Under the pieces are notes generated by a model, which did no database searches, was not told where the DNA came from, and saw nothing but the letters and a program-made list of their open reading frames with translations. The translations under genes were made by a program, and so were the position numbers. From a bacterium (GTDB lineage: Bacteria; Electryoneota; Electryoneia; Electryoneales; Electryoneaceae), in the NCBI GenBank assembly GCA_020444425.1, contig JAHLLB010000011.1:19915-83914 (forward strand): a stretch of 64,000 bases of DNA, given 5' to 3'. Positions 1 to 64,000 of the stretch are shown here, in pieces (position 1 is the stretch's first letter; the number at the start of each line of letters is the position of its first letter).

Positions 1-44
1 ATCGCCGTTGTACACCCGCCGGAGTCCACAATGCGAGGTTTCGC

Positions 45-2720
45 ATGAGTCGATGGAAATCGAATCACGGATGGTCGTTCGCAAGCGTCCAGATCGTTGT
101 ACTGGCTCTGCTGTTGTTACCGGCAATGGTACTCGCCGCGCCGGAAATCGTGGTGCCGGGCAGTGTGATCTTCCAGCTTGCGTACGCTGATGCCCTGCCG
201 CAGGATGCCTCTGAAGGTGCCCTGCTGCGCACGGGTCACACCGCGTTCGACGAGTGGCTGGGCACGGTCGAAGCCACCAGCATGAGAAACGAGTTTGGCG
301 AACTGATGCCGGACATGCGTGTCGTGCGTTATGAGGCGGACCGGCCGGTCGAACAGATCCTGACCGGGCTGCGGGACTTCCCGTTTGTCGTGCAGGCGGA
401 CGCCAACTACGCGTTCCCGTATTCCGAACTCACGCGAACCCCATCCGATCCGGAGGCGCCGGGCCAGTGGCACCATTACGCGATCAATTCCTACCGTGGC
501 TGGGCGTTGGCGCAGGGCGCGGATGATATTGTCGTCGCGATTATCGACAGCGGTGTCGATTACGACCACCCCGACCTCGAGACTAGCATCTGGGTCAACC
601 CGGGTGAGGATCTGAACAACGACGGCGTCTGGGATGCGTCTGACGTGGACGGTGTCGACAACGATGACAACGGCTACATCGACGATGGCATCGGCTGGGA
701 TTTCGTCACCACGACCGAAGTCTTTCCCGGTGATGATCCGGGACCGCCGGATAACGATCCGAACGATTTCGACGGACACGGCACACACTGTTCCGGTGAC
801 GCCGCCGCGACCACGAACAACGGCATCGGCGTTGCCGCCCCGGGCTGGGGCTGCAAAATCGGGGCGTTGCGGGCTGGCTGGACGACGACAGGCGGCCTCG
901 GCGTTGTCGGCCTGCTCGAAGCGACGAGTGCGATCACTTATGCCATCAACCACGATTTTGACGTCATCTCGATGAGTTTCGGCGGACCGGGCGGCGACCC
1001 GTTTTACTTTCAGCAGGCGATGCAGATGGCGTATGACGCCGGCCTGATCCTCGTCGCTGCGGCCGGCAATGAAAGCTCGAATGTGCCGCAGTATCCTGCC
1101 GCCGAGGACATGGTGATCGCCGTCGCCGCGACCGACCAGAACGACGAGCTCGCCGATTTCTCCAGCTGGGGCGACTGGGTCACGTTGGCCGCGCCCGGTG
1201 TCGCGATTTACAGCACCACGCAGGCGGGCGGATACGGTCAGCAGGGCGGCACCAGCATGGCGTGCCCGATTGTCGCCGGTTCGATCGCCAATTTGATGAG
1301 CATTGCCCCGCCGGGCTGGACCAACGACGACATCATTTTCCGGCTCACCTCTACCGCGCGTGAGATTCCCGTTCCGGGCACCGGTGCCGGTATTGTCGAC
1401 CTCGGCGCGCTGCTCGACCTGTACGTCTCGATCGACTCGGTCTGGGTTTATGACGGCGTCGTACCGCACATCATTCACGGTCAGGAAGGCACGTTCGGCA
1501 TGCGCTGGCAGAAGCACGACCAGAGCGCGCAGAATGTGTCGCTGAAGCTGACGTGTGACGAACCCCGGGTCACGCTTGGTGCGGACTCGCTGTGGATCGG
1601 GATCGTAACGCAGGGCCAGTCCGGGAATTTCGAGGTGCCGGTGACCGTTGCGCCCGGCGATGAGGATGTCGAGACGATTGATGTCATCGCTCGCTTCCGT
1701 GGCTCGGATTTCTTCGACAACGATTTTGACTTCGAGCAGATCATCCCGCTTCGTGTCGGGCAGGCACCGGTGCTGCTGATCGACGATGACCAGGGTGGCG
1801 CGGGGCTCATTGACACGTGGTACCTCAGCGCGATGGAGCAAATCGGTGTCGAAACCGAAGCGATCAAGCGGTCGGACATTTCGGTGCTGGCCGACTTTGT
1901 CGCGGGTTACGAGGCGATTATTTACGCCTCCGGCAGCCGCACCAGCAACCATCTCACCGGGGACGACATGGCCGTGTTCAGCGACTACCTGAACGACGGC
2001 GGCAAGATGCTGTTCTCCGGGCAGAACATCGCCGAAGACCTGGCGGTGAACAACCCTGATGTACTCGACACCCTGTTCCACATCGACTTGACCGAACCCA
2101 ACGCGAACCAGCTGGTGGTGCGTGGCATCGAGGGCAACCCGATCACCGACGGATTGTACCTCTTCCTCGCAGGTGAGGGGGGCGCGTGGAACCAGGACAA
2201 CATCGACGTGCTCGCCGCACAGGATGGCGCGGAACCGATGTTCGTCTTCAACGCCGCCGAGCCCGAGCGGTTGGCTGGTGTCCGGGTGCAGGAGGGAATG
2301 CGCGACCTGTTCTTCTGTTCGTTCGGCATGGAAGCGATCAACGACGACTGGGTGAACGCGTCCACCCGTGCCGAAGTGCTGGACCGGATCTTCGTCGCCT
2401 GGGGCTTTGAGACCGGCGTCGCCGAACCGGGCGGAGACGGGTCTGGGCTGATCGCGGATGACTTCGCTATCTCGCGTCTGTGGCCAAATCCGACGAACGG
2501 GTTTGTGCAGAGTGTGATCACGTTGCCTTCCCCGGGGACGGTGCAGATTCGCGTGTTTGATCTGCTCGGGCGGGAGGTGGATGCGTACAACTTCGCCGGT
2601 ACCGCTGGTCACAACCGGTTCTCGTGGCAAATGCCGGCCGGGCTGAGTTCCGGGATGTATTTCCTCCGTGCCGAGCACCAGGCGGATGCACGTCAACAGC
2701 GTTTCCTGTATGTCAAGTGA
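45..2720 (+). CDS. S8 (subtilisin-family) serine peptidase with signal peptide, GATase/flavodoxin-like accessory domain and T9SS C-terminal sorting domain
   Basis: Catalytic motifs AIIDSGVD (Asp), HGTHCSG (His) and GTSMACP (Ser), oxyanion AAAGNE. DNDDNGYIDD Ca-loop insert. CTD-like tail WPNP...VFDLLGREV...SSGMYF. Confidence 0.93.
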   Translation: MSRWKSNHGWSFASVQIVVLALLLLPAMVLAAPEIVVPGSVIFQLAYADALPQDASEGALLRTGHTAFDEWLGTVEATSMRNEFGELMPDMRVVRYEADRPVEQILTGLRDFPFVVQADANYAFPYSELTRTPSDPEAPGQWHHYAINSYRGWALAQGADDIVVAIIDSGVDYDHPDLETSIWVNPGEDLNNDGVWDASDVDGVDNDDNGYIDDGIGWDFVTTTEVFPGDDPGPPDNDPNDFDGHGTHCSGDAAATTNNGIGVAAPGWGCKIGALRAGWTTTGGLGVVGLLEATSAITYAINHDFDVISMSFGGPGGDPFYFQQAMQMAYDAGLILVAAAGNESSNVPQYPAAEDMVIAVAATDQNDELADFSSWGDWVTLAAPGVAIYSTTQAGGYGQQGGTSMACPIVAGSIANLMSIAPPGWTNDDIIFRLTSTAREIPVPGTGAGIVDLGALLDLYVSIDSVWVYDGVVPHIIHGQEGTFGMRWQKHDQSAQNVSLKLTCDEPRVTLGADSLWIGIVTQGQSGNFEVPVTVAPGDEDVETIDVIARFRGSDFFDNDFDFEQIIPLRVGQAPVLLIDDDQGGAGLIDTWYLSAMEQIGVETEAIKRSDISVLADFVAGYEAIIYASGSRTSNHLTGDDMAVFSDYLNDGGKMLFSGQNIAEDLAVNNPDVLDTLFHIDLTEPNANQLVVRGIEGNPITDGLYLFLAGEGGAWNQDNIDVLAAQDGAEPMFVFNAAEPERLAGVRVQEGMRDLFFCSFGMEAINDDWVNASTRAEVLDRIFVAWGFETGVAEPGGDGSGLIADDFAISRLWPNPTNGFVQSVITLPSPGTVQIRVFDLLGREVDAYNFAGTAGHNRFSWQMPAGLSSGMYFLRAEHQADARQQRFLYVK

Positions 2721-2730
2721 GGGAGGACGC

Positions 2731-3744
2731 ATGAACGGGATGCCGCAACGATTCGGAGTGGCGCTGCTGCTGGTTGCGCTGTTGCTGCCCGGACTCGCCG
2801 CCGGGTTCGATAAGCCCGGCACCACGGCCGCCACCTTCCTGCAGATCATGCCGGGCAGCCGTGTTCCGGCGATGGGCGGCGCGGGGGTTGCATTGGCTGG
2901 TGGCGCGGAAATGCTCGCGATCAACCCGGCCGCAATCGCCTCGGACCGTTTCTCGGCGTCGTTCGCCTACAACGACTGGTTCGCCGGCCTCGAACATCAA
3001 ACGCTGGCCGTCAGCGCCCCGGTCCGGCCCAACCTGCGCGTCGGGATTCACGCGATCTCCTTCGGCGGGGACGAATTCGAGCAGACGACACTCGAGATGC
3101 AGAACGGCAACGGCGTCATGGTCGACTACGGCGACCTGGCGGTGGGTGCGTCCGCAATCATGCAGCTGACCGACCGCTTCACCGTCGGCGTTACCGGCAA
3201 GTACATCCGCCAGGACCTCTTCCACACCTCCGCGCAGACCGGCGCGGTCGATGTCGGTACGTTGTTGCATACCACGCTGGACGGCTTCTCGATCGGCATG
3301 GCGATGACCAACCTCGGCGGCGACATGCAACTGACCGGGCAGGATCTGATCGCCGAGGCGGAGTCGGAGGATGCGGCCGAATCCCGTCTCCACACGTCGA
3401 AATGGCCGTTGCCGCTGACGTTCCAATTCGGCTTTGGTTGGCGGCTGGTCGGTGAGCAGAACGCGTTCTGGCAGGATGACATCCACGAGTTCACCCTCGC
3501 CGTGGACAGCCGTCACCTGAACGAGGGCGTCACCACCGTACACGCCGGCGGGGAATACGGGCTGTACGATATCGTCTTCCTGCGTGGTGGCCACAGCCTG
3601 AACCATGATACCGAGGAGTGGGCGTTTGGCGGCGGTGTCCGGGTCAACCTGCACAGCCTGACTGTTGACGCCGACTTCGCCTACGCCGACATGGGCGATT
3701 TGAATTCGGTGAAACGGGTCACCCTGAGTATCCGCGGACGCTGA
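2731..3744 (+). CDS. PorV/PorQ-family (UPF0164-like) outer-membrane beta-barrel protein
   Basis: GGAGG RBS then ATG at 2731. Signal peptide. Motif KPGTTAATFL.I.PG.R..AMGGA...INPA. Similar to the 49025-50005 product. Confidence 0.85.
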   Translation: MNGMPQRFGVALLLVALLLPGLAAGFDKPGTTAATFLQIMPGSRVPAMGGAGVALAGGAEMLAINPAAIASDRFSASFAYNDWFAGLEHQTLAVSAPVRPNLRVGIHAISFGGDEFEQTTLEMQNGNGVMVDYGDLAVGASAIMQLTDRFTVGVTGKYIRQDLFHTSAQTGAVDVGTLLHTTLDGFSIGMAMTNLGGDMQLTGQDLIAEAESEDAAESRLHTSKWPLPLTFQFGFGWRLVGEQNAFWQDDIHEFTLAVDSRHLNEGVTTVHAGGEYGLYDIVFLRGGHSLNHDTEEWAFGGGVRVNLHSLTVDADFAYADMGDLNSVKRVTLSIRGR

Positions 3745-3764
3745 TCTCCTGCTCGCGACAGAAA

Positions 3765-3808
3765 ACAAAAAAGCGGCCCTCGGCGTATTGCCGGGGACCG
3801 CTTCTTTT
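3765..3808. terminator. Bidirectional intrinsic terminator
   Basis: A-tract, imperfect hairpin aagcggccctcggc/gccggggaccgctt, then T-tract. Lies between the PorV gene and the duplicated tRNA 3' end. Confidence 0.7.
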
Positions 3809-3811
3809 CGT

Positions 3812-3852
3812 GTGCGCCATCAGGGACTTGAACCCCGAACCTGCGGATTAAG
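3812..3852 (-). repeat. att site: duplicated 3' part of tRNA-Lys(CTT)
   Basis: 41-bp exact direct repeat gtgcgccatc...gcggattaag of 20372-20412, running from the anticodon to the acceptor end. Confidence 0.95.
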
Positions 3853-4214
3853 GGAACTGGACAGATGTTCAGTTATCTCGGCTTATAGTCCGGACAACCT
3901 GTTTATTACCAATGAGATGAATCTCACATTTCATTACATTGGCACAATCTCAGCCACACCGTAAGTGCTGTTTATTTTTTCTAGGATTACGGAAGATTGC
4001 GACAGATTTACGTAATACATCCGAACCGTTATCCTAGCTCATCACGGTCCTGAACGTAACCCAAGTTTGCACGTATAGGGTGCTCTTTCGGACTGACAGA
4101 ACTGACGGCTAGAGCTTTACTGAATGCTTGTTCATACAATCACTTGCCTTGCCGTTCGGCGTAGCAGTCTTGCAGGAATCCGATGCCGCATTTCAGCGTC
4201 ACCAGAACCAGCGG

Positions 4215-4535
4215 ACACTTCCGCTGCACACGTTGACAGCGGACAACGGTAGCGAGTTCGCACGGCATGAGTGGCTGGCTGAACGGCTGGGTGTGGCTGT
4301 TTATTTCGCACACCCGTAAAGCTCGTGGGAACGGGCGCGCAACGAAAACATGAACCGGATGGTACGACAGTGGTTTCCGAAGGGGCTGGACTTCCTTTCA
4401 CTTCATGATCTGGACGTCCAGTCGGTCAAACGAAGCCTCAACAACAGACCGATAAAATCACTCGGATACAGAACACCCAATGAGGTCCTCTTCAACAACA
4501 AAACCTGAACGGTGCATTTGATCTTGGAATATGCC
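4215..4535 (+). pseudogene. IS30-family transposase C-terminal remnant with probable right end
   Basis: TLTADNGSEFA...YFAHP*SSWERARNENMNRMVRQWFPKG...LNNRPIKSLGYRTPNE. In-frame TAA at 4317-4319, natural stop at 4506-4508. IR-like ggtgcatttgatcttggaatatgcc at 4511-4535. Confidence 0.9.
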
Positions 4536-4911
4536 CTTGCAGGCAAAATATTATGTACAATAACTTGGTTTTTCCACATGCTATGTCTAATAAAAACGTT
4601 ACCCCCAAACTCATTACACAACAGGGGGCGTGTAGTTCGTTCTATTTTGCAATATCATAACACCAACAGCAAGACTCAAACCATGAAAATGGGAGCTTTA
4701 GATTGGTAGATTCTTACCTTGCTGGCAATCCATGATGTGACTACCTTTGCGACAGCGAGATGTTTCCGCCCAGTATCCTTGTTCAACGATTCGAATCAGT
4801 GCCACAAAACTACGATTATTTCGAAACATTGAACTGCAAAAAACCGAATAAGTTATCAGAGGATCGAAAGCTTTCAACGAATTGTTCTACCTGATTTGGG
4901 GCTACTTTTTT

Positions 4912-6063
4912 ATGAGTAATTCATCATTGCATCAAGCATCCGAATCAAGGTCTCCCCAGCAGATGGAAGCTGTGATCTTGAAGCAAACTATCGCCAAGGA
5001 ACCTGCGATAGCGGTATTGCATGTGGACAAACGTACCTTCTCTCACGTTACCTCCGCTTTCGTTGACAAACTCGGCCTGGATCCTGTGCTGTTGCGCGAC
5101 AGCGGAATTGAGAATTGGATCCACGATCGTAGTCGGGAACAGCTGAAGCAGTTCCAGTCTGAAGGTGAGGCAATGCACAGACCAATCCGTCTTGAGCTGG
5201 CTGACTCTGAAGGCAATCCTGCGCCTTTCCATGCGATCCAGTTGCTGGATACGAAGTTATCGGAAGGGTGTTCAGGATGGTTGCTGCAGGAAGTGGGGCC
5301 GGATAATTCCCTCATGTCGACTGATCTGATGCATAGCGAAACGGATCCGTTGACAGAACGCATCATTTATATGGCAACGCTTGAGGTATTGGTAAGCGGT
5401 ATTTCTCATGACATGAACCAGCCATTGAACGCAATTCTGCTGAACGCCGAAACGGTCCGTCTGATGCTTGAGTCGGGGCGTGTGCTACCGACATTTGCGT
5501 TGCTTGACGATGTGATCTGGGGGGTAAAGCGAATCAATGAGATCGTACAGCATCTGCGCGAGTATTTTGACGAAAGCCTGGAAACTGCTGTAGAGGTTGC
5601 CGACTTGAACCAGCTGGTGCGTGAATCGTTGCGGTTTCTGGAACCCAAGTTGAAGGCACATGGGATCACGGTTCAGCTGGACTTTTGCCCGGAGACGATG
5701 CAAGTTTGCATAAACCAGCGTCAGATGAAACACATGCTGTCATTATTGCTTGCGCGCGCGGTAGAATCGATCGACGAAGCGAATCCTGAAAAGCGAGAGT
5801 TGCGGATCACCACGCGACCATCGGGTTCGATGTGTGTGCTGGAGCTTACGGACACGGGTTTACAGCTGCAGTCGACGAACATTCAAGACCTGTCGAATCC
5901 GCTACTTGCGGCGGCGACAGACGGACAGGGGATGACTCTTAAACTTGCTGTAGCGAATCTGATCGCGAAACGATTTGATGGCAATCTCCAGCTGACAAAC
6001 GGGGAGGAGTCCGGGTTGTGTGTGCGAATTCAGATTCCAAGCGCACCGGGCCTATCGGCATGA
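4912..6063 (+). CDS. Sensor histidine-kinase-like protein with degenerate ATPase domain
   Basis: H-box ISHDMNQPLNAI is present. HATPase fold is recognisable, but the N, G1 and G2 boxes are altered. Stop overlaps the next start (ATGA). Confidence 0.8.
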   Translation: MSNSSLHQASESRSPQQMEAVILKQTIAKEPAIAVLHVDKRTFSHVTSAFVDKLGLDPVLLRDSGIENWIHDRSREQLKQFQSEGEAMHRPIRLELADSEGNPAPFHAIQLLDTKLSEGCSGWLLQEVGPDNSLMSTDLMHSETDPLTERIIYMATLEVLVSGISHDMNQPLNAILLNAETVRLMLESGRVLPTFALLDDVIWGVKRINEIVQHLREYFDESLETAVEVADLNQLVRESLRFLEPKLKAHGITVQLDFCPETMQVCINQRQMKHMLSLLLARAVESIDEANPEKRELRITTRPSGSMCVLELTDTGLQLQSTNIQDLSNPLLAAATDGQGMTLKLAVANLIAKRFDGNLQLTNGEESGLCVRIQIPSAPGLSA

Positions 6064-7502
6064 GTGAGACAACGCGTGTGCTCGTGGTGGATGATGACGC
6101 CCGCAGCGGCGTAGCAGTGGCGCGGTTTCTTGAGAGAGCGTTCGACTGTGATGTGACCGTGCAGGAGTCGGCACAGGAGGCGCTGGCCGAGTTTGCGCGC
6201 AACCCCTTTCCAGTGGTCATCAGTGACATTCGCATGCCGCAACTGAATGGAATCGAACTGTTGAAGCGCCTGCGGGACATGGAAGATAAGCTGACAGCTC
6301 GTATCGTACTGATGACCGGCTACGCCGATTTGGAAACGGCGTTGCAAGCAATGAAGTTGGGCGCTTTTGATTACCTGCGCAAACCAATAGACGCGGTAAC
6401 CCTTTCCGATGTGTACACCCGTATCCAACAATCTTTCAAGCATGAGCATTCAGCCAAACCCGCATCAGGAATCATCTCTGCGGACACCGGAATTGATGAT
6501 GCTACTTTCTCCGAAGGCCTGCACGAGGTAGCGGATTACGGGGTGATCGGCGTGTTTTCGCAGCTGTCGCGAGAAGCGTTCAAACTCGCCCTTCGGTACC
6601 ACGAAGACAGTTCGGCTCCGGTACTGATACAAGGCCCGACGGGCACTGGCAAAGAAGCTGTGGCGCGACTGATTCACCACGGAAAAGGGCGCAACCGGTC
6701 GCCCTTCATCCCGGTGAACTGTTCAGCGATTTCGCCTGGTTTGTTTGAGAGTGATTTGTTCGGCTATGAAGGGGGATCGTTCACTGGCGCCAGTTCTCGA
6801 GGCCGTGCTGGCAAACTGGAGCTTGCCCGTGAAGGCACGTTGTTTCTCGACGAGATCTCCGACCTGCCAATCGAATTACAGCCAAAGCTGTTACGAGTGT
6901 TGCAAGAACGGGAGATGTATCGCGTCGGCGGTACGAAACCGATTTCACTGAATGTGCGCATCATCGCTGCGACTAACCGCGACATGGAACCGATGCTGCA
7001 GTCTGGTCAGTTTCGGCTTGACCTTTACCACCGGCTGGCTCTGGGATTGATACGATTACCGGCACTCTCCGAACGGCCAGCCGAAATCCTGCCCCTCGCG
7101 CACCTGTTCCTCACCCAGTTCGCCGCAGAGAAGCGCAAGCGGTTTCGAGCGATCGATCCGCAGGCGCATAAAATCCTTCGCGATTCGGCTTGGCCAGGAA
7201 ATATTCGCGAGTTAAAGAACAGCATCGAGCGGGTGGTAATCTTATATGACGATGAACTACTGCGTGCCGAACACCTCAGCTGGATCTCGGGTGTTCGGGA
7301 TTCGGGGGCAGCTTCATCAAATACGCTGAAACTGGGAGAAATTGAACTTCCGGACGACGCACTACCACTGGGCATACTGGAAAACGAGATCATCCGTAAG
7401 GCCTATCAGAAGTTCGAGGGCAACCAGTCAAAGACCGCAGAGTATCTTGGCCTCGCTCGCAATACGCTTCGCAGTCGTTTGAAGCAGCTTGGGCTGGCTT
7501 GA
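6060..7502 (+). CDS. Sigma54-dependent response regulator (REC-AAA+-HTH, NtrC/AtoC type)
   Basis: REC (VVDDD, ISDIRMP), Walker A GPTGTGKE, ESDLFGYEGGSFTGA loop, FLDEI, WPGNIREL, Fis-type HTH. Confidence 0.95.
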   Translation: MSETTRVLVVDDDARSGVAVARFLERAFDCDVTVQESAQEALAEFARNPFPVVISDIRMPQLNGIELLKRLRDMEDKLTARIVLMTGYADLETALQAMKLGAFDYLRKPIDAVTLSDVYTRIQQSFKHEHSAKPASGIISADTGIDDATFSEGLHEVADYGVIGVFSQLSREAFKLALRYHEDSSAPVLIQGPTGTGKEAVARLIHHGKGRNRSPFIPVNCSAISPGLFESDLFGYEGGSFTGASSRGRAGKLELAREGTLFLDEISDLPIELQPKLLRVLQEREMYRVGGTKPISLNVRIIAATNRDMEPMLQSGQFRLDLYHRLALGLIRLPALSERPAEILPLAHLFLTQFAAEKRKRFRAIDPQAHKILRDSAWPGNIRELKNSIERVVILYDDELLRAEHLSWISGVRDSGAASSNTLKLGEIELPDDALPLGILENEIIRKAYQKFEGNQSKTAEYLGLARNTLRSRLKQLGLA

Positions 7503-7609
7503 ATTGCTCCCAAGGCCATTCCATCCTTACGCACCTGTGCATTCCCTTTTCCTGAAAACACTTCTCTTTCCATCCTCCTGAACGCAGATCCCGAAGACTA
7601 GCCTGTTTC

Positions 7610-7677
7610 GAGTGACGAAATGAGCGCAGGTGATGAAACTGAGTGACGAAATTCACTCAATTGACGGTTTTTGCTCA
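7610..7677. promoter_or_regulatory. Candidate upstream activator sequences for a sigma54 activator
   Basis: gagtgacgaaat occurs at 7610-7621 and 7641-7652. Palindrome TGAGTGA-N6-TCACTCA at 7640-7659. About 55-120 bp upstream of the -24 box. Confidence 0.55.
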
Positions 7678-7731
7678 TTCTGGTGTATTCGTAAAATCAT
7701 GATAGTCCTATAGTTAGACTCACTTGTACAA

Positions 7732-7747
7732 TGGCACATTCCTTGCT
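7732..7747 (+). promoter_or_regulatory. Sigma54 -24/-12 promoter
   Basis: TGGCAC-attcc-TTGCT matches the consensus TGGCAC-N5-TTGCW exactly, ~55 bp upstream of ATG 7803. Confidence 0.85.
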
Positions 7748-7802
7748 TGGAATGTGAACGAAATCAAGCACGTTGCTTTTCAGCGAAGAATTGGGGTCGC
7801 AA

Positions 7803-9725
7803 ATGAGAGCGGGAATTGTCAGCGGGAATGAGCAAACACGTCGCAGCTTCAGGTCGGCTCTTGAGGTTCGCGGATGGACGTGTTATTCGGGGGATTCGCT
7901 GGCAACGGTGCAGTCATCCGCCCGCACTCATGATCTGAATCTGCTTATGGTGAACTGGGCGGACAGCAAGAACCAGAGCTCTCCGCAGTTGGACTCCCTG
8001 CTTAAGATCGCTGAAAGTCTTCCTGTCATTTTGTTAAACGTTGCTCCGATGAACGCCGAGGGCGCGCAATCCTCCCCTCCCGGTCCCCCGTTACTCAGCT
8101 GCGAAGGCGGAGACGTTCGCGCATTGTTGGACATCAGCACCCGTCTGGTGCAGCGGTCATTGGATTTGCAAGGCGTTGGACGTTCCGGTCTGGACGATTG
8201 CCTGCGCGACAGTGACCACGGCTTGATGGAGTATTTCCCAGACGGGATTGTGTTGCGGTCTCCAGCTGGGATCGAGAAGTGCAACTCGCGTTTCGAAGAG
8301 ATGTTCGGGTACAGTGAGGACGATCTGCGTGATCCGGGATTTGATCTGCTGAACCTGGCCGATTCTTCGGCACGTGGGACTCTGCATGCCCTGTTGGAGG
8401 GGGAACACCCGGAAAACAGCGGTGTGGATTCGCGCGTATTCCTGGGGCGAACGCGTGAGGGCCAGCCCCTGCATGTCGAGCTGCGGACACGCCGTTGTAC
8501 CAGTGAGCACTCAGGGACCGAAATACTGATTTTCCAGGATGTAAGCAAACTTGTACATCTCGAGCAGCAGGTTCGTCAGTCAGAAAAACTTGAATCTGTG
8601 GGCACGCTGACCAGCGGGATTTCACATGACTTCAACAATATCCTGACGGTGATCAGTGGTGTGTCTGAGCTGGCGATGCAGCGCATGGAGGAGCTAGATC
8701 CGTCCCGCCACGAATTTTCGCTTGTATTGGAAGCCGTTCATCGGGCGAGCAACCTGACTCGCAAGCTGTTGTCCTTTGCACGGGCCCGGCCGGATCGAAT
8801 GGACGTGATCAGCGTGGACGATGTAGTCTGTGAGATGACGGAGTTGCTTGAGCGGAGTATCGGCGCCGACATCCAGTTGACCATTGATTCCGAATCGCCG
8901 GAAGCTCGGGTGTACGCGAACGGCCATCTGCTCGAGCAGGTACTGCTCAACTTGTGTACGAACGCTCGTGACGCCTTGCCTCAGGGAGGACAGATCACGA
9001 TCCGTACCGAGGTCTTCGCCACCGCAGAGCCCTATCCCCTGTTCGACTCGGTACTCCCCCCTGGTTCTTTCCTGCGACTATCTGTTCGGGACACGGGTAG
9101 TGGCATCCCGTCGGACATTCTGGACAACATTTTCGAACCCTTTTTCACGACAAAGGAGGAAGGGCGCGGCACCGGTCTTGGTCTTGCGACAGTGCAAAAA
9201 ATTATCAACCAGCATCAAGGGTATCTGGATGTTATAACCCAAGAGGGTGAGGGCACTGAGTTCGCTCTGTATTTCCCTTTAGCCCAGAGCAATGGTCATC
9301 GGAATGGGCATGTACACCCGACAGGAAAATCGCTCCACGCAAAAGGCGGTGTCGTGATCGTTGTCGATGACAACGAGAGCCTGTTGCGGGTGATAGCGAA
9401 GCTACTCAAGCGGTATGGATACCAGGTTCATGAATTCAGTGATGCTGCGGAGCTGACTGAGTCGGGCTCGACCCTGTTCCACATCGCAGACGTGCTGATT
9501 ACAGACGTGGTGATGCCTGGCATCACCGGGCTGGAACTGATCGACCACGCGAGGGCGGTCAACCCAGACATCGGTGTATTGTGCATGACGGGGTATGACA
9601 ACCAGACGTTGCGCGAAAAGGATCTTTACAGGAACGACCTAGACTATTTCCCAAAACCGTTCACCAAGGACCAGCTTGCACAGGCGGTTAATTCAGTTCT
9701 CGAGAAAAGGGAGACTGTACCGTGA
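7803..9725 (+). CDS. Hybrid PAS sensor histidine kinase/response regulator with N-terminal pseudo-receiver
   Basis: PAS; SHDFNNIL; NLCTNARDA; DTGSG; PFFTTKEEGRGTGLGL; C-terminal REC (VVDD, ITDVVMP). Confidence 0.93.
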   Translation: MRAGIVSGNEQTRRSFRSALEVRGWTCYSGDSLATVQSSARTHDLNLLMVNWADSKNQSSPQLDSLLKIAESLPVILLNVAPMNAEGAQSSPPGPPLLSCEGGDVRALLDISTRLVQRSLDLQGVGRSGLDDCLRDSDHGLMEYFPDGIVLRSPAGIEKCNSRFEEMFGYSEDDLRDPGFDLLNLADSSARGTLHALLEGEHPENSGVDSRVFLGRTREGQPLHVELRTRRCTSEHSGTEILIFQDVSKLVHLEQQVRQSEKLESVGTLTSGISHDFNNILTVISGVSELAMQRMEELDPSRHEFSLVLEAVHRASNLTRKLLSFARARPDRMDVISVDDVVCEMTELLERSIGADIQLTIDSESPEARVYANGHLLEQVLLNLCTNARDALPQGGQITIRTEVFATAEPYPLFDSVLPPGSFLRLSVRDTGSGIPSDILDNIFEPFFTTKEEGRGTGLGLATVQKIINQHQGYLDVITQEGEGTEFALYFPLAQSNGHRNGHVHPTGKSLHAKGGVVIVVDDNESLLRVIAKLLKRYGYQVHEFSDAAELTESGSTLFHIADVLITDVVMPGITGLELIDHARAVNPDIGVLCMTGYDNQTLREKDLYRNDLDYFPKPFTKDQLAQAVNSVLEKRETVP

Positions 9726-10088
9726 TCTGAGAAGAATTGGAATCCAGATTTTAATATGCAAATGAACATCACAATTTGGTCGCTTCTAATCAACTATCAA
9801 ATACTATGATAAATTATATAGAGCGAATGATTCTGCTTACTATTTATTTATATGGCCTACAGTATCCATATAGCACTAGCAGGATCCATTAGTTTTAACT
9901 ATCATATTCAGCAGGTAAACGTTTACATTTCTGATCTTGTAATTTGACCAGACTGTCAAATTGGGAGATATCGTAGCTTTGCAGAAACCGTTCGAGAAGG
10001 TCTGACTTCAGAACATGACTGTCTTAGTGGTTTTCTTTCGCTAGAGGGATGCAGAATACAAGTCAACGGAACGGGAAGGAAACGAAGC

Positions 10089-12884
10089 ATGAGTTGGAAC
10101 CTGAATAGTCTTCGGATGAAGCCGAAGCTGATCATTTTGTTCATGGTAGTGGGACTGGTGCCTGTTTTCGTGGTTTCCTGGCTTAGTCTCCACCGGGCAT
10201 CCGATGCGCTGATGGAAAAATCGTTTGACCAGCTGACCGCCATACGGGCGGCGAAGGTGGTTCAAATTGAAGATTATTTCGATCTTCGCATGGCGGACAT
10301 TAAGGTGTACGCGAACAACACTGCTGTTGCGATGGCGGCGGACCGATTCGCGAAAGCGTTCGAAGAGGGCGGCATTGGAAGCTCTCAATGGAATGAGTGG
10401 GACCGTCTCCATGGTACGAAGCTGCGTGATTACGTGGACCAGTACGGCTACTACGACCTGTTCTTCATCAATCCCAATGGCGACGTGGTCTGGACTGCTG
10501 CGCGCGAGGCGGACCTGGGAAAAAACGTGCACAACGGTCTTCTGGCGGGCAGCGGGTTGCAGGAAGCGTTTGAAAAGGGACAGCGTGGCACAAGCTTCAT
10601 CGACTATTCGATCTATGAGGTGTCGGACGATGCGGCAGGGTTTATTGCCAGCCCGATCGGTGCGATCAGTGGCGAGCAGAAGGGCGTGTTGGTTTATCAG
10701 TTGAGTATTGCACAGATAAACCGAATCATGGGCGAACGCAGCGGTCTGGGTAAAACGGGTGAATCCTATCTGGTGGGGCCGGACAATCGAATGCGTTCTG
10801 ACTCCTACCTTGATCCCGCAGGGCACAGCGTGACGGCCAGCTTTCAGGGCAGTGTAGCTCGAAACGGCGTGGATTCTGAAGCAACACGCAAAGCCCTGGC
10901 CGGTCAGACGGGCACGGAAGTCATCATTGACTACAACGGAAATCAGGTGCTGTCGTCATATGCACCCCTGAAAATGCCGGACGGCGATACCTGGGTGGTG
11001 ATTTCTGAGATTGACCTGGCCGAAGTGAAGGCTCCGGTGAATGCACTGCGCACCAACGTGATCATCATCAGCCTGGTTTTGCTTGGTCTTGTGATCGTGC
11101 TCGCGTTTGTTGTAAGCCAGGGGATAGCTTCCCCGATCACAAATCTGACCTCTTTGGCGAAACAGCTGGCGAAAGGTCACATCCGCACGGATGAAACCGT
11201 CGAAGAACTGGCTGGAATCCTGGCTCGAAATGATGAGCTGGGGGAAATCGGCAGGGCGTTCCAGGATCTTGGCAACTACATCCGCGGCAAGGCTGAAGCT
11301 TCACGACAGATTGCGAAAGGCAACACCGAAGCTCACATCGAACTGACGTCCAGTGAAGATGCCCTCGGTAAAGCGATGGTCGACATGCGTGACCGTATCA
11401 ATGGTCTGATTGAAGCAATGAATCACATGTCAACCGAGCATGACAAGGGGGATATCGACCGGCGCATCAACGAGCAGGATTTTGAAGGTGCATACCGCAC
11501 CATGGCGATCGGGGTGAATGAGATGGTCGCTGGTCACATCACTGTTAAGAAGAAAGCGATGGCCTGTGTTGCTGAATTCGGCAAAGGCAACTTCGATGCT
11601 GAGCTGGAGAAATTCCCCGGTAAGAAAGCATTCATCAATGATACCATCGAAGGAGTTCGCGGCAACCTTAAAGCCGTGATCAAAGACGTCAACGGTCTGA
11701 TCGAAGACGCGGTGAATGGTCGTTTGGATGCTCGTGCCGATTCCAGCCAACATGCGGGTGATTTCCAAGTGATGGTCAACGGCATCAACGAGATCCTGGA
11801 TGCAGTCATCGAGCCGGTGCAGGAAGCCGCCGCCGTACTCGACCGGATGGCGCAAGGTGATCTTACGGTCTCTGTCAAAGGCAACTACAAGGGTGATCAC
11901 GCGAAGATTAAAGACGCGCTTAACAGCACCCTGGACAGCCTGAACAATTTACTTGGTCAGGCGCAGAACGCAATCGAGCAGGTGACAAGTGGTTCGGAAC
12001 AGGTCTCCAGTTCGAGCCAGACGTTGAGTCAGGGCGCCACCGAGCAGGCCAGCAGCCTGGAGGAGGTTTCCAGTTCAATGACTCAACTGGATTCTCAAAC
12101 GACACAAAACTCGGAGAACGCTGGCGAGGCGAGCACGCTGTCCGGTCTGGCGCGCGATTCGGCCACGGAAGGCAATGCACATATGAAGGACATGCTCGCG
12201 GCGATGGTGGACATCAATGGGAAATCGTCCGAGGTGCAAAAGATCATCAAAGTGATCGACGAGATCGCGTTCCAGACAAACCTGCTTGCTTTGAACGCGG
12301 CGGTAGAAGCGGCCAGGGCCGGCGTGCATGGTAAGGGTTTCGCGGTGGTCGCGGAAGAGGTGCGCAATCTCGCTCAACGCAGCGCGAAGGCAGCAAAAGA
12401 AACCACTTCACTGATTGAAGGCAACATCTCCAGTGTGAGGAACGGCGCGGAAATCGCGGAACGCACTGCCAAATCGCTGGAAGAGATTATCGAGGGCATC
12501 AACAAAGCTACTGACCTGGTGAACGAGATCGCATCCGCCAGCAAGGAACAGTCCGCCGCAGTTGGTCAAGTAAATCTGGCACTTGGCCAGATCGACGAGG
12601 TGACTCAGTCGAATGCAGCCAACGCGGAAGAATCAGCCGCAGCTGCAGAGGAGTTGTCCGGCCAGGCGATCAACCTGCAGAGTATGATCGCCGAATTCAA
12701 ACTGCGGGATATGCTGAACCGGCATGGCGAAAAGGCCGCTGGAGCGGAGGCGAAAGGCAATGGCCGCCAGTCATACAGCGAAAACAACGACTACAGCAAC
12801 CACAACGGTAACAACCACGAAACAGAAAGGAGCTTGAATGAAGAGTTGATTCACCTTGACGATGACGATTTTCAGGATTTCTGA
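10089..12884 (+). CDS. Methyl-accepting chemotaxis protein (TM-dCache-TM, poly-HAMP, signalling domain)
   Basis: IAFQTNLLALNAAVEAARAGVHGKGFAVVAEEVRNLA. Two TM segments. C-terminal DFQDF pentapeptide. Confidence 0.96.
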   Translation: MSWNLNSLRMKPKLIILFMVVGLVPVFVVSWLSLHRASDALMEKSFDQLTAIRAAKVVQIEDYFDLRMADIKVYANNTAVAMAADRFAKAFEEGGIGSSQWNEWDRLHGTKLRDYVDQYGYYDLFFINPNGDVVWTAAREADLGKNVHNGLLAGSGLQEAFEKGQRGTSFIDYSIYEVSDDAAGFIASPIGAISGEQKGVLVYQLSIAQINRIMGERSGLGKTGESYLVGPDNRMRSDSYLDPAGHSVTASFQGSVARNGVDSEATRKALAGQTGTEVIIDYNGNQVLSSYAPLKMPDGDTWVVISEIDLAEVKAPVNALRTNVIIISLVLLGLVIVLAFVVSQGIASPITNLTSLAKQLAKGHIRTDETVEELAGILARNDELGEIGRAFQDLGNYIRGKAEASRQIAKGNTEAHIELTSSEDALGKAMVDMRDRINGLIEAMNHMSTEHDKGDIDRRINEQDFEGAYRTMAIGVNEMVAGHITVKKKAMACVAEFGKGNFDAELEKFPGKKAFINDTIEGVRGNLKAVIKDVNGLIEDAVNGRLDARADSSQHAGDFQVMVNGINEILDAVIEPVQEAAAVLDRMAQGDLTVSVKGNYKGDHAKIKDALNSTLDSLNNLLGQAQNAIEQVTSGSEQVSSSSQTLSQGATEQASSLEEVSSSMTQLDSQTTQNSENAGEASTLSGLARDSATEGNAHMKDMLAAMVDINGKSSEVQKIIKVIDEIAFQTNLLALNAAVEAARAGVHGKGFAVVAEEVRNLAQRSAKAAKETTSLIEGNISSVRNGAEIAERTAKSLEEIIEGINKATDLVNEIASASKEQSAAVGQVNLALGQIDEVTQSNAANAEESAAAAEELSGQAINLQSMIAEFKLRDMLNRHGEKAAGAEAKGNGRQSYSENNDYSNHNGNNHETERSLNEELIHLDDDDFQDF

Positions 12885-12933
12885 TTCACAAACCCCTGAA
12901 TAGCTTCATTGTGTTCCCGTGACCGGGGAGCAC

Positions 12934-12977
12934 ACAACGGACCGCTTACCCTTCCCGTGCGGTCCGTTGTTTGTTTG
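12934..12977 (+). terminator. Intrinsic terminator after the MCP
   Basis: 12-bp stem acaacggaccgc/gcggtccgttgt followed by ttgtttg. Confidence 0.7.
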
Positions 12978-13020
12978 TCTGGATTCTTGACTGATCAAGG
13001 ATCGTTCCAGTTCGCAAGAA

Positions 13021-16000
13021 TCAAGAGTTTTCAGCAAGAATACTCTGGATTTTCGCCAGCAACTGGGCGCGTGTGAACGGTTTCTGCAGGAAGTTCATTC
13101 CTTCGGAAAGCACGCCGCGTTCAGTAATGACATCGTCCGTGTAACCGGAGATAAACAACACTTGCAGATCTGGCTGGATTGAGAGCAGTCGTTCGTACAG
13201 TTCTTTCCCATTGACGCCGGGCATCACGACATCAGAGATCAGAAGCTGGATGTTGCCTTCCTGACGTTTAACCAGTTCCAGAGTGCGCTCCGGTTCATCC
13301 GGTACCAGGACAGTAAAGCCTGCACCCTTGAGAATTTTGCTCAGAATGCTCCTGATCAGTGGATCGTCCTCTGCGACCAGTATGGTTCCGGCGGCTTTCA
13401 GGCTGCCAAGTGATAAGGAAGGTTCCAAAACCTGCGAATCGAGTTCCCGGTCAACCAATTTGAAGTAGATAAAGAATGTAGTGCCGACTCCGGGTTCGCT
13501 GCTCACCTGGATGTCGCCGCCGTGTTGCTTGACGATTCCATGCACGGTGGACATTCCGAGCCCGGTACCCTTGCCTTTTTCCTTGGTGGTAAAGAACGGG
13601 TCAAACACCCGGTCGCGGACCTCTTCGCTCATACCACCGCCGGTATCGGCAAATTGCAGGCAGATGTAACGTCCTTCGGGAAGGTCGAGCTCGACGTTCG
13701 CGTCCTCATCGCGGATTTCTGCGACGTGTGTGGAAATGGAGAGCACTCCGCCATGTGGCATGGCGTCTTGCGCGTTGATCGAAAGATTCATCACGATTTG
13801 TTCGATCTGGTTGACGTCAGCGAAGATGGTATCTTCAGTGGCGGAAAGATCAAGGTTGAGTTGGATGTCCTCACGCAGTGTGCGTTGCAAAAGCAGCCTG
13901 AATTTATTCACCAGTTTGTTGACTTGGACCGGGCGGACCTCGAGAGTCTGTTTGCGGCTGAATGCAAGCAGCTGCGCGACCAGTTCCCGAGCGCTGTTAG
14001 CGGCTTCGATGATGCCTTCGGTGTATTCAAGTATTTCCTCATCTTGCACATCTTCGTGCAAGAAATCAGCGTTCACCATGATCGGCGTGAGCAAATTGTT
14101 GAGATCGTGTGCCACACCTCCTGCGAGCATGCCGATGGATTCGATTTTCTGAGACTGCACAAGCTGTCGTTCCAAGCTGTGCAGTTCTTCCTTGCGTTTG
14201 ATATCCTCTGTGACCTCCACTCCGAACTCGCTCATGCCGATGACGGTTTTTCCATCTTCGCCGAACACCGGGTAGCCGCGAAGGTGGAAGACACGACCAT
14301 CCGGGGTAGAAATGGTTCTCTCATGGGCTTCTCCGGTATCGCGGGCCATCAGGACCGGGCAGCTGTCGCAAGGTGTTTCCCTGCCATGCCAGTTTACATA
14401 ACACTTGCGACCGACCAGCTTGTCAGCGGTGGTGCCGGCAGATATTCCGGCAGCGCGGTTTGCCCATTGAATGGTGAGGTCGAGGTCATAGAAGGTGAAC
14501 ATTTCGCTGGTGGAATCGAGCACCATTGCCATCATCCGCTCGGACTCTCGAAGCGCATTTTCAGCGAGGGTCTGCTGGGTCACATCACGCACAATGGAAA
14601 GGGCGTTCGATTTGCCTTTGGGGACCATGCGCGCTTCGAAGTAGCGGGTTTCACCATCATGTTCCATGGTGTACTTGTAGATCTGGATGGACCTGGATTC
14701 GAGTACTCTGGTGATATTCGTCCGTGTGAGCTCGGCGAAGAAGTCGCCGAGTACTTCGCGAACATTTTTGCCGATAAACTGATCTTTAGGAATGGCGAAT
14801 TGCGCTGGATCTGGCGCGTGGGCGTCGATGAAGGTACCCTCCCGGTCGAATTCGAAATAGATGTCGGGTAGGGCGGAAACAATCGAACGGTTCTGTTCCT
14901 CACTGCGCCGCAACAATTCTTCAGCTTCCTTCCTTTCGGTGATGTCAACATGCGCGCCCATGACCCGGACCGGTGTATTATCATCCTCGCGCATGATGGA
15001 GGCATTCACAAAGATCCAGCGCCAGGATCCATCCTTGTGCTTGAAGCGGAATTCAAGCTGGTAGGCGGAGTTGCGGCTCTTCAGAGCATCGTTGACGACT
15101 TGCAGGTTTGGCTCCAGATCATCCGGATGCACTCGCTTGTGCCACTCCTCAAAATCATCGCCGATCTCATCGACAGCATAGCCGATCTGCGCTTTCCATT
15201 CCGGAGAATAGTAGACCTTGTCGGTGGCGAGATCCCAGTCCCAGAGGCCGACTTTCCCGGCCTTGACGGCAGCCTCCTGGCGCAACAGGGCTTCCAGCAG
15301 CTGTTTTTCAGCTTTCTTGCGTTCTGTAATATCAACGCAATAGGCCATGAAGTGATCGTCATTGATCGCGACCGCGACCAGAGTAACATCAACTTCGGAC
15401 CCGTCTTTTCGCTTCAACCGGCCGTCGTGCTGGATCTTGCTGGTCTGCTTGAGATTGTTGAAATGCACATAGGGGTCGGGTCCAATCCTGCCGGTGGCCA
15501 CATCCGGGATCGCGAGCTGGATCAGTTCGTCGCGGGTGTAACCGAGCAGTTCGCAGGCAGCATTGTTGACATCAACGTAGCGGCCTTCACTGTCCGTGAC
15601 GAAGATGGCGGCGGGAGAATGGTTGACATAGCTGCGGTATTTCTTTTCACTTTCCTGCAGGGCCTTTTCGGCCTGTTTCCGTTCGGTGATGTCCAGGGAG
15701 ATGCTCATCACCTGATCCGCTTCAGCGGTATCCCCCGTCACCAGAACGGATTGATTGGAATAGAGCCGTCCTCGGAACTCGACCTCGTAGTAAACCTCTT
15801 CACCACTGAAGGCTCGTTCAATATTGAATTCCAAGGTTTCCCAGAGTTCAGGAAAGACATCTCGTACATGTCGCCCAATGATGTCCTCACTGGTAAGACC
15901 GGCTTCTTCAAGCGCTTTCCCGTCTGCTGAGAGATATCGCCAGTCTCTTCCGATGATAAAGAGTGCACCGTCCGGGAAATTCTCGGCAAGCGAACGATAG

Positions 16001-18648
16001 CGTGCCTCGCTTCGTCTCAGTGCTTCTTCAGCCAGTCTCTGTTCGGTGACATCCCGGCAAATTCCACCGACGGCGACGATCTCCTCGTTTCCATTGCGAA
16101 TTGGGTAATATGTGGTGCTGTCGACGAAGATCTTACCCCCCATCTCGTAGCTGTGCTCAATGCGTTGCACATTGCCCGAGGCAAAGACTTTTTCGTGGTG
16201 TATGCGGAACCTGTCCGCGAGGTCACCGAGGGTTTCCCTCATAGGTTTATTAACGATGTCTGTGGGTTGAATACCCATGTCGCTTAGACGTCTCCCGCCG
16301 GCGGTGCGGGTAATGCCTGCCTGGTCCACACTGAAAATCAAGTCCTCACTGGATTCAACCAGGCTGCGGTATTGCTCCTCGCTGCGGTAAAGGGCTTCCT
16401 CCGCTCGCTTGCGCTCGGAAATATCCAGCGCGGTAAACGTAACGCCTTTTGAGAGATCCTCTGGATCCAGTGGTGATGAAGAGAGCAGCACGTCGATTAT
16501 ACGACCATCTTTGCGTTGGAATCGGGTTTCAACGGTTCCAATGTTGTGCTTCCGAATCTGATCGTATTTGACCCTACCGACATATTCATAATCTGCGTCA
16601 GAAGGGTAGATAATCCTCGAATTTTTGCCCAGTAATTCTTCTTCCCTGTACCCGACCATTTCACAAATCTGTGCATTGACTTCAGCGAAAACCCTGTTAT
16701 GCACAACACCAATGCCAGCCGGAGCAGCCTGGAAGATGCTTCTGATCCTCGCTTCATCTGTAGCAATCTGGTGTTCTAATTCTTTGTGTTCGGTGATATC
16801 GCGAGTGATGGATAGAATGACCGCTTCATCTCCAATCGTAACAACCCGGGCGGACATCAGAGCGGTATGAATATTGCCGGATTTGTCGCGAAAGCGAGCT
16901 TCGAAATTGTTAACTACACCTTTGTTCCGCAACATGGTCACCAGCTTAGTGCGGTCATCCGGATTGTCCCAGATATTCAGTTCGAGGGATGACTTGTCCT
17001 TGACATCCTCCCAGGTGTACCCCATGAGCTCGGTAAAGCTTTCATTGATCTCTAAATACTTTCCGTCTTCAAGCCTGTTGAGGTTGATTGCATCAGGGCT
17101 GGTTTTAAAGGCCAGGCGAAATTTCTCTTCGCTAATATTCAAGTCTTCACGCAGCTTGTATTCCTCAGTCACGTCGCGGAAAACCAGCACGGCTCCGACG
17201 ATGACGCCGTCCGGAGTTATAATCGGTGCTGCGCTGTCCGCAATCTGGTATTCCGTCCCATCTTTACGAATCAGTTTGGTGTGATTAGCTAGCCCGACAA
17301 TGAGACCCTCTTGCATCGCACGGAAAGCCGGATTCTCGGCGGGCGTTCCGGTTTGAGCGTTCTGGATGATGAACACATCCTGGAGCGACCGTCCGACAGC
17401 GTTCTCCTCGGTCCAGCCAATGAGTTTCTCTGCGACTGGATTCAGCGCGGTGACGTTCGCGTCGGTATCAACGGTTAACACCGCATCTCCGATGGAATTC
17501 AGAGTGGTGGCAAGGAAATCCTTCTGTTGTTGAAGTTCAGATTCCGCGCGCTGCCGATCCGCTTCCTGCTCAAAGCGATCGATGGCGAGTGCAATATCGC
17601 CTGCGAGCTCGATGATCAACTCTCGCTCTTCCTCATCCTGGTACGTGGTGTCGGTGATCGACACTCCGATGGCGCCGTAGAGCTGATCGCCGAAACGCAG
17701 GGCGGCTGTGAGGCCGGCACGGTTGGCATAGAAGCCGCTGATTTCACAATTACCACAATCAACCTCACCGGGCTGTGAAAACACGGCATCTTTACTGGAC
17801 CGGATCGCCTCGATCACACATGCGGGCGCTGCCTTATCAACCCAGTCCGAAATGCACTCGACGAGCGGGTCCGGACCGCTGGCATGTGCTTCGGTTACGT
17901 TGTTCTCATCGTCTGTGAGCAGGATCCAAGCGATTTCATAGCCGCGAGTCTCGGTGAGGACATCTAGACTGTCGTCAAGCAGATGACCAAGGTCTTCGGT
18001 CTCGCGTGCGATCAACTGGTTGACGATGCGTACAGCGGTCAGGACCTGGGTGAGGTGATTGGCGCGTTCCCGCGCGCGTGTTTCCTCGGTAATATCACTG
18101 ATGGTGATCAGTAGACTCAGACCTTCTTCGTTCTCAATTTTTGAATCGCGTGCAATGTATGAGGGGACAGCCTCCAGTCGGGCGTGGAAAGACACTCCTT
18201 CCCTGCCATGCATCCAGAGCTCCATCCGTTTTTCGCCGGGATCCTTGAAAAATGCCCGGTAACGAGTGAGGAAGACAGAGCGGTCCGTATCGAGGATGAG
18301 ATCGGCGAACGGTTTGCAGGTCACATGCTCTGGCTCGCGCCCAATCATCGAGGTAAACGTGTTGTTTGTACGCTGGACAATTCCGGCTGAGTCGAGGACG
18401 GCGTACCCGACGGGGGCCTGGTTATAAAGCCTGGAGAAGTGGTTTCGGGTTTCCTCGAGAATGCGAGTGGTGTCCAGGAGCTGCTCGTTTTGCAGCTCAA
18501 GCTCTATCTGATAATCCCGGAGCTCCTGCAGCAGGTTCTTTACCTGATCAGGGCTCAAATCTTTCAGCGAATCCGGCTTGCTTTCGAACACATCCATGGC
18601 TCGTTTGCGGAGCTGTTCCAAGGACTCTGATTGCGGCTTGTCCATCTC
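13021..18648 (-). CDS. Giant cytoplasmic hybrid histidine kinase (about 10 PAS/PAC + GAF + HisKA + HATPase + REC)
   Basis: Repeated D(I/V)TERK.AE linkers, a GAF domain, AHDLNNLL, NAQDA, PFFTTKEKGKGTGLG and REC. Start placed at MDKPQ after GGAG. Confidence 0.93.
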   Translation of the reverse strand, partial: EMDKPQSESLEQLRKRAMDVFESKPDSLKDLSPDQVKNLLQELRDYQIELELQNEQLLDTTRILEETRNHFSRLYNQAPVGYAVLDSAGIVQRTNNTFTSMIGREPEHVTCKPFADLILDTDRSVFLTRYRAFFKDPGEKRMELWMHGREGVSFHARLEAVPSYIARDSKIENEEGLSLLITISDITEETRARERANHLTQVLTAVRIVNQLIARETEDLGHLLDDSLDVLTETRGYEIAWILLTDDENNVTEAHASGPDPLVECISDWVDKAAPACVIEAIRSSKDAVFSQPGEVDCGNCEISGFYANRAGLTAALRFGDQLYGAIGVSITDTTYQDEEERELIIELAGDIALAIDRFEQEADRQRAESELQQQKDFLATTLNSIGDAVLTVDTDANVTALNPVAEKLIGWTEENAVGRSLQDVFIIQNAQTGTPAENPAFRAMQEGLIVGLANHTKLIRKDGTEYQIADSAAPIITPDGVIVGAVLVFRDVTEEYKLREDLNISEEKFRLAFKTSPDAINLNRLEDGKYLEINESFTELMGYTWEDVKDKSSLELNIWDNPDDRTKLVTMLRNKGVVNNFEARFRDKSGNIHTALMSARVVTIGDEAVILSITRDITEHKELEHQIATDEARIRSIFQAAPAGIGVVHNRVFAEVNAQICEMVGYREEELLGKNSRIIYPSDADYEYVGRVKYDQIRKHNIGTVETRFQRKDGRIIDVLLSSSPLDPEDLSKGVTFTALDISERKRAEEALYRSEEQYRSLVESSEDLIFSVDQAGITRTAGGRRLSDMGIQPTDIVNKPMRETLGDLADRFRIHHEKVFASGNVQRIEHSYEMGGKIFVDSTTYYPIRNGNEEIVAVGGICRDVTEQRLAEEALRRSEARYRSLAENFPDGALFIIGRDWRYLSADGKALEEAGLTSEDIIGRHVRDVFPELWETLEFNIERAFSGEEVYYEVEFRGRLYSNQSVLVTGDTAEADQVMSISLDITERKQAEKALQESEKKYRSYVNHSPAAIFVTDSEGRYVDVNNAACELLGYTRDELIQLAIPDVATGRIGPDPYVHFNNLKQTSKIQHDGRLKRKDGSEVDVTLVAVAINDDHFMAYCVDITERKKAEKQLLEALLRQEAAVKAGKVGLWDWDLATDKVYYSPEWKAQIGYAVDEIGDDFEEWHKRVHPDDLEPNLQVVNDALKSRNSAYQLEFRFKHKDGSWRWIFVNASIMREDDNTPVRVMGAHVDITERKEAEELLRRSEEQNRSIVSALPDIYFEFDREGTFIDAHAPDPAQFAIPKDQFIGKNVREVLGDFFAELTRTNITRVLESRSIQIYKYTMEHDGETRYFEARMVPKGKSNALSIVRDVTQQTLAENALRESERMMAMVLDSTSEMFTFYDLDLTIQWANRAAGISAGTTADKLVGRKCYVNWHGRETPCDSCPVLMARDTGEAHERTISTPDGRVFHLRGYPVFGEDGKTVIGMSEFGVEVTEDIKRKEELHSLERQLVQSQKIESIGMLAGGVAHDLNNLLTPIMVNADFLHEDVQDEEILEYTEGIIEAANSARELVAQLLAFSRKQTLEVRPVQVNKLVNKFRLLLQRTLREDIQLNLDLSATEDTIFADVNQIEQIVMNLSINAQDAMPHGGVLSISTHVAEIRDEDANVELDLPEGRYICLQFADTGGGMSEEVRDRVFDPFFTTKEKGKGTGLGMSTVHGIVKQHGGDIQVSSEPGVGTTFFIYFKLVDRELDSQVLEPSLSLGSLKAAGTILVAEDDPLIRSILSKILKGAGFTVLVPDEPERTLELVKRQEGNIQLLISDVVMPGVNGKELYERLLSIQPDLQVLFISGYTDDVITERGVLSEGMNFLQKPFTRAQLLAKIQSILAENS

Positions 18649-18708
18649 ATCATCTCCAAAAAACGATGGTAAATCCAGCAAGCGTACGCTGAGTTGTTGC
18701 TCGGCCAG

Positions 18709-19005
18709 CTACGCGGTACCAAACGGGCTGCAATCGTCGTAAGATACCATATTACGACCTCGGTCAACGAAGCTGATACAACTGTCGCTAAGGGTTAGGA
18801 TGCTCTATCTCACGGGGTATTCGTCGGTTTATCCCTTCAACTGCGCCTTCATCACTTCCATCATGTACTCCGAATAATCAGAATGGATGTAAATAGTCCG
18901 GAAGTCAAGAGTAGTCCCGAGCTCGTCGCGACGGCAACCGACCAGCTCCACCTTGCCCCGGCTGACTTCGATCGCGTTTGATGCCACGCTCCAGTCCCAC
19001 CTTGC
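18709..19005 (-). pseudogene. Decayed PAS_3/PAC domain fragment
   Basis: One frame reads WDWSVASNAIEVS...IHSDY...AQLKG*TDEYPVR*SILT...FVDRGR.., following the WDWD..IHPDD..EY.I....DRGR pattern with two internal stops. Confidence 0.6.
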
Positions 19006-19059
19006 TAAGGTCGTTCTGTAAACTCCGTCGCGATGCCCTACGCACCATGCCACGTGCTA

Positions 19060-20147
19060 TAGTGGTTCTCATTATTTGGTTGTGATAGCGCATGCGGATC
19101 GGACCAGATTCGGGTTTGCCTCGTAGTAGCCCATTGCGTTGGTGACCCGCTGTTCGAGCGGCTCTTTGTCAGAGGGTATCCACCCGTTGAAGAAGCGTTT
19201 CTTCAGGACCAGCCAGAGTGTCTCGATCGGGTTCAGATCGGGACTGTGGGCCGGCAGGTACAGCGGCTCGATTCAGCCCCAGTCCAGGTCGCGACCGTGA
19301 TGGAAGCGGATGTTGTCCAGTACCATGATCGTGCGCCGGTTCGGGTCGATTCGTTCCTGCATCTGGTTGAGGAAGTGCTGGAACAGTTTGCCGTTGCCGT
19401 GACTGGCGATGAACGCGAAGAAGCGTCCATCCATCGGCCGGACCGCGCCGAAGACGTTGACGTGCTGGTGCGTGACCAGCCGTGGCACGACCGGTTTGCT
19501 GCCACGCGGTGCCCAGACCCGGTAGGCGGCTGGATCAGCCCAGAAGGCCACTTCGTCCTGGAACCACAAGTCCGGTTCCTTCGGCAACAGCAGGCGGACG
19601 GTTTCGACAAAGGCTGCACGTTTGACCGGATCGGCTTTCACCGCCTTCGGACGTGGCTGGATGCGGGTAAAACCCCACTCGTGCAGGTTGCGGCAGAGGG
19701 TGGAATAACCTACTTCCACGGAGTTTTTTTTAGATACCCGTGGATCGCGATGGCTGACCAGGGTTTGCCATCTTCATCGATTCCGCCGATCCGTTCAACG
19801 ACCAGATCCTTGAAATCCGGATCGATCTTGCGGGGTCGGCCGGATCGCGGACGGGTACGAAGGGCTTCGATGCCGCCTTCGTTCCACCGGTGGACCCAGT
19901 TGCGCAGGGTCGAGGACTGGATCGAAAGCAGCTCGCAGACGTCACGGACGGTTTTCCCGAGCAGGCGGTGACGAATCGCCTGCAGCCGCACCAGATGGTC
20001 GGCGTCACGCGTCTTCCGGATGGCTGCCTGAACGGCGTCAGCATCCCCGAAACGCGGATCGGGCTGAATTGCAGGTGGCATGGCCTGAAGATACTGTCAA
20101 AGAGCTCTCCGTGCGAGAGCATCAACACGGACTTTCAAGAACGACTA
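19060..20147 (-). mobile_element. IS630-family insertion sequence (1088 bp)
   Basis: Terminal IRs TAGTGGTTCT and TAGTCGTTCT. TA duplication at 19058-59 and 20148-49, reconstructing a CTAG target. Confidence 0.92.
19072..20081 (-). pseudogene. IS630 transposase: -1 frameshift at an A8 run plus an in-frame TGA
   Basis: HTH orfA, then A8 at 19724-19731, then WFQDE...LDN...DWG*IEPLYLPAHSPDLNPIE. The TGA at 19273-19275 precedes the catalytic Glu. Confidence 0.88.
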
Positions 20148-20321
20148 TAGAATATGCAGAAGCGCGATAGCTGTTTTGCTTGACCAACAGTGTAACATGT
20201 CCGTTTTTGCGAGTCAATTTTGATTTTGATGTCGGAATATTTCATGATTTTGGATAAAAAGCTACTCTACGTGGTATTTCAGGCCTTAGCGTGGAATGGG
20301 GGATGATAGAATAATGGTACC

Positions 20322-20367
20322 AAACACAAACGCCTCAGGCTGGTAGCAGCCTAAGGCGTTGTTTTTT
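20322..20367 (-). terminator. Island-borne terminator hairpin downstream of tRNA-Lys
   Basis: Stem aacgcctcaggctg/cagcctaaggcgtt with T-rich runs on both strands. Confidence 0.65.
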
Positions 20368-20372
20368 AAAGG

Positions 20373-20445
20373 TGCGCCATCAGGGACTTGAACCCCGAAC
20401 CTGCGGATTAAGAGTCCGTTGCTCTGCCAATTGAGCTAATGGCGC
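20373..20445 (-). tRNA. tRNA-Lys(CTT)
   Basis: GCGCCAT acceptor stem, TAGCTCAATTGGCAGAGC D-arm, CGGA-CTCTTAA-TCCG anticodon arm, GTTCAAG T-loop. A full CCA is not encoded. Confidence 0.96.
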
Positions 20446-20832
20446 AAAATCGTTTGTCGTATTTACGGTGTGGCTGCCAGCTCATGTCACGGTCGCAAGT
20501 CTGTCGAAAAGTGAGGTTGCGAATCTGCTGTAGAAGCGATCTACGACCAGATGAACAAACAGTCTTCGAACTCGCTGTGCCGTGGAACCGTTGTCCGGGC
20601 TGTGGTTGACCTGCTGACCGAAATGCTGTGACCTCGCCGTAAACGACCCGCCATGATACGAAACGAGCGAGCCCGGCGCAACTGTGTTCTCCGTCCGTCG
20701 CGCGGGGGTGATTGATCCAGCGCGTTCAACCTGCACGAATCGCGTGACAGCCCGTCCATCAGCGACGTTCCAGCGGTTGCCGCACCTTGGGCAATCTAAC
20801 GTCGAGAACTCCCGTTCGCTCGGGATCGACGG

Positions 20833-21255
20833 TTATTCGCCTTCGCTTTGAGCTTCATCCATATTCTGTTCGGCGAACTTCATAACTTCTTCGATGTCTT
20901 CGACATCCTTGCCGAGGTTCGCCAATTCCCACCGGGCAGACATCACCATACCGCTGTCACTGGTCGTGCTGTAGGTGTCGAGGAAGGTTTTGTAGGCTTC
21001 CTTGGCCATGGTGGTGTCGCGGATGTCATTGGCATACAGGAACCCGATCATGAACTGGGCTTCATCGGCACGTTCACCTTTCGGATAGGCGTCAACCACG
21101 GCCTGGTAGGCCGCGACGGCTGCGTAAAAGTCACGCGCTTCCTGGGCTTTCTTGGCCTTGACAAACAGTTCTTCTTCCGATGGACCGCTGGCGCAGCCGG
21201 TGCTCAGGACCAGTGCCATTACCAGCACAAGGGCGGCCAGGATGATTCGTTTCAT
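20833..21255 (-). CDS. TPR-repeat lipoprotein (BamD/CpoB-like fold)
   Basis: MKR + hydrophobic stretch + LSTGC lipobox. TPR motif YQAVVDAYPKGERADEAQFMIGFLY. Confidence 0.8.
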   Translation of the reverse strand: MKRIILAALVLVMALVLSTGCASGPSEEELFVKAKKAQEARDFYAAVAAYQAVVDAYPKGERADEAQFMIGFLYANDIRDTTMAKEAYKTFLDTYSTTSDSGMVMSARWELANLGKDVEDIEEVMKFAEQNMDEAQSEGE

Positions 21256-21340
21256 CACTGCTATCCCCACAGTTTCGTTGCATCTACAATGGAATATGGA
21301 CAGGTCGCAGAACGTCCGCAACCGGTCTCTCGTTAATCCT

Positions 21341-22294
21341 TCAGGTTCGGGTCGAGGTTTCGACCCCGGCGGCATCGAATGCCATCGCCGCCGCGCCCAG
21401 CATGCCGGACTTGCCCCGCAGTTTCGCCCGGTCGAACGTGCAATCGTTCCAGTTGGGCGCGAAGCACCGTGACTGCGCGACCAGCCGTGCCGGTTTCAGC
21501 AGATGTTCACCCGCGCCGGAAATCCCGCCGCCGATCAGCACCGCTTCCGGGTTGAAGATGTTAATGTACGCCGCGACACCCGCGCCAAGGTACTGACCCA
21601 CACGTCGCCATACTTCGAGCGCTCGCTCATCACCGTTGGCGGCGGCCTTGGCCAGCAGATCCGGTGAATCTGGCGGTGTTTCCGGCAAATAGACTTCATT
21701 TGCCTCACGCATCACGCCGGTGATGCTGCAGTAGCTTTCGAGACTGCCTTTGACCTTTGTGCCACACTCCGGGCCGTTAATATCAAGCGGGATGTGGCCC
21801 AGCTCGCCCGCGCCGCCGTTGAAACCTCGCAGCAGCTTGCCGTCCACCATCACGCCGCCACCAACACCGGTGCCCAGGGTGAGCACGACCACGTGCTTCA
21901 TCCCGACCGCAGCACCCCAGCGGCTCTCGGAATAGACCAGCACGTTCGCGTCGTTCTCCAGCACCAACGGCAGGTCCGTTCCAACCTTCTCTCGGACCCT
22001 CTCCGCCAACGGGACATCCTGCCACTCGGGGAAGTTCGGCGACAGACGGACGACAGTCCGTGTCGCGTCAATCAACCCTGGCGATCCGATGCCAATGCCC
22101 GCGACCGGGATGTCGCTGCGGTTGAGTCCGTCTTGCACCAGGCCTGCGATGGTTTCGACCACGTGATCCACCGAACGGGACTTCAGCGGCACAGTTTCTT
22201 CGTGGACGACCGACCCATCGGTGCGGATTAATCCCCACTTGATGGACGATCCCCCGAGGTCAACGCCAATGGCAACAGTCTGGTCAGACGGCAT
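21341..22294 (-). CDS. ROK-family sugar kinase (glucokinase-like)
   Basis: IGVDLGGS, GIGIGSPG, ENDAN, LTLGTGVGGG, AGELGH. Confidence 0.92.
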   Translation of the reverse strand: MPSDQTVAIGVDLGGSSIKWGLIRTDGSVVHEETVPLKSRSVDHVVETIAGLVQDGLNRSDIPVAGIGIGSPGLIDATRTVVRLSPNFPEWQDVPLAERVREKVGTDLPLVLENDANVLVYSESRWGAAVGMKHVVVLTLGTGVGGGVMVDGKLLRGFNGGAGELGHIPLDINGPECGTKVKGSLESYCSITGVMREANEVYLPETPPDSPDLLAKAAANGDERALEVWRRVGQYLGAGVAAYINIFNPEAVLIGGGISGAGEHLLKPARLVAQSRCFAPNWNDCTFDRAKLRGKSGMLGAAAMAFDAAGVETSTRT

Positions 22295-22582
22295 ACAAAA
22301 GGTTCCGGTTCAATGTGCCCGATACTCGCCGGGCGGGTCCCAGGTTCCCCCCGGTCTCGCGTTGGATGCCGGGGAACAGCTTGCACCCGGCGAATATAGG
22401 CTCGTCGCGGCGTTCACGCAGCCCCTCAGCCACAGATAGAGAGATTGGCTACGGAGAGTTGCTCCCGATGCCCGCGGGAGCTACCGTTCGCTACCGCGGA
22501 TTATCTGAGGGTGGATCATCCCGACCAGCTCTTTCGCGCTCGGGGCACACTTCCCGGATCTCGCCTGGTGGATGGCAAGTAC

Positions 22583-22627
22583 GTCATTCCTCAGCCGTGT
22601 GGGTTTGTGGCTGAGGAAGAGACAGCT
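22583..22627 (+). repeat. Half copy of the GTCATTC..GAATGAC palindromic element family
   Basis: gtcattcctcagccgtgtgggtttgtggctgaggaagagacagct aligns with the arms at 38344-38388, 59147 and 61962. Confidence 0.7.
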
Positions 22628-22631
22628 TCTC

Positions 22632-22732
22632 AAACCAGAAAAACCAAGAAAAACCAGGGAAAAACCAGAAAAACCAGGGACAGACGGTGGAATTTGCGTT
22701 ACGGATTTCACAATTAATCTACCGTCTGTCCC
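22632..22732. repeat. Short tandem repeat (aaacca(g/a)g..) x5 running into a gggacagacggt/accgtctgtccc inverted repeat
   Basis: Five 9-11-nt units at 22632-22680. 14/15-bp IR at 22677-22691 and 22718-22732. Confidence 0.75.
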
Positions 22733-22928
22733 CATTTTATGTGACGTGTCGTTGGTGCCCGTGATTGTCCGTCACGTCGGTATGTGACGGCTATCGCGGG
22801 TAACCAGCGGTGGCCCACCCCTGATGCCCGCGGAAGCTTCTTTCCGCTCCCGGCGTTGGCGGGGACGGAGTCCGGTTGTACCTTGCGGACGTTGCAAACG
22901 GTTCACCCCCCCCACCGGTGAGGTCTTG

Positions 22929-23828
22929 ATGAAACGTGCATGGCTGCTGGTTGTTCTTCTGCTCGTTACGTTCACCAACGGAGCGTTCGCGTCTGACTGG
23001 GCGGATTCGTTACGTGCCGAGCGCGCTGAGGCGGACGACTACCTCGCGAACAGTCCGTTGAGCCCATTCGCGGCGATCGGGCAGACGGTTCTTCGTCCCG
23101 GGCAGGCGCTGCGTGTGGTGCTGCCGGTGGACACTCTGCTGCTCGGTTACCCGACCGCCGACCCCGGCCTCCCGCAGCTGGAGTTTACGTATCAACCGGA
23201 CGTGCCGGTGGTCTACGTACGCAGCCCGCAGGGTGGCGATTTTCAGCTCAACCGGCAGAAGATCGGCCCGATCCCGCTGGCGCTGAGCAGCGCAGACACC
23301 GTGCGCGCCGAAATATTCCTGCTCAAGGCCTACGCCAGCAGCACCTCTGCCCGGCTGCGCGCGTTCAAACCGGGCGGGCACGGCCAGTCGAGCTTCCACG
23401 GCCTCAACTGGTATCCGCCGAACCCCGACCTGAGGTTGACCGCGACGATCCAGCCAGCGGCGCGTGACACCGTGCTCATGCCAACTTCCGCCGGGCTGGA
23501 GAAATCGTACATCCGGCACAGCACGTTGCACTTCACCGTGGACGGTTCCAAGCAAACGTTGACCCTGTTCGCCCCGGCGAGTGATCCGGACGCGTACGGC
23601 TTCATTCCGTTTACCGACGCCGGCGCGGGCGAATCAACCTACGGCGGCGGGCGCTACATCGACCTCGACCTTCCGGCGGACGGCCAGACCGAACTGTTGC
23701 TCGATTTCAACGACGCGTACAATCCACTGTGCGCGTACGTTCCGCATTACAACTGCCCGATTCCGCCGCCGGAGAATGCGCTGGACATCGAGATCGAAGC
23801 GGGTGAAATGATCTACGAGAAACATTGA
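22929..23828 (+). CDS. DUF1684 family protein (exported)
   Basis: Signal peptide; FIPFTD...TYGGGRYID; LDFNDAYNPLCAY...NCPIPPPEN. Confidence 0.88.
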   Translation: MKRAWLLVVLLLVTFTNGAFASDWADSLRAERAEADDYLANSPLSPFAAIGQTVLRPGQALRVVLPVDTLLLGYPTADPGLPQLEFTYQPDVPVVYVRSPQGGDFQLNRQKIGPIPLALSSADTVRAEIFLLKAYASSTSARLRAFKPGGHGQSSFHGLNWYPPNPDLRLTATIQPAARDTVLMPTSAGLEKSYIRHSTLHFTVDGSKQTLTLFAPASDPDAYGFIPFTDAGAGESTYGGGRYIDLDLPADGQTELLLDFNDAYNPLCAYVPHYNCPIPPPENALDIEIEAGEMIYEKH

Positions 23829-24430
23829 TGACAACGGCAAAACGTGGCAAATTGATCGCCTTCGAGGGCATTGACGGATCAGGAAAATCGACCCAGTGGG
23901 CACGTCTCGGTGAGTGGCTCAAGGCGCAGGGCCGGGATGTCGTGCTGTCGTTTGAGCCGACAAAACGTCCGCACGGCCAGTGGTTACGTGACGCGTGGGC
24001 GTCCGGCATCCGGCTGCCGGTAGACGAAGAGAAAGCGCTGTTCGACGCCGACCGCCGCGAACACATCGACGAAGTTATTCAGCCATCGCTGGACCGTGGC
24101 CAGATCGTCCTGCTTGACCGCTACTACTATTCGTCGGCAGTGTACCAGGGGACGCGGAAAGGTGAGACGCCGGAAGCGGTGCTGCGACACTACGAAGCCT
24201 TCTGTCCACGCCCGGATGTGGTGCTGCTGTTCGATCTGCCGGTGGAGCTGGCGCTGAAACGAATGCAGTCGTCCCGGTCCAACCTCGACGCGATGGAAGT
24301 GAGCGACAACCTGGAAACTGTTCGCAATGCGTACCTCAACCTGAACCGTCCCGAGATTGTGGTCGTGGACGCCTCCGGTTCGCCGGACGAGGTGTGGGAC
24401 GGAGTGTTACGGCACGCGCGGGAATGGTGA
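23828..24430 (+). CDS. tmk: Thymidylate (dTMP) kinase
   Basis: LIAFEGIDGSGKST, LFDADR.EH, LLDRYYYSS..YQG. Start overlaps the upstream stop (TGATG). Confidence 0.95.
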   Translation: MTTAKRGKLIAFEGIDGSGKSTQWARLGEWLKAQGRDVVLSFEPTKRPHGQWLRDAWASGIRLPVDEEKALFDADRREHIDEVIQPSLDRGQIVLLDRYYYSSAVYQGTRKGETPEAVLRHYEAFCPRPDVVLLFDLPVELALKRMQSSRSNLDAMEVSDNLETVRNAYLNLNRPEIVVVDASGSPDEVWDGVLRHAREW

Positions 24431-24494
24431 AACGGTGTGAACCGGATTGTGAGCGAGGTAGTAGCTGGATATTCCGTGCATCGTTCGGCCGTAC

Positions 24495-24538
24495 GTCATT
24501 CCTCAACCGCGTCTGTGTGCAACGTAGAAGAGCCAGAT
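24495..24538 (+). repeat. Degenerate half copy of the GTCATTC palindromic element
   Basis: gtcattcc..ccgcgtctgt.tgc...agaagagccagat resembles the family arm. Confidence 0.6.
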
Positions 24539-24590
24539 TCGATCACACCCATGCAACGTGTTCCCTGAACTGGTAGCTGGAGTTGATCTG

Positions 24591-25433
24591 ATGCGACTGA
24601 AGCATAACCGTGCCGCGATCCTGTACGATTTCGACGGCACGTTGACCCCGAAATACATGCACGACTACGACTTCTTCCCGGAACTGAAGATCGACGCCGA
24701 CTCGTTCTGGCAGGAGGTTCGTGCCAAAGCGCGCGAGATGGACGGCGACCAGACTCTCGCCTACATGTACCTGATGGTGAAGTACGCGCGTGAAAAGGCG
24801 GGTGTGCAGCTGACGGAAAATCGCTTCCGTGAGTTCGGCCGAAAGGTGGAGTTTTTTCCCGGTGTCGAGGGTTGGTTCGACCGGATGAATCAGTTTGCAG
24901 ACTCGATCGGCCTGGTGCTGGAACACTACATCGTCAGCTCGGGCGTCAAGGAGATGATCGAGGGCACAACGATCGCGGACAAGTTCAAGCGCATTTACGC
25001 CTGCGCCTTCCATTACGATCCAGACACCGGCCTCGCGGACTGGCCGATCCTGAATGTCAATTACACCACCAAGACGCAGTACATCTACCGCATCAGCAAG
25101 GGTGTGCTCAACAATTGGGACGGCGCCGGGCTGAACCGTCGCATGGCGGCTGGCGAGGAGTTCGCGGTACCAATCCGCAACATGCTGTACCTCGGGGACG
25201 GCGAGACCGATGTGCCGGGCATGAAGGCTGTGCGCCAGTACGACGGACACGCAGTCGCGGTGTACGATCACGAGAACATCAATAAGGTGCAGGAATCGCA
25301 GAAGCTGGTGCAAGACGATCGTGTCGATGCCGCCAAGCACGCTGACTATTCCGAGGAGTCGCTGCTCGATGAGTACGTGAAAGCCGTCCTCCGCGAAATC
25401 CAAGCCCATGAGGTGAAACTGGCGTTGGAATAG
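24591..25433 (+). CDS. HAD-superfamily hydrolase
   Basis: YDFDGTLT (motif I), IVSSG (II), YLGDGETD (IV). Confidence 0.88.
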   Translation: MRLKHNRAAILYDFDGTLTPKYMHDYDFFPELKIDADSFWQEVRAKAREMDGDQTLAYMYLMVKYAREKAGVQLTENRFREFGRKVEFFPGVEGWFDRMNQFADSIGLVLEHYIVSSGVKEMIEGTTIADKFKRIYACAFHYDPDTGLADWPILNVNYTTKTQYIYRISKGVLNNWDGAGLNRRMAAGEEFAVPIRNMLYLGDGETDVPGMKAVRQYDGHAVAVYDHENINKVQESQKLVQDDRVDAAKHADYSEESLLDEYVKAVLREIQAHEVKLALE

Positions 25434-25496
25434 TGCTGCGAACGGTCACTAATCAGCGGATTCAGGTTAGATGTGAGGTGTGAGGATATTCCACCA

Positions 25497-25678
25497 TTAC
25501 CACGGACTTAAGTCCGTGGTAAGAAAAGAAACCGGGGACACGTAGATACCGGGATACTTGCTCCGTCAAGTGTCCCCGGCTTGTTGTCCACAACTCTGCT
25601 TGTACAACTCGCGATCTACAGTTCGCAGTCAGTCGACCGCAGTCCGCAACGAACATGCCCACGACATTTATGTCGTGG
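25497..25678. repeat. Cluster of REP-like palindromes
   Basis: Perfect 26-bp palindrome ttaccacggacttaagtccgtggtaa (25497-25522). ccggggacac/gtgtccccgg IR (25532-25579). ccacgacat-tt-atgtcgtgg (25659-25678). Confidence 0.75.
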
Positions 25679-25789
25679 ATAATCCGTTCTTAGATCCTTG
25701 CGCAGATGCCCTCCCGCCAGGATAGTTTTCGCCCTGTCCTGTTGTAACAAAACGACCCGCGCTTGCAAGCAACCACGGGCCTGTCTTTC

Positions 25790-25824
25790 ACTGACCACTG
25801 AGTACTAACCACTGACTACTGTCC
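25790..25824 (-). repeat. 7-nt-period degenerate tandem repeat directly after the crotonase stop
   Basis: GGACAGT AGTCAGT GGTTAGT ACTCAGT GGTCAGT on the minus strand. Confidence 0.65.
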
Positions 25825-26601
25825 TTACTTCCCTTTGAAGTCAGCCGGGCGTTTGTTGAGGAACGCGTCGGTGCCTTCCCTGGCGTCCTCAGTGGCGAAG
25901 CACATGCCGAACAGGTCGGCTTCCATACGCATCGATTCGGTGTAGGCCATGCCCATGCCACGGTAGGCCGCGTCCTTGGCGAACTTCATCGCCACCGGGC
26001 CGACTGCCGCGATCTTGTTCGCGACTTTTTTCGCTTCGTCCATCAGGTCGTCGGGTGAGACCACACGGTTGACGAGGCCGAGCCGGTACGCTTCTTCCGC
26101 CGGGATCATGTCGCCGGTGAGCAGGTAGTACAGCGCCGGGCCGAGGCCGACGAGTTTCGGCAGACGCTGGGTGCCGCCGAAGCCCGGGATCAGGCCGAGT
26201 TTGACTTCCGGCTGCCCGAAGACGGCCTTTTCGGAGGCGATGCGCAACGTGCACGCCATCGAGATTTCGCAGCCGCCGCCGAGTGCGTACCCGTTGACCG
26301 CCGCGATGACCGGCTTGTTCAGGGTTTCGATGCGTGTCATCAGGTGCTGGCCGGCACGCGCGTACTCAACCGCGCCGAGCGCATCGAGCTGGTTTAGTTC
26401 GCCGATGTCCGCGCCGGCGACAAACATCTTGCCCGCGCCGGTGAGAATGACGGCTTTCACGAGGTCGTTCCGCTTCACTTCGGCGAACGCCTTGTCCAGC
26501 TCCTTCACCACCTGCACCGCGAGGGTGTTTGCCTTCGGGTTGTCGATGGTGATGGTCGCGACGGCACCGTCCACGTCGATCTGCAGTTTTTCGTAGGCCA
26601 T
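25825..26601 (-). CDS. Enoyl-CoA hydratase/crotonase
   Basis: [40 protein letters not shown]. Both catalytic Glu present. Confidence 0.94.
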
Positions 26602-26705
26602 GCTTTACTCCCCCTCTCGCTATGTGATGTTCGGATGTGGCAGGACTTGAATATCGGGAGCGGAACCGGCGCTCGCCACTCGCTCGCTCACGGGAAAGAC
26701 GTTGA

Positions 26706-27033
26706 ACCACGGAATACACGGAATACTCGGAAAAAACCCTCAAACCGCGAAAGGCGCAAAAAAACGAAAGAAAAACAAAAATTCTTGATGATAAAGATTA
26801 AAACAAAATAAACATCTATTATATAATTATATAATCGATTAATTTAGTATTAATCTGTGAGATCTCATTTTATTGAATTATAATATTTACCATTCCTTGT
26901 TTTATCTTTATGATCCTTTTTATATTTTCTTTTCTTTTAACCAATAAGTTATTTTATCTTTTCTTTCGCTTTTATCGCGTCTTTCGTGGTCAATTCTTTT
27001 CTGTTGTTCCGTTTATTCCGTGTATTCCGTGGT
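26706..27033. repeat. Three nested inverted-repeat pairs around an AT-rich core
   Basis: Outer perfect 20-bp pair 26706-26725/27014-27033. Middle pair 26744-26774/26959-26990. Inner pair 26787-26806/26897-26915. Confidence 0.85.
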
Positions 27034-28216
27034 CGAGAGAGGTGTTGATTTCTTCCAGAACGATCTCGTCGGTCTCGTGCTTGAACGCCCGGTCCAATAC
27101 TACCCGCACGGCCGGATACTCGCTCAGCTGCCCCAGTGCCCACGCCGCGTGTGCACGAATCAACGGTTCCGGTTCGTCTTCCATCACCCGTTTCAGCGCC
27201 GGGATGGCTTCATCACTGCCCCAGTTGCCGAGCGCAACGGCGACATTTCTCAGCAGTCCGCGCCGCTTGGTGCGTTTGACCGGTGATCCTTTGAACATCG
27301 CCCCGAACTGGTCGTCATCCAGCGCAATAAGCTCGAGCAGAGGTGGCGCGCCCCAGTCGGGAATGCGAGGTTCGAACCACGGTTCACGGGTTGGCAGCAG
27401 GCCGCGTGTATTGTATGGGCACGCTTGCTGGCAGATATCGCAGCCGAAAACCCAATTTCTCAACTCGGAGCGTAAATTGCGGGGCAGAATACCACGGTGT
27501 TCGATTGTGAGGTAGCTGATACAACGGTTTGCGCGATTCAGGTACGGAGTATCCAGCGCCCCGGTCGGGCAGGAAGTGCCGCAGGAGTGACAATCGCGGC
27601 AGCCGAACAATGGCTTTCGTGCCGGATCAGATGGCAGCTCGAGGTCGAGCAGCAGTTCGCCGAGCAGGAAGTAGGATCCATGCTTCCAGTGGATCAGCAA
27701 CGTGTGTTTGCCGATGAACCCAGCTCCACCCGCGGCGGCGAGCGGACGCTCGAGAATCGGCCCGGTGTCCACATAGGCGCGCGCGTTGACCACACGGCCC
27801 GCGAGGTAGTCGATCGCCTTGCCCAGCGCTTTCAGGCGTGGCAGGATGAGGTCGTGGTAGTCGAAGCCCCAGGCGTAGCTGGCGAATCGCCCACGGGAGG
27901 GATCGGCCGGATCCGGTGCGTCCATGGGACGGGGTTGATGATAGGACATGCCGACGCTGAGCACCGACTTTCCCTGCGGCCACTGGACTCGCGGGTCCAT
28001 GCGGCGGTCGGGGTGTTTCGCCAGCCATGCCATGGTGCCGTGGTAGTCGTTGGCGATCCAGTCAGGGAAGGTATCCGCGTGCGGCGGAGGTTCATATGGC
28101 GCGACGCTCGCGAAGTCGAACCCGAGATGTCGCGCCGCCTGCTTGATCAGTTCAGCGAGCTCAGATGGGTTCGGTGACAGAGATAAGGATGAAGCTGGTT
28201 GCGTGGCGTCAGACAC
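26990..28216 (-). CDS. queG: tRNA epoxyqueuosine(34) reductase
   Basis: YAWGFDYH, YVDTGPILER, CRDCHSCGTSCPTGAL, CISYLTIE, FGCDICQQACPYN, C-terminal HEAT repeats. Confidence 0.95.
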   Translation of the reverse strand: MSDATQPASSLSLSPNPSELAELIKQAARHLGFDFASVAPYEPPPHADTFPDWIANDYHGTMAWLAKHPDRRMDPRVQWPQGKSVLSVGMSYHQPRPMDAPDPADPSRGRFASYAWGFDYHDLILPRLKALGKAIDYLAGRVVNARAYVDTGPILERPLAAAGGAGFIGKHTLLIHWKHGSYFLLGELLLDLELPSDPARKPLFGCRDCHSCGTSCPTGALDTPYLNRANRCISYLTIEHRGILPRNLRSELRNWVFGCDICQQACPYNTRGLLPTREPWFEPRIPDWGAPPLLELIALDDDQFGAMFKGSPVKRTKRRGLLRNVAVALGNWGSDEAIPALKRVMEDEPEPLIRAHAAWALGQLSEYPAVRVVLDRAFKHETDEIVLEEINTSLDHGIHGINGTTEKN

Positions 28217-28229
28217 GGGAGCTTCCGTC

Positions 28230-28703
28230 TCACGTTGATGCTGCCGGCGAGTCGATCACCTGGCCGATGGTTGGCCGGAGCGAGGCGCTGGCTTTGGCGA
28301 AACGGTTGACGAAGCGAACGATGAACATGCCGAGGAACAAGCCGGCGAGTCCACCGGCGACACCGCCCTGCATGTCCTGGCCGGAGGCATTCGTGCCGAC
28401 GATGATCCCGACGATCAGCGTCACTACCGGGATGCCGAACACCAGCAGTGCGGCGACGATCTTCGGAGCTTCATCGCGTTTCAGCTCGACCAGATCACCG
28501 ATCTTAACGTCCTGACCGGCCAGTGTCGCCTCGATGATCGGCGCGGGCTTCTCGTCGGGGAAGCAGACCGTGCTCGATCCGCAACTGCTGCACGCGCTGT
28601 GCTTATGCGGTTGGACACGGGCGATCCCGTCCGTAACTTCAACGACCACGCCCATTTCAACGGGTGGGTCTGCAGGCTGATCAGCTTTATGGTAGACAAT
28701 CAC
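28230..28703 (-). CDS. RseC/MucC-family membrane protein
   Basis: E.GVVVEV..GIA.V...SACSSC....C, GD.V.L, two TM helices. Start uncertain. Confidence 0.8.
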   Translation of the reverse strand: MIVYHKADQPADPPVEMGVVVEVTDGIARVQPHKHSACSSCGSSTVCFPDEKPAPIIEATLAGQDVKIGDLVELKRDEAPKIVAALLVFGIPVVTLIVGIIVGTNASGQDMQGGVAGGLAGLFLGMFIVRFVNRFAKASASLRPTIGQVIDSPAAST

Positions 28704-29072
28704 GAGTGCTGCCGAATGTAGTTGAACTCAACAAATCGTATGGTAATCTACATAATTAGACGTCTGAGGAGAGCACTCTCGGAATCTCTCCAAATCCTCT
28801 CTATGACCTCTGAAGCCAATGATACCAACATACTTCGAGAGCATTTTGTGAGATCGTTGAAAACCGGCGAAGATGGCGACAACGCTCACTTTTAGGGACT
28901 CTTTGGTTCTTTCGAGATCCAGAAATCGGTAACAGGTTCTTGTATTCTTCGGAATTTTTCAGTAAGGTACGGTCATCTGAGATGACATTGCCAGCCCGCT
29001 GAGTCCAGCGGTTCCTGGCTCCGCGTAACCTTAGTCCTTTTCATTAGTTACACTACGGTTCGGAGCGAAACG

Positions 29073-30254
29073 TTGCGGCGGATTTCTCTCGACGAGTTGA
29101 AACCCGGAATGGTATTGGGCAGGTCGATCTTCTCCGGCCTGAACGCTATCCTTCTCGCTGCCGGCCAAACCCTCGATGATCGCTACATAACCCTCCTGCA
29201 CAAGCACGGTTTCGGCTACATCTACGTCGAAGAAAACGGGTTTGAGGACGTCAACCCGCAGGATGTTCTCTCGGATGTATCCCGCCGGATCGCGGAGGCG
29301 ACCGTACGGGACGGCTTCGACCAGCTCCGGGACGTGGTCCGTCTCGAATCGGAAGCCGGCAAGATCACGCGTGAATTCCTCGAAGAACACGCCGACATTT
29401 TGAACGTTCCGCAGATCGATGAGATGTCGATGGCGGTGTCAACGATCATCCGCGACATCGTCAACCGCAGCGTCGGCCTTGTGGACGTCTTCGCGCAGGT
29501 AACCGGCGCGACGTACATGTACCGTCACGCGGTCAACGTTGTGTCGTTGTCCGTGCTGCTCGCCCGGCAGTTTGGCTATACCAACCGTCAGCTGCGCGAA
29601 CTGGGCATGGCGGCGTTGCTGCATGAAGTGGGCAAGATCACCCTCGGCGACGAGTACCTGATCCCCGAGCACATGATTCCTGACGATGAAGCCGATTTCT
29701 ACCGTGAATATCCGACCTACGGCTTCATTCTGATGCACAACACGAACCCGGCGTTGAAGGCGGAACGGTTGGCGATTCTGCATCACCGTGAATGGCAGGA
29801 TGGTGGCGGCTGGCCGCAGGGCCTGCACGGGGACAATCAGCCCCCGACCCGGATCGATAGCCACGAGCAGGGTCTGATCCACCGCTACGCCGAAATCATC
29901 GCGGTTGCCAGTGCGTACGACAACCTCGTCAACGGCACCGGCGAACTTCCGCAACGGTTGCAGCCCGCGGACGCGCTTGCATTGATCATGGCGCTCAGCC
30001 GCAAGTGTTTCAACCAGGCCGTGTGCCAGGTGTTCAGCCGGATTGTCTGCCTCTACCCCACCGGCGCGATGGTGCAGATTCAGGAAAGTTCATCGTTCGG
30101 ATTTGAAGGATACTACGGTGTGGTGAAGGATCAGAGTCACGACCCTGCGCGGCCGGTGCTGATCCTGTATGCCGATCCTCGCGGGCGGCGTGTCCGTCCC
30201 AAAACCCTCGATTTCTCGCATGATCCCGATCTGCGTCTGCGGATCATGTCCTGA
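29073..30254 (+). CDS. HD-GYP-like domain protein, degenerate
   Basis: N-terminal LKPGMVLGR, HAVNV, LLHEVGK, DGGGWPQGL, YPTG.MV. Several metal ligands substituted. Confidence 0.85.
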   Translation: MRRISLDELKPGMVLGRSIFSGLNAILLAAGQTLDDRYITLLHKHGFGYIYVEENGFEDVNPQDVLSDVSRRIAEATVRDGFDQLRDVVRLESEAGKITREFLEEHADILNVPQIDEMSMAVSTIIRDIVNRSVGLVDVFAQVTGATYMYRHAVNVVSLSVLLARQFGYTNRQLRELGMAALLHEVGKITLGDEYLIPEHMIPDDEADFYREYPTYGFILMHNTNPALKAERLAILHHREWQDGGGWPQGLHGDNQPPTRIDSHEQGLIHRYAEIIAVASAYDNLVNGTGELPQRLQPADALALIMALSRKCFNQAVCQVFSRIVCLYPTGAMVQIQESSSFGFEGYYGVVKDQSHDPARPVLILYADPRGRRVRPKTLDFSHDPDLRLRIMS

Positions 30255-30262
30255 GACGTTTC

Positions 30263-33058
30263 CTACTCTGCTGAAGCGTTAACTTCCATGGCGGGGATGT
30301 AAACGGTATACACCGACCCCTTCCCGGGCGTGCTCTGTACATGCACATTCCCGTTGTTCTGCTTGATATGGCTGTAGACGGACGCCATGCCCAGCCCCGA
30401 ACCACGGGAATCTTCAGGCTTCTGGTAGAAGGGTTCGAACACATGCGCCAGCGCGTCGTCTGACATTCCCACTCCGGTGTCCTCAACTTCGAAGCAGACA
30501 TAGTCCTGGTCGTCCAGCTCGAACGTCGCGTCCACAGGATCCACCGCCGGATTCACCACGCGGGTGCGCAGGGTGATCGATCCGTGACCGTTTTCAATTG
30601 AATCACGCGACTGAATCAGCAGGTTGATGATCATCTGCTCCATCTGGTTCGGGTCGGCGTCGATCGCCGTACGCTCCTCAGCCAGATCGAGCTTCAGCTT
30701 GATTTCGGATCCGACCACGCGCAGAAGCGTCTTTTCCAGATAAGTCAGCAGATCGTTCAGCTCCATCTGCTTCGGCTCATGATGACCTTCGCGGCTCAGA
30801 TCGAACAGCTGATGCGTGAGATCGACTGCGGACTGCGTCGTCGCCTGGATGGCATCCAGATCCTGCTGGAGAATGTCGTCCGGCTTGAGCTTGGCACGAG
30901 TTCGGTCAACCTGCCCGGCGATGGTTTCGATCATGCGCTCGAAATCGTGGGCAATCCCTCCGGCCACGCGTCCGATCGAATCCAGCCGTTGCATCTGCTG
31001 CACCCGGCGGACCAGCCGATGTTGCATCGTCACGTCTCGGATGAATCCCAGCACGGCTGGTTTTCCTTCCCAGTCGATGATGCTGCTGGTCAATTGCAAC
31101 GACAGGGTTTTTCCGCTGCTGTGCAGCCCTGTGAAATCGAGAATGTTATCGGCGTCCTCGCCCCGGGCAATGGCACGAATCCGCTTCAGGACATGATCCC
31201 TGTCCGGAGGGGCGATCAGCTTCATCTCGTCGAAATCTTCCGCGATCAGCTCATCGTGTGAGTAGCCGAACAGATGCGTGAAACTCGGGCTGACCAGTAC
31301 AAATCCCTTCGCGGTACGTACATAGACTGCGTCCACGGACTGTTCAAACAAGCGCTGGAAACGCGCCTGCATCTGATTGATCTCAGCTTGCGCCTGCTTC
31401 CGATCCGTGATATCAACGGCATTGACTACGGTCTGCGGGTTGCCATCCGGACCTGTCGCCAGGAAAATGCTGGCCAGAATGGTGCTGATCGTCCCGTCTG
31501 TGGCGACAACGTCAATCTCATATTGCTTCGGTACATCCTCGCCGCGTCTTCGTGCCTTGTATCGCTCCGCAATCGTCTCACGCTGTGTGTCGGTCAGGTA
31601 GTCTCTGAAATCGGTGCCGATCACGTTACGGTAGGGACTCTTCAGGATCTGGCAAAAACCCTGGCTGGCAAAGGTGATGCAGAATTTTTCGTCAACAACC
31701 ATCACCACAGACAGCGGGTTCTCGACGATCATCCGGTAGCGCTGCTCGCTTTGAGCCAACTTGATCTCAGCGCGCATACGCTGGGAGATATCGATCAGGG
31801 CAGCGCGGATCTGTCTGTCCCCTTCCGGGGTGTCCCGTGGTGCAGATTCAAAGCGGACAAACTTGCGTTCCTTGTCAACCTGCTTCAGTTCGACCTCGCA
31901 GGACGCGGGACGCTGGTTCTGGATCACAGACTGAAAGTGATCCGCCAGGGTCGTCATGTGCCGGCTGACGACCTGTTGCAACAAGGAGCGCCGCATCAGT
32001 GAATCATAATCACTGCCGAGTATTTCACACGCCGTCTGATTCGCCCGCAGCACCGTTGCACGTTCTGAGATCGTCAGGTATCCTACCGGCGCATGTTCGT
32101 ACAAGTCGGTGTAGCGCATCAGCGAACGGTTGATCCGTTCTTCCGCCTGCTGCAGATCGAAGTTCTGTTTCTCCAGCTCGGTTTTGACCTGTTGCAGTTC
32201 ACCCAGCAACGATCGGACAGCTTGTTCCGACTCTTTCCGTTCGGTGATGTCGGTGGTAATGATGATCCCGGCAATGACGTTTCCCGCCTCATCGCGCACC
32301 GCTTCCGCATGCGCCAGCACCCAGTTCTGCTTACCGTCGGGTTGTTCGATGATCACTTCTTCGTTCTGTATGGACTGGCCGGTCTGCATTGCCCGGAACA
32401 ACGGGTAGCTGTCGTCCGAGTGCTGACGTCCGTCCGGCAGCAGGAAACGGCACCGGCTGGCGTAGTCATGCACCGGCTGGCCGACCGGGTCTTCATCGAC
32501 ATCGTGTCCGCGCAGACGGATCGCTGCCTTGTTGGCGCTGCGGATGATGAGATCGGGATAGTCGACGATCATGATCCCGGCGGGACTTTGCGCGAGCGCT
32601 GCGTGCAGGAAGGCTTGCAGCTTCTCCCGTTGACGGTCAACTTCCTTGCGCTGGCTGATGTCTGTCATCGACAACACGATGGCCGGAGGGTCTTCTTCGG
32701 GAACGAGGGATGGATTGCACTCAACCCACAGCCACGTTCCACCCTTCTGCAGCAAACGGAGATCAAGCATCGACTTCACATCCGCACCGCTGCTCAGTTT
32801 GGTGCACATGGCATCAATCTGATCTCTATCTTCCGGGTGAAACAGGTCATATAGGCTGATCCCGATCAGATCACCGGAATCCTGTTGTGTGAAGTGGCAG
32901 GCGGCGGGATTGGCGTAGTCAACCGTCTTGTCGCGGATGTAGAGCACGGCGGACGCGGTATGCTCGATCAAAATCCCATAGACACCCTGGATTTCTTTTG
33001 ATTGCATCCCGGGACTGGATGACTCGGTGTTGCTGTCAGTTTTGGGTTCGTTATCCAT
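30263..33058 (-). CDS. Multi-PAS (5) sensor histidine kinase with atypical H- and N-boxes
   Basis: Five PAS/PAC units; GIAHDFER, NLLIQSRDS, EDTGVGM, FEPFY, GSGLGM. Start placed at MDNEP. Confidence 0.88.
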   Translation of the reverse strand: MDNEPKTDSNTESSSPGMQSKEIQGVYGILIEHTASAVLYIRDKTVDYANPAACHFTQQDSGDLIGISLYDLFHPEDRDQIDAMCTKLSSGADVKSMLDLRLLQKGGTWLWVECNPSLVPEEDPPAIVLSMTDISQRKEVDRQREKLQAFLHAALAQSPAGIMIVDYPDLIIRSANKAAIRLRGHDVDEDPVGQPVHDYASRCRFLLPDGRQHSDDSYPLFRAMQTGQSIQNEEVIIEQPDGKQNWVLAHAEAVRDEAGNVIAGIIITTDITERKESEQAVRSLLGELQQVKTELEKQNFDLQQAEERINRSLMRYTDLYEHAPVGYLTISERATVLRANQTACEILGSDYDSLMRRSLLQQVVSRHMTTLADHFQSVIQNQRPASCEVELKQVDKERKFVRFESAPRDTPEGDRQIRAALIDISQRMRAEIKLAQSEQRYRMIVENPLSVVMVVDEKFCITFASQGFCQILKSPYRNVIGTDFRDYLTDTQRETIAERYKARRRGEDVPKQYEIDVVATDGTISTILASIFLATGPDGNPQTVVNAVDITDRKQAQAEINQMQARFQRLFEQSVDAVYVRTAKGFVLVSPSFTHLFGYSHDELIAEDFDEMKLIAPPDRDHVLKRIRAIARGEDADNILDFTGLHSSGKTLSLQLTSSIIDWEGKPAVLGFIRDVTMQHRLVRRVQQMQRLDSIGRVAGGIAHDFERMIETIAGQVDRTRAKLKPDDILQQDLDAIQATTQSAVDLTHQLFDLSREGHHEPKQMELNDLLTYLEKTLLRVVGSEIKLKLDLAEERTAIDADPNQMEQMIINLLIQSRDSIENGHGSITLRTRVVNPAVDPVDATFELDDQDYVCFEVEDTGVGMSDDALAHVFEPFYQKPEDSRGSGLGMASVYSHIKQNNGNVHVQSTPGKGSVYTVYIPAMEVNASAE

Positions 33059-33346
33059 GGTCGTTCTGTCGTCCGGATTGTCAGAGGGTTGGAGACTTGA
33101 ACTTCTATTATTTTTTCGCACTAATAAAAGTAATAACACAAGGGGCCACAGAACAAGAAAAAGCGTTCACCCGAGGAACGAAAGTTGGTCTCGGAGGCAG
33201 CCTGCCCGAACCGTACGATCTTCGGGTTGGGTTTTGTTTTCCCCAATTGCATCGTAGATTAATAGATTAAACAAAACCGCTGGGTCCGCATTAACAACTT
33301 CACCGTGACGGTTTACATTGCAGCCTCACCATTCAGGAGTCCGACC

Positions 33347-36300
33347 ATGACCAGACGCGCACGGGGTGCCTTGATTCTCCTTGCCATGCTGTTCCTGCTA
33401 CCGGTCCTTTCTTTCGCCCGTGATGACGATCAAAAGCCATCGCCGGATCCGTTCTACGATGTTGAACGGTTGCCGAACGGGCTGCGCGCCAAGGTATCGC
33501 TGGCAACGTTGACGGACAGCACGACAATCAGCGCGATGATCGCCGCCCCCGCCGGACACGGAGTCACGGCTCTGCTGACTGCAGGCTCCGGGGTGGAAGC
33601 AGCTGTCGCCGAGCCCATCAATTTTCGTGGGATCACGTTGTACCCGCTACAGGTTCGTCCAGCTCCGGGACATGGATGGTCCGGAGATGACATCGCGGTG
33701 GTGGAAGCTCAGTTTACGCAGGCTGGGCTGGACAACATCGGTGAGCCCGTCCGTGTCAGCGAGCAGACGGCCCGCTGGATCGAGCGCGCGGTGTTGAACA
33801 GCGAAGAGCTGGACATGGAGACCGTCGCCCCGGTCGGCCGGATTCTGATCGTCGTGCAGGATGACGCACAGATTGTCGGAGCTCTCGAACCGTACATCGC
33901 GTGGAAGCGGCAGCAGGGGTATCGCATCAGCATCGCCCACCCGTCGGACAATACGGACCCCTACGCGATCAAGAACGAAGTCACGGCTGAGTATTTCAGC
34001 GACAACCCGGTCCCGTTGGAATACGTGCTGATGATCGGTGATCACGACTCCAATTCGCAAGTCCGGATGGTCGGGTACCGTTACGACAACAACTTCAACA
34101 GCAACCACACAGACAACTGGTATGTCACCATGGACGGCCGGCTGCCGGTTCCGGATGTCGCCATCGGCCGCTTCAGTGTCCGAGAACTGAACCAGTTGCG
34201 CATCGGCGTCAACAAGACGCTGGCCTACGAACGCGACGGAGAACTTGACGACGAGTCCTGGATTCGGCACGCCGCGCTGACAGCCGGATCGAACTCAGGC
34301 ATCAGCGTGTTGCAGACCAACCAGTCGATCCGCTGGATGTTCGACGAGCAGGACTTCGCAGTCGATACGTTGTGGTGGACCATGCCCAACGGCGGCATGA
34401 TCCCGACCTTCATCCACAACCAGATCGAAGAGGGTGTCGGCTTCGTCAATTACCGCGGCTATTACGGCATGAGCGGGTGGGACAACAACGATCTGATCGG
34501 GTTGAACAACGTCGGCAAGCTACCTGTCGTCGTCACCATCACCTGCGGCACCGGCCTTTGGGGCACCGAGGACGAATCGATCAGCGAAGGGTTTTTCCGT
34601 GCGGGCTCGGTCAACGAACCGGTTGGCGGGGTCGCGTGCATCGGCACCGGTACCACCGACACGCACACACGATTCAACAATGTGATCGACGCCGGCGTGT
34701 TTGAGGCGTTGCTGTCCTACAACATGCGCTCGCTTGGGTGGGCGCTGGTTCACGGCAAGATGCGGCTGGCCGAGGCGTACAACGGCACCAGCGATTCCGG
34801 CTGGATCATCCGCTTTGTCAACTGGAACAACCTGATCGGCGACCCGGCGTTGCGGATGTGGCTGAATGCGCCTGTCGAACCGACCGTTACTCATACCCCG
34901 TCCCTGCGTCCCGGCAGCAACTTTGTCGACGTGCAGGTATCGCTCCCGGGCGACTGGCCGGACATGATCTGGGCGACCGTCGCCAGCCAGGATACCGTGC
35001 TCGATTCGCGCAGCTTCGTCAGTGATGGCCGTGTCCGCCTGCAGCTTCCGGACCTGGACCCGGATGACACAATCACCCTGACCGTCGTCGGCGACGATGT
35101 CCTGCCGTACCAGGCAGTGCTGCCCATCGTGGCGGAGGCGAACGACGTCGAAGTGACCGGTGTGATCGTGGATGATAACGGTGATGGCATCCCCAACGCC
35201 GGCGAAACGGTCACTCTCGACCTCGAGCTGACGAACCAGGGCAGCGCCACCATCAGCGCCGGACAGGCCACGGTCAGTTCAATCGACCCGCGTGTTGAAT
35301 CGATCGGCACCACGACCTTTGATTTCCCCACGATCGGCGTGGGCCAAACAGTGACCGTGACGAACGCGGTGACGTTAACCATTTCCGGATGGGCGCCGGA
35401 CGGCTGTTACCCGGCGGTGACGGCCTCCTTCCCCGGCGACATTCAGAGCTCGATTCCCTTGGAGGTGATTGCGTGGGAGCTGGATGCCGAATCCTCCTTT
35501 GCCTGGACAGACAGCACCAGCGACCGGCGCATATTCCCGGGCGAATCCGGTGAGGTCGCGTTCCCGGTCAAAAACTACGGTCGCGCGGACGCTACCGGAT
35601 TGCAGGCATCACTGTACTTTGACGACGCCCGCTTCTCTGTGCTCAACAACCCGGTGACGTTCGCCGATGTCGGAGCGGATTCCAGCCGTGACAACCTCAC
35701 GGTTCCGTTCCTGGTTCAGCTGACGGATCAAGCCCGGGTCGGTGAATTGGTTCCGGTGGTGGTGCACTTCGAGGATGCGGCCGGAGCGGTGGACAGCGTG
35801 GAAGCTGTGTTCATTCCCGCCGACCCACGAGCCGCCGGCGCGACCGGTCCCGACCTGAATTACGGCTACTGGGCGGTGGACGATGAAGACGTCGAGCTGA
35901 TCCGGCCCGAGTACGACTGGTACGACAACATCCTTCCCATCAACAACGTCGGCCTTGAGGACAACTACAGCGGTGGAGCCTACCAGTACGGCGAGGAAGA
36001 TGCCAGCATGGTGATGGACCTGCCGTTCCCGTTCGTCTACTACGGTGAAGTCTACGACGAGGTCACGATCAACACGAACGGTTGGATCGCCCTCGGCAAC
36101 AAGTCAACCATCATCCTCTTCCGCAATTGGCCGATTCCGAACCCGATGGGTCCACCGGCGATGATTGCGCCATTCTGGGACGATCTGCACACGGGAACCA
36201 GCGGTGTGTACGCCAGCTACGATGCGCTGACCGACCGGTTCATCGTGACCTGGGACTGCCTCGCGGCCTCGGACCAGACCCCGGAAATCTTCCAGGTGAT

Positions 36301-38140
36301 TCTCTACGGTCCGACCATGCACCCGACCCAGAGCGGTAATGGGCGCATCCTGTTCCAGTACCAGGACGTCACTCCGGTGACCAGCAACAGCACGGACAAC
36401 GACTACATCACGGTCGGCATTGAGAGTCCTGACCAGTTAAGCGGCGTCGAATACGTCTACTGGGATTTCTACCGCGCCGGCGCGGAAGCGATTGAGCCGG
36501 AGCGGGCGATCTTGCTGACGGATGACCTCACCTCGTCGGCGTCCTATTCAGAGGGCAGCATCACGCCGGATGAAATCGACGTTACGCTGCAGGGAGTGGA
36601 CGAGACAGAGGTTCCGATTTACATCGAGAACGTTGGCGATGAGAACCTGATCTGGGTGGTAAGCACCGGGTACGGTTCAGCGCCGGACAACGTGACTCGC
36701 AACAACCACCTGCCGATCGAGTCCGACTGGAACCTGATCGATGCGATTTCGCCGAAGGACAGTTGGGGTTATTACTGGCTGAGCGACGAAGAAGAAGGCG
36801 CGGAATACGACTGGATCGAACCGCCCGCGGATGCTCTGGTCATGACCGGGGACGATCTCCGAATCGGTGATCTGGACGACGGTTATTTCCGCGGCGTCAA
36901 GATGCCGTTCCCGTTCGAATTTTACGGCAGCTACTACGATTCGGTCTATGTCAACCCGAACGGCTTCCTCGCCTTCCAGGGTGACCTGGACCTGGATTAC
37001 GGCACCAACCAGAACCGGATCATCCCCAGCACCTGGGCCCCGAACCGTTACAATCCCGCCGCGTTGGTCATGGCCTGGTGGGATGATCTCAACATGGATC
37101 TTGGCGGCGAAGTCAGCGTATGGACTGGTGTTGAGGATTCCGTACTGGTCACATGGGACGATGTGTACGCCGACAACGGAACCGGCCCGTACACGTTCCA
37201 GGCGTTAATTTTCAAGCACGGCTGGATCAAGCTGCAATACGAGGACATGGACGAAACCAACCTGCTCAGCGCGTCCATCGGCATTCAGAACCATGACGCC
37301 GAACACGGGCTGGAAATCTGCATGCAGGAACCGTTCATGGAAGATCAGCTCAGCCTGATGATTGCCTACGACCTGACGTGGCTGGATACCGGTAACGATT
37401 TCGGGATTCTCGCTCCTGGTGAGACGGACACCGCCATCGTGCTCGCGTTCTCGGATGATCTGCGCATGGGAACCTTCGAGGGACACGCCATTGTGCGCAT
37501 GAATGACAGCGACACACCGGTGTCTTATGTGCCGCTGCATGTCAACGTGGAAGGTGTCGGCGCGGTCCCGGACGTGGCGGAGATCGACGATCTGCACGTA
37601 CCGTTCGGGTTCCCCTTCGAACCGTTCCCGCTGGATGATTACGTCACCGACGACGTCTGGGGCTCGGATCGCATCCGCTGGTCAGTCAGCGGCAACACCG
37701 ATCTGAACATCAACGTTTTCGAGCGCACGTTGTACATCGAGAAACCGAACATCTTCTGGGAAGGGGCGGAAGAGGTCACCTTGACCGCCACCAACCCTGA
37801 GAATAACGCAGATTCGGAGACGATTACGATCTCGGTCGGGTCGGTCAGTGTGGACGAGGCCGATGATGGCCTCCCGCGCGAATTTGCGGTGGGTCCACTG
37901 TACCCGAACCCGTTCAACCCGTCCGTGACGATGGAAGTTGCCTTGCCGGAACCGTCCGGGATTACCGTCGCGGTGTATGACGTTCTCGGCCGTCTGGTTC
38001 AGACGATTTCGATGCCGGGACAGGCTCCGGGCTACCATCGTGTGATCTGGGACGCCGGTTCGCGTCCGTCCGGGGTGTACTTCCTGCATGTGCAAGCCGC
38101 AGGCAAGCAGCAGGTTCGCAAGGCCGTGTTGATGAAGTAA
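33347..38140 (+). CDS. C25 (gingipain-like) peptidase-family protein with Ig-like and two NIDO-like domains and T9SS CTD
   Basis: YIAWKRQQGY, VLMIGD, DVAIGRF, FVNYRG, ITCGTG, NLIGDP. Two PFPF.(F/Y)YG..Y...N.NG...WDDL domains. YPNPFNP tail. Confidence 0.9.
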   Translation: MTRRARGALILLAMLFLLPVLSFARDDDQKPSPDPFYDVERLPNGLRAKVSLATLTDSTTISAMIAAPAGHGVTALLTAGSGVEAAVAEPINFRGITLYPLQVRPAPGHGWSGDDIAVVEAQFTQAGLDNIGEPVRVSEQTARWIERAVLNSEELDMETVAPVGRILIVVQDDAQIVGALEPYIAWKRQQGYRISIAHPSDNTDPYAIKNEVTAEYFSDNPVPLEYVLMIGDHDSNSQVRMVGYRYDNNFNSNHTDNWYVTMDGRLPVPDVAIGRFSVRELNQLRIGVNKTLAYERDGELDDESWIRHAALTAGSNSGISVLQTNQSIRWMFDEQDFAVDTLWWTMPNGGMIPTFIHNQIEEGVGFVNYRGYYGMSGWDNNDLIGLNNVGKLPVVVTITCGTGLWGTEDESISEGFFRAGSVNEPVGGVACIGTGTTDTHTRFNNVIDAGVFEALLSYNMRSLGWALVHGKMRLAEAYNGTSDSGWIIRFVNWNNLIGDPALRMWLNAPVEPTVTHTPSLRPGSNFVDVQVSLPGDWPDMIWATVASQDTVLDSRSFVSDGRVRLQLPDLDPDDTITLTVVGDDVLPYQAVLPIVAEANDVEVTGVIVDDNGDGIPNAGETVTLDLELTNQGSATISAGQATVSSIDPRVESIGTTTFDFPTIGVGQTVTVTNAVTLTISGWAPDGCYPAVTASFPGDIQSSIPLEVIAWELDAESSFAWTDSTSDRRIFPGESGEVAFPVKNYGRADATGLQASLYFDDARFSVLNNPVTFADVGADSSRDNLTVPFLVQLTDQARVGELVPVVVHFEDAAGAVDSVEAVFIPADPRAAGATGPDLNYGYWAVDDEDVELIRPEYDWYDNILPINNVGLEDNYSGGAYQYGEEDASMVMDLPFPFVYYGEVYDEVTINTNGWIALGNKSTIILFRNWPIPNPMGPPAMIAPFWDDLHTGTSGVYASYDALTDRFIVTWDCLAASDQTPEIFQVILYGPTMHPTQSGNGRILFQYQDVTPVTSNSTDNDYITVGIESPDQLSGVEYVYWDFYRAGAEAIEPERAILLTDDLTSSASYSEGSITPDEIDVTLQGVDETEVPIYIENVGDENLIWVVSTGYGSAPDNVTRNNHLPIESDWNLIDAISPKDSWGYYWLSDEEEGAEYDWIEPPADALVMTGDDLRIGDLDDGYFRGVKMPFPFEFYGSYYDSVYVNPNGFLAFQGDLDLDYGTNQNRIIPSTWAPNRYNPAALVMAWWDDLNMDLGGEVSVWTGVEDSVLVTWDDVYADNGTGPYTFQALIFKHGWIKLQYEDMDETNLLSASIGIQNHDAEHGLEICMQEPFMEDQLSLMIAYDLTWLDTGNDFGILAPGETDTAIVLAFSDDLRMGTFEGHAIVRMNDSDTPVSYVPLHVNVEGVGAVPDVAEIDDLHVPFGFPFEPFPLDDYVTDDVWGSDRIRWSVSGNTDLNINVFERTLYIEKPNIFWEGAEEVTLTATNPENNADSETITISVGSVSVDEADDGLPREFAVGPLYPNPFNPSVTMEVALPEPSGITVAVYDVLGRLVQTISMPGQAPGYHRVIWDAGSRPSGVYFLHVQAAGKQQVRKAVLMK

Positions 38141-38172
38141 TGCCATCCCGAACCGTCATCAGATCTAACAAC

Positions 38173-38207
38173 AAAGGGGCCACATCGTGAGGATGTGGCC
38201 CCGATTT
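38173..38207 (+). terminator. Terminator hairpin after the C25 gene
   Basis: 11-bp stem ggggccacatc/gatgtggcccc. Confidence 0.7.
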
Positions 38208-38266
38208 GTATCCGGTAATGTGATCCGTGCGGTTCAGTTCGTGGGCAATCGCCAATCGGCAAGTGC

Positions 38267-38388
38267 GTCATTCCGAACGGAACGAAGAGAAGTGAGGAAG
38301 ATCCAGCTTCGAGAGGATCGAAATGTGGTGGTTTCCTCTGCGAATCTGGCTCTTCTTCAGCCGCAAACAGACGCGGCTTCAGAATGAC
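38267..38388 (-). repeat. 122-bp GTCATTC..GAATGAC REPIN/MITE-like element
   Basis: Terminal IR. Both arms match 59147-59268 in the opposite orientation, and the length is the same. Confidence 0.85.
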
Positions 38389-38441
38389 ATCCTCTCGGCA
38401 TCGAGCTGAATTTGTCAGTCTGCGTCACGATGCCGCTGAGA

Positions 38442-39371
38442 TCAGTCGTCCTTTTTCTCCCGTCCCTTCGGCACGATAACCTTCAGCGCCTTCGGTTTCA
38501 CCTCGATCACCACATCCTTGTCCGCGTCCATCAATTCGCCGTCCACCTGTACTTTACCCGCTTGCTCGCGTTGAACGGTCATTTTCTTGAATTGCCATGT
38601 TTTCAGCTCGGGAATCTTGCTGATCGACCCGTCAAACAGGCGCCGGATCTGGAGCAGCAGTTCATGCGGCTCCATCCGCGGCACGGCGACGAGAGTCAGC
38701 AAACCATCATCCGCACGCGCTTCCGGCGCGATCTTCGCGCCGCCGCCGTACTGTGTCAGGTTGGCCGCCGTCAGTAGCAGCGGCTTCTCGATGTGGATTT
38801 CCTCGCCGTCCAGGTTGAGATGGTAATCCTGCGGTTCGTACGTGAAATACTTGTAGATCCCGGCGAACACATACGGCGCAATCCCGCGGATCGGCATCTT
38901 CTCAAAATCCGCCACCAGCTCGGCATCCCAGGCCAGGCTGGCGGTCACGAAGAACGGGTGATCGTTGACAAACCCGACGTCGATTTCCATCACCTCGCCT
39001 TTGATCAGCGCCTTTGCCGCCTTCTCCGCGTTGTTCGGAATGTCGAAATGCCGGGCGAAACCATTCCCGCTACCCGCCGGTAACACGGCCAGTTTCACGT
39101 CCGTGCCGATCAGCTGCGCACCGAGGGTGTTGACCATGCCGTCCCCACCGATCACGATGACGGTGTCGACATCACAATCCATCGCGCGCCGGATCTTGCC
39201 GACGCCGTCCTCGATGTTCCGGCTTTCCTGGTAGGTCAGGTTGATGTCAGGAAAGCTGTCCCATGGTTCCCGCAACGCATTCAGGATGTCGCTGGGACGG
39301 AATCCTACCCCGGACTGCGGGTTGAAGATTGCGAGCACGTTGCGCGTTGCGCGGCTGCTTATTTCGGTCAT
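38442..39371 (-). CDS. Diacylglycerol/lipid kinase family protein (YegS/BmrU-like)
   Basis: IFNPQSG, IGGDGMVN, LPAGSGNGFA, QYGGG, QVDGE. Confidence 0.92.
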   Translation of the reverse strand: MTEISSRATRNVLAIFNPQSGVGFRPSDILNALREPWDSFPDINLTYQESRNIEDGVGKIRRAMDCDVDTVIVIGGDGMVNTLGAQLIGTDVKLAVLPAGSGNGFARHFDIPNNAEKAAKALIKGEVMEIDVGFVNDHPFFVTASLAWDAELVADFEKMPIRGIAPYVFAGIYKYFTYEPQDYHLNLDGEEIHIEKPLLLTAANLTQYGGGAKIAPEARADDGLLTLVAVPRMEPHELLLQIRRLFDGSISKIPELKTWQFKKMTVQREQAGKVQVDGELMDADKDVVIEVKPKALKVIVPKGREKKDD

Positions 39372-39610
39372 GGTGAATCTACCTGGTATCTACCCTGGGG
39401 GACGGTCGCCATGCTGTTGTGTCTAAAGATAAGCGGAGGGCGGGAACGGGTTGCATGGAATTTCAACGCCCATCGTGGAACCCGGGAGCCATCGAGTGTA
39501 ACACACCGGTCGGCATCACGATCGTCCATGAGGCCACAGTTTACGCCGGAGCCGTGGTTGACTCCCCGCGCGCATCCGTTTAGTTTCCGTGGTTGCTGCA
39601 GGATTGATTT

Positions 39611-39684
39611 GCCCGCGTAGCTCAGTTGGATAGAGCGTCTGCCTCCGGAGCAGAAGGCCGTGAGTTCGAATCTCGCCGCGGGTA
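39611..39684 (+). tRNA. tRNA-Arg(CCG)
   Basis: GCCCGCG acceptor, TAGCTCAGTTGGATAGAGC, TCTGC-CTCCGGA-GCAGA, GTTCGAAT. CCA is not encoded. Confidence 0.96.
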
Positions 39685-39692
39685 CTTGAACC

Positions 39693-39727
39693 AGGGCCTT
39701 GCGTACTACGCAGGCCCTTTTTTCTTT
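39693..39727 (+). terminator. Intrinsic terminator after tRNA-Arg
   Basis: agggccttgcgt/acgcaggccct hairpin plus T-tract. Confidence 0.8.
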
Positions 39728-39950
39728 CCTGTCCGATCTTCTCACCTCTTCGATGATTCTCCATCACGGACGAATCCTCAGTCCACAGCAATAATGGCAC
39801 TTAGTCGTCAGCAGACGGGTTTATGAACTATTGCTCCCATCTCGGTTGATGAAACTCCTGCCTGTACAATTCGCGGACTTTCTCAGTTACAATTGACCTT
39901 GAACCGTTGCAGAAACTTTCGTCAGGTCCGATTCTATCGTTCGATTTGGT

Positions 39951-41225
39951 ATGGCAGCGAATGCACATACATCAGGCGTAACACCCCTCCCCAGGCTGGT
40001 TTCGGCCTTGCTTGCAGGACTCTGCCTTGCTATGGTGATTGTGGCGCACGCGGGTCCGATCCCCGAGATCATCAGGATTTATGGCGGTCGCGACGACGAG
40101 CTGAGCAAAGATCTCATCCTGACCCATGATGGCCGCATTCTCACCACCGGCTGGACTGAATCACACGGCGACACCCTTGGCGATCTGCAGGTAATGGCGA
40201 TGGGGCTCGCCTGTGATTCGATGTGGTCGATGACGGCTGGCGGAACTGGCGGGCTGGAGAAGGGCAAGGAGATCGTGCTACTGCCCGGCGAAGGTGTTCT
40301 GGTTGCCGGATACACCGAATCCGTCCCCAATGACCACCGCCAGGGGTATCTGCTCCGTATTGGGCTTGATGGCAATCTGGTGTGGTCGCAACAGCTCGGT
40401 GGTACTGGCCGGGACGGGTTCTTCGACCTGGCACCCCTCGCCGATGGCACCTTCCTCGCAGTGGGCGATTATCAGGTCGACCCCTATCGCGACGGTTGGC
40501 TGTATTGCTTCACAGCATCCGGCGATTTCGTCTGGCAACGTTTTGTCGGCACTGACCGCGACACACGTCTGTTCACCGCCTGCCAGTTGGTTGATGGCAG
40601 CATCATCTGTGCCGGCTGGAGCCGCCCGGCACTACCCGGAACCATCCCGGACATACACCTCTTTGCGTTGACAGAATCCGGTGATCCACTCTGGGACCGA
40701 ATATTCGGCACCGGCGAACAGGACATCGCCCGCCGCGTGCGTCCACTGGCGACCGGCGGATTTGTCATGACCGGTGAGTCTGAATTGCCGGAGGATGAGG
40801 GCGCGGAACAGATTGTGATCGCCCGTTTCCAGGCTGATGGAACGCTGGTCTGGGGGTTGGCCTGCGGGAACGAGTGGTTGGATCAGGCGAGCGACCTCGC
40901 GATTGATCAGGACCACGCTGTGTATGTCGTTGGTACATCCGAAGTCAACGCCGAGCACGAAACAGACGTCATGTTGATCCGCGTCACCCTTTCCGGCGAA
41001 TTAACCTGGTTCAGCACGCACGGCAGCGATGCGGATGATCTCGGCCGCGGAATCGTGATCGACCCGTTCGGCCGATTGTTTGTCACCGGGCAGACGCATC
41101 ATCGTTTCGCCATTCACCGCACGGACAATTTCATCGCCCGTGTGCTCGACTCCTACCTGCCGGGTTCGCAACCGGCGTTTCTCAGTTCGTTCGACGATGC
41201 GGGAATAGAATTCCGGCGGCGTTAA
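39951..41225 (+). CDS. Exported beta-propeller repeat protein, no CTD
   Basis: About 7 repeats of W....GG...D....L..DG..L..G.T. Hydrophobic N-terminal segment. Start uncertain. Confidence 0.7.
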   Translation: MAANAHTSGVTPLPRLVSALLAGLCLAMVIVAHAGPIPEIIRIYGGRDDELSKDLILTHDGRILTTGWTESHGDTLGDLQVMAMGLACDSMWSMTAGGTGGLEKGKEIVLLPGEGVLVAGYTESVPNDHRQGYLLRIGLDGNLVWSQQLGGTGRDGFFDLAPLADGTFLAVGDYQVDPYRDGWLYCFTASGDFVWQRFVGTDRDTRLFTACQLVDGSIICAGWSRPALPGTIPDIHLFALTESGDPLWDRIFGTGEQDIARRVRPLATGGFVMTGESELPEDEGAEQIVIARFQADGTLVWGLACGNEWLDQASDLAIDQDHAVYVVGTSEVNAEHETDVMLIRVTLSGELTWFSTHGSDADDLGRGIVIDPFGRLFVTGQTHHRFAIHRTDNFIARVLDSYLPGSQPAFLSSFDDAGIEFRRR

Positions 41226-41252
41226 TCTGATTATCGGGAAGCGGGGCAGAAT

Positions 41253-41297
41253 AAAAACCGGGGACACGTTCTTGCGAACATGTCCCCGGTTGGTTTT
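41253..41297. terminator. Bidirectional terminator between convergent genes
   Basis: aaccggggacacgttc-ttgc-gaacatgtccccggtt with A and T tracts. Confidence 0.8.
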
Positions 41298-41331
41298 GCT
41301 CAAGACTGGTGTCACGTGGACACCGCCAAGC

Positions 41332-43344
41332 TTACTTCATCAGCATCATCTTGCGGGTAGCGGAGAATTCACCGGCGTTCAGCTGGTAGAAATACAGACC
41401 GCTGGCGAGGTTCGCACCGTCAAAGGTGAGGCTCTGGTGACCGGCAGCCATCTGGCCGTTCTTCAGCGTCATGACCTGCTGGCCAGCAACGTTGTAGACG
41501 GTCAGGGTGACGTCCGCTGCGTGCGGCAGCGTGAAGTCAATCTGCGTGGTCGGGTTGAACGGGTTCGGATAGTTCTGATCGAGGCTGAACTCGAGCGGCT
41601 GTGTCGCCGTCGGTTCACCAACCGTGGTCGCGCCGAACCAGTTGACCACATTGCCCATCAGGGTCGTGAACTGCGGCGTGATGAACGGCCAGTCCGGATT
41701 GGTCCAGTCAAGGGTATACTCAACGTCAAAGCCGAGGAAGACGGTCTTGCCGCCCCAGGCGTTCTCGTAACGGATACCGTTGACATAACCGAGGTCCGCA
41801 CCTTCAAAGATGGTTTCGGTTTCGGACACACCGGTGACCGCTTCCGGCCAGCTTTCCGCATCCGGATCCTCGAACTCGAGCATGTACGGATCATCCGCGA
41901 AGTCGTCCGAGATCGGGTCGTCCGGGATACCGTAGAACTGTGAGTCACCCGGGTTGTCGAGGTCGTTGCGTGCTTCCTGGATACCAAAGACATCATACGC
42001 AAAATCGCCGGCGGCGAAGCTGGGTTCTTCCGGTTCCGCGTTTGCGAAGAAGTAATCCTGGTCAGCGTAGAAGAAATTACCGCCACCCATCAGGTACGGA
42101 ATGTACGCGTTGCCCGTGTAGTCGCGGCTCGGAACAGAACCCGCGCCCCAACCAACGACGATCACGGCGTTCCAGTCGGAAGTCGCCAGCAAGTACTCAT
42201 CAATACCCTTGTTGTCGTCGACATCGTAGAACGAGTAGTAGATGCCGGCGTTCACGAGCGCGTAACGCATCTCGTAGGTGAAGTTCGACTGATGATCGAT
42301 GAGGAGGATATCAGCATCCAAGCCAACCTGTTCGATGATATCGAAATTCATCTGGCTGTCTTCGTTGCTGTTTTCCTGGCCTTCATCGTCGACGGCCCAG
42401 ATCCAATAGCTGATCATGTCACCGACCGCATTGTCGAGTGTGAAGGTGGATTCGAAAATGCCGTCCTCATCCGGATCGAGCATTTCGTACTGCATCGGAG
42501 CGCCACCATTCACCGAGACATTCAGCATCGCTTCATGATCGTCGGTCCAGCCCGCATCGTCGAAGATGTCGCACGTGATGGTGCATTCCTTCGAACCGTT
42601 GACCGTGTTCGGCAGCTGGTTCATGTTGCCAATGATCGGCGGGGCGCCGAGCGGGTAGGACACGCCCACACGCATGGCGAGGTCAACGACCGGAGCGGAG
42701 GAACCGTACGCACCCCAGGTTTCATCATAGGTGTCCATCCACGGACCACCGAACCAGGTGTAGGTAAAGCCACGGGCCGAAATGTTGTCCGCCAGCGGCT
42801 GCGGCATGCCGTCATCCTGGGTCTTGACCCAGCCGACGATGAACGCGCGGCCGTCGTCAATCCAGATCGCTTCGCCGTTGAACAGCTCTTCCTGTTCAAA
42901 CAGGTACTCACCCCAGTCGCCATCACCGTTGCTCAACTTGTTGAACGGGCCGAACAGGGCTTCACCCAACGGGCTGACCGGTGAGGTACCACGCAGCGGC
43001 GCGCGGCCATCGGCATACATTGCGGCGGCGTCCGGGTTGTATTCCCAGACGAATGACTGGAAGTTACCCGCCGTGTACCACTGCTGTTCTGCGAAGTGCA
43101 CCGAGCACGGAGCGAGCGGCTGGAAGTGCACGCACATGGTGTCACCCAGCGCACCGGAGCTGAGGTAGTAGTCAGTGGTACCATCGCTCATGCGGTTCAG
43201 GTACAGACCGTCCCATTCATCCAGCTCGGGGCCGGTCACGCCCTTCGTAACTTTCGTTGGCTCGAGCAGGTGGATGTCAGTCGCCCACGCCGCCCCAACG
43301 GCGATCAACAGCGCCATGCTCATCAATACCAAACGTTTCAACAT
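41332..43344 (-). CDS. Secreted T9SS-CTD protein with unrecognised N-terminal domain (paralog of the 56471 and 59372 genes)
   Basis: Signal peptide; [14 protein letters not shown] and TWFGGPW motifs; GATase-like domain; [13 protein letters not shown]...ASGLYFYQL. Confidence 0.85.
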
Positions 43345-43411
43345 ACTTCACCCCTTTCGTTGTACGACGTGATGTTACCATCACGACTTCCGGAACTACT
43401 TCCGTTGCTTG

Positions 43412-44341
43412 TTACTGTAACTCGTTCAACTTTTCCTGCAGAGTAATCAGGAATTCTCCGTAGTTCACCGCGTAATAGTAGGTGACAACGTACGAATCGC
43501 CTTCTGCAGGAATTGGATTTCCTTTGAATCGAACAGCGTCTCCCGTGACATCGTATCCCGTGATCTCGAAAGTTATGTCATCCTGCATGACAGAAACAGG
43601 ATAAACAAGATTCACGATCGGGAGATCGAGTTGTGCAATCCCATCAAGGTGCGTGTTCTGTAGCAATGTGACGTCAACCGCCTCGTCGGGAACTTCGACG
43701 ATCACCCCCGCATTCTCCAGCGCCGGGATAAACGCGTTGTCGTCAACATCATCCAGCACAACCATCACCTCGCCATACTCACCCTGACCGTACCAGGCCA
43801 TCGCTTCGAGCAGCTTGACCGAGTCCATGTCAAAGCCCGGCAGCCAGCGATGGGTCGGGTTTGCCATGTCCGCCCAATACTCCTGGGCGGCCTGTGCCTC
43901 TTCGACAGCCATCTCGAAGTCCTGCGTGCTCAGGGCAACGCTCGCCTTGCCTGCGCAGGCTTCCGCAAACAGAGCGTCCACATCCGTGGCTTCCACTTCG
44001 CCGGTTTCAATCAGCACCGCTCCCAGTGTCAGCACGTTTGACAGGTTTCGTTGCGCACTGATCGGTTCGCGTGAATCGGCGAACGCATAGCCGAGCCCGA
44101 GGTACGCTTCGAGGTTGCTGGATTCAGCGTTTGCGGCATCCGCGAACATGTTGAGTGCGTTATCGACTTCGCCGTTGTTCAGATACTCCCACCCCCGCTC
44201 GATCATCAGATCAACGGTCACAGCCGGGCCGGTCGGGATATCGTCACTTTCGGTTGAACAACCCACCACCATGAACAGGGCGGTCAACAGGAGCCCGGCG
44301 GTCAGGATGCGCAAGGTCAGCCGATGAAAATTGGTCTGCAT
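43412..44341 (-). CDS. TPR lipoprotein
   Basis: GGAGG RBS; VVGC lipobox; TPR GWEYL...EAYLGLGYA. Confidence 0.8.
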   Translation of the reverse strand: MQTNFHRLTLRILTAGLLLTALFMVVGCSTESDDIPTGPAVTVDLMIERGWEYLNNGEVDNALNMFADAANAESSNLEAYLGLGYAFADSREPISAQRNLSNVLTLGAVLIETGEVEATDVDALFAEACAGKASVALSTQDFEMAVEEAQAAQEYWADMANPTHRWLPGFDMDSVKLLEAMAWYGQGEYGEVMVVLDDVDDNAFIPALENAGVIVEVPDEAVDVTLLQNTHLDGIAQLDLPIVNLVYPVSVMQDDITFEITGYDVTGDAVRFKGNPIPAEGDSYVVTYYYAVNYGEFLITLQEKLNELQ

Positions 44342-44366
44342 TGTATGATCCTCCATCCGGGGCTGG

Positions 44367-47300
44367 TTACTTCACCAACACCATTTTACGGGTCTTGTTG
44401 AATCCCGGCGCATCCATGCGCACGAAGTAGACACCCGACGCGATCGGCACACCAGCCGCACTCTGTCCATTGAAATGGAACTTGTGCGTACCGTACGCCA
44501 GGTCGCCGTCGAACAGTCGCGTCACTTCGCGGCCCAACACATCGTACACCGCCAGCGTAACCGGACCGGTTTGCGGCAGCGCGATCTTGATCGTGGTGCT
44601 CGGGTTGAACGGGTTCGGATAGTTCTGCCCCAGCTCGAAGCTGGTCGGAACCATCAGGTCGTCCGGGATGTCGCCAATCGGACCCGCCATCACGGCGTAC
44701 GTGCCGGTCTGGCCGACGCGCACGGTGATCAGGCCGACTGCCGGATTGGCTTCGCCACCGACATACACCCATTCGTCCTTGCGCAGCAGATACACGCCGG
44801 CATCCTCTTCGCCCACGGCATCAACGTCATACGGAATCCGCAAGGTCAACGGATCTTCGACCTTTTCGATGTGGTTGCCGATGCTGTAGCGACCACTGAC
44901 CGGCGTACGTCCATCCGTATTCTGGATGAACTTGCCCAGTCCGACCGACGCCACATCCGGCGCACGGACGATCATCAGGTCCTTGTCACGGTCGAAGCTG
45001 CGTGAGGTCGAACTCACCTGGAATCCGTCACTCAGTTTTGCCATCGACGGCCGTCCACCAGCAAAGGTGGACATCACGATGAAGATCGGATCGACATCCG
45101 CAACCGGGACACCATTCGAGTAGTATCCTTCGAGCGCATAGTGCATTTCGCCGGTATCCGTCATCGTGACGTGCGCGACGTACTGATCGTAACGGCCCGT
45201 CGCGTTTTCGACTGAGGTTATCTCGAAATCATCGGGGGAATCGTAGGTTGCGAGCACCGAATCCTCAGCCCCGCCGTAGTACACCTTCACCGTCGGAGCA
45301 GCAACTCCGTCCGCCCGGTACAATGGCTGTTCGGTGATGACGTACAGGTCGAGCATCGTTTCGATAATCGGATTCTGCATCACAAACAGACGGCTGTACT
45401 CCGCGGCATTCTGCTGATGATGCACGAGGAAGTCACCGCCTGCACCCGCCGCGATCAGGAAGAAGGTCGGGAAAGTTGCCTCCGGATCGTCCACGGGGCC
45501 CAGGATCCATCCATCGCCAGGGCTGATCGGCACCACGCCGACATTCAGATCACCCTCGAGTTCGATTTCCTGGGTCAGGATCGGCTTCGCGCTGAGGTTG
45601 TTGTCAACCTCGGTCGCCTGCATGTTGACTTTCCGGAACGCGATATCCGTCGCATCCTCACCGGCAAAGACAACCAGGTTGTCGTTAACCGGATCCAACG
45701 CCCTGTTTAACGTGGTTGCGGTGTACCCGGTGAAGAAATAGTCGAATCCCCATTCCGTGTTCGTCCGTTGGAACGGCGCACGGTCGGGACCGGCAGATGT
45801 CTTCCAACGCATCGGACCACCGCGAATCGCGGCTTGCGTGTTGATGTTCTCGAACATGAACCGGTTGTGATCGTCCTCGGAGTACGACGTATCGATCAGG
45901 TTCGCGGTCGCGAAGTCAAGGAACACGTCGACCACGTCCAGATCCTTCTGCCAGTCCTCCAACTGGTCGTTACGGTCGGACAACGCATCCGCCACGCCGA
46001 AAATGTCAATGCGCGGTGAAACAGACACAGCGGTCAGCATGTCATCACCGCCGTACTTTTCCCACAGGTACAGCATGTACATGAAGACGTGCTTGTAATC
46101 CACGCGGGAGGACAGATCGGACCCGATGAAGGTCAGATCGTTGCCACCCGTCAACCCCCGGGTTTCGGAATCACCGTAGTATCGAGGATGACGGAAGGTG
46201 TAGAACTCTGTGAAGTAGGCCAGACCGTACTTGACCCAATCAACTTCAAACTTGTCAACCTTGTAGCTGACGTACTGCGTATAAACGTTGGCAATGGCGG
46301 ACAAACCGGCTTCATCCAGCTCGTCCATTTCGCCCTCTTCCCAGATCTCGTTGTTGTCGTTCCAGATCCAGGCATCATCACCCGTGTTGTAGCTCTGCGG
46401 GTAGCTGTCGAGGACAATCAGTTCCGCCTCGTTGGAATACTCATCTTTGCCGTTACCCGGCAGGTCGCTCGGCAGGAAATAGCCGTGCTTCCAGAACCCG
46501 GCGTCGCCGTCATTACGCCCGACACCGTACTCATCCCAGATGTCGGTAAACAGGATGACAATCTGTTCCGGGATCTTGTCTGCACGTTCGCCGCCAATCA
46601 GGTCGTCAATGGCCGCCTTGGCTCCCATGTCGGGGAGTTTCAACGTCCGTGTCTCGAAGAAGGTTACCGCGCTGTCCAGCTCAGACTTGCGCAGCGGTGT
46701 GACCATCGGGTGTTCAACCGACTTGCCTTCGCGCAGGTAGAAGGGCTCGTACGGCCGGCCCCACTGGTCGTTGGCAACATACCACAATGCACCCGGACTA
46801 ACCTCACGCAGTGACGCTTGCACGATACGCGGCAGCGTCGGGAACGCTTCGTGGCTGCGGATGTAGAATTCGCGACCGTATCCGAGGATCAGGACGGATT
46901 CGTACAGATCGTTCGATGTCGTATCGCCGTCCATCAAGCCTGTTTGCTCGACGTTCGCGATACCGTCCGCCGTGGTGATGAACCCTTCGCCGACGTCCAG
47001 TACCAGGTCTGTCCGGTCAGCCTCATTGATGCCCTTGATCGACGAAACATCCGTCTCGCTCAGGTACAGCGAGATGCGGTTCGGTTCAGAGATTTCGACG
47101 GATTCCGGCGCACCAACCGTGAGGCCATTCAGCTGTATCCTGGTCAGGTCGATATTTTCTGCCGGAACGGTTCCGTTCGTACCCACCACAAACCGTCCGT
47201 GCACCTCATCGAACCAGACATATTCGACCAGCGGCGGGTTTGGATCGGCGATGTAGTTGAAGTCTTCGACTTCGATGTACCGGTTGCCGTTCAGCTTGGA

Positions 47301-48980
47301 TGACTGCTTGACCGTGTACGGGTCAATCACCATCCGCAATGAGCCGGTATCGATCGTGTTTTCCAGGGCGTAGCGGTCTTCCTCGCTGATAATGATCGAG
47401 AAGGCCTTGTTGCCGCCGGTACGCTCCACCGTTCCATCAGTGAGAGTGACAGTGTCGTCATCCGCCGAGATAAAGTGAATCCCCTCGAACACGACTTCCG
47501 CGTCCAACCGCACGTCGAACAGGATATACAGTTCGTTGGTATCGGCGTCGTAGTACGGCGGCTCCTCCAGATCAAGCGCAGGCCCCTTGTCGCGACCTTC
47601 GGCGATGATGGTCAGCGGGATGCCGTCCGGATTGCCGTCGTTGTTTTCATCCTGGGTGACGTTGCCGTTTCCATCTGCGCTTAACACAGTCGCAGATCGG
47701 ACAAACACCTGGAATTCGAGATCGTTTCCGGTGTCGCCTTCGCCGTCACCGTTCTGGTCAATCAGGTCCTCGGTGGCATGTGCTGTGCCGACACCCATCT
47801 GAACCGTCAGGCTGGAATCAGAATCCGCCAGGCCGGCCAAACCGGACTCCAGCGCATAGGAGTAGGTGGAATCGGGTTCGATGCGCCGAATCGAAAGCTT
47901 CGGGATAACCGCATAATCCTTGACATTGGAAGCGAGCGCCTGGTTGAACTTCACCTTCAGCTCGTTGGAACCCATGTCATACTCGGCCCACATGGCATAC
48001 AGCGGATTCGGGTCCTCAGTGTACTCGACCGCAACATCCTCGACCGGCACCGCTGGGTTGTAGTCGACATCCACGAACGTGTAGTCCGTGAACCGGATCA
48101 TCATCGTTTCCGTGTCCAGAGCTTCCACCGTCGCCCGTTCGGCCGGCAGCAACTGCAACTGCAGCACGTCGGAATCCATCTTCGTCAGGTCGGCTGCGCT
48201 TGACAGGGTCACGAGTGTGTTGTTGGCGTCGTACAACGTGATCTGCGGAACGACGACGTTGGCTTCGAAATCAAGGACGCCGTTGCCGTTGCGGTCTTCG
48301 TTTTCACCACCGGTCAGCACGCCGTCACCCGGCGCTGGCCAGTTCTTGTTGTACGGGTCTTCCGTAGCCACATCTTCCGGGATCTGGTCGAACTGCATCA
48401 CCTTGTTGAAGCTCAGGGTCAGCGTGTTCGACGCGGCGTCGTATGCGGCATCGGTCAGATTGACCTCATCGTCGGAAACGACTTCCAGGTAGGTGAGGTC
48501 GATCCACGTACCTTCCGACAGGTTGCCTTGCGGATCGCTGGCCATCCCGGCCGGGCACCACATCCGCATGTGATCGAAGGTCATGTGGTCCAGCTCTTCC
48601 TCAATGACCAGCAGGTCATCGTAGTCCAGACCCCAGAGCTGGCGGTCTTCGCTGGACGTTCCGTCATCGTAGACATATTCGGCGATGACGCCTTCGAAGT
48701 AGGGGTGGAACATGATTTCCGTGGGCGTACTTCCATCCATCACGATCCCGCCACGCAACTCGTGGTCACTGAGCGGGCCGCCCAAGTCGTCGTCAATCAT
48801 GATCCCGGTAATGACGAAAGCATCCGGGTCAACGGCAACATTGGAACTGAATTCCACGGAAAATGAGTTTGTCAACTCGTCATAGGTTGCGGCGGTTGGC
48901 ACAGGTTGCGCCATGAGCAGTGGCGCGGCCAACAGCAGCAGGACCGGAACCCATACGAGTGCATATCTCAGTCGTAGCAT
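44367..48980 (-). CDS. Giant secreted T9SS-CTD protein: about 5 Ig-like repeats, then an M30-like peptidase domain lacking HExxH
   Basis: Signal peptide; repeats of A.YD...N.L.(L/V).F; IVILFTD..GYF...SNEAEL.VLD, then ANVYTQ and YMLYLWEKYGG; [13 protein letters not shown] tail. Confidence 0.82.
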   Translation of the reverse strand: MLRLRYALVWVPVLLLLAAPLLMAQPVPTAATYDELTNSFSVEFSSNVAVDPDAFVITGIMIDDDLGGPLSDHELRGGIVMDGSTPTEIMFHPYFEGVIAEYVYDDGTSSEDRQLWGLDYDDLLVIEEELDHMTFDHMRMWCPAGMASDPQGNLSEGTWIDLTYLEVVSDDEVNLTDAAYDAASNTLTLSFNKVMQFDQIPEDVATEDPYNKNWPAPGDGVLTGGENEDRNGNGVLDFEANVVVPQITLYDANNTLVTLSSAADLTKMDSDVLQLQLLPAERATVEALDTETMMIRFTDYTFVDVDYNPAVPVEDVAVEYTEDPNPLYAMWAEYDMGSNELKVKFNQALASNVKDYAVIPKLSIRRIEPDSTYSYALESGLAGLADSDSSLTVQMGVGTAHATEDLIDQNGDGEGDTGNDLEFQVFVRSATVLSADGNGNVTQDENNDGNPDGIPLTIIAEGRDKGPALDLEEPPYYDADTNELYILFDVRLDAEVVFEGIHFISADDDTVTLTDGTVERTGGNKAFSIIISEEDRYALENTIDTGSLRMVIDPYTVKQSSKLNGNRYIEVEDFNYIADPNPPLVEYVWFDEVHGRFVVGTNGTVPAENIDLTRIQLNGLTVGAPESVEISEPNRISLYLSETDVSSIKGINEADRTDLVLDVGEGFITTADGIANVEQTGLMDGDTTSNDLYESVLILGYGREFYIRSHEAFPTLPRIVQASLREVSPGALWYVANDQWGRPYEPFYLREGKSVEHPMVTPLRKSELDSAVTFFETRTLKLPDMGAKAAIDDLIGGERADKIPEQIVILFTDIWDEYGVGRNDGDAGFWKHGYFLPSDLPGNGKDEYSNEAELIVLDSYPQSYNTGDDAWIWNDNNEIWEEGEMDELDEAGLSAIANVYTQYVSYKVDKFEVDWVKYGLAYFTEFYTFRHPRYYGDSETRGLTGGNDLTFIGSDLSSRVDYKHVFMYMLYLWEKYGGDDMLTAVSVSPRIDIFGVADALSDRNDQLEDWQKDLDVVDVFLDFATANLIDTSYSEDDHNRFMFENINTQAAIRGGPMRWKTSAGPDRAPFQRTNTEWGFDYFFTGYTATTLNRALDPVNDNLVVFAGEDATDIAFRKVNMQATEVDNNLSAKPILTQEIELEGDLNVGVVPISPGDGWILGPVDDPEATFPTFFLIAAGAGGDFLVHHQQNAAEYSRLFVMQNPIIETMLDLYVITEQPLYRADGVAAPTVKVYYGGAEDSVLATYDSPDDFEITSVENATGRYDQYVAHVTMTDTGEMHYALEGYYSNGVPVADVDPIFIVMSTFAGGRPSMAKLSDGFQVSSTSRSFDRDKDLMIVRAPDVASVGLGKFIQNTDGRTPVSGRYSIGNHIEKVEDPLTLRIPYDVDAVGEEDAGVYLLRKDEWVYVGGEANPAVGLITVRVGQTGTYAVMAGPIGDIPDDLMVPTSFELGQNYPNPFNPSTTIKIALPQTGPVTLAVYDVLGREVTRLFDGDLAYGTHKFHFNGQSAAGVPIASGVYFVRMDAPGFNKTRKMVLVK

Positions 48981-49024
48981 CGAAAATCCTCCTGACTCTG
49001 TCTCATCCTCCATCGGGGATGGGA

Positions 49025-50005
49025 TCAGAACGAGAACGAGATGTTGAACCGGTGCACATCCTCAAGAACACCGTACTCACTGAACGCGTAATCAATTCCG
49101 ATCCGCTGCCACAGGAAACCGACACCTGCGGACATGCCGAGGGTATCGTGGCGGAACGTGTAGCCGCTGCGGAGGAAGAACATTTTCTGGAAGCCGTATT
49201 CGGCGCCCAGATTCACGCGTTCAATGTTGTCGTTCGGATGCTCGAGGTCACCCGCAAGGGTCAGCCGGTGCTGTTCAGTGTTCAATGGGTCCATGGCCAC
49301 GCCAAGCCGGAAAACCATCGGGAAATGGTAGGGCAGAAATTCCGTCGATTCCGTCGCCTGGGATCCGTTGTCGAAGTCGTAGTAGCCGCCATCCAGCTGC
49401 ATTTCCGGTCCGAAGTTGCGCACCGCCATGGCGAGCCGGACCGAGTTCCACTGGGTGTCGTACATGATGCCGACGTCGATCGCGAAGTTCGACGCGACTT
49501 CGGTGTCGAGATCTTCGCGCACATACTTCAGGTTCGTTCCGAAGGAGAATTTGTCGGTCAGGCTCATGCCCAGTGACATGCCGCCGACGATGTTGGTCAC
49601 GTTAAAGGTTTCACCGGTACCCATCGGTTGCTGCACCGTGGTTACCTCCATGTCGCCCGACCCCATCGCGAGGGCGAACGCGCCAATGGTAAAGGTGTCG
49701 TTGAGCCTGTGTGCGCCGCCGACCGCGTCATAGCTGATATCAGCGAAGTACTCCACATGCTCGAACATCACCGATGAACTACCGATCTGTGTCATGCCCG
49801 CCGGGTTCCAGAACATGGCGGACTGGTCGTTACTGATGGCGGAGAATGCGCCACCCATGCCGACACCTCGCGCGCCGATAGGCAGCTTGAGGAAGTCAGC
49901 CCCGGTGGTGCCGACTTTTGCGAATTCAGCGTGGGCGCCGCCAGCAGCGACGAGCAGGGCGATCAGCACCGCCAAGCCCAGCTGATATACCGTTCGTCTA
50001 TTCAT
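49025..50005 (-). CDS. PorV/PorQ-family outer-membrane protein
   Basis: KVGTTGADFLKLPIGARGVGMGGA, FWNPAG, IDYAF, terminal Phe. Confidence 0.9.
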   Translation of the reverse strand: MNRRTVYQLGLAVLIALLVAAGGAHAEFAKVGTTGADFLKLPIGARGVGMGGAFSAISNDQSAMFWNPAGMTQIGSSSVMFEHVEYFADISYDAVGGAHRLNDTFTIGAFALAMGSGDMEVTTVQQPMGTGETFNVTNIVGGMSLGMSLTDKFSFGTNLKYVREDLDTEVASNFAIDVGIMYDTQWNSVRLAMAVRNFGPEMQLDGGYYDFDNGSQATESTEFLPYHFPMVFRLGVAMDPLNTEQHRLTLAGDLEHPNDNIERVNLGAEYGFQKMFFLRSGYTFRHDTLGMSAGVGFLWQRIGIDYAFSEYGVLEDVHRFNISFSF

Positions 50006-50027
50006 GATCGAACTCCTTGTGCCGAGG

Positions 50028-52562
50028 TCAGCGGATGATCAGAAACTTCCCGACTTTCTTCTCGTAACTGGGCGACTCCGTCTCAACGACGTAGACGTAC
50101 AGCCCCGATACGACTTTCTGGTTGTTCCTGCTGATCAAATCCCAGTAGACCGCACCGATGGTTCCGTCATCCTTGTAGATCTCCTTGATCAGATCGCCGT
50201 TCAGCGTGAAAATGCTGATCTTGCACAGGGAGGGAAGGTTGATGAAACTGATCTGGTCTTCGTACCGCGCTTCGAACGAGGCGGTACCCTTGTAGGGATT
50301 CGGGACGACCTTGATATCGTCCATGGTCAGGTCGCTGTCTGGATCATCCGGATCAGCCGCCGGTGCGTCGATAGGAAGCACACCGGGGATCACCGCCTGC
50401 GGCGCACCGTCCAGATCCTTGCGGTAGTTCGACTTCGCCGATTCAATCGACGGCAGGCCGAACGTCGACATTTTGTCCGGATCGTAAGCGACAACGGTGT
50501 AGTAATACTTCAGCCCGTTGACCGGCCGTTCGATGTCCTTGAAGATGATCGTGCCGTTCTTGTCGGCAAAATCACCGCCGTAATCCTCATACGTATACGT
50601 CAGGTCGGGCAGGTCGACCGGGATGTAGTTCCAGTCCACACCCTGCACGTTGTTCTCGTCCCCGACGATCTCAGCGTATTCGGGTTCGTTGTACGCGTAC
50701 TGGGAACCGTCGTATTCGATCGGGTTGAGCGTGTCACCTTCCGTGTTCTTCAGGTAGGTATCACCCTCGTTGGGCATGTCAAATGCTGCGATCATGTCCC
50801 AGGTCTGCGGGTTGTACTTCGACCGGTAGATCTTGTACCCGAGGAAGTCGGTTGTGCCGAGGAAGCTGTCGATCGCATCCTCCGCGCTGTCATCCCAGAC
50901 TAGTTTCACGCCGGCGTCCAGCGCGCTGTAGTGCAGGTCTGGAATCGCGGGCGGAATCGGTAGCAGGAAGTGCCGGTCCTCGCGAATCATCGCGTCGCTG
51001 GTGCCGGTAAACCCGATCTGGCTGGCGAACGCGTCGCTTGGTGGAATTTCCGGATCGCCGATTTCAGCCAACTCACCCTGGTAGTAAGCGACGAGGGCGT
51101 TGTCGATGTTCTCGCGCAATCCCTGAATCCCCCAGCCAACACCCGTCACCGCGACGAACTTCTTCGTTTCGCCGTCCGTGAAGCTGTGCGGACCGCTGGA
51201 GAGGATGTAGCGGTAGTCGAACACCGGGGCTCCGGCGCCGTAATCGAACGGGTGCGGCATGAAGCGCTGACCGGCGGACAGCGTGTGCGTACCGGTCATG
51301 TATTCATACTTCTCCCTGTCCGAACCCGGGTCGGATTCCCAGTTCCACCACTGGTGTGAATACGGGCGATGGGGCGGATCCCATTCATCTTCCGGAGCCC
51401 GGTTTTGGCTGGCCAGGTACGGATCATCCGGGATGTAAAGGAACTTGGTTCCGATGAAACCAGCCACCGCCGGGTTCATGCTGCGTTCGCCGATGTCGAT
51501 CTCACCAGACTGCGGGTAGTCACCATCATACATGTAGCTCATGTCACGCGGAATCAGGTACCCGCGCAGGGAATCTCCAGCAGCCGTAACCACCGGCTCA
51601 CCGGCAACGTATCCTTTGTCCGGAACACTGACCTGGTACCGGATGTAATCCGGAACGTCGTACCCGGCTTCCACATACACTGCCGGATCCACGACGTAGA
51701 TCTGGAATTCGTCCCAGATACCGTCCGGTTCCGGATTGTCATCAGCCGGAGCTTCTTCGCCGGCAACCGGAGAATAGCCGTTCCAGAACGGGTTGCGCGG
51801 GTCAGCCTTCGCCCAGCCCCAGTAATCGTAGCCGGTTTCTTCGTTGCCGTCCAGATCCAGCGGGTCGACCCAGTCGTACTTATATGGGTTCTGACCTTCC
51901 GGTGCCCAACCGTCATAATCGACGAGGTCGTCGATCGCCGGCTGGTCCGGGTCGTAGTGCGCGCCCACATCGTTGTCGTACACGAAGGATATGTACACGT
52001 TGTTCAACTGGCCACCGCTGACGTTTTCCACTTCGATCAGCTTGATGATGAAGTCGTCGTAATCGGTCAGCGACCATGCAAGCGTGCGCTGATGGAATTT
52101 CAGGCCGATCGGAGTGTGGCCACCGATTTCAGCGTTCAGGTCGTCAAAGTGGGACAACCCGTCCTGAATCGACTTCGGGCCGGTTCCGAAATAGAAGCTG
52201 GAACCGTCCGTCGGGTCGAGTTCGTAGTTGCCGTAGTCCGCGTGGCTGACGAGCGGTTCACCGCCAACCAGCGCGCCGGCCCAGAAGCGGCCTTCCCAGA
52301 TGTAGTAGACGCCGGACCCGCCGGGCCACTCGCCCGAAGGCAGCAGCTCGTTAGGTTCGCCGTAGTTACCGAAGTTGGAAACAGCGGTCCAGAAGTTGCC
52401 GACATCATGCACTTTGTATTCTGTCGGCGGACGGGCAGCGGTTCTCCGCGGACCTTTCTTCGGACCGGTCATGTCAATGCGCGCGGCAAAGCTGGAGCTC
52501 GCGGCCAGCAGGCAGGCGAGTAACACCAGCAACACCGTCGTCAGGATGTGGTTTCTTCTCAC
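50028..52562 (-). CDS. Secreted TBDR-associated protein with FN3-like region and variant CTD
   Basis: AGGAGG + GTG start; signal peptide; HDVGNFWTAVSNFG; GYKIYRS, YYYTVVAYD; IKVVPNPY...INLP..C.ISIFTLNGDL...SGLYVYVVE. Confidence 0.85.
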   Translation of the reverse strand: MRRNHILTTVLLVLLACLLAASSSFAARIDMTGPKKGPRRTAARPPTEYKVHDVGNFWTAVSNFGNYGEPNELLPSGEWPGGSGVYYIWEGRFWAGALVGGEPLVSHADYGNYELDPTDGSSFYFGTGPKSIQDGLSHFDDLNAEIGGHTPIGLKFHQRTLAWSLTDYDDFIIKLIEVENVSGGQLNNVYISFVYDNDVGAHYDPDQPAIDDLVDYDGWAPEGQNPYKYDWVDPLDLDGNEETGYDYWGWAKADPRNPFWNGYSPVAGEEAPADDNPEPDGIWDEFQIYVVDPAVYVEAGYDVPDYIRYQVSVPDKGYVAGEPVVTAAGDSLRGYLIPRDMSYMYDGDYPQSGEIDIGERSMNPAVAGFIGTKFLYIPDDPYLASQNRAPEDEWDPPHRPYSHQWWNWESDPGSDREKYEYMTGTHTLSAGQRFMPHPFDYGAGAPVFDYRYILSSGPHSFTDGETKKFVAVTGVGWGIQGLRENIDNALVAYYQGELAEIGDPEIPPSDAFASQIGFTGTSDAMIREDRHFLLPIPPAIPDLHYSALDAGVKLVWDDSAEDAIDSFLGTTDFLGYKIYRSKYNPQTWDMIAAFDMPNEGDTYLKNTEGDTLNPIEYDGSQYAYNEPEYAEIVGDENNVQGVDWNYIPVDLPDLTYTYEDYGGDFADKNGTIIFKDIERPVNGLKYYYTVVAYDPDKMSTFGLPSIESAKSNYRKDLDGAPQAVIPGVLPIDAPAADPDDPDSDLTMDDIKVVPNPYKGTASFEARYEDQISFINLPSLCKISIFTLNGDLIKEIYKDDGTIGAVYWDLISRNNQKVVSGLYVYVVETESPSYEKKVGKFLIIR

Positions 52563-52585
52563 GGTGATGTATCCTCCTGCCTCGT

Positions 52586-55500
52586 TTAAAATTCGATTCC
52601 TGCGCCGACCTGCAGCATGCGGCCACGCTGGTAGTAACGCGGATCGTCGTACTTCCCGTCGACGTCGTTGAACTGTTCGTACCAGCCGGTGTCAGCGTTT
52701 GCCTGGAAGAAGCGCTGGTCGATGTTTTCACGATCCAGCAGGTTGTAGACCTGCACGAACGCGTACACGTTCAACGATTTCCAGATGCCCCACTCCTTCT
52801 GCACGCGTGCGTCGAAGGTGAGCGTGTAGGGCAGGCGCTGATCGTTGATCGGCGGATCCAGCGACCGGGCCGGGCTCGAATAGGGCAGGCCGCTGCCGTA
52901 CTTCCCGATCAAGTTGATCGACAGCCCGTCGAAGTACGGTAGGCCGAAGATGTCGGAATCCGTCGGTACGAAGAACTGGACGTTGCCGTAGATCGTGTGG
53001 CGCTGATCCCAGTCGAGGTAGGATTCCGTGGTCCGGATCAGGTTCCCGGCCCAGGCGTTTTCATAGTTCTGGCGCGCTTCGGACGCCTTACCCTTGGCCA
53101 CCGCGTAGGTGTAGGAGAGGCTACCACTGGTGAAGTTGCTGAAGCGCTTGCTGAGGCTCATCTCGAAACCACGGACGTTGCCGTAGTCCTGGTTGATGTA
53201 CAGGCCGTACCAGTTACGCGCGGTGAAGAACACCTGCCGTGTGTCAACCAGGCCGCTGATGTCCTTGTAGAAACCGGTGGCGACAAACACGACGTCATCG
53301 GTAAACTGGTGACGCAGCGTCAGCTCGTACGAGGTCGTCCGTTCCGGTTCGAGGTTCGGGTTGCCGACGATCGGGAACGCACCGGAGAAGTCCCAGTTGA
53401 CGTTGGTGAACGCGTAGCGCAGCAGCGGAACCTGGAAGTTCCGGCTGTAGTTGAAGCTCAACTGGTCGCGTTCGGTGATCGGGAACGCCACACCAAGACG
53501 CGGACCCCAGTAGGTCTTGCCTTCAACCGCCGTTGGATCTGCAACCTCGCCACCAAGTGACGGGTCGGTAACCGGGTTGGTGATGTCAGAGGGGTAGTCA
53601 TCCCAGTTCACGTCGAAGTAGTCCGCACGCAAACCGAGGTTCAACACCATCCCCTCAAATTCCATCTTGTCTTCCACGAACGCGCCGTACAGACGCGGCG
53701 ACGCAGTGAAGTTCTGGCCGTACACGTTACCGCCGGAGGCCATGTCCACATCGTGGTCGAACAGTTCGTAGAACGTCAGCTCGAAACCGGCCTTCACTTC
53801 GTGGAACTGGTGCATCTGGCTGGTGATGTGTCCCTTGAACGTGTAGGTTTCCTTGCTGTCGTTGTTCCAGCGGGACCGGTTGTACGTCGTACCGGTGCCG
53901 TAGGTGTAGAAGTCGTTGTCGTCCTTGCTGTTCCCGAACGGCATATCTTCCCACCCCAGCCACGTGTCGCGCGGACCGGACTGTGACGCATCGACGTAGC
54001 CGTCGTCGTCCTCATCCGTCATCAGGTCGTGGGTCGGACCGTACTCTTCCCAGTCCCAGATCTCGTTGCCGTTGATGTCCTCATACTCCCAGACACCATT
54101 CTGGTTGTAATCGAACCAGTACTGGGTACCGTCGGCATTCGACTCCAGCACGTCACGATACTCGTTCAGCAGATCATCGGGAATCTCTTCGATCGAACTG
54201 TAGGCCTGTTCCAGATCGAGCTGGCCGTTGCCGTTCGCGTCTTCGTTGATGTATTCCCGCGTGTTGTAGTGCATCTCCGTCTTGAAGTAGGAGAAGCCCA
54301 ACTCGAAGTAGGTCCGCTCACTGATCGTCTGGTCCCACTTGGCGCTGAACTGGTTGATGTGCTGTTCGAAGTACGGCAGGTGATCGAGCATGCTGAAGTT
54401 GCTCAGGCTGCCGTCCTTGTTCAGGTCTTCGCTGTCGATGACGCCGTCACCGTCCAGATCCTCGCCGGCGTCCAGCACGCCGTTGCCGTTGAGGTCTTCC
54501 GTGTCCAGCTGGCCGTTGTTGAACCACGGGGAATTGCTCGGATCGTAGTAGACATAGTCGCTGGCAATCGTACCGTCGTCGTTGTACGACGGCGCGTAGC
54601 CATCAAGCCTGTCTTCATAGTCCGTGCGTGACCACAAGTGGGTGTAATTGGTCCAGTTGGAGTTGGTGACGTTGCCGCTGAGCGTGAATTTCTGCTTCGG
54701 CGTGGGGCTGTAGCTCAGCTTTCCGAACCCACTTGTCATCGTGCTGTCATCGTTCACGAACCGGCCGCGCGTATCGTACCACTGGCCGGCGACGAAGAAG
54801 TTGAGGTCACCGATGCGGTTGTCGAGCAACGGAATCGGACCCGACAGCGCGAACTGCAGGTCTTTCATCTCGTCGTCTTCAATGCCGCCGTCGTTGGTTC
54901 GGCCGAGGAACGACCCGGAGTAGCGTTCGCCACCCTCTTTCGTGATCTGGCTGACAACACCGGAGAGGTTGTTGCCGTACTGAGCCGACATACCACCAGT
55001 GGTCACGTTGACTTCCTCGAACGCCACCTGCGGGATGTAACCCTCATAGTCACCCGTCATCGGGTCAACCATCGACGCGCCATCCACGAGGTACAGCACT
55101 TCCTCCTCACGGCCGCCGCGGAAGTTGCCGCCGACCGCGCCCGGGGTCAGACGAATCACCTCACGCACGTTCTCGACCGGCATCGCCTTGATGTCTTCCG
55201 AGGTACGCGTGGTCCGGCTGTCCGTCATGTCCGGCTGGATCAGCGGTTTTTCAGCAACGAAGACAACCTCTTCCCCGATCAGGGCTTCCGGGGTCATCTC
55301 GATGTCAATGGTAGTTGTCCGGCCTTCCGTGACACGGACCTCGCGAACGGATACCGGACGGTAGCCGATGATTGAGGCCTTGATCTCGTAGGTGCCAGGT
55401 GGGACGTTCAGAATGACATAGCGGCCATCCAGGTCGGTAGCCGCGCCGTGCCGCGTTCCATCGATGATGATGTTCACACCGATCAGCGGCTCACTGCTCT

Positions 55501-55615
55501 CGGTCCCGACAACCGTCCCGACAATCTTGCCCGGGGCGGCTTGTACCACCCCAGCCAACATGACCAGGAGTAGCAGGGTTGCGAGAACACTCCACACACT
55601 GCGAGCATGGTTCAT
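52586..55615 (-). CDS. TonB-dependent receptor with N-terminal carboxypeptidase-regulatory-like domain and Ca-binding loop insertions
   Basis: GKIVGTV..EPLIGVNI, plug RGGR..E..YLVDG, GGMSAQYG, GNPNLEPE.T.SYE, terminal Phe. Start at 55615 or 55627. Confidence 0.93.
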   Translation of the reverse strand: MNHARSVWSVLATLLLLVMLAGVVQAAPGKIVGTVVGTESSEPLIGVNIIIDGTRHGAATDLDGRYVILNVPPGTYEIKASIIGYRPVSVREVRVTEGRTTTIDIEMTPEALIGEEVVFVAEKPLIQPDMTDSRTTRTSEDIKAMPVENVREVIRLTPGAVGGNFRGGREEEVLYLVDGASMVDPMTGDYEGYIPQVAFEEVNVTTGGMSAQYGNNLSGVVSQITKEGGERYSGSFLGRTNDGGIEDDEMKDLQFALSGPIPLLDNRIGDLNFFVAGQWYDTRGRFVNDDSTMTSGFGKLSYSPTPKQKFTLSGNVTNSNWTNYTHLWSRTDYEDRLDGYAPSYNDDGTIASDYVYYDPSNSPWFNNGQLDTEDLNGNGVLDAGEDLDGDGVIDSEDLNKDGSLSNFSMLDHLPYFEQHINQFSAKWDQTISERTYFELGFSYFKTEMHYNTREYINEDANGNGQLDLEQAYSSIEEIPDDLLNEYRDVLESNADGTQYWFDYNQNGVWEYEDINGNEIWDWEEYGPTHDLMTDEDDDGYVDASQSGPRDTWLGWEDMPFGNSKDDNDFYTYGTGTTYNRSRWNNDSKETYTFKGHITSQMHQFHEVKAGFELTFYELFDHDVDMASGGNVYGQNFTASPRLYGAFVEDKMEFEGMVLNLGLRADYFDVNWDDYPSDITNPVTDPSLGGEVADPTAVEGKTYWGPRLGVAFPITERDQLSFNYSRNFQVPLLRYAFTNVNWDFSGAFPIVGNPNLEPERTTSYELTLRHQFTDDVVFVATGFYKDISGLVDTRQVFFTARNWYGLYINQDYGNVRGFEMSLSKRFSNFTSGSLSYTYAVAKGKASEARQNYENAWAGNLIRTTESYLDWDQRHTIYGNVQFFVPTDSDIFGLPYFDGLSINLIGKYGSGLPYSSPARSLDPPINDQRLPYTLTFDARVQKEWGIWKSLNVYAFVQVYNLLDRENIDQRFFQANADTGWYEQFNDVDGKYDDPRYYQRGRMLQVGAGIEF

Positions 55616-56470
55616 GGCAGTCCCCATCTTAATCCGACAGTTCCTGCGGACGACGAAATCATCGACCGCTATCCACATCAAAAATGTTTCTGTCTTAATG
55701 GTTGCTGCGAAATTCGGCGCAGGGAAGGTTCGGATCTGCCTGAGAACTGGAGCGTTCCCGGTGGGGGACACCAATGGGAGGGAAGTACAACATCAACCCG
55801 GCGAGTGTAATGGAGACTCACTCACTCACCGTTACAACGAATACTGCAACATGTGGCCGACCGCTGCACAACAGATGAGTCTCCCCAGCCTCATCGGTAC
55901 ATCGATCACAAGCGGGCGATGAACCTTGTGCCCCGATACCGTAAGTATGCGCAGTGCTTGCATCGGAGACGACGTCCACCCCCGTGATCGACGTCCCGCA
56001 CCCCAGAAATCCGACCTTAGCCCTCTCGTTTCGTTCCGCGCGATTAACGAATTCCTAACAGATACGTTACGCAGGTAAAAGCTTGCGGGTCAACAACCTG
56101 GCAACGTTCCTCTCGACTCGTCTCGGAATCGTGCTCCGATTCTCGTAAACCCGCTTTGTCCACTAATAATCTGAAAAAGATACAAATTCTTCCAACAAAA
56201 AACACTCCTTGGAAGCATTTTACAGTAAAAGGGAGCTCTGGGTGTTTCGGGAGCACTGTGTTCCAAATGTCGCAAAGCTTCGATTTCTACGTTTTCACTT
56301 CTGCAAAACCACGTTCATAATCCGTAGTTCTGACAATCGGCCCGGCTTCGCTTTTAGGATTTCCCGGCCCTTCACCGTCAGGAGAGACTGCCTCCGGAGT
56401 CAGAGAGCACAAACGGAACACCCGGAGCAAATTGCCCCGGGCATGTATAAATGACACACCAGCATTGAGC

Positions 56471-58825
56471 CTAGCGAGTCAGCATCACCTTGCGCAGCTG
56501 GTTCAACTCCCCGGGTATCTCCGCTTGCACGAAGTACACTCCGCTGGCTAGGTGTTGCGCGTCGAACGTCAGTATGTGCGTCCCGGCATTCAGTTCACCA
56601 TTCGCGAGTGTCGCCACCCGTTGACCGGTGAGGTTGTACACCGTCACCAAGACCTTCGCCGCCTCGGGCAGGCTCAGTGTGAGCGATGTGCTCGGATTGA
56701 ACGGGTTCGGATACGCGGCGCTCAGTTCGTAGTTGTTCGGCAGATCACTCGACGCCACGGTTTCGGCCGGGCCATCAGCTGCCACCGCCCCGGTGAAATC
56801 TTCCAGACGCAACGGACGCGACTCATCCATCGCGCCGTAATGTTCCTTGAAGAACGTGAATTTGTCCCCGAATGTCGGCGTGTAGAATTCCCCGGCACGC
56901 ATGGAGAAGGTGTACGTCCCTTCCGGCGCATACCACGGAATCGCCTGCACCCGGTCATTGCTGATCATCTCCATCCACGGCGTGATGGTTAATGTATCCT
57001 CCCACAACGGTTCCCACACCGTCTGGTTCGGAGTGAGCAGCCGCGTCCAGAAGTCCACGTCCGCGAATTCGGTGTTGGACAGGTTCACAAGCACAACATC
57101 ATACTTGACCAGCCCGCCGTTGCCGACGATGTACGTGTCCCGTGGAATCAGGTTCAGCCACACCGGCCCGATAAAATCGATCACTCCGTCAATCAGCGTC
57201 GCGAATTGCTGTTCGTCGCCACCCTCAAACACCGTTGTCGCATCGAATGCGAGGTAGATCGTCTTGCCGTGGTTCGGGATGTCATAGCAGATCGCGTGCG
57301 GCAACCCATCCGTGGTGCCCTCGAACAGAACTTGCGCGTCCGGGCGCGGCACGAGCACATCTTCACGCAGGTTCCCGAGATCCGGGATGGTGTACGGTGA
57401 CGTGTCGAACGGCTCCGTCAGCGTTCCGGCCATCCCGTAAAATTGCGTTTCATCATGCATCGGGTCGTTGCTGGCGCCCGCGAGCCCGAGGAAATCGAAG
57501 GCGAAATCACCGGATCCGAACGATGTCTGCGCCGGCTCGCCGTTAGCCGCGAGGTAATCCTGATCGATCAGCAGCAGGTTGCCACCCTGGATCAGGTAGT
57601 TGGAAAATGGGTCGTCACCGGCGGCCCACTCCCGGGTCGGGATGCTGTCGCCGCCGTTGCCGCTGACAATCACCAGGTGCCAGTCCATCTCCATCAGCCA
57701 TGTGTCGTAACCCTTGTTCGCCTCGGCGTCCCAGACGGTGGTATTGTCCAGTCCCATCGTCGCCAGCAGGTTGGTCAGGTTCGGGATGTAGTCGCCGCCG
57801 TCGTCGATCACGAGGATCGGATTCAGGGGTACGTGGACAATCTCGAAAGATTTGCGGCGGTTGACGTTTCGGGTGGTGTTCCCTTCAACGTCTTCAGCGA
57901 CAATCCAGTAGACAAAGTTATCGCCAAGCTCACCCCAGATGGAGTGTGTGCCCTCCCAGACATTGTCCTCGTCCGGATCGTACAGTTCAACGGTCACCGG
58001 TAACGATCCATTCTTCACCAGCTTGGCCCAGACGCGGTTGACCCCGCTGTTGTCGACCACTCGCGCGCGGAACGTGCACGGCTTACGCGGATTGGTCGTG
58101 TTCGGGAGCTGCTGCATGCCGAGGATCTGCGGTGGTTCAACGCCGATATAATTCACTCCGACACGCTGCATGATGTCAACAATGGGTGCCGTACTACCGT
58201 ACGCGCCCCAGGGGTAGTCAAGGTCACTCATCCAAGGCCCGCCGAACCAGGTAAAGGTGGTGCCGCGCGAGGAAATGTCGTCGGCGTACGGTTGCGGCAG
58301 ACCGTCGTTCTGCGTTTTGACGAATCCGACCATGAAATCGTCGGCGTCCGGATTCCAGATTCCGCCGCCCGGGAGATCCGATTGATCGAACAAAGGCTCC
58401 CATGTGCCGGTCCCACCCACATCAATGTTGATTGGGCCGGCGAGGATGTCGCCGAGCGGACTGACCGGGCTTGTGCCACGTAACGGCGCGTTCCCATTGG
58501 GATACATCGCTTCCGCATCGGCGCTGTAGTCCCAGATGTATACGTCGATGTTGCCTGAGCTATAGAACAGTGCGTCAGCGTACAGGATCGAGCAGGCTGT
58601 TGCGGGATGGTAGTGCACAGCGAAGGTATCGCCCTGCGCACCGGAAGACAGGTAGTAGTCAGCTTCCAGATCCGACATCCGCCACAGCTCGACAATTTCG
58701 TCGAGTTCGTCGAGACGCTGTTCCGCTGTCGTTTGCAGGTGGTTCGGCAACGGGATCACATCCATCGCCGAGGCAGACGCGATCACCAGCATTGCTAACA
58801 ACAGGCACACGAGATTCCGATTCAT
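56471..58825 (-). CDS. Secreted T9SS-CTD protein (unrecognised N-domain, Ig, GATase-like, Ig, CTD)
   Basis: GGAGAGG RBS; signal peptide; conserved family motifs; AYPNPFNPST tail. Confidence 0.87.
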   Translation of the reverse strand: MNRNLVCLLLAMLVIASASAMDVIPLPNHLQTTAEQRLDELDEIVELWRMSDLEADYYLSSGAQGDTFAVHYHPATACSILYADALFYSSGNIDVYIWDYSADAEAMYPNGNAPLRGTSPVSPLGDILAGPINIDVGGTGTWEPLFDQSDLPGGGIWNPDADDFMVGFVKTQNDGLPQPYADDISSRGTTFTWFGGPWMSDLDYPWGAYGSTAPIVDIMQRVGVNYIGVEPPQILGMQQLPNTTNPRKPCTFRARVVDNSGVNRVWAKLVKNGSLPVTVELYDPDEDNVWEGTHSIWGELGDNFVYWIVAEDVEGNTTRNVNRRKSFEIVHVPLNPILVIDDGGDYIPNLTNLLATMGLDNTTVWDAEANKGYDTWLMEMDWHLVIVSGNGGDSIPTREWAAGDDPFSNYLIQGGNLLLIDQDYLAANGEPAQTSFGSGDFAFDFLGLAGASNDPMHDETQFYGMAGTLTEPFDTSPYTIPDLGNLREDVLVPRPDAQVLFEGTTDGLPHAICYDIPNHGKTIYLAFDATTVFEGGDEQQFATLIDGVIDFIGPVWLNLIPRDTYIVGNGGLVKYDVVLVNLSNTEFADVDFWTRLLTPNQTVWEPLWEDTLTITPWMEMISNDRVQAIPWYAPEGTYTFSMRAGEFYTPTFGDKFTFFKEHYGAMDESRPLRLEDFTGAVAADGPAETVASSDLPNNYELSAAYPNPFNPSTSLTLSLPEAAKVLVTVYNLTGQRVATLANGELNAGTHILTFDAQHLASGVYFVQAEIPGELNQLRKVMLTR

Positions 58826-59146
58826 GTTCCTCTCCCCGGTCAACCGTTTTGTTTCATCCGCACCCAGCAGAAATATACGTATTAGAAGTTTAACATAGCG
58901 GTCCCCCGGTTCCGGAGCAACAAGATTTTCGGGGTACCCCTGGGATCAGTTGTCGAGGCCACCGGACAAACCCAAAAACTCGTCGCCAATAGTGGCTGGA
59001 GACAAACAAACGGCTGGAGACAACAGAGAATGTGGGCAAGACCAGCGTACACACCCCAGGAGTTCTTGCCCTTGAGAATTTTACGAAAGTGGAGGAGCCG
59101 GAAGGAAGTGGAGAAGCCGGAACGTATGGCGAAAAGCGGCAAGTGG

Positions 59147-59268
59147 GTCATTCTGAAAGCGCGTCAGTTTGCGCTTGAAGAAGAGCCAGATGATCAATAG
59201 CCTAACCTTTGTTCTGTCTTGGGAGTAGCTGGTTCTTCCTCACTTCTCTGCGTTCCGTTCGGAATGAC
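59147..59268 (+). repeat. 122-bp GTCATTC..GAATGAC element
   Basis: First ~52 bp identical to 61962-62013. Arms match 38267-38388 inverted. Confidence 0.88.
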
Positions 59269-59298
59269 TCGTTCCTTCACCGGCGTCATTTCATAGAA

Positions 59299-59330
59299 CT
59301 GGGGGCATGTATTCGCATACATGCCCCCAG
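59299..59330. repeat. Perfect 14-bp-stem hairpin (REP-like or terminator)
   Basis: ctgggggcatgtat-tcgc-atacatgcccccag. Confidence 0.7.
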
Positions 59331-59371
59331 GGATTTACCAATTACCGACTACCGTTCACCGCCATCCGTCC

Positions 59372-61714
59372 TTACCTCACGAGCATCACCTTGCGCAGCT
59401 CGTTCAGCTGTCCGGGGATTTCCGCACGGATGAAGTACACCCCGCTCGCGAGTTCGTGTGCGTCGAAGGTGAGTGTGTGTGCCCCGGCGTTCATGCGGCC
59501 AGACGCCAGCGTCGCGACATTCTGCCCCATCACGTTGAACGCGGTCACCTTCACCTCCGCCGTTTCCGGCAGGCTCAGGGTGACCGACGTGCTCGAGTTG
59601 AACGGGTTCGGCCAGGCATCGGACAACGCGTAGTCAGCTGGCAGGGATGAACTTGTCTCCGCGACATCAGCTGTCAGCGGCGCGTCCGGCGCGAACCAGG
59701 CCGAGAACGGGAGATTGCCGTCACCGGTCTGTCCGGTTTTGGTGAAGGTGAAGCTATCAGACACGTCCGCCGTCGGGAACTGCCCGGCGCACATGCTGAA
59801 CGTATACTCTCCCGCCGGGGCTGCCGCCGGCACGTAACGGTGCTTTTCTCCGAACACCGCCTGCCAGAAACCGTCGACGTACACGTTGTTGAAGAAGAAC
59901 GGTTCAACGATCTGCCCGTCCGGCATCGTAATCCGGGTCCAGAAGTCCATGTTCCCCAAGTCATCGGACAACAGGTTCGCGCCCCACGCACTGAAGATGA
60001 GCCCACCGCCCTCGCTGCCGATTTCCGTCTTCCACGGCACGAGATCGATCCACAGCGGCCCGGTGTAATCGAGCATGCCGGTGATCAGGTCGGCCATTTG
60101 CTGATAGTTTGCGGGAGATGCCATCGAGCGTCCCGCCTGGAACGCGAGATACGCAGTCTTGCCACCATCCGGCCGGTCGAACGCGATGCCGCACTCGTCA
60201 CCGGCACTTACGCTGGTGAAAATCACCTCGCTACCGGTTCGTGGCAACACAGTATCGTAATGCAGGCTGGAACCCTGGTAGTAGAGTTCGAACGGATCGG
60301 TCGCGAACGGTTCGGTGAAGGTTCCGGTGACTCCATAGAACTGCGTTTCCTCGTCAGCCAGATCCACAATTGCGCTGCTGATACCAAGGAAGTCGTAGGC
60401 AAAATCTCCAGTGGCGAAAGATGGGGTATCGGGCTCGCCGTTTGCCGTCATGTAATCCTGATCCATGAACAGCAGGTTGCCGCCGTGTTGCAGGTAGTCG
60501 ATATACGCGTTGTTATCGTAGTTTCGGGTCGGTATGGTTGTGCCGCCATTCCCGAGCACGATTACCAGTTGCCAGCCACGGTCGAGCAGGTATTTGTCGA
60601 TACCGTCCCCGGCATCCCAACTGGCGTACCCTTGCCACAAACCCATCAGTTCGAGCACCTCGAACAGCGAGTTGAAGTACGACGCGCGGTCATCGATCAA
60701 CAGCACCGGACGCGTTTCAACTTCAACAACATCGAAGGACCAGCGATTCCAGTAGCTGCTCGATGAGTTGCCGTTATTGTCCTGTGCAATGATCCAGTAG
60801 GTAAACGTATCCCCGAAGTCAGCGTTCAGGGTATGGGTGACTTCGTAGACGTTGTCTTCGTCGGGATCCAGCATTTCAATGGCGAACGGTGTGCTGTCGT
60901 TCCTCTGCAGCTTCAGGTACACGGACCCGACCTCTTCATCATCCGTAACTCTGGCGGAAAACGTGCACGGCTTGTCCTGCTTGGTAGTGTTTGGAAGCTG
61001 AGCGACCTCGGCAATCACCGGCGGCTGGCCGAGCGGATAGGACACACCCACCCGCATCATCACGTCGACAATATGCGATGAGGAACTGTAGCCGCCCCAC
61101 GGGTAGTCGTAGCCGTCCATCCACGGACCACCGAACCAGGTGAATGACGTTCCACGTTGCCAGATATCGTCCGCCAGCGGTTGCGGGAGACCATCGTTCT
61201 GTGATTTCACGAATCCGACCATGAAATCGTCACCGTCCGGGTTCCAGATTCCGCCGCCAAACAGATCATCCTCATCGAACAGGGTTTCCCAGTCGCCGGT
61301 TCCATCCACTGAAATATTGAACGGCCCAAAAAGCGTTTCGCCAATGGGGCTGATGAACGATGTGCCACGCAATGGCGCTTCTCCGTTCGGGTAAGCGCCC
61401 TCCGCATCAGCGCTGTAATCCCAGACAAACGCCTGAATGTTCCCCCCGGTATAGAACATCGCTTCTGCAACGAGGATGGAGCAGGCTGCTGCCGGACGGT
61501 AATGAACAGCGAAGGTGTCACTCAACGCACCGGAAGAGAGGTAGTAGTCGGCATCCAGATCACTCATGCGCCACAACTGCACGATCTCTTCCAGATCATC
61601 AAGCTGGCTGTTTTGAGGTGGCTGTTGTTCAGGAATGCGAATGAAATCCGAGGCAAAACCGGTTTCGGCAAACAGGAATGAAAGTAGAACAAGGCACAGA
61701 ACACGCGTTTTCAT
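59372..61714 (-). CDS. Secreted T9SS-CTD protein, tandem paralog of 56471-58825
   Basis: Start MKTRV after GGGGGA; signal peptide; collinear domain order; AWPNPFNSST tail. Confidence 0.87.
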   Translation of the reverse strand: MKTRVLCLVLLSFLFAETGFASDFIRIPEQQPPQNSQLDDLEEIVQLWRMSDLDADYYLSSGALSDTFAVHYRPAAACSILVAEAMFYTGGNIQAFVWDYSADAEGAYPNGEAPLRGTSFISPIGETLFGPFNISVDGTGDWETLFDEDDLFGGGIWNPDGDDFMVGFVKSQNDGLPQPLADDIWQRGTSFTWFGGPWMDGYDYPWGGYSSSSHIVDVMMRVGVSYPLGQPPVIAEVAQLPNTTKQDKPCTFSARVTDDEEVGSVYLKLQRNDSTPFAIEMLDPDEDNVYEVTHTLNADFGDTFTYWIIAQDNNGNSSSSYWNRWSFDVVEVETRPVLLIDDRASYFNSLFEVLELMGLWQGYASWDAGDGIDKYLLDRGWQLVIVLGNGGTTIPTRNYDNNAYIDYLQHGGNLLFMDQDYMTANGEPDTPSFATGDFAYDFLGISSAIVDLADEETQFYGVTGTFTEPFATDPFELYYQGSSLHYDTVLPRTGSEVIFTSVSAGDECGIAFDRPDGGKTAYLAFQAGRSMASPANYQQMADLITGMLDYTGPLWIDLVPWKTEIGSEGGGLIFSAWGANLLSDDLGNMDFWTRITMPDGQIVEPFFFNNVYVDGFWQAVFGEKHRYVPAAAPAGEYTFSMCAGQFPTADVSDSFTFTKTGQTGDGNLPFSAWFAPDAPLTADVAETSSSLPADYALSDAWPNPFNSSTSVTLSLPETAEVKVTAFNVMGQNVATLASGRMNAGAHTLTFDAHELASGVYFIRAEIPGQLNELRKVMLVR

Positions 61715-61961
61715 GGTCCCCCCACAGTGGACGTTCGCGATACGATACTCATTTTTAAAACCCTCTTCAGTAAACATAGAGTGGGATTGTGACTTGATCA
61801 ATTGGTCTGGCCCGATTCTTCGGATAGTCTCAATAAATCGACTCGAGAGTCGCATGGCCAAGCCGGGCACTCTGAACCACTTCTGACCCGCAACTGGTTC
61901 AGGCAGGTAGACCTCTGACGTCGCGGAAACGTGGGAATTCATCCCGAAAGGCTGCAAGCAC

Positions 61962-62071
61962 GTCATTCTGAAAGCGCGTCAGTTTGCGCTTGAAGAAGAG
62001 CCAGATGATCAATGGGTTACTACTGTTGGTTATCAGAAAAGCTGGACCTTCTTCGCTTCGCTCAGAATGAC
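61962..62071 (+). repeat. 110-bp GTCATTCTG..CAGAATGAC element
   Basis: Left arm identical to the 59147 copy. Right arm cttcgcttcgctcagaatgac. Confidence 0.85.
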
Positions 62072-62149
62072 ACCCCTGGCAATCCGGGGTTTGTCAACGA
62101 TCTGAAGGAATTTCCGCGATCACCGACTACTGTTCACCGCCAACCGTCC

Positions 62150-64000
62150 TTACCTCACGAGCATCACCTTGCGCAGCTCGTTCAGCTGCCCGGGGATTTC
62201 CGCGCGGATGAAATAGACCCCGCTCGCAAGCTCTTGTGCATCAAACGTCAGTGTGTGCACACCGGCATTCATCCGGCCAGACCCCAGCGTCGCGACGCTC
62301 TGCCCCATCACGTTGAACGCGGTCACCTTCACCTCCGCCGCTTCCGGCAGGCTAAGCGTGACCGACGTGCTCGGGTTGAACGGGTTCGGGTACGCCTGCC
62401 CCAGCGCGTACGCCGACGGCAGCTCAACGTTCGTCACATCCTGCGCCGATTGCTTGTTGAGCACGCTCGCCATGGTTTGATCCGACCAGCTTCCGCCACC
62501 GTTGGGATCGTTCCCGGCTTTGAAAAACTGGAACGTATCGGTGGCACCGATCACATTCGGAAACTGCCCGACCCAGGCGTGGTAGGTGTACACTCCGCCC
62601 GGTGCCATCGCGGGCACCGATTGCGGCAGATCGGTAAACGTGGTCGTTCCGGGATTGAGATACAGCGGTACGTTGACCAGCGGGCCGTACATCGTGCCAC
62701 CGGGCAGCGTAACCGCCGACCACGCATCAACGAGGACCGTGTTCGGCAGGGCGCTGTGAACCGTCGCGTCGAAGTAAATACTTCCGCCGCTGGGCGGGAC
62801 AGTTGTCGACGTGCCGGTCAGCTCCAGGGTTACGCCGGATGGCGGCCGGCCGACATTGATCTCGAGATCGTCAATTGTGACACCGGAATAGACGTTGAAG
62901 TCGTCATCGGTGGTGTGCCGGAACGCGAGCCAGATCTGTTGGCCGACGTAGGCGCTGAGATCGAACGTAACCTCCTGCCACACTCCTGAACCAGCACCGC
63001 TGTTGTTGAAGCAGGGCTGGTAGCCGTTCGCGGGGATGCCACCGGGGTCGGAATAGCCCATTTCCGGTTCGAGTACGTCCCATGTTTGCATCCCGTCGAG
63101 GGAAACCTGCACGTTGTACCCGTCCGCGCCGGCTTCGTAGTTGTACCAGTGCCAGTAGCTGAGGAACGCCGAATCGTTCTCAATGAGGAAGGTTTCGGTG
63201 ACCAGCAGCCAGTCATCCCGGCTGTTGTTGTAGGAACCGGCGAGGATCGTGCTCCACGCGTTTTCTCCGCTGTGGGCACCGACCGGCCAGAAGGTGGGCT
63301 CACCGAATTGCCAATCGTCATAGTCGCCTGCGCTGAACGGTCCTTCGCCGATCTCGAAATCAGTCGCATAGGAACCGTTGAACGGTGTGGGGAACGGCAT
63401 CAGTTCGATATCGAACGTGTTGTCGCCCGGTTCAAGGTTGATCGTCGTTTCGAGGTCATAGTGATTGAGTGCTTCGACTGTCACGTCATACGTAAAGCCA
63501 CTGTACAATGCATCAAACTGGTAGTCGCCGTCCATATTCGTGGTGGTTGACCATAATCCCAACTGCACGAACGCATCCGCCAGCGGGTCCCCTGAGAGTG
63601 AATCGGTCACCGTGCCGGCCAGCGTTGCGTCCGCATCGGCGAGATAAATGCTGACCGCGAGTTCATCCTCGAGGTACAGGCTGTTGTAGACGACCTGCAG
63701 ATAGTCGCTGAGGTCGTCATTCTGAATGCCGACGGTACAGCTGTTGGTCGAGTAATCGTCGGAGATCTCTTCGTACTGGATCAGGATCTCGCCGTCGTCG
63801 AACAGGACAACCTGTGCGGTGACGGTTCCCATCGCGATATGCTCGACGTCGATGTAGGACAGAATCCACGCGTCCCGGTCACCCAGCGTTGCCTGGGCGT
63901 AGTAGACGTCGCCGTTCGCGCCGTTAACCACGTACCAGTCATCCCAGAACCAGAAGATGCTTGAATTGTCGGGCTGCCCGTGGTTGTACGGTAACGGCTG
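62150..64000 (-). CDS. Secreted T9SS-CTD protein, partial (5' end outside the window): NIDO-like, carboxypeptidase-regulatory-like, jelly-roll, Ig, CTD
   Basis: Frame is open to the window edge. FWDDW, TVGIQN, LAGTVTD, WQFGEP..AHSGENAW, GVTIDD, AYPNPFNPST. Confidence 0.87.
   Translation of the reverse strand, partial: QPLPYNHGQPDNSSIFWFWDDWYVVNGANGDVYYAQATLGDRDAWILSYIDVEHIAMGTVTAQVVLFDDGEILIQYEEISDDYSTNSCTVGIQNDDLSDYLQVVYNSLYLEDELAVSIYLADADATLAGTVTDSLSGDPLADAFVQLGLWSTTTNMDGDYQFDALYSGFTYDVTVEALNHYDLETTINLEPGDNTFDIELMPFPTPFNGSYATDFEIGEGPFSAGDYDDWQFGEPTFWPVGAHSGENAWSTILAGSYNNSRDDWLLVTETFLIENDSAFLSYWHWYNYEAGADGYNVQVSLDGMQTWDVLEPEMGYSDPGGIPANGYQPCFNNSGAGSGVWQEVTFDLSAYVGQQIWLAFRHTTDDDFNVYSGVTIDDLEINVGRPPSGVTLELTGTSTTVPPSGGSIYFDATVHSALPNTVLVDAWSAVTLPGGTMYGPLVNVPLYLNPGTTTFTDLPQSVPAMAPGGVYTYHAWVGQFPNVIGATDTFQFFKAGNDPNGGGSWSDQTMASVLNKQSAQDVTNVELPSAYALGQAYPNPFNPSTSVTLSLPEAAEVKVTAFNVMGQSVATLGSGRMNAGVHTLTFDAQELASGVYFIRAEIPGQLNELRKVMLVR

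Follow-up and report, generated by a model that had tools for sequence, protein, structure and literature searches.

A SusD-less operon linking a TonB-dependent receptor to a PorV/PorQ-family barrel and T9SS cargo: a probable surface capture-and-import module

Background

The textbook account of polymer harvest in Bacteroidota is TonB-dependent uptake through a transporter with a SusD lid; in the Sus system, SusC is the TonB-dependent transporter, SusD the lid, SusE and SusF are binders and SusG is an amylase. FCB phyla devoid of SusD dominate sediments and the dark ocean, and the mode of polymer harvest used there is the question addressed here. The roles of SusD, SusE, SusF and SusG, together with the export of surface lipoproteins, are covered in PMC6222051. 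Three further arrangements are relevant. According to the review PMC10202324, the CTDs of PorU and PorZ are kept and bind PorV and PorQ, respectively, while in PMC9143113 type-B CTD proteins are described as anchoring on PorP/SprF-like barrels. In PMC12578637, the BamG-BamH pair of the Bacteroides BAM consists of a 14-stranded FadL-like barrel that flanks a larger barrel and, through its extracellular loops, holds a surface protein.

The operon described here occupies positions 41332-55615, on the minus strand, of a 64,000-nucleotide stretch of bacterial DNA (GCA_020444425.1 JAHLLB010000011.1:19915-83914; hereafter the window) and brings together a TonB-dependent receptor (TBDR), a PorV/PorQ-family barrel and three CTD proteins. 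No description of modules combining a TBDR with a PorV-like barrel was found in the literature covered, including the portions consulted of PMC5317091 and of the preprint 10.64898/2025.12.01.691665.

Organization and transcription of the operon

Examination of the locus reveals six co-oriented genes that code, in order, for the TBDR, an 844-residue surface protein, the PorV-like barrel, a 1548-residue CTD protein, a TPR lipoprotein and a 670-residue CTD protein. This order and the single terminator agree with the initial annotation, and Pfam and curated family models likewise bear out the domain make-up that it gave for the six products. The gaps are short throughout, as it had claimed, but range from 10 to 67 bp rather than from 22 to 67 bp: 23 bp (TBDR/844-residue protein), 22 bp (844-residue protein/PorV-like barrel), 11 bp (PorV-like barrel/1548-residue protein), 10 bp (1548-residue protein/lipoprotein) and 67 bp (lipoprotein/670-residue protein). 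The gap before the 1548-residue gene becomes 44 bp if translation starts at Met12, and that before the lipoprotein gene 25 bp if it starts at a later Met. At the end of the operon an intrinsic-terminator-like hairpin (41256-41291, minus strand), made of a 16-bp stem with 9 GC pairs and a loop of 4 followed by a T-run, starts 41 bp past the last stop codon. Terminator-like sites in the region show no excess (10 against 13.6 in shuffles), but no other has a stem nearly as long as this hairpin.

The operon is covered by RNA-library contigs that are identical to the window and span all five gene junctions, in line with the co-transcription that the initial annotation implied; these are assembled contigs from one study, from which strand, ends and a single transcript cannot be read, and DNA carry-over might contribute to them. 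Contigs reach from within the TBDR gene to 56043, 56159 and 56160, and each of the four RNA runs has cover in the depth bin 55624-56274. The segment 55616-56274 (minus strand) is accordingly taken, on the basis of these contigs, as the operon leader and probable promoter region. In these runs cover is almost absent over 40000-41301 and absent or almost so over 56275-59500; such gaps in contig cover say nothing about where transcripts end or whether the paralogous genes upstream are silent. Contig joints that connect 41352-41367 to 44590-44601 link two CTD-coding ends and were set aside, as they look like assembly chimeras. A promoter scan detected no sigma-70-like site upstream of the TBDR gene, and alignment of the leader with the related loci L001 and L010 showed no conserved block. 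An Rfam search over 40800-56800 yielded no family at E<=0.1, and hence no riboswitch ahead of the TBDR.

The TonB-dependent receptor and the TPR lipoprotein

The TBDR (52586-55615, minus strand) has 1009 residues from its ATG, with an open frame that extends to a TTG at 55774. It displays a signal peptide, a CarboxypepD_reg-like N-terminal domain (66 bits), a plug and a barrel of the 22-strand type with an Asp-rich insert. Both the barrel (84 bits; cut-off 27) and the plug (31.5 bits; cut-off 23.9) score above the Pfam cut-offs, placing the protein firmly among the TonB-dependent receptors. The SusC/RagA model (TIGR04056) gave 61.1 bits against a cut-off of 368, with matches confined to model positions 2-117, that is, to the N-terminal domain.

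The lipoprotein (314 residues; 43412-44356, minus strand) is composed of an N-terminal TPR region and a beta-rich C-terminal part. Its TPR matches are weak, and TPR families were recovered in up to 15 of 15 orthologues; the lipobox cysteine, Cys33, is invariant in all 15 and is shortly followed by acidic residues in most of them. SusD proteins are themselves TPR-like helical lipoproteins, and it could be argued that the locus is an ordinary SusC/SusD-type locus with a divergent SusD in the guise of this lipoprotein, the PorV-like and CTD genes being merely co-located T9SS cargo. The invariant cysteine and the acidic residues are also somewhat reminiscent of the Bacteroides surface-export motif CS(D/E)2 given in PMC6222051. 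Against this, SusD did not appear for the lipoprotein or any of its 14 orthologues among the best 25 of 35 Pfam families at E<=10, and SusD_RagB had no match in the entire genome, which is 91% complete. Furthermore, the protein has a length of 314 residues, three genes separate its gene from that of the TBDR in every six-gene locus, and the receptor fails the SusC model. We consider this explanation very remote. The initial annotation had held that no SusD-like lipoprotein follows the TBDR and that no glycoside hydrolase is recognisable; indeed the next gene codes for the 844-residue protein, and Pfam and family-model searches found neither glycoside-hydrolase nor SusD families in any of the six products.

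The 844-residue protein and its PorV/PorQ-family partner

The 844-residue protein (50028-52562, minus strand) combines a signal peptide and a galactose-mutarotase-like beta-supersandwich (~46-500) with FN3-like domains and a PorZ-type (variant) CTD (~745-844). It has no match in Pfam, and its family comprises 947 representatives at E<=1e-10. In the AlphaFold model (pLDDT 79, pTM 0.77) the supersandwich aligns with the N-domain of the glucoamylase 1lf6 (VIA-align: Z 19.5, rmsd 3.0, 239 residues aligned), pointing to a sugar-binding-type fold for this modelled region, and Foldseek retrieved FN3 pairs, PorU (6za2) and PorZ (5m11). The matches to GH15/GH65/GH94-type enzymes align at their N-domains only (e.g. 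residues 35-313 of 674 in 1lf6), and the model continues past residue 530 with FN3-like and CTD beta structure. An enzyme identity of this type was rejected, as the (alpha/alpha)6 catalytic domain is missing.

The tail matches the PorZ and PorU models at their C-terminal ends and no other family. The protein as a whole is not a PorZ: the PorZ model (NF052228) is matched at positions 669-757 only, with 31.5 bits against a cut-off of 260, and the genome has a separate full-length PorZ-like gene (C71:240965-243301, 202 bits). The type-A CTD models (TIGR04183/PF18962) gave no match to it at E<=0.01. Typing of the tails across the genome separates these classes. Among 330 ORFs with a C-terminal tail match, 323 are best matched by the type-A model and none of these matches the variant model; the seven variant-best, PorZ-type tails belong to six module proteins, described below, and to the PorZ homologue.

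The adjacent gene (49025-50005, minus strand) codes for a 326-residue outer-membrane barrel dedicated to the locus. It matches the full length of the PorV/PorQ family model NF033709 with 219.3 bits (cut-off 90) and hence belongs to this family. It was rejected as PorV proper (NF033710, 83 bits; cut-off 250), PorQ (NF033711, 106 bits; cut-off 220) and PorV2 (NF052325, 76 bits; cut-off 325). The best scorers of the genome for these three models, C3 (PorV, 199.9 bits), C28 (PorQ, 159.6 bits) and C64 (PorV2, 104.7 bits), also lie below the equivalog cut-offs; the canonical PorV, beside PorU, and the PorQ-like and PorV2-like barrels are separate genes elsewhere in the genome. One barrel from a sister module scored 28.5 bits with the BamG model (cut-off 250). 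In an IQ-TREE tree of 68 PorV-like barrels with SH-aLRT support, a quick search in which the long branches C28, C10 and C64 are unreliable, the barrel of this locus groups with those of other six-gene loci.

A complex model of the barrel (residues 27-326) with the tail of the 844-residue protein (residues 735-844) attained a score of 0.91 against 0.01 for the best control, so that the interface between PorV-like barrel and CTD assumed in the initial annotation is predicted for this pair. The score was obtained in three runs, which share at least 91% of contacts and give a partner pLDDT of at least 78. Of 80 solved complexes 58 attained the mark for this score, as did 2 of 110 mismatched pairs (rough counts, with own alignments used), and as PorV-CTD complexes have already been solved, the pass of the present model may reflect likeness to these. 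The modelling suggests that the tail of the 844-residue protein docks on the adjacent barrel.

The type-A CTD cargo proteins

The gene for the largest product (44367-49013, minus strand) is 1548 codons long as annotated; as the signal peptide begins at Met12, a start at 48980, yielding ~1537 residues, is likelier. About 700 residues of repeated beta domains are followed by an M30-like core (~700-1130), further beta-sandwich domains and a type-A CTD. The predicted core (pLDDT 85.6) adopts the M30 fold: it aligns with the metallopeptidase lugdulysin (7bb8_A) with Z 25.0, rmsd 3.0, 313 of 360 residues aligned and 20% identity, the next match having Z 11.6, and Foldseek recovers the same relationship with E 1.1e-11. 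Pfam detected tail families only in all 17 orthologues, and a sequence-profile search of the PDB did not retrieve lugdulysin; the link to M30 thus rests on the fold comparison. The HExxH zinc motif is found in none of 32 aligned relatives, whether the core or the whole aligned row is considered, and the expected site on the zinc helix reads NVYTQ in the window. By these sequences and the predicted structure, the core is a catalytically dead M30-like pseudo-metallopeptidase. Atlas feature matches of the protein to 'Peptidase M6-like' and DUF6055 (0.77) serve as a lead only.

The product of the last gene (670 residues; 41332-43344, minus strand) also terminates in a type-A CTD. Beyond this tail, sequence searches of the PDB and Pfam searches of nine relatives gave tail or chance-level matches only, and its Atlas model is poor (pLDDT 0.64; TM 0.34-0.58). 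Two paralogues with 40-42% identity are encoded just upstream of the operon, at 56471-58843 and 59372-61966.

Both proteins score above the cut-off of 23 for the type-A CTD model TIGR04183 (37.7 bits for the 1548-residue and 45 bits for the 670-residue protein) and are members of that class. Given that these are ordinary type-A CTDs, a class of 323 ORFs in this genome, the two proteins are probably handled by the canonical PorV/PorU. The initial annotation had supposed that T9SS-exported proteins held by a dedicated PorV replace the SusD/E/F layer. This would hold for the 844-residue protein, whose tail fits the dedicated barrel, and is supported by the paralogous modules; it probably does not extend to the two type-A cargo proteins.

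Conservation and sister modules

Relationship through the 844-residue family defined 79 loci, whose neighbours were labelled with HMMs built from the paralogues of the present genome. The complete six-gene order is seen in 11 of them, with five further loci cut or partial, and occurs in Electryoneota, KSB1, Fidelibacterota, Calditrichota and WOR-3. Judged by this recurrence in related loci of several phyla, the arrangement is beyond what chance would be expected to yield. The initial annotation had named an unconserved gene order, separate transcription, a true SusD in the lipoprotein and a lack of predicted interfaces as grounds against its proposal, and none of these came to light. In 51 of the 79 loci the family is joined by a TBDR and a PorV-like gene, as a contiguous TBDR-844-PorV triad in 29 and as a nearby TBDR-PorV pair in 22. 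In ten loci the contig breaks off next to where the partner is expected, in 16 the flanks are too short for a verdict, and two stand alone with flanks available. Among cultured bacteria, Rubrivirga sp. IMCC43871 (L042) has related modules of a split type, while a relative of the 844-residue family in a cultured Balneolaceae member (L049) shows no TBDR or PorV-like partner in the available flanks.

The present genome, whose T9SS includes SprA, PorU, PorV and a PorZ homologue, carries six modules of a TBDR, a protein with a PorZ-type tail and a PorV-like barrel. One of the five sister modules, a starch module, encodes two GH13 amylases together with a CBM20 protein, and module cargo further includes beta-helix proteins, a CBM4_9 protein, an alkaline phosphatase and an S8 subtilase; going by the families encoded, module cargo is substrate-themed. 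A search with the 1548-residue core alone recovered the locus from only 18 of the 79 genomes of the phylum, counting G000, and, with G000 left out, from 13 of 15 in its own family; on this basis the locus is an accessory one.

These patterns bear on two further explanations. Barrel and TBDR might be secretion or assembly helpers of a dedicated T9SS export and attachment sub-pathway like that of PorP/SprF, with no role in uptake. Cognate barrels do adjoin their cargo in SprF-SprB and PorP-PG1035, as described in PMC9143113, and the PorZ-type tail is confined to the six modules and PorZ. This would account neither for the plugged TonB-dependent receptor that stands as the constant third member in 51 of the 79 loci nor for the fit of cargo themes to nutrient polymers, and we deem it quite improbable.

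Alternatively, the operon might serve surface display, adhesion or envelope structure: the barrel would anchor the 844-residue protein, the other CTD proteins would form a coat or adhesin layer and the TBDR-like barrel would be a scaffold or signalling receptor rather than an entry route for a ligand. The six-gene module lacks a recognisable catabolic enzyme and has a dead peptidase as its largest cargo protein, so that a role in structure or adhesion fits it equally well. The ~700 N-terminal residues of that protein are adhesin-like in their repeated beta domains, and the gene content of the six-gene set is unusually well kept for a nutrient locus. Nevertheless, the TBDR retains the plug and the full barrel, the spread within the phylum is patchy, as in accessory uptake loci, and the amylases, CBM20 protein, phosphatase and subtilase of sister modules of the same architecture represent nutritional themes. 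The paralogous modules, among them the starch module, lend much strength to the reading as a replacement of SusD/E/F/G, and we regard the display role as rather unlikely.

Functional proposal

In light of the above contextual connections, we propose, with fair though not high confidence, that the operon encodes a capture-and-import module of the outer membrane that is coupled to the T9SS, works as an analogue of the SusC/D/E/F locus and dispenses with surface lipoproteins. All six products would be exported by Sec, and the three CTD proteins would then cross the outer membrane via the T9SS of the genome. The 1548- and 670-residue proteins would presumably be processed by PorU and then either stay tethered to the cell surface or be released there. 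The PorZ-type tail of the 844-residue protein, on the other hand, would be retained and plug into the extracellular face of the neighbouring PorV/PorQ-like barrel, like PorZ on PorQ and PorU on PorV. With this barrel sitting beside the TBDR, the arm of supersandwich and FN3 domains would be held over or near the mouth of the receptor, in the place of SusD. The dead M30-like domain and the 670-residue protein might act as non-enzymatic binders comparable to SusE/F, and the TBDR would import the captured ligand with TonB energy. Observation supplies the domain identities, the conserved synteny, the substrate-themed paralogous modules, the confinement of the PorZ-type tail to these modules and the occurrence of the locus in RNA libraries, and modelling supplies the interface of tail and barrel. 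What we infer here are the contact between barrel and receptor, the import step, the part played by the TPR lipoprotein and the nature of the substrate, for which a peptide or glycopeptide would be our guess. The clues to the substrate diverge, with the dead M30 peptidase fold pointing to a peptide and the sugar-binding-type supersandwich to a glycan.

More tentatively, the operon could represent an FCB-wide class of PUL-like systems in which a PorZ-type retained-CTD protein on a dedicated PorV/PorQ-like barrel replaces SusD and the enzymes and binders are T9SS cargo. Such a class might range over Electryoneota, KSB1, Fidelibacterota, Calditrichota, WOR-3, Latescibacterota, Ignavibacteriota, Rhodothermota, Balneolota and some Bacteroidota. 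Capture based on the T9SS would then be an ancient and widely distributed alternative to the SusCD design, possibly its forerunner, and many unexplained PorV paralogues in such genomes would be receptor-side anchors. Together with its five sister modules, the operon points to a concrete, testable architecture that unites the attachment chemistry of the T9SS with TonB-dependent import. It would assign a function to a large nameless family, the one built around the 844-residue protein, to the surplus PorV/PorQ paralogues and to the PorZ-type tail outside PorZ, and would improve substrate prediction from metagenomes, where such loci are now annotated as hypothetical proteins. The related modules and family relative in the cultured Rubrivirga and Balneolaceae bring the Rubrivirga type within reach of genetic and structural studies.

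Comparison with known systems

As in SusC/SusD-type loci, a TBDR with a CarboxypepD_reg-like N-terminal domain is encoded alongside surface binding or degrading proteins, and the sister starch module with its amylases and CBM20 protein resembles Sus in content. Unlike Sus, the genome lacks SusD and the receptor falls outside the SusC/RagA family; the surface partners are T9SS CTD proteins rather than lipoproteins, and a PorV/PorQ-like barrel is a constant member.

The M30 zinc metallopeptidases lugdulysin and hyicolysin share the fold of the 1548-residue core, which differs from them in lacking HExxH and in being set within a multidomain T9SS cargo protein. The geometry that we envisage for the PorV-like barrel, the TBDR and the 844-residue protein is akin to that of BamG-BamH as described in PMC12578637, although BAM inserts proteins and BamG is not of the PorV/PorQ family. 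Similarly, in PG1035-PorP and SprB-SprF, according to PMC9143113, a cargo gene adjoins its cognate barrel gene and the barrel is a non-covalent surface anchor, as modelled here; in contrast to these pairs, the operon has the PorV/PorQ barrel family, another tail type and a TBDR partner.

The likeness extends to PorU-PorV and PorZ-PorQ of Porphyromonas gingivalis, in that the tail of the 844-residue protein matches the PorZ/PorU tails and is modelled on a PorV-family barrel. The true PorU/PorV, PorQ-like and PorZ genes of the genome sit elsewhere, and the body of the 844-residue protein consists of a supersandwich and FN3 domains rather than the propellers of PorZ or the peptidase of PorU. Unlike either P. 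gingivalis pair, the barrel lies below the PorV/PorQ equivalog cut-offs, and the pair is encoded together with a TBDR, in six copies.

Operon organization and RNA-library coverage

The window covers G000:C59:19915-83914. The six minus-strand genes at 41332-55615 were described correctly in the initial annotation on all points open to checking. They code, in order, for a TonB-dependent receptor (TBDR; 52586-55615, 1009 aa counted from the ATG), an 844-aa protein (50028-52562), a PorV-like barrel (49025-50005, 326 aa), a 1548-aa protein with a signal peptide from Met12 (44367-49013), a lipoprotein (43412-44356, 314 aa) and a 670-aa protein (41332-43344). The successive intergenic gaps are 23, 22, 11-44, 10-25 and 67 bp, and a terminator-like minus-strand hairpin (41291-41256; 16-bp stem, then a T-run) lies 3' of the operon. 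In assembled contigs of four metatranscriptome runs from one freshwater sediment study, 60-89% of the sampled words from a 6-kb stretch are present, and window-identical contigs, compared with 40000-59500, bridge all five junctions (for example X2 record 9; X1 records 2 and 4; X3 records 21 and 23). Contigs reach 430-545 nt 5' of the TBDR ATG, within a leader (55616-56274, minus strand) where the covered depth bin extends to 56274; this leader has no Rfam match and shares no conserved block with two orthologous loci. These contigs, which reveal neither strand nor transcript ends, nor whether one transcript spans the genes, and which might include library DNA, fit co-transcription with a long leader. 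Some contigs fuse 41352-41367 to 44590-44601, omitting about 3.2 kb; both stretches code for type IX secretion system (T9SS) C-terminal sorting domains (CTDs), at the 3' end of the 670-aa gene and of the 1548-aa gene, and the joins are most likely assembly chimeras across repeated CTD sequence.

The receptor, barrel and lipoprotein

The TBDR combines a CarboxypepD_reg-like N-domain, a plug and a barrel (Pfam); its assignment to SusC/RagA was rejected, because it scores 61 bits where the cut-off is 368 and matches that model over the N-terminal domain only. SusD_RagB has zero matches in the 91% complete host genome (G000; 4.48 Mb, 74 contigs). The PorV-like barrel belongs to the PorV/PorQ family (219 bits, cut-off 90) and falls far under the cut-offs of the PorV, PorQ and PorV2 models. 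The lipoprotein gives weak TPR matches (Pfam), and its lipobox cysteine is invariant in 15/15 orthologues; acidic residues follow the lipid cysteine in most of these, with no exact match to CS(D/E)2, described as the Bacteroides lipoprotein export motif (PMC6222051).

The 844-aa protein

The 844-aa protein matches no Pfam family, and the only models hit by its last ~100 residues are PorZ and PorU, in both cases at their C-terminal ends. An AlphaFold model built from 32 relatives (pLDDT 79, pTM 0.77) displays an N-terminal galactose-mutarotase-type β-supersandwich, followed by FN3-like domains and a C-terminal sandwich, and its Foldseek matches include PorU (6za2) and PorZ (5m11). In GH15, GH65 and GH94 enzymes such a supersandwich lies N-terminal to the catalytic domain, and glucoamylase 1lf6 superimposes on 239 residues of the model (range 46-588; Z 19.5, rmsd 3.0); the catalytic (α/α)6 domain is absent from the model. 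When the 330 tail-bearing ORFs of the host genome were typed with a variant-tail HMM (A1 residues 745-844) versus a type-A HMM, they split cleanly: 323 matched type-A best, 0/323 of these matching the variant model, and the seven variant-best ORFs are exactly a PorZ homologue and the PorZ-type-tail proteins of the six TBDR-barrel modules of this genome.

The type-A CTD proteins

Both the 1548-aa and the 670-aa protein have an ordinary type-A CTD at the C-terminus. The modelled core of the former (residues 700-1265; pLDDT 85.6, pTM 0.83) superimposes on the M30 zinc peptidase lugdulysin (7bb8) with Z 25.0 and rmsd 3.0 over 313/360 residues at 20% identity (Foldseek E 1.1e-11), the second-best structure reaching only Z 11.6. 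In the window sequence, two consecutive helices of the model contain ...NVYTQ... (203-220) and ...WVKYGLAYFTE (226-240), a pair at which we would presume the zinc and glutamate helices of gluzincins to lie. HExxH occurs nowhere in the 32 aligned relatives (0/32), and relatives from two Fidelibacterota-type loci (L012 and L013) keep the HE and lack the second histidine. We therefore read this M30-like domain as a probable pseudo-peptidase whose scaffold serves binding instead of catalysis. Sequence and structure-model comparisons of the 670-aa protein with PDB, Pfam and Atlas give no fold assignment.

The same strand carries, directly 5' of the operon, two paralogues of the 670-aa protein (56471-58843 and 59372-61966; 40-42% identity) and an InhA-like MAM/Cleaved_Adhesin/CarboxypepD_reg CTD protein (62150-63931). 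The window also codes for a 1611-aa protein (33305-38140, plus strand) with C25 peptidase, NIDO and CARDB domains and a type-A CTD; it was rejected as the T9SS sortase, which is encoded at G000:C3:28335-31559. In a sensory cluster (4882-18681), three kinases (a histidine kinase, a hybrid kinase and a 1886-aa hybrid kinase rich in PAS/GAF domains) accompany a sigma-54 activator and a 931-aa chemoreceptor that has multiple HAMP domains.

Sister modules in the same genome

The T9SS core of the host includes SprA and a true PorU (705 bits), whose gene is followed by a barrel scoring best for PorV proper; elsewhere the genome codes for a full-length PorZ homologue (202 bits) and for two more barrels, one PorQ-like and one PorV2-like. 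With type-A CTD tails on ~323-330 ORFs, the secretome is unusually T9SS-dependent. The 4.48 Mb hold at least 10 PorV/PorQ-family barrels.

Besides the operon, five further modules each combine a TBDR, a large variant-tail protein and a PorV-like barrel. The genes around them follow themes, and this genomic background is central to how the operon is interpreted. The module on contig C71 (locus L084, G000:C71:194655-214731), with a 1230-aa PorZ-type-tail protein and a second TBDR upstream, has three cargo proteins: one is a CBM20+CTD protein, and the others are GH13 enzymes, one of 462 aa and one of 1314 aa that also carries starch-binding modules, a PKD domain and a CTD. It is a Sus-like starch set without SusD. 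The C4 module carries two β-helix proteins and that on C58 a CBM4_9+CTD protein. Another ends inside the window (C59a; 45-3744, plus strand), where it codes for an S8 subtilase bearing a type-A CTD (45-2720) and for the second PorV-like barrel of the window (2668-3744); the genes for its TBDR and its PorZ-type-tail protein immediately precede the window (G000:C59:13019-18723). The C47 module (locus L081, G000:C47:19486-31903) is of a split type, with genes for an 844-aa-like protein, an alkaline phosphatase (271 bits), a CTD protein, an unknown 526-aa protein, a TBDR and a PorV-like barrel, and may serve phosphate or nucleic-acid scavenging. Split-type modules also occur in part of loci L036-L079 and in L042 and L047 (Rubrivirga), and the C47 barrel clusters with those of Rhodothermota, Balneolota, Ignavibacteriota and Bacteroidota loci (support 93).

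Conservation across genomes

The 844-aa family is large and without a name: a word-indexed search recovered 191 proteins at E<=1e-5, full-length matches being 39-96% identical, and 1.84 billion cluster representatives include 3419, 947 and 73 members at E<=1e-3, 1e-10 and 1e-30, respectively. From 472 relatives confirmed in a one-genome-per-species scan, 79 loci were kept and their ORFs labelled with HMMs from the host's own paralogues and phmmer (E<=1e-5). A contiguous TBDR-844-PorV triad is present in 29/79; in 7 an 844-PorV pair meets a contig end upstream, in 3 a TBDR-844 pair meets one downstream, in 20 the 844-like gene lies a few kb from a TBDR-PorV pair, and two Rubrivirga loci read TBDR-844-CTD-X-TBDR-PorV. 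Flanks are too short for judgement in 16, and in 2 the gene stands alone though flanks are present. The neighbourhood search proposed earlier found the order TBDR-844-PorV-CTD-TPR-CTD conserved, in full in 11/79 loci and cut or partial in 5 more; the labels of the carriers include Candidatus Electryonea, Tariuqbacter, KSB1, Fidelibacterota/Neomarinimicrobiota, Calditrichaceae, WOR-3/Hydrothermales and, for one MAG, Actinomycetota. In a quick IQ-TREE of 68 PorV-like barrels, 16/16 barrels from six-gene loci and that of the window fall in one 21-row group (SH-aLRT 84) with a 16-row core (98), the window's barrel pairing as sister with the one from Electryonea clarkiae (99). The 1548-aa core as sole query (E<=1e-10) matched 18/79 genomes of the phylum, the host counted, and 13/15 of its own family, the host excluded, which makes the locus accessory instead of universal.

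A proposed mechanism and its relation to known systems

The CTDs of P. gingivalis PorU and PorZ are described as not cleaved off and as remaining bound to PorV and PorQ, and the same review proposes that cognate PorV-like barrels shield such CTDs (PMC10202324); type-B cargo is described as anchored by PorP/SprF-like barrels (PMC9143113). From tail homology and barrel adjacency we infer that the 844-aa protein would be held at the cell surface by the adjoining barrel. Complex modelling supports this interface: barrel residues 27-326 and tail 735-844 are predicted to dock, scoring 0.91 in three runs (best control 0.01), with at least 91% of contacts common to the runs and partner pLDDT of at least 78, although PorV-CTD complexes are already solved, so this pass may come from resemblance to them and not show that this copy binds. 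This mark is attained by 58/80 solved complexes and 2/110 mismatched pairs, counts that are approximate because our own alignments were used. The barrel would in turn sit against the TBDR, constant adjacency being the sole basis for this contact; a precedent is BamG-BamA-BamH, in which a FadL-like barrel docks on a larger barrel and holds a surface protein (PMC12578637). Both type-A cargo proteins would be handled via the canonical PorV/PorU route. As to the substrate, the dead M30 domain suggests a peptide and the 844-aa supersandwich a glycan; a glycopeptide is a guess.

Though it would probably work like a SusC/D/E/F system, the operon module qualifies as neither SusC nor SusD; it has the anchor chemistry of the PorZ-PorQ pair in common, yet neither partner is PorZ or PorQ. 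Full-text literature searches yielded no account of TBDR + PorV-like modules, and we rate the module as a new combination of two known elements, TonB-dependent uptake and T9SS attachment.

What the first reader, a model, noticed from the sequence alone, without database searches (positions are those of the whole stretch)
45850..46900. Apparently dead M30-like metallopeptidase domain (HExxH replaced by NVYTQ) on a repeat stalk
Seen: IVQASLREV...IVILFTDIWD...GYF.P.D...YSNEAELIVLD...AIANVYTQYVSY...EVDWVKYGLAYFTE...DYKHVFMYMLYLWEKYGG. This follows the gluzincin/M30-like pattern (T)LAHEFQH...E..WLNEGL...DYG..YLF..YL..KYG. Both zinc His, the catalytic Glu and the third-ligand Glu (NEG to KYG) are all replaced, yet the ORF is intact. 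Inference: a pseudo-peptidase reused as a peptide- or protein-binding lure for the adjacent TonB receptor.
Basis: partly seen in the sequence, partly recalled or inferred. Interest (0 to 1): 0.7.

Follow-up and report, generated by a model that had tools for sequence, protein, structure and literature searches.

The report
Dead M30-type peptidase domain, conserved operon
A large secreted surface protein of an uncultured sediment bacterium carries a well-preserved but catalytically dead copy of a zinc-protease domain, kept for a long time inside a six-gene outer-membrane operon, so it most likely binds something rather than cutting it.

Summary
Window 44367-49013 (minus strand) encodes a 1548-aa protein with a signal peptide, at least four ~150-aa N-terminal repeats, a central domain (aa 706-1125) and a type IX secretion (T9SS) C-terminal sorting domain. 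The central domain is a true homologue of M30 zinc peptidases. Its profile finds proteins carrying HEFQH at the aligned site. Those proteins match the solved M30 peptidase lugdulysin (E 8.6e-56). The predicted fold matches lugdulysin best (Z 25.3, against 13 for the next hit). His-Glu-x-x-His is N-V-Y-T-Q here and the third zinc ligand Glu is Tyr. All 18 full-length orthologues and all 19 long homologues on fetched loci lack HExxH at this site. The domain is under strong purifying selection (dN/dS 0.05), and the genome has no active M30 paralogue. The gene lies in a tight, old six-gene operon: TonB-dependent receptor, 844-aa T9SS protein, PorV/PorQ-like protein, this gene, a TPR protein and a 670-aa T9SS protein. 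The operon is kept even where this protein is only ~24% identical. The pseudo-peptidase call is well supported. A role in binding is inferred, and a role as a lure for the TonB receptor rests on synteny alone. Neither Pfam nor NCBIfam recognises the domain.

The parts
44367..49013 (-). Whole ORF, 1548 aa (P0001). The likely true start is M12 at window 48980, giving 1537 aa.
   Evidence: ORF list and translation. GGAGGA lies 7 nt upstream of the ATG at 48980, and a hydrophobic signal-like segment follows.
46899..48908 (-). N-terminal region, aa 36-705: at least four tandem repeats of about 150 aa, with no Pfam family.
   Evidence: Self profile-profile alignment gives off-diagonal matches of 98% probability at offsets of about 150 and 300, and 93% at about 425. 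Pfam gives only a sub-threshold KTSC hit.
45639..46898 (-). M30-derived pseudo-peptidase domain, aa 706-1125.
   Evidence: hhalign against HEFQH proteins: 99.92%. AF2 model: pLDDT 69.5, pTM 0.76. Foldseek top hit 7bb8 lugdulysin, E 2.3e-11. VIA-align Z 25.3, rmsd 3.2 A over 305 residues, next best Z 13.1. dN/dS 0.05.
46275..46289 (-). N909-V-Y-T-Q913, in place of the H-E-x-x-H zinc-binding and catalytic motif.
   Evidence: HMM alignment columns. N909 is kept in 17 of 18 orthologues. The other positions vary.
46224..46238 (-). W926-V-K-Y929-G930, in place of W-x-N-E-G, which holds the third zinc ligand Glu.
   Evidence: Five of 18 orthologues (P0012, P0014, P0017, P0018, P0019) still have Glu here.
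44634..45638 (-). Post-domain region, aa 1126-1460. No family assigned. It is the least conserved part.
   Evidence: Conservation 0.52. dN/dS 0.155.
44370..44621 (-). T9SS type A C-terminal sorting domain, aa 1465-1548.
   Evidence: TIGR04183: 37.7 bits against a cut-off of 23.
52586..55774 (-). First gene of the operon: TonB-dependent receptor with CarboxypepD_reg, Plug and barrel domains, 1062 aa.
   Evidence: Pfam. Conserved in the cluster.
50028..52562 (-). 844-aa T9SS-tail protein of unknown fold. It is the most conserved partner.
   Evidence: NCBIfam matches the C-terminal tail only. Alignment A4 has 54% mean column identity. Its distribution across the phylum matches that of this gene. 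A homologous region is fused behind the pseudo-M30 domain in P0029.
49025..50005 (-). PorV/PorQ-family outer-membrane protein, 326 aa.
   Evidence: NF033709: 219 bits against a cut-off of 90. PorV of PDB 6h3i: E 1.4e-12.
43412..44356 (-). 314-aa protein with TPR-like matches, 10 nt downstream.
   Evidence: Weak PilW/MamA TPR-family hits. Conserved in the cluster.
41332..43344 (-). 670-aa T9SS cargo, the last gene of the operon. It has two paralogues upstream, at 56471-58843 and 59372-61966.

Best explanation
The finding is the central domain (aa 706-1125) of a Sec- and T9SS-exported cell-surface protein. The domain descends from an M30 (hyicolysin/lugdulysin-type) gluzincin peptidase. It has lost both zinc-binding histidines, the catalytic glutamate and, in this protein, the third-ligand glutamate, so it cannot work as a zinc peptidase. 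It is nevertheless a working part of the protein. It is the best-conserved large region, it is under strong purifying selection, and it keeps the strand and loop motifs shared with active M30 enzymes (D824, G844-Y-F846, S860-N861, D869, P872, D920, E923, W926, Y982). The gene is one of six in a tight and ancient operon: TonB-dependent receptor, 844-aa T9SS protein, PorV/PorQ-like protein, this protein, a TPR protein and a 670-aa T9SS protein. Shown: homology, fold, loss of the catalytic residues, selection, operon conservation, and presence in RNA libraries. Inferred: the old substrate cleft now serves as a non-catalytic binding site for a peptide, a protein or a partner subunit, within an outer-membrane surface assembly built by this operon. 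The narrower idea that it captures peptides or proteins for import through the operon's TonB-dependent receptor is plausible (about one in three) but rests on synteny alone. The confidence given is for the core claim: a functional, non-catalytic, M30-derived domain in this operon.
For: Homology. The profile of 16 orthologue domains found 420 proteins at E<=1e-3 among 1.84 billion representatives. Of the 162 proteins held (P0001 and P0003-P0163), none of the first 63 has HExxH at the site; the single HExxH, in P0045, lies elsewhere. Of the 99 more distant ones, 77 carry HExxH, and 47 of the motifs are HEFQH. These motifs fall in the aligned columns. hhalign of A2 against A3 gives 99.92%, E 2.5e-35. 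The A3 profile against the PDB finds lugdulysin 7bb8/7bb9 at E 8.6e-56.

Fold. Foldseek's top hit is 7bb8, 'M30 zinc metallopeptidase', at E 2.3e-11, followed by other gluzincins. VIA-align gives Z 25.3 against 13.1 for the next hit.

Loss. 0 of 18 orthologues have HExxH or HxxEH anywhere. 19 of 19 long homologues on fetched loci lack it, while the one short homologue (L012) has HEFQH. No His or Cys is invariant in the domain.

Function retained. dN/dS against the 94%-identical orthologue is 0.05 for this domain, 0.11 for the N-terminal region and 0.155 for the post-domain. Conservation is 0.61 for this domain against 0.56 and 0.52.

No active paralogue. The A3 profile finds only this gene's domain in the genome, which is 91% complete; the other 149 matches are C-terminal tails.

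Operon. Gaps between genes are 23, 22, 11, 10 and 67 nt. The same gene order occurs in 8 of 8 loci with enough flank. It also occurs in 8 of 9 regions from more distant genomes of the phylum and on a metagenome contig carrying an HEFTK-type relative. The 844-aa gene and this gene occur in the same families of the phylum.

Expression. Contigs from two RNA libraries match exactly across all 30 bins of the operon, and some bridge gene borders.
Against: Pfam (including PF10460 Peptidase_M30), NCBIfam and direct PDB sequence searches do not recognise the domain, even at E<=10. The link to M30 is therefore transitive, through profiles and a predicted fold. The AF2 model is of middling quality: 108 of 420 residues are below pLDDT 50, including the conserved GRND loop. 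No ligand, partner or binding has been shown. One paralogue class (L023 in G032) lies outside any such cluster, so the domain does not strictly need the receptor next to it. The RNA-library contigs cannot exclude carried-over DNA and give no strand. Loss of zinc-peptidase chemistry is inferred from residues, not measured.
Confidence: 0.8

Rival explanations
1. The domain is a structural adaptor. It holds together a surface complex of T9SS cargo proteins, above all the 844-aa protein encoded two genes upstream. It has no part in catching nutrients for the TonB-dependent receptor.
For: In the paralogue class of P0029 (1679 aa), the region behind the pseudo-M30 domain (aa 1282-1570) is homologous to aa 59-487 of the 844-aa protein (E 5e-23 and 5e-17). 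This is a natural fusion of the two modules, and that paralogue's locus has no receptor nearby. The two genes share the same distribution across 79 genomes of the phylum. A PorV/PorQ-family gene sits between them.
Against: The fusion shows shared function, not contact. It does not explain why a TonB-dependent receptor heads the operon in every full locus. The two readings are not exclusive.
Confidence: 0.3
2. The domain is still a hydrolase that uses a rebuilt, non-canonical active site.
For: N909 is kept in 17 of 18 orthologues, and E936, D920 and E923 are invariant or nearly so. The Tyr that aligns with lugdulysin Y315 is present in this protein as Y973.
Against: The positions of the catalytic Glu, the second His and the third ligand vary freely among orthologues: V/L/I/M/A; Q/E/R/N/D/K; Y/L/K/V/E. 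Y973 is Y in only 10 of 20 sequences. No His or Cys is invariant. D920, E923 and W926 are also invariant in the active enzymes, so they look structural.
Confidence: 0.05
3. The domain is a decaying relic with no function of its own, carried along by the rest of the protein.
For: All catalytic residues are gone, and no family model recognises the domain.
Against: It has the lowest dN/dS of the large regions (0.05) and the highest conservation apart from the sorting tail. Reading frames are intact in all homologues found. The domain is retained in relatives only ~24% identical overall.
Confidence: 0.02

Closest known systems
Lugdulysin (PDB 7bb8/7bb9) and hyicolysin, MEROPS family M30 zinc metallopeptidases of staphylococci
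   Same: Same catalytic-domain fold: Z 25.3, rmsd 3.2 A over 305 residues. Shared motifs outside the metal site include GYF, SN..E..D..P, D..E..W and the YL.E.YG-type helix.
   Different: No HExxH, and no third-ligand Glu in this protein. Embedded in a protein of about 1540 aa with about 670 aa of N-terminal repeats and a T9SS tail. Lugdulysin is a protein of about 410 aa from a Gram-positive bacterium. Not matched by Pfam PF10460.
Uncharacterised HEFQH proteins of 500-800 aa, many with T9SS tails, which weakly match NCBIfam NF045524 (MXAN_6640 family putative metalloprotease)
   Same: They are the nearest apparently active relatives: hhalign 99.92%. All 14 tested match NF045524 at E 1e-5 to 7e-11. 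Several carry T9SS tails.
   Different: They keep H-E-x-x-H and W-x-[ND]-E-G, and the domain sits near their N-terminus. All NF045524 scores are below that model's cut-off (25-42 bits against 140).
NCBIfam NF052323, 'T9SS-dependent M6-like inactivated metalloprotease'
   Same: The same kind of thing by name: a T9SS cargo protein with an inactivated metalloprotease domain.
   Different: A different peptidase family (M6-like). Only the C-terminal tail of this protein matches it: 11.3 bits against a cut-off of 600. I know this family only from the model's title.
SusCD/RagAB-type outer-membrane uptake complexes with surface binding proteins (from general knowledge, not from a call)
   Same: An operon headed by a TonB-dependent receptor with an N-terminal CarboxypepD_reg domain, followed by surface-exposed accessory proteins.
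   Different: No SusD/RagB homologue is found among the neighbours. The receptor scores 61 bits against the 368-bit cut-off of the SusC/RagA model. The accessory proteins are T9SS cargo rather than lipoproteins.

Membership tests
M30 peptidase family (hyicolysin/lugdulysin) | Catalytic-domain fold like a solved M30 member | tested here: met
   7bb8_A is the top hit: Foldseek E 2.3e-11, TM 0.52/0.60; VIA-align Z 25.3 against 13.1 for the next entry.
M30 peptidase family (hyicolysin/lugdulysin) | Sequence homology to M30 members | tested here: met
   Met transitively. A2 against A3: 99.92%, E 2.5e-35. A3 against lugdulysin: E 8.6e-56. Direct searches do not reach it: there is no PF10460 hit, and the A2 profile against the PDB does not find 7bb8 at E<=10.
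M30 peptidase family (hyicolysin/lugdulysin) | HExxH zinc-binding and catalytic motif | tested here: not met
   NVYTQ occupies the aligned columns. 0 of 18 orthologues have HExxH.
M30 peptidase family (hyicolysin/lugdulysin) | Third zinc ligand Glu in W-x-[ND]-E-G | tested here: not met
   It is Y929 in this protein. Glu is kept in 5 of 18 orthologues.
M30 peptidase family (hyicolysin/lugdulysin) | Tyr equivalent to lugdulysin Y315 (the residue mutated in 7bb9) | tested here: inconclusive
   Y973 aligns with it, but it is Y in only 10 of 20 sequences compared.
M30 peptidase family (hyicolysin/lugdulysin) | Zinc content and proteolytic activity | not testable with these tools
   Needs purified protein.
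T9SS type A cargo | C-terminal sorting domain over the curated cut-off | tested here: met
   TIGR04183: 37.7 bits against 23.
T9SS type A cargo | N-terminal Sec signal and T9SS machinery in the genome | tested here: met
   A hydrophobic signal-like N-terminus follows M12. A PorV/PorQ-family protein (219 bits against 90) and a C25 PorU-like protein lie in the window. At least 150 tail-bearing frames occur in the genome. Export itself has not been shown.
NF052323 T9SS-dependent M6-like inactivated metalloprotease | Match to the model over its cut-off | tested here: not met
   11.3 bits against 600, over the tail only.
NF045524 MXAN_6640 family putative metalloprotease | Match to the model | tested here: not met
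   No hit for the domain at E<=10. Only the HEFQH relatives match, and below the cut-off.
SusC/SusD-type uptake locus | SusC/RagA-family receptor plus SusD/RagB partner | tested here: not met
   TIGR04056: 61 bits against 368, over the N-terminal part only. No SusD-type family is found among the six genes.

The most novel reading that the evidence does not exclude
The six-gene operon builds a kind of outer-membrane uptake machine not yet described, in Marinimicrobia-like FCB bacteria. In it, T9SS-anchored proteins take the place of the SusD-type lid and the surface binding lipoproteins. The M30-derived pseudo-peptidase is the dedicated, non-cutting catcher of peptides or proteins, and it hands them to the TonB-dependent receptor. 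In this reading the catalytic site was lost stepwise, through forms that are still extant (HE..K with the third Glu kept, then N....).
Probability: 0.2. Interest if true: 0.75.

Novelty: new variant of a known kind. Interest (0 to 1): 0.55.

Why it matters
Pseudo-peptidases are known mostly from eukaryotes. The 2024 review that I searched by term (PMC11266112) holds no mention of M30, and 'bacteria' appears only in its reference list. Here a whole clade of bacterial surface proteins keeps a dead M30 domain under strong selection. The clade has at least 65 representative clusters at 50% identity. The proteins come from Marinimicrobia-like and other FCB lineages, which are abundant in sediments and oceans. 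The clade is tied to one ancient operon with a TonB-dependent receptor. Public records call these proteins only 'T9SS type A sorting domain-containing protein' or 'hypothetical'. The result gives a family definition, a testable binding hypothesis, and a natural series of half-dead intermediates for studying how a zinc site is lost.

Tried and rejected
Searches that found nothing for the domain:
- Single-sequence and profile searches against Pfam, NCBIfam and PDB sequences found nothing, even at E<=10.
- PF10460 run over the whole genome gave only a 9.7-bit chance hit elsewhere.

The 844-aa neighbour:
- Its structure prediction gave a poor model (pLDDT 50.3, pTM 0.41).
- The Foldseek search with that model had no match at E<=0.001 and TM<=0.18, so its fold stays unknown.
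- PDB sequence searches named nothing for the 844-aa protein and nothing beyond the sorting tail for the 670-aa protein.
- Atlas look-ups showed only unnamed clusters, mostly labelled Fidelibacterota.

Complex prediction of the pseudo-M30 domain with aa 45-500 of the 844-aa protein returned 'no answer' (score 0.00). This is neither for nor against binding.

The idea that the protein regulates an active M30 paralogue is rejected: none is found in this genome (the genome is 91% complete).

Earlier notes of this scan held nothing on this place, sequence or topic.

Literature:
- Searches were 'lugdulysin', 'hyicolysin'/'M30', pseudopeptidase terms with 'type IX secretion', and Marinimicrobia terms with T9SS and TonB.
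- None found a description of an M30-derived pseudo-peptidase or of this operon.
- The primary paper for 7bb8 was not among the hits.

An IQ-TREE run with ultrafast bootstrap did not return. A faster run replaced it.

Full report
THE GENE. The finding lies on the minus strand in ORF 44367-49013, which encodes 1548 aa (P0001). A GGAGGA box sits 7 nt before the ATG at 48980, and a hydrophobic segment follows, so M12 is the likely start. The C-terminus is a T9SS type A sorting domain (TIGR04183, 37.7 bits against a cut-off of 23). The N-terminal 36-705 region is repetitive. Aligning its profile against itself gives off-diagonal matches at offsets of about 150 and 300 residues (98% probability) and about 425 residues (93%). 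This means at least four units of about 150 aa.

FIRST SEARCHES. The domain (aa 680-1120) has no hit in Pfam, NCBIfam or PDB sequences, even at E<=10. A word-indexed search found 17 full-length orthologues of 1347-1564 aa and 39-94% domain identity. In the alignment of all 18 sequences, none has HExxH or HxxEH anywhere. The local motif is conserved as A-[IL]-A-N-x-[YF]-T ... W-x-x-x-G-[LM]-A-Y-x-[ST]-E-F. Five of the 18 still have Glu in W-x-x-E-G.

LINK TO M30. I built a profile from 16 of the 18 domains (A2; P0003 and P0017 were left out) and searched it against 1.84 billion representative proteins. It found 420 proteins at E<=1e-3 and 39 at E<=1e-30. Among the 162 proteins then held, the 63 nearest have no HExxH at the site; P0045 has one, but elsewhere. 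Of the 99 more distant proteins, 77 carry HExxH, and 47 of the motifs are HEFQH. HMM alignments put H-E-F-Q-H on N909-V-Y-T-Q913 and the Glu of W-x-[ND]-E-G on Y929.

Profile-profile comparison of A2 with 25 of these HExxH-bearing relatives (A3) gives 99.92% probability, E 2.5e-35, over 306 columns. The A3 profile hits PDB 7bb8 and 7bb9 at E 8.6e-56. These entries are lugdulysin and its E242Q Y315F mutant, and the Foldseek and VIA-align listings title 7bb8 an M30 zinc metallopeptidase. An AlphaFold2 model of aa 706-1125 (pLDDT 69.5, pTM 0.76) has 7bb8 as its best Foldseek match (E 2.3e-11). VIA-align gives Z 25.3, rmsd 3.2 A over 305 residues, while the next entries (M1 aminopeptidases) reach Z 13.1.

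The Pfam M30 model itself sees neither this protein nor 15 HExxH relatives. Those relatives weakly match NCBIfam's MXAN_6640 putative metalloprotease model instead: 14 of 14 tested, all below the cut-off. One paper states that lugdulysin is homologous to an S. hyicus protease (PMC9224237, passages seen). That M30 is the hyicolysin family is my recollection, together with the PDB title.

DEAD BUT FUNCTIONAL. Both zinc His and the catalytic Glu are absent in all 18 orthologues. They are also absent in all 19 long homologues on fetched loci, while the one short homologue (L012) has HEFQH. The replacing residues vary, except N909, which is kept in 17 of 18. The Tyr that aligns with lugdulysin Y315 is Y in only 10 of 20 sequences. 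No His or Cys is invariant in the domain.

The motifs shared with active enzymes outside the metal site are kept: D824, GYF, SN, D869, P872, D920, E923, W926 and Y982. Against the 94%-identical orthologue, dN/dS is 0.05 for this domain, 0.11 for the repeats and 0.155 for the post-domain. Column conservation is 0.61, 0.56 and 0.52 for the same three regions. The genome (91% complete) has no other M30-type catalytic domain. Of the 150 matches listed for the A3 profile, 149 are sorting tails only.

CONTEXT. Six minus-strand genes are separated by 23, 22, 11, 10 and 67 nt. They are:
- a TonB-dependent receptor with CarboxypepD_reg, Plug and barrel domains (52586-55774);
- an 844-aa protein with a T9SS tail (50028-52562);
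- a PorV/PorQ-family protein (49025-50005);
- this gene;
- a 314-aa TPR-like protein (43412-44356);
- a 670-aa T9SS cargo protein (41332-43344).

The same order is found in 8 of 8 genome loci with enough flank; two shorter contigs show the part they cover. It is also found in 8 of 9 regions taken from more distant genomes of the phylum, where this protein is only 23-34% identical but the receptor, the 844-aa protein and the PorV-like protein are 40-61% identical. The ninth region (L023) carries a second paralogue and lacks the cluster. A metagenome contig carrying an HEFTK-type relative, P0056, has the same order as well.

Across 79 species genomes of the phylum, this gene (26 with a match) and the 844-aa gene (27 with a match) occur in the same families and are absent from the same three families. 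The paralogue class of P0029 has a region homologous to aa 59-487 of the 844-aa protein fused behind its pseudo-M30 domain (E 5e-23 and 5e-17). Named members of related clusters are labelled Candidatus Marinimicrobia/Neomarinimicrobiota or FCB group bacterium, and are annotated only as T9SS sorting-domain proteins or hypothetical proteins.

EVOLUTION. I built trees from 146 core columns of 157 sequences. In both a FastTree tree and an IQ-TREE fast tree, the long-architecture proteins without HExxH form one clade. It has 65 tips with SH-aLRT 81.4 in the IQ-TREE tree, and support 0.963 in the midpoint-rooted FastTree tree. The clade includes a sub-clade that keeps H-E and the third Glu but has Lys in place of the second His. 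Sixteen other HExxH-less proteins lie outside the clade. The alignment is short, so this is a rough picture of stepwise and partly repeated loss.

EXPRESSION. Two metatranscriptome libraries from freshwater sediment (coded X3 and X4) hold 78-79% of the sampled words of the gene. Their contigs match exactly across all 30 bins of window 41300-55900. Some pieces bridge the borders between PorV-like and this gene, between this gene and the TPR gene, and between the 844-aa gene and PorV-like. These are assembled contigs without strand information, from one study, and DNA carry-over cannot be excluded.

READING. The pseudo-peptidase call is solid. What the domain does is inferred. T9SS cargo is processed and tethered at its C-terminus (general knowledge). 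The pseudo-M30 domain therefore sits in the middle of a surface protein, with the repeats pointing outward, and the repeats are not a stalk beneath it. The retained cleft-forming motifs and the strong selection point to a binding role. The conserved operon points to a joint outer-membrane function with the receptor and the 844-aa protein. The data cannot decide whether the ligand is a nutrient peptide or protein passed on to the receptor, or a partner subunit.

Noticed in passing
window 50028-52562 (-): An 844-aa protein with a T9SS tail. It is very strongly conserved (54% mean column identity over 15 sequences from several families, with many invariant Asp/Gly/Trp residues). It has no Pfam family and no usable predicted fold. 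A homologous region is fused to the pseudo-M30 domain in the P0029 paralogue class. It may be the key unknown of the operon.
   Followed up: partly
window 41332-43344, 56471-58843, 59372-61966 (all -): Three paralogous T9SS cargo proteins of 670, 790 and 864 aa, 40-52% identical over about 560 aa. None has a recognised domain apart from the sorting tail.
   Followed up: partly
window 45-2720 (+) and 2668-3744 (+): An S8 subtilase with a T9SS tail is directly followed by a second PorV-like gene. This is another 'cargo plus own PorV-like protein' pair in the same window.
   Followed up: no
whole genome G000: At least 150 reading frames match the T9SS C-terminal tail part of the A3 profile in a 4.5-Mb genome. 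That is a very large T9SS secretome. The listing is capped at 150, out of 319 first-look candidates.
   Followed up: no
window 33305-38140 (+): A 1611-aa protein with a C25 peptidase domain, NIDO and CARDB hits and a T9SS tail (PorU-like). In locus L008 its homologue directly follows the six-gene cluster.
   Followed up: no
window 62150-63931 (-): A T9SS cargo protein with InhA-like MAM, CarboxypepD_reg and Cleaved_Adhesin domains but no peptidase domain hit. It may be another protease-derived binding protein.
   Followed up: no
window 13021-18681 (-): An 1886-aa hybrid histidine kinase with GAF, many PAS domains and a receiver domain. A second PAS kinase of 958 aa lies at 30263-33139.
   Followed up: no
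window 41300-43560: In both RNA libraries, the contigs over the last operon gene (670 aa) have several-fold higher word depth (33-42) than those over the other genes (about 3-13). The DNA run is mostly flat (about 124-137, with two higher bins). The tool warns that contig depth cannot rank genes, so this is only a hint of a separate or stronger transcript.
   Followed up: no
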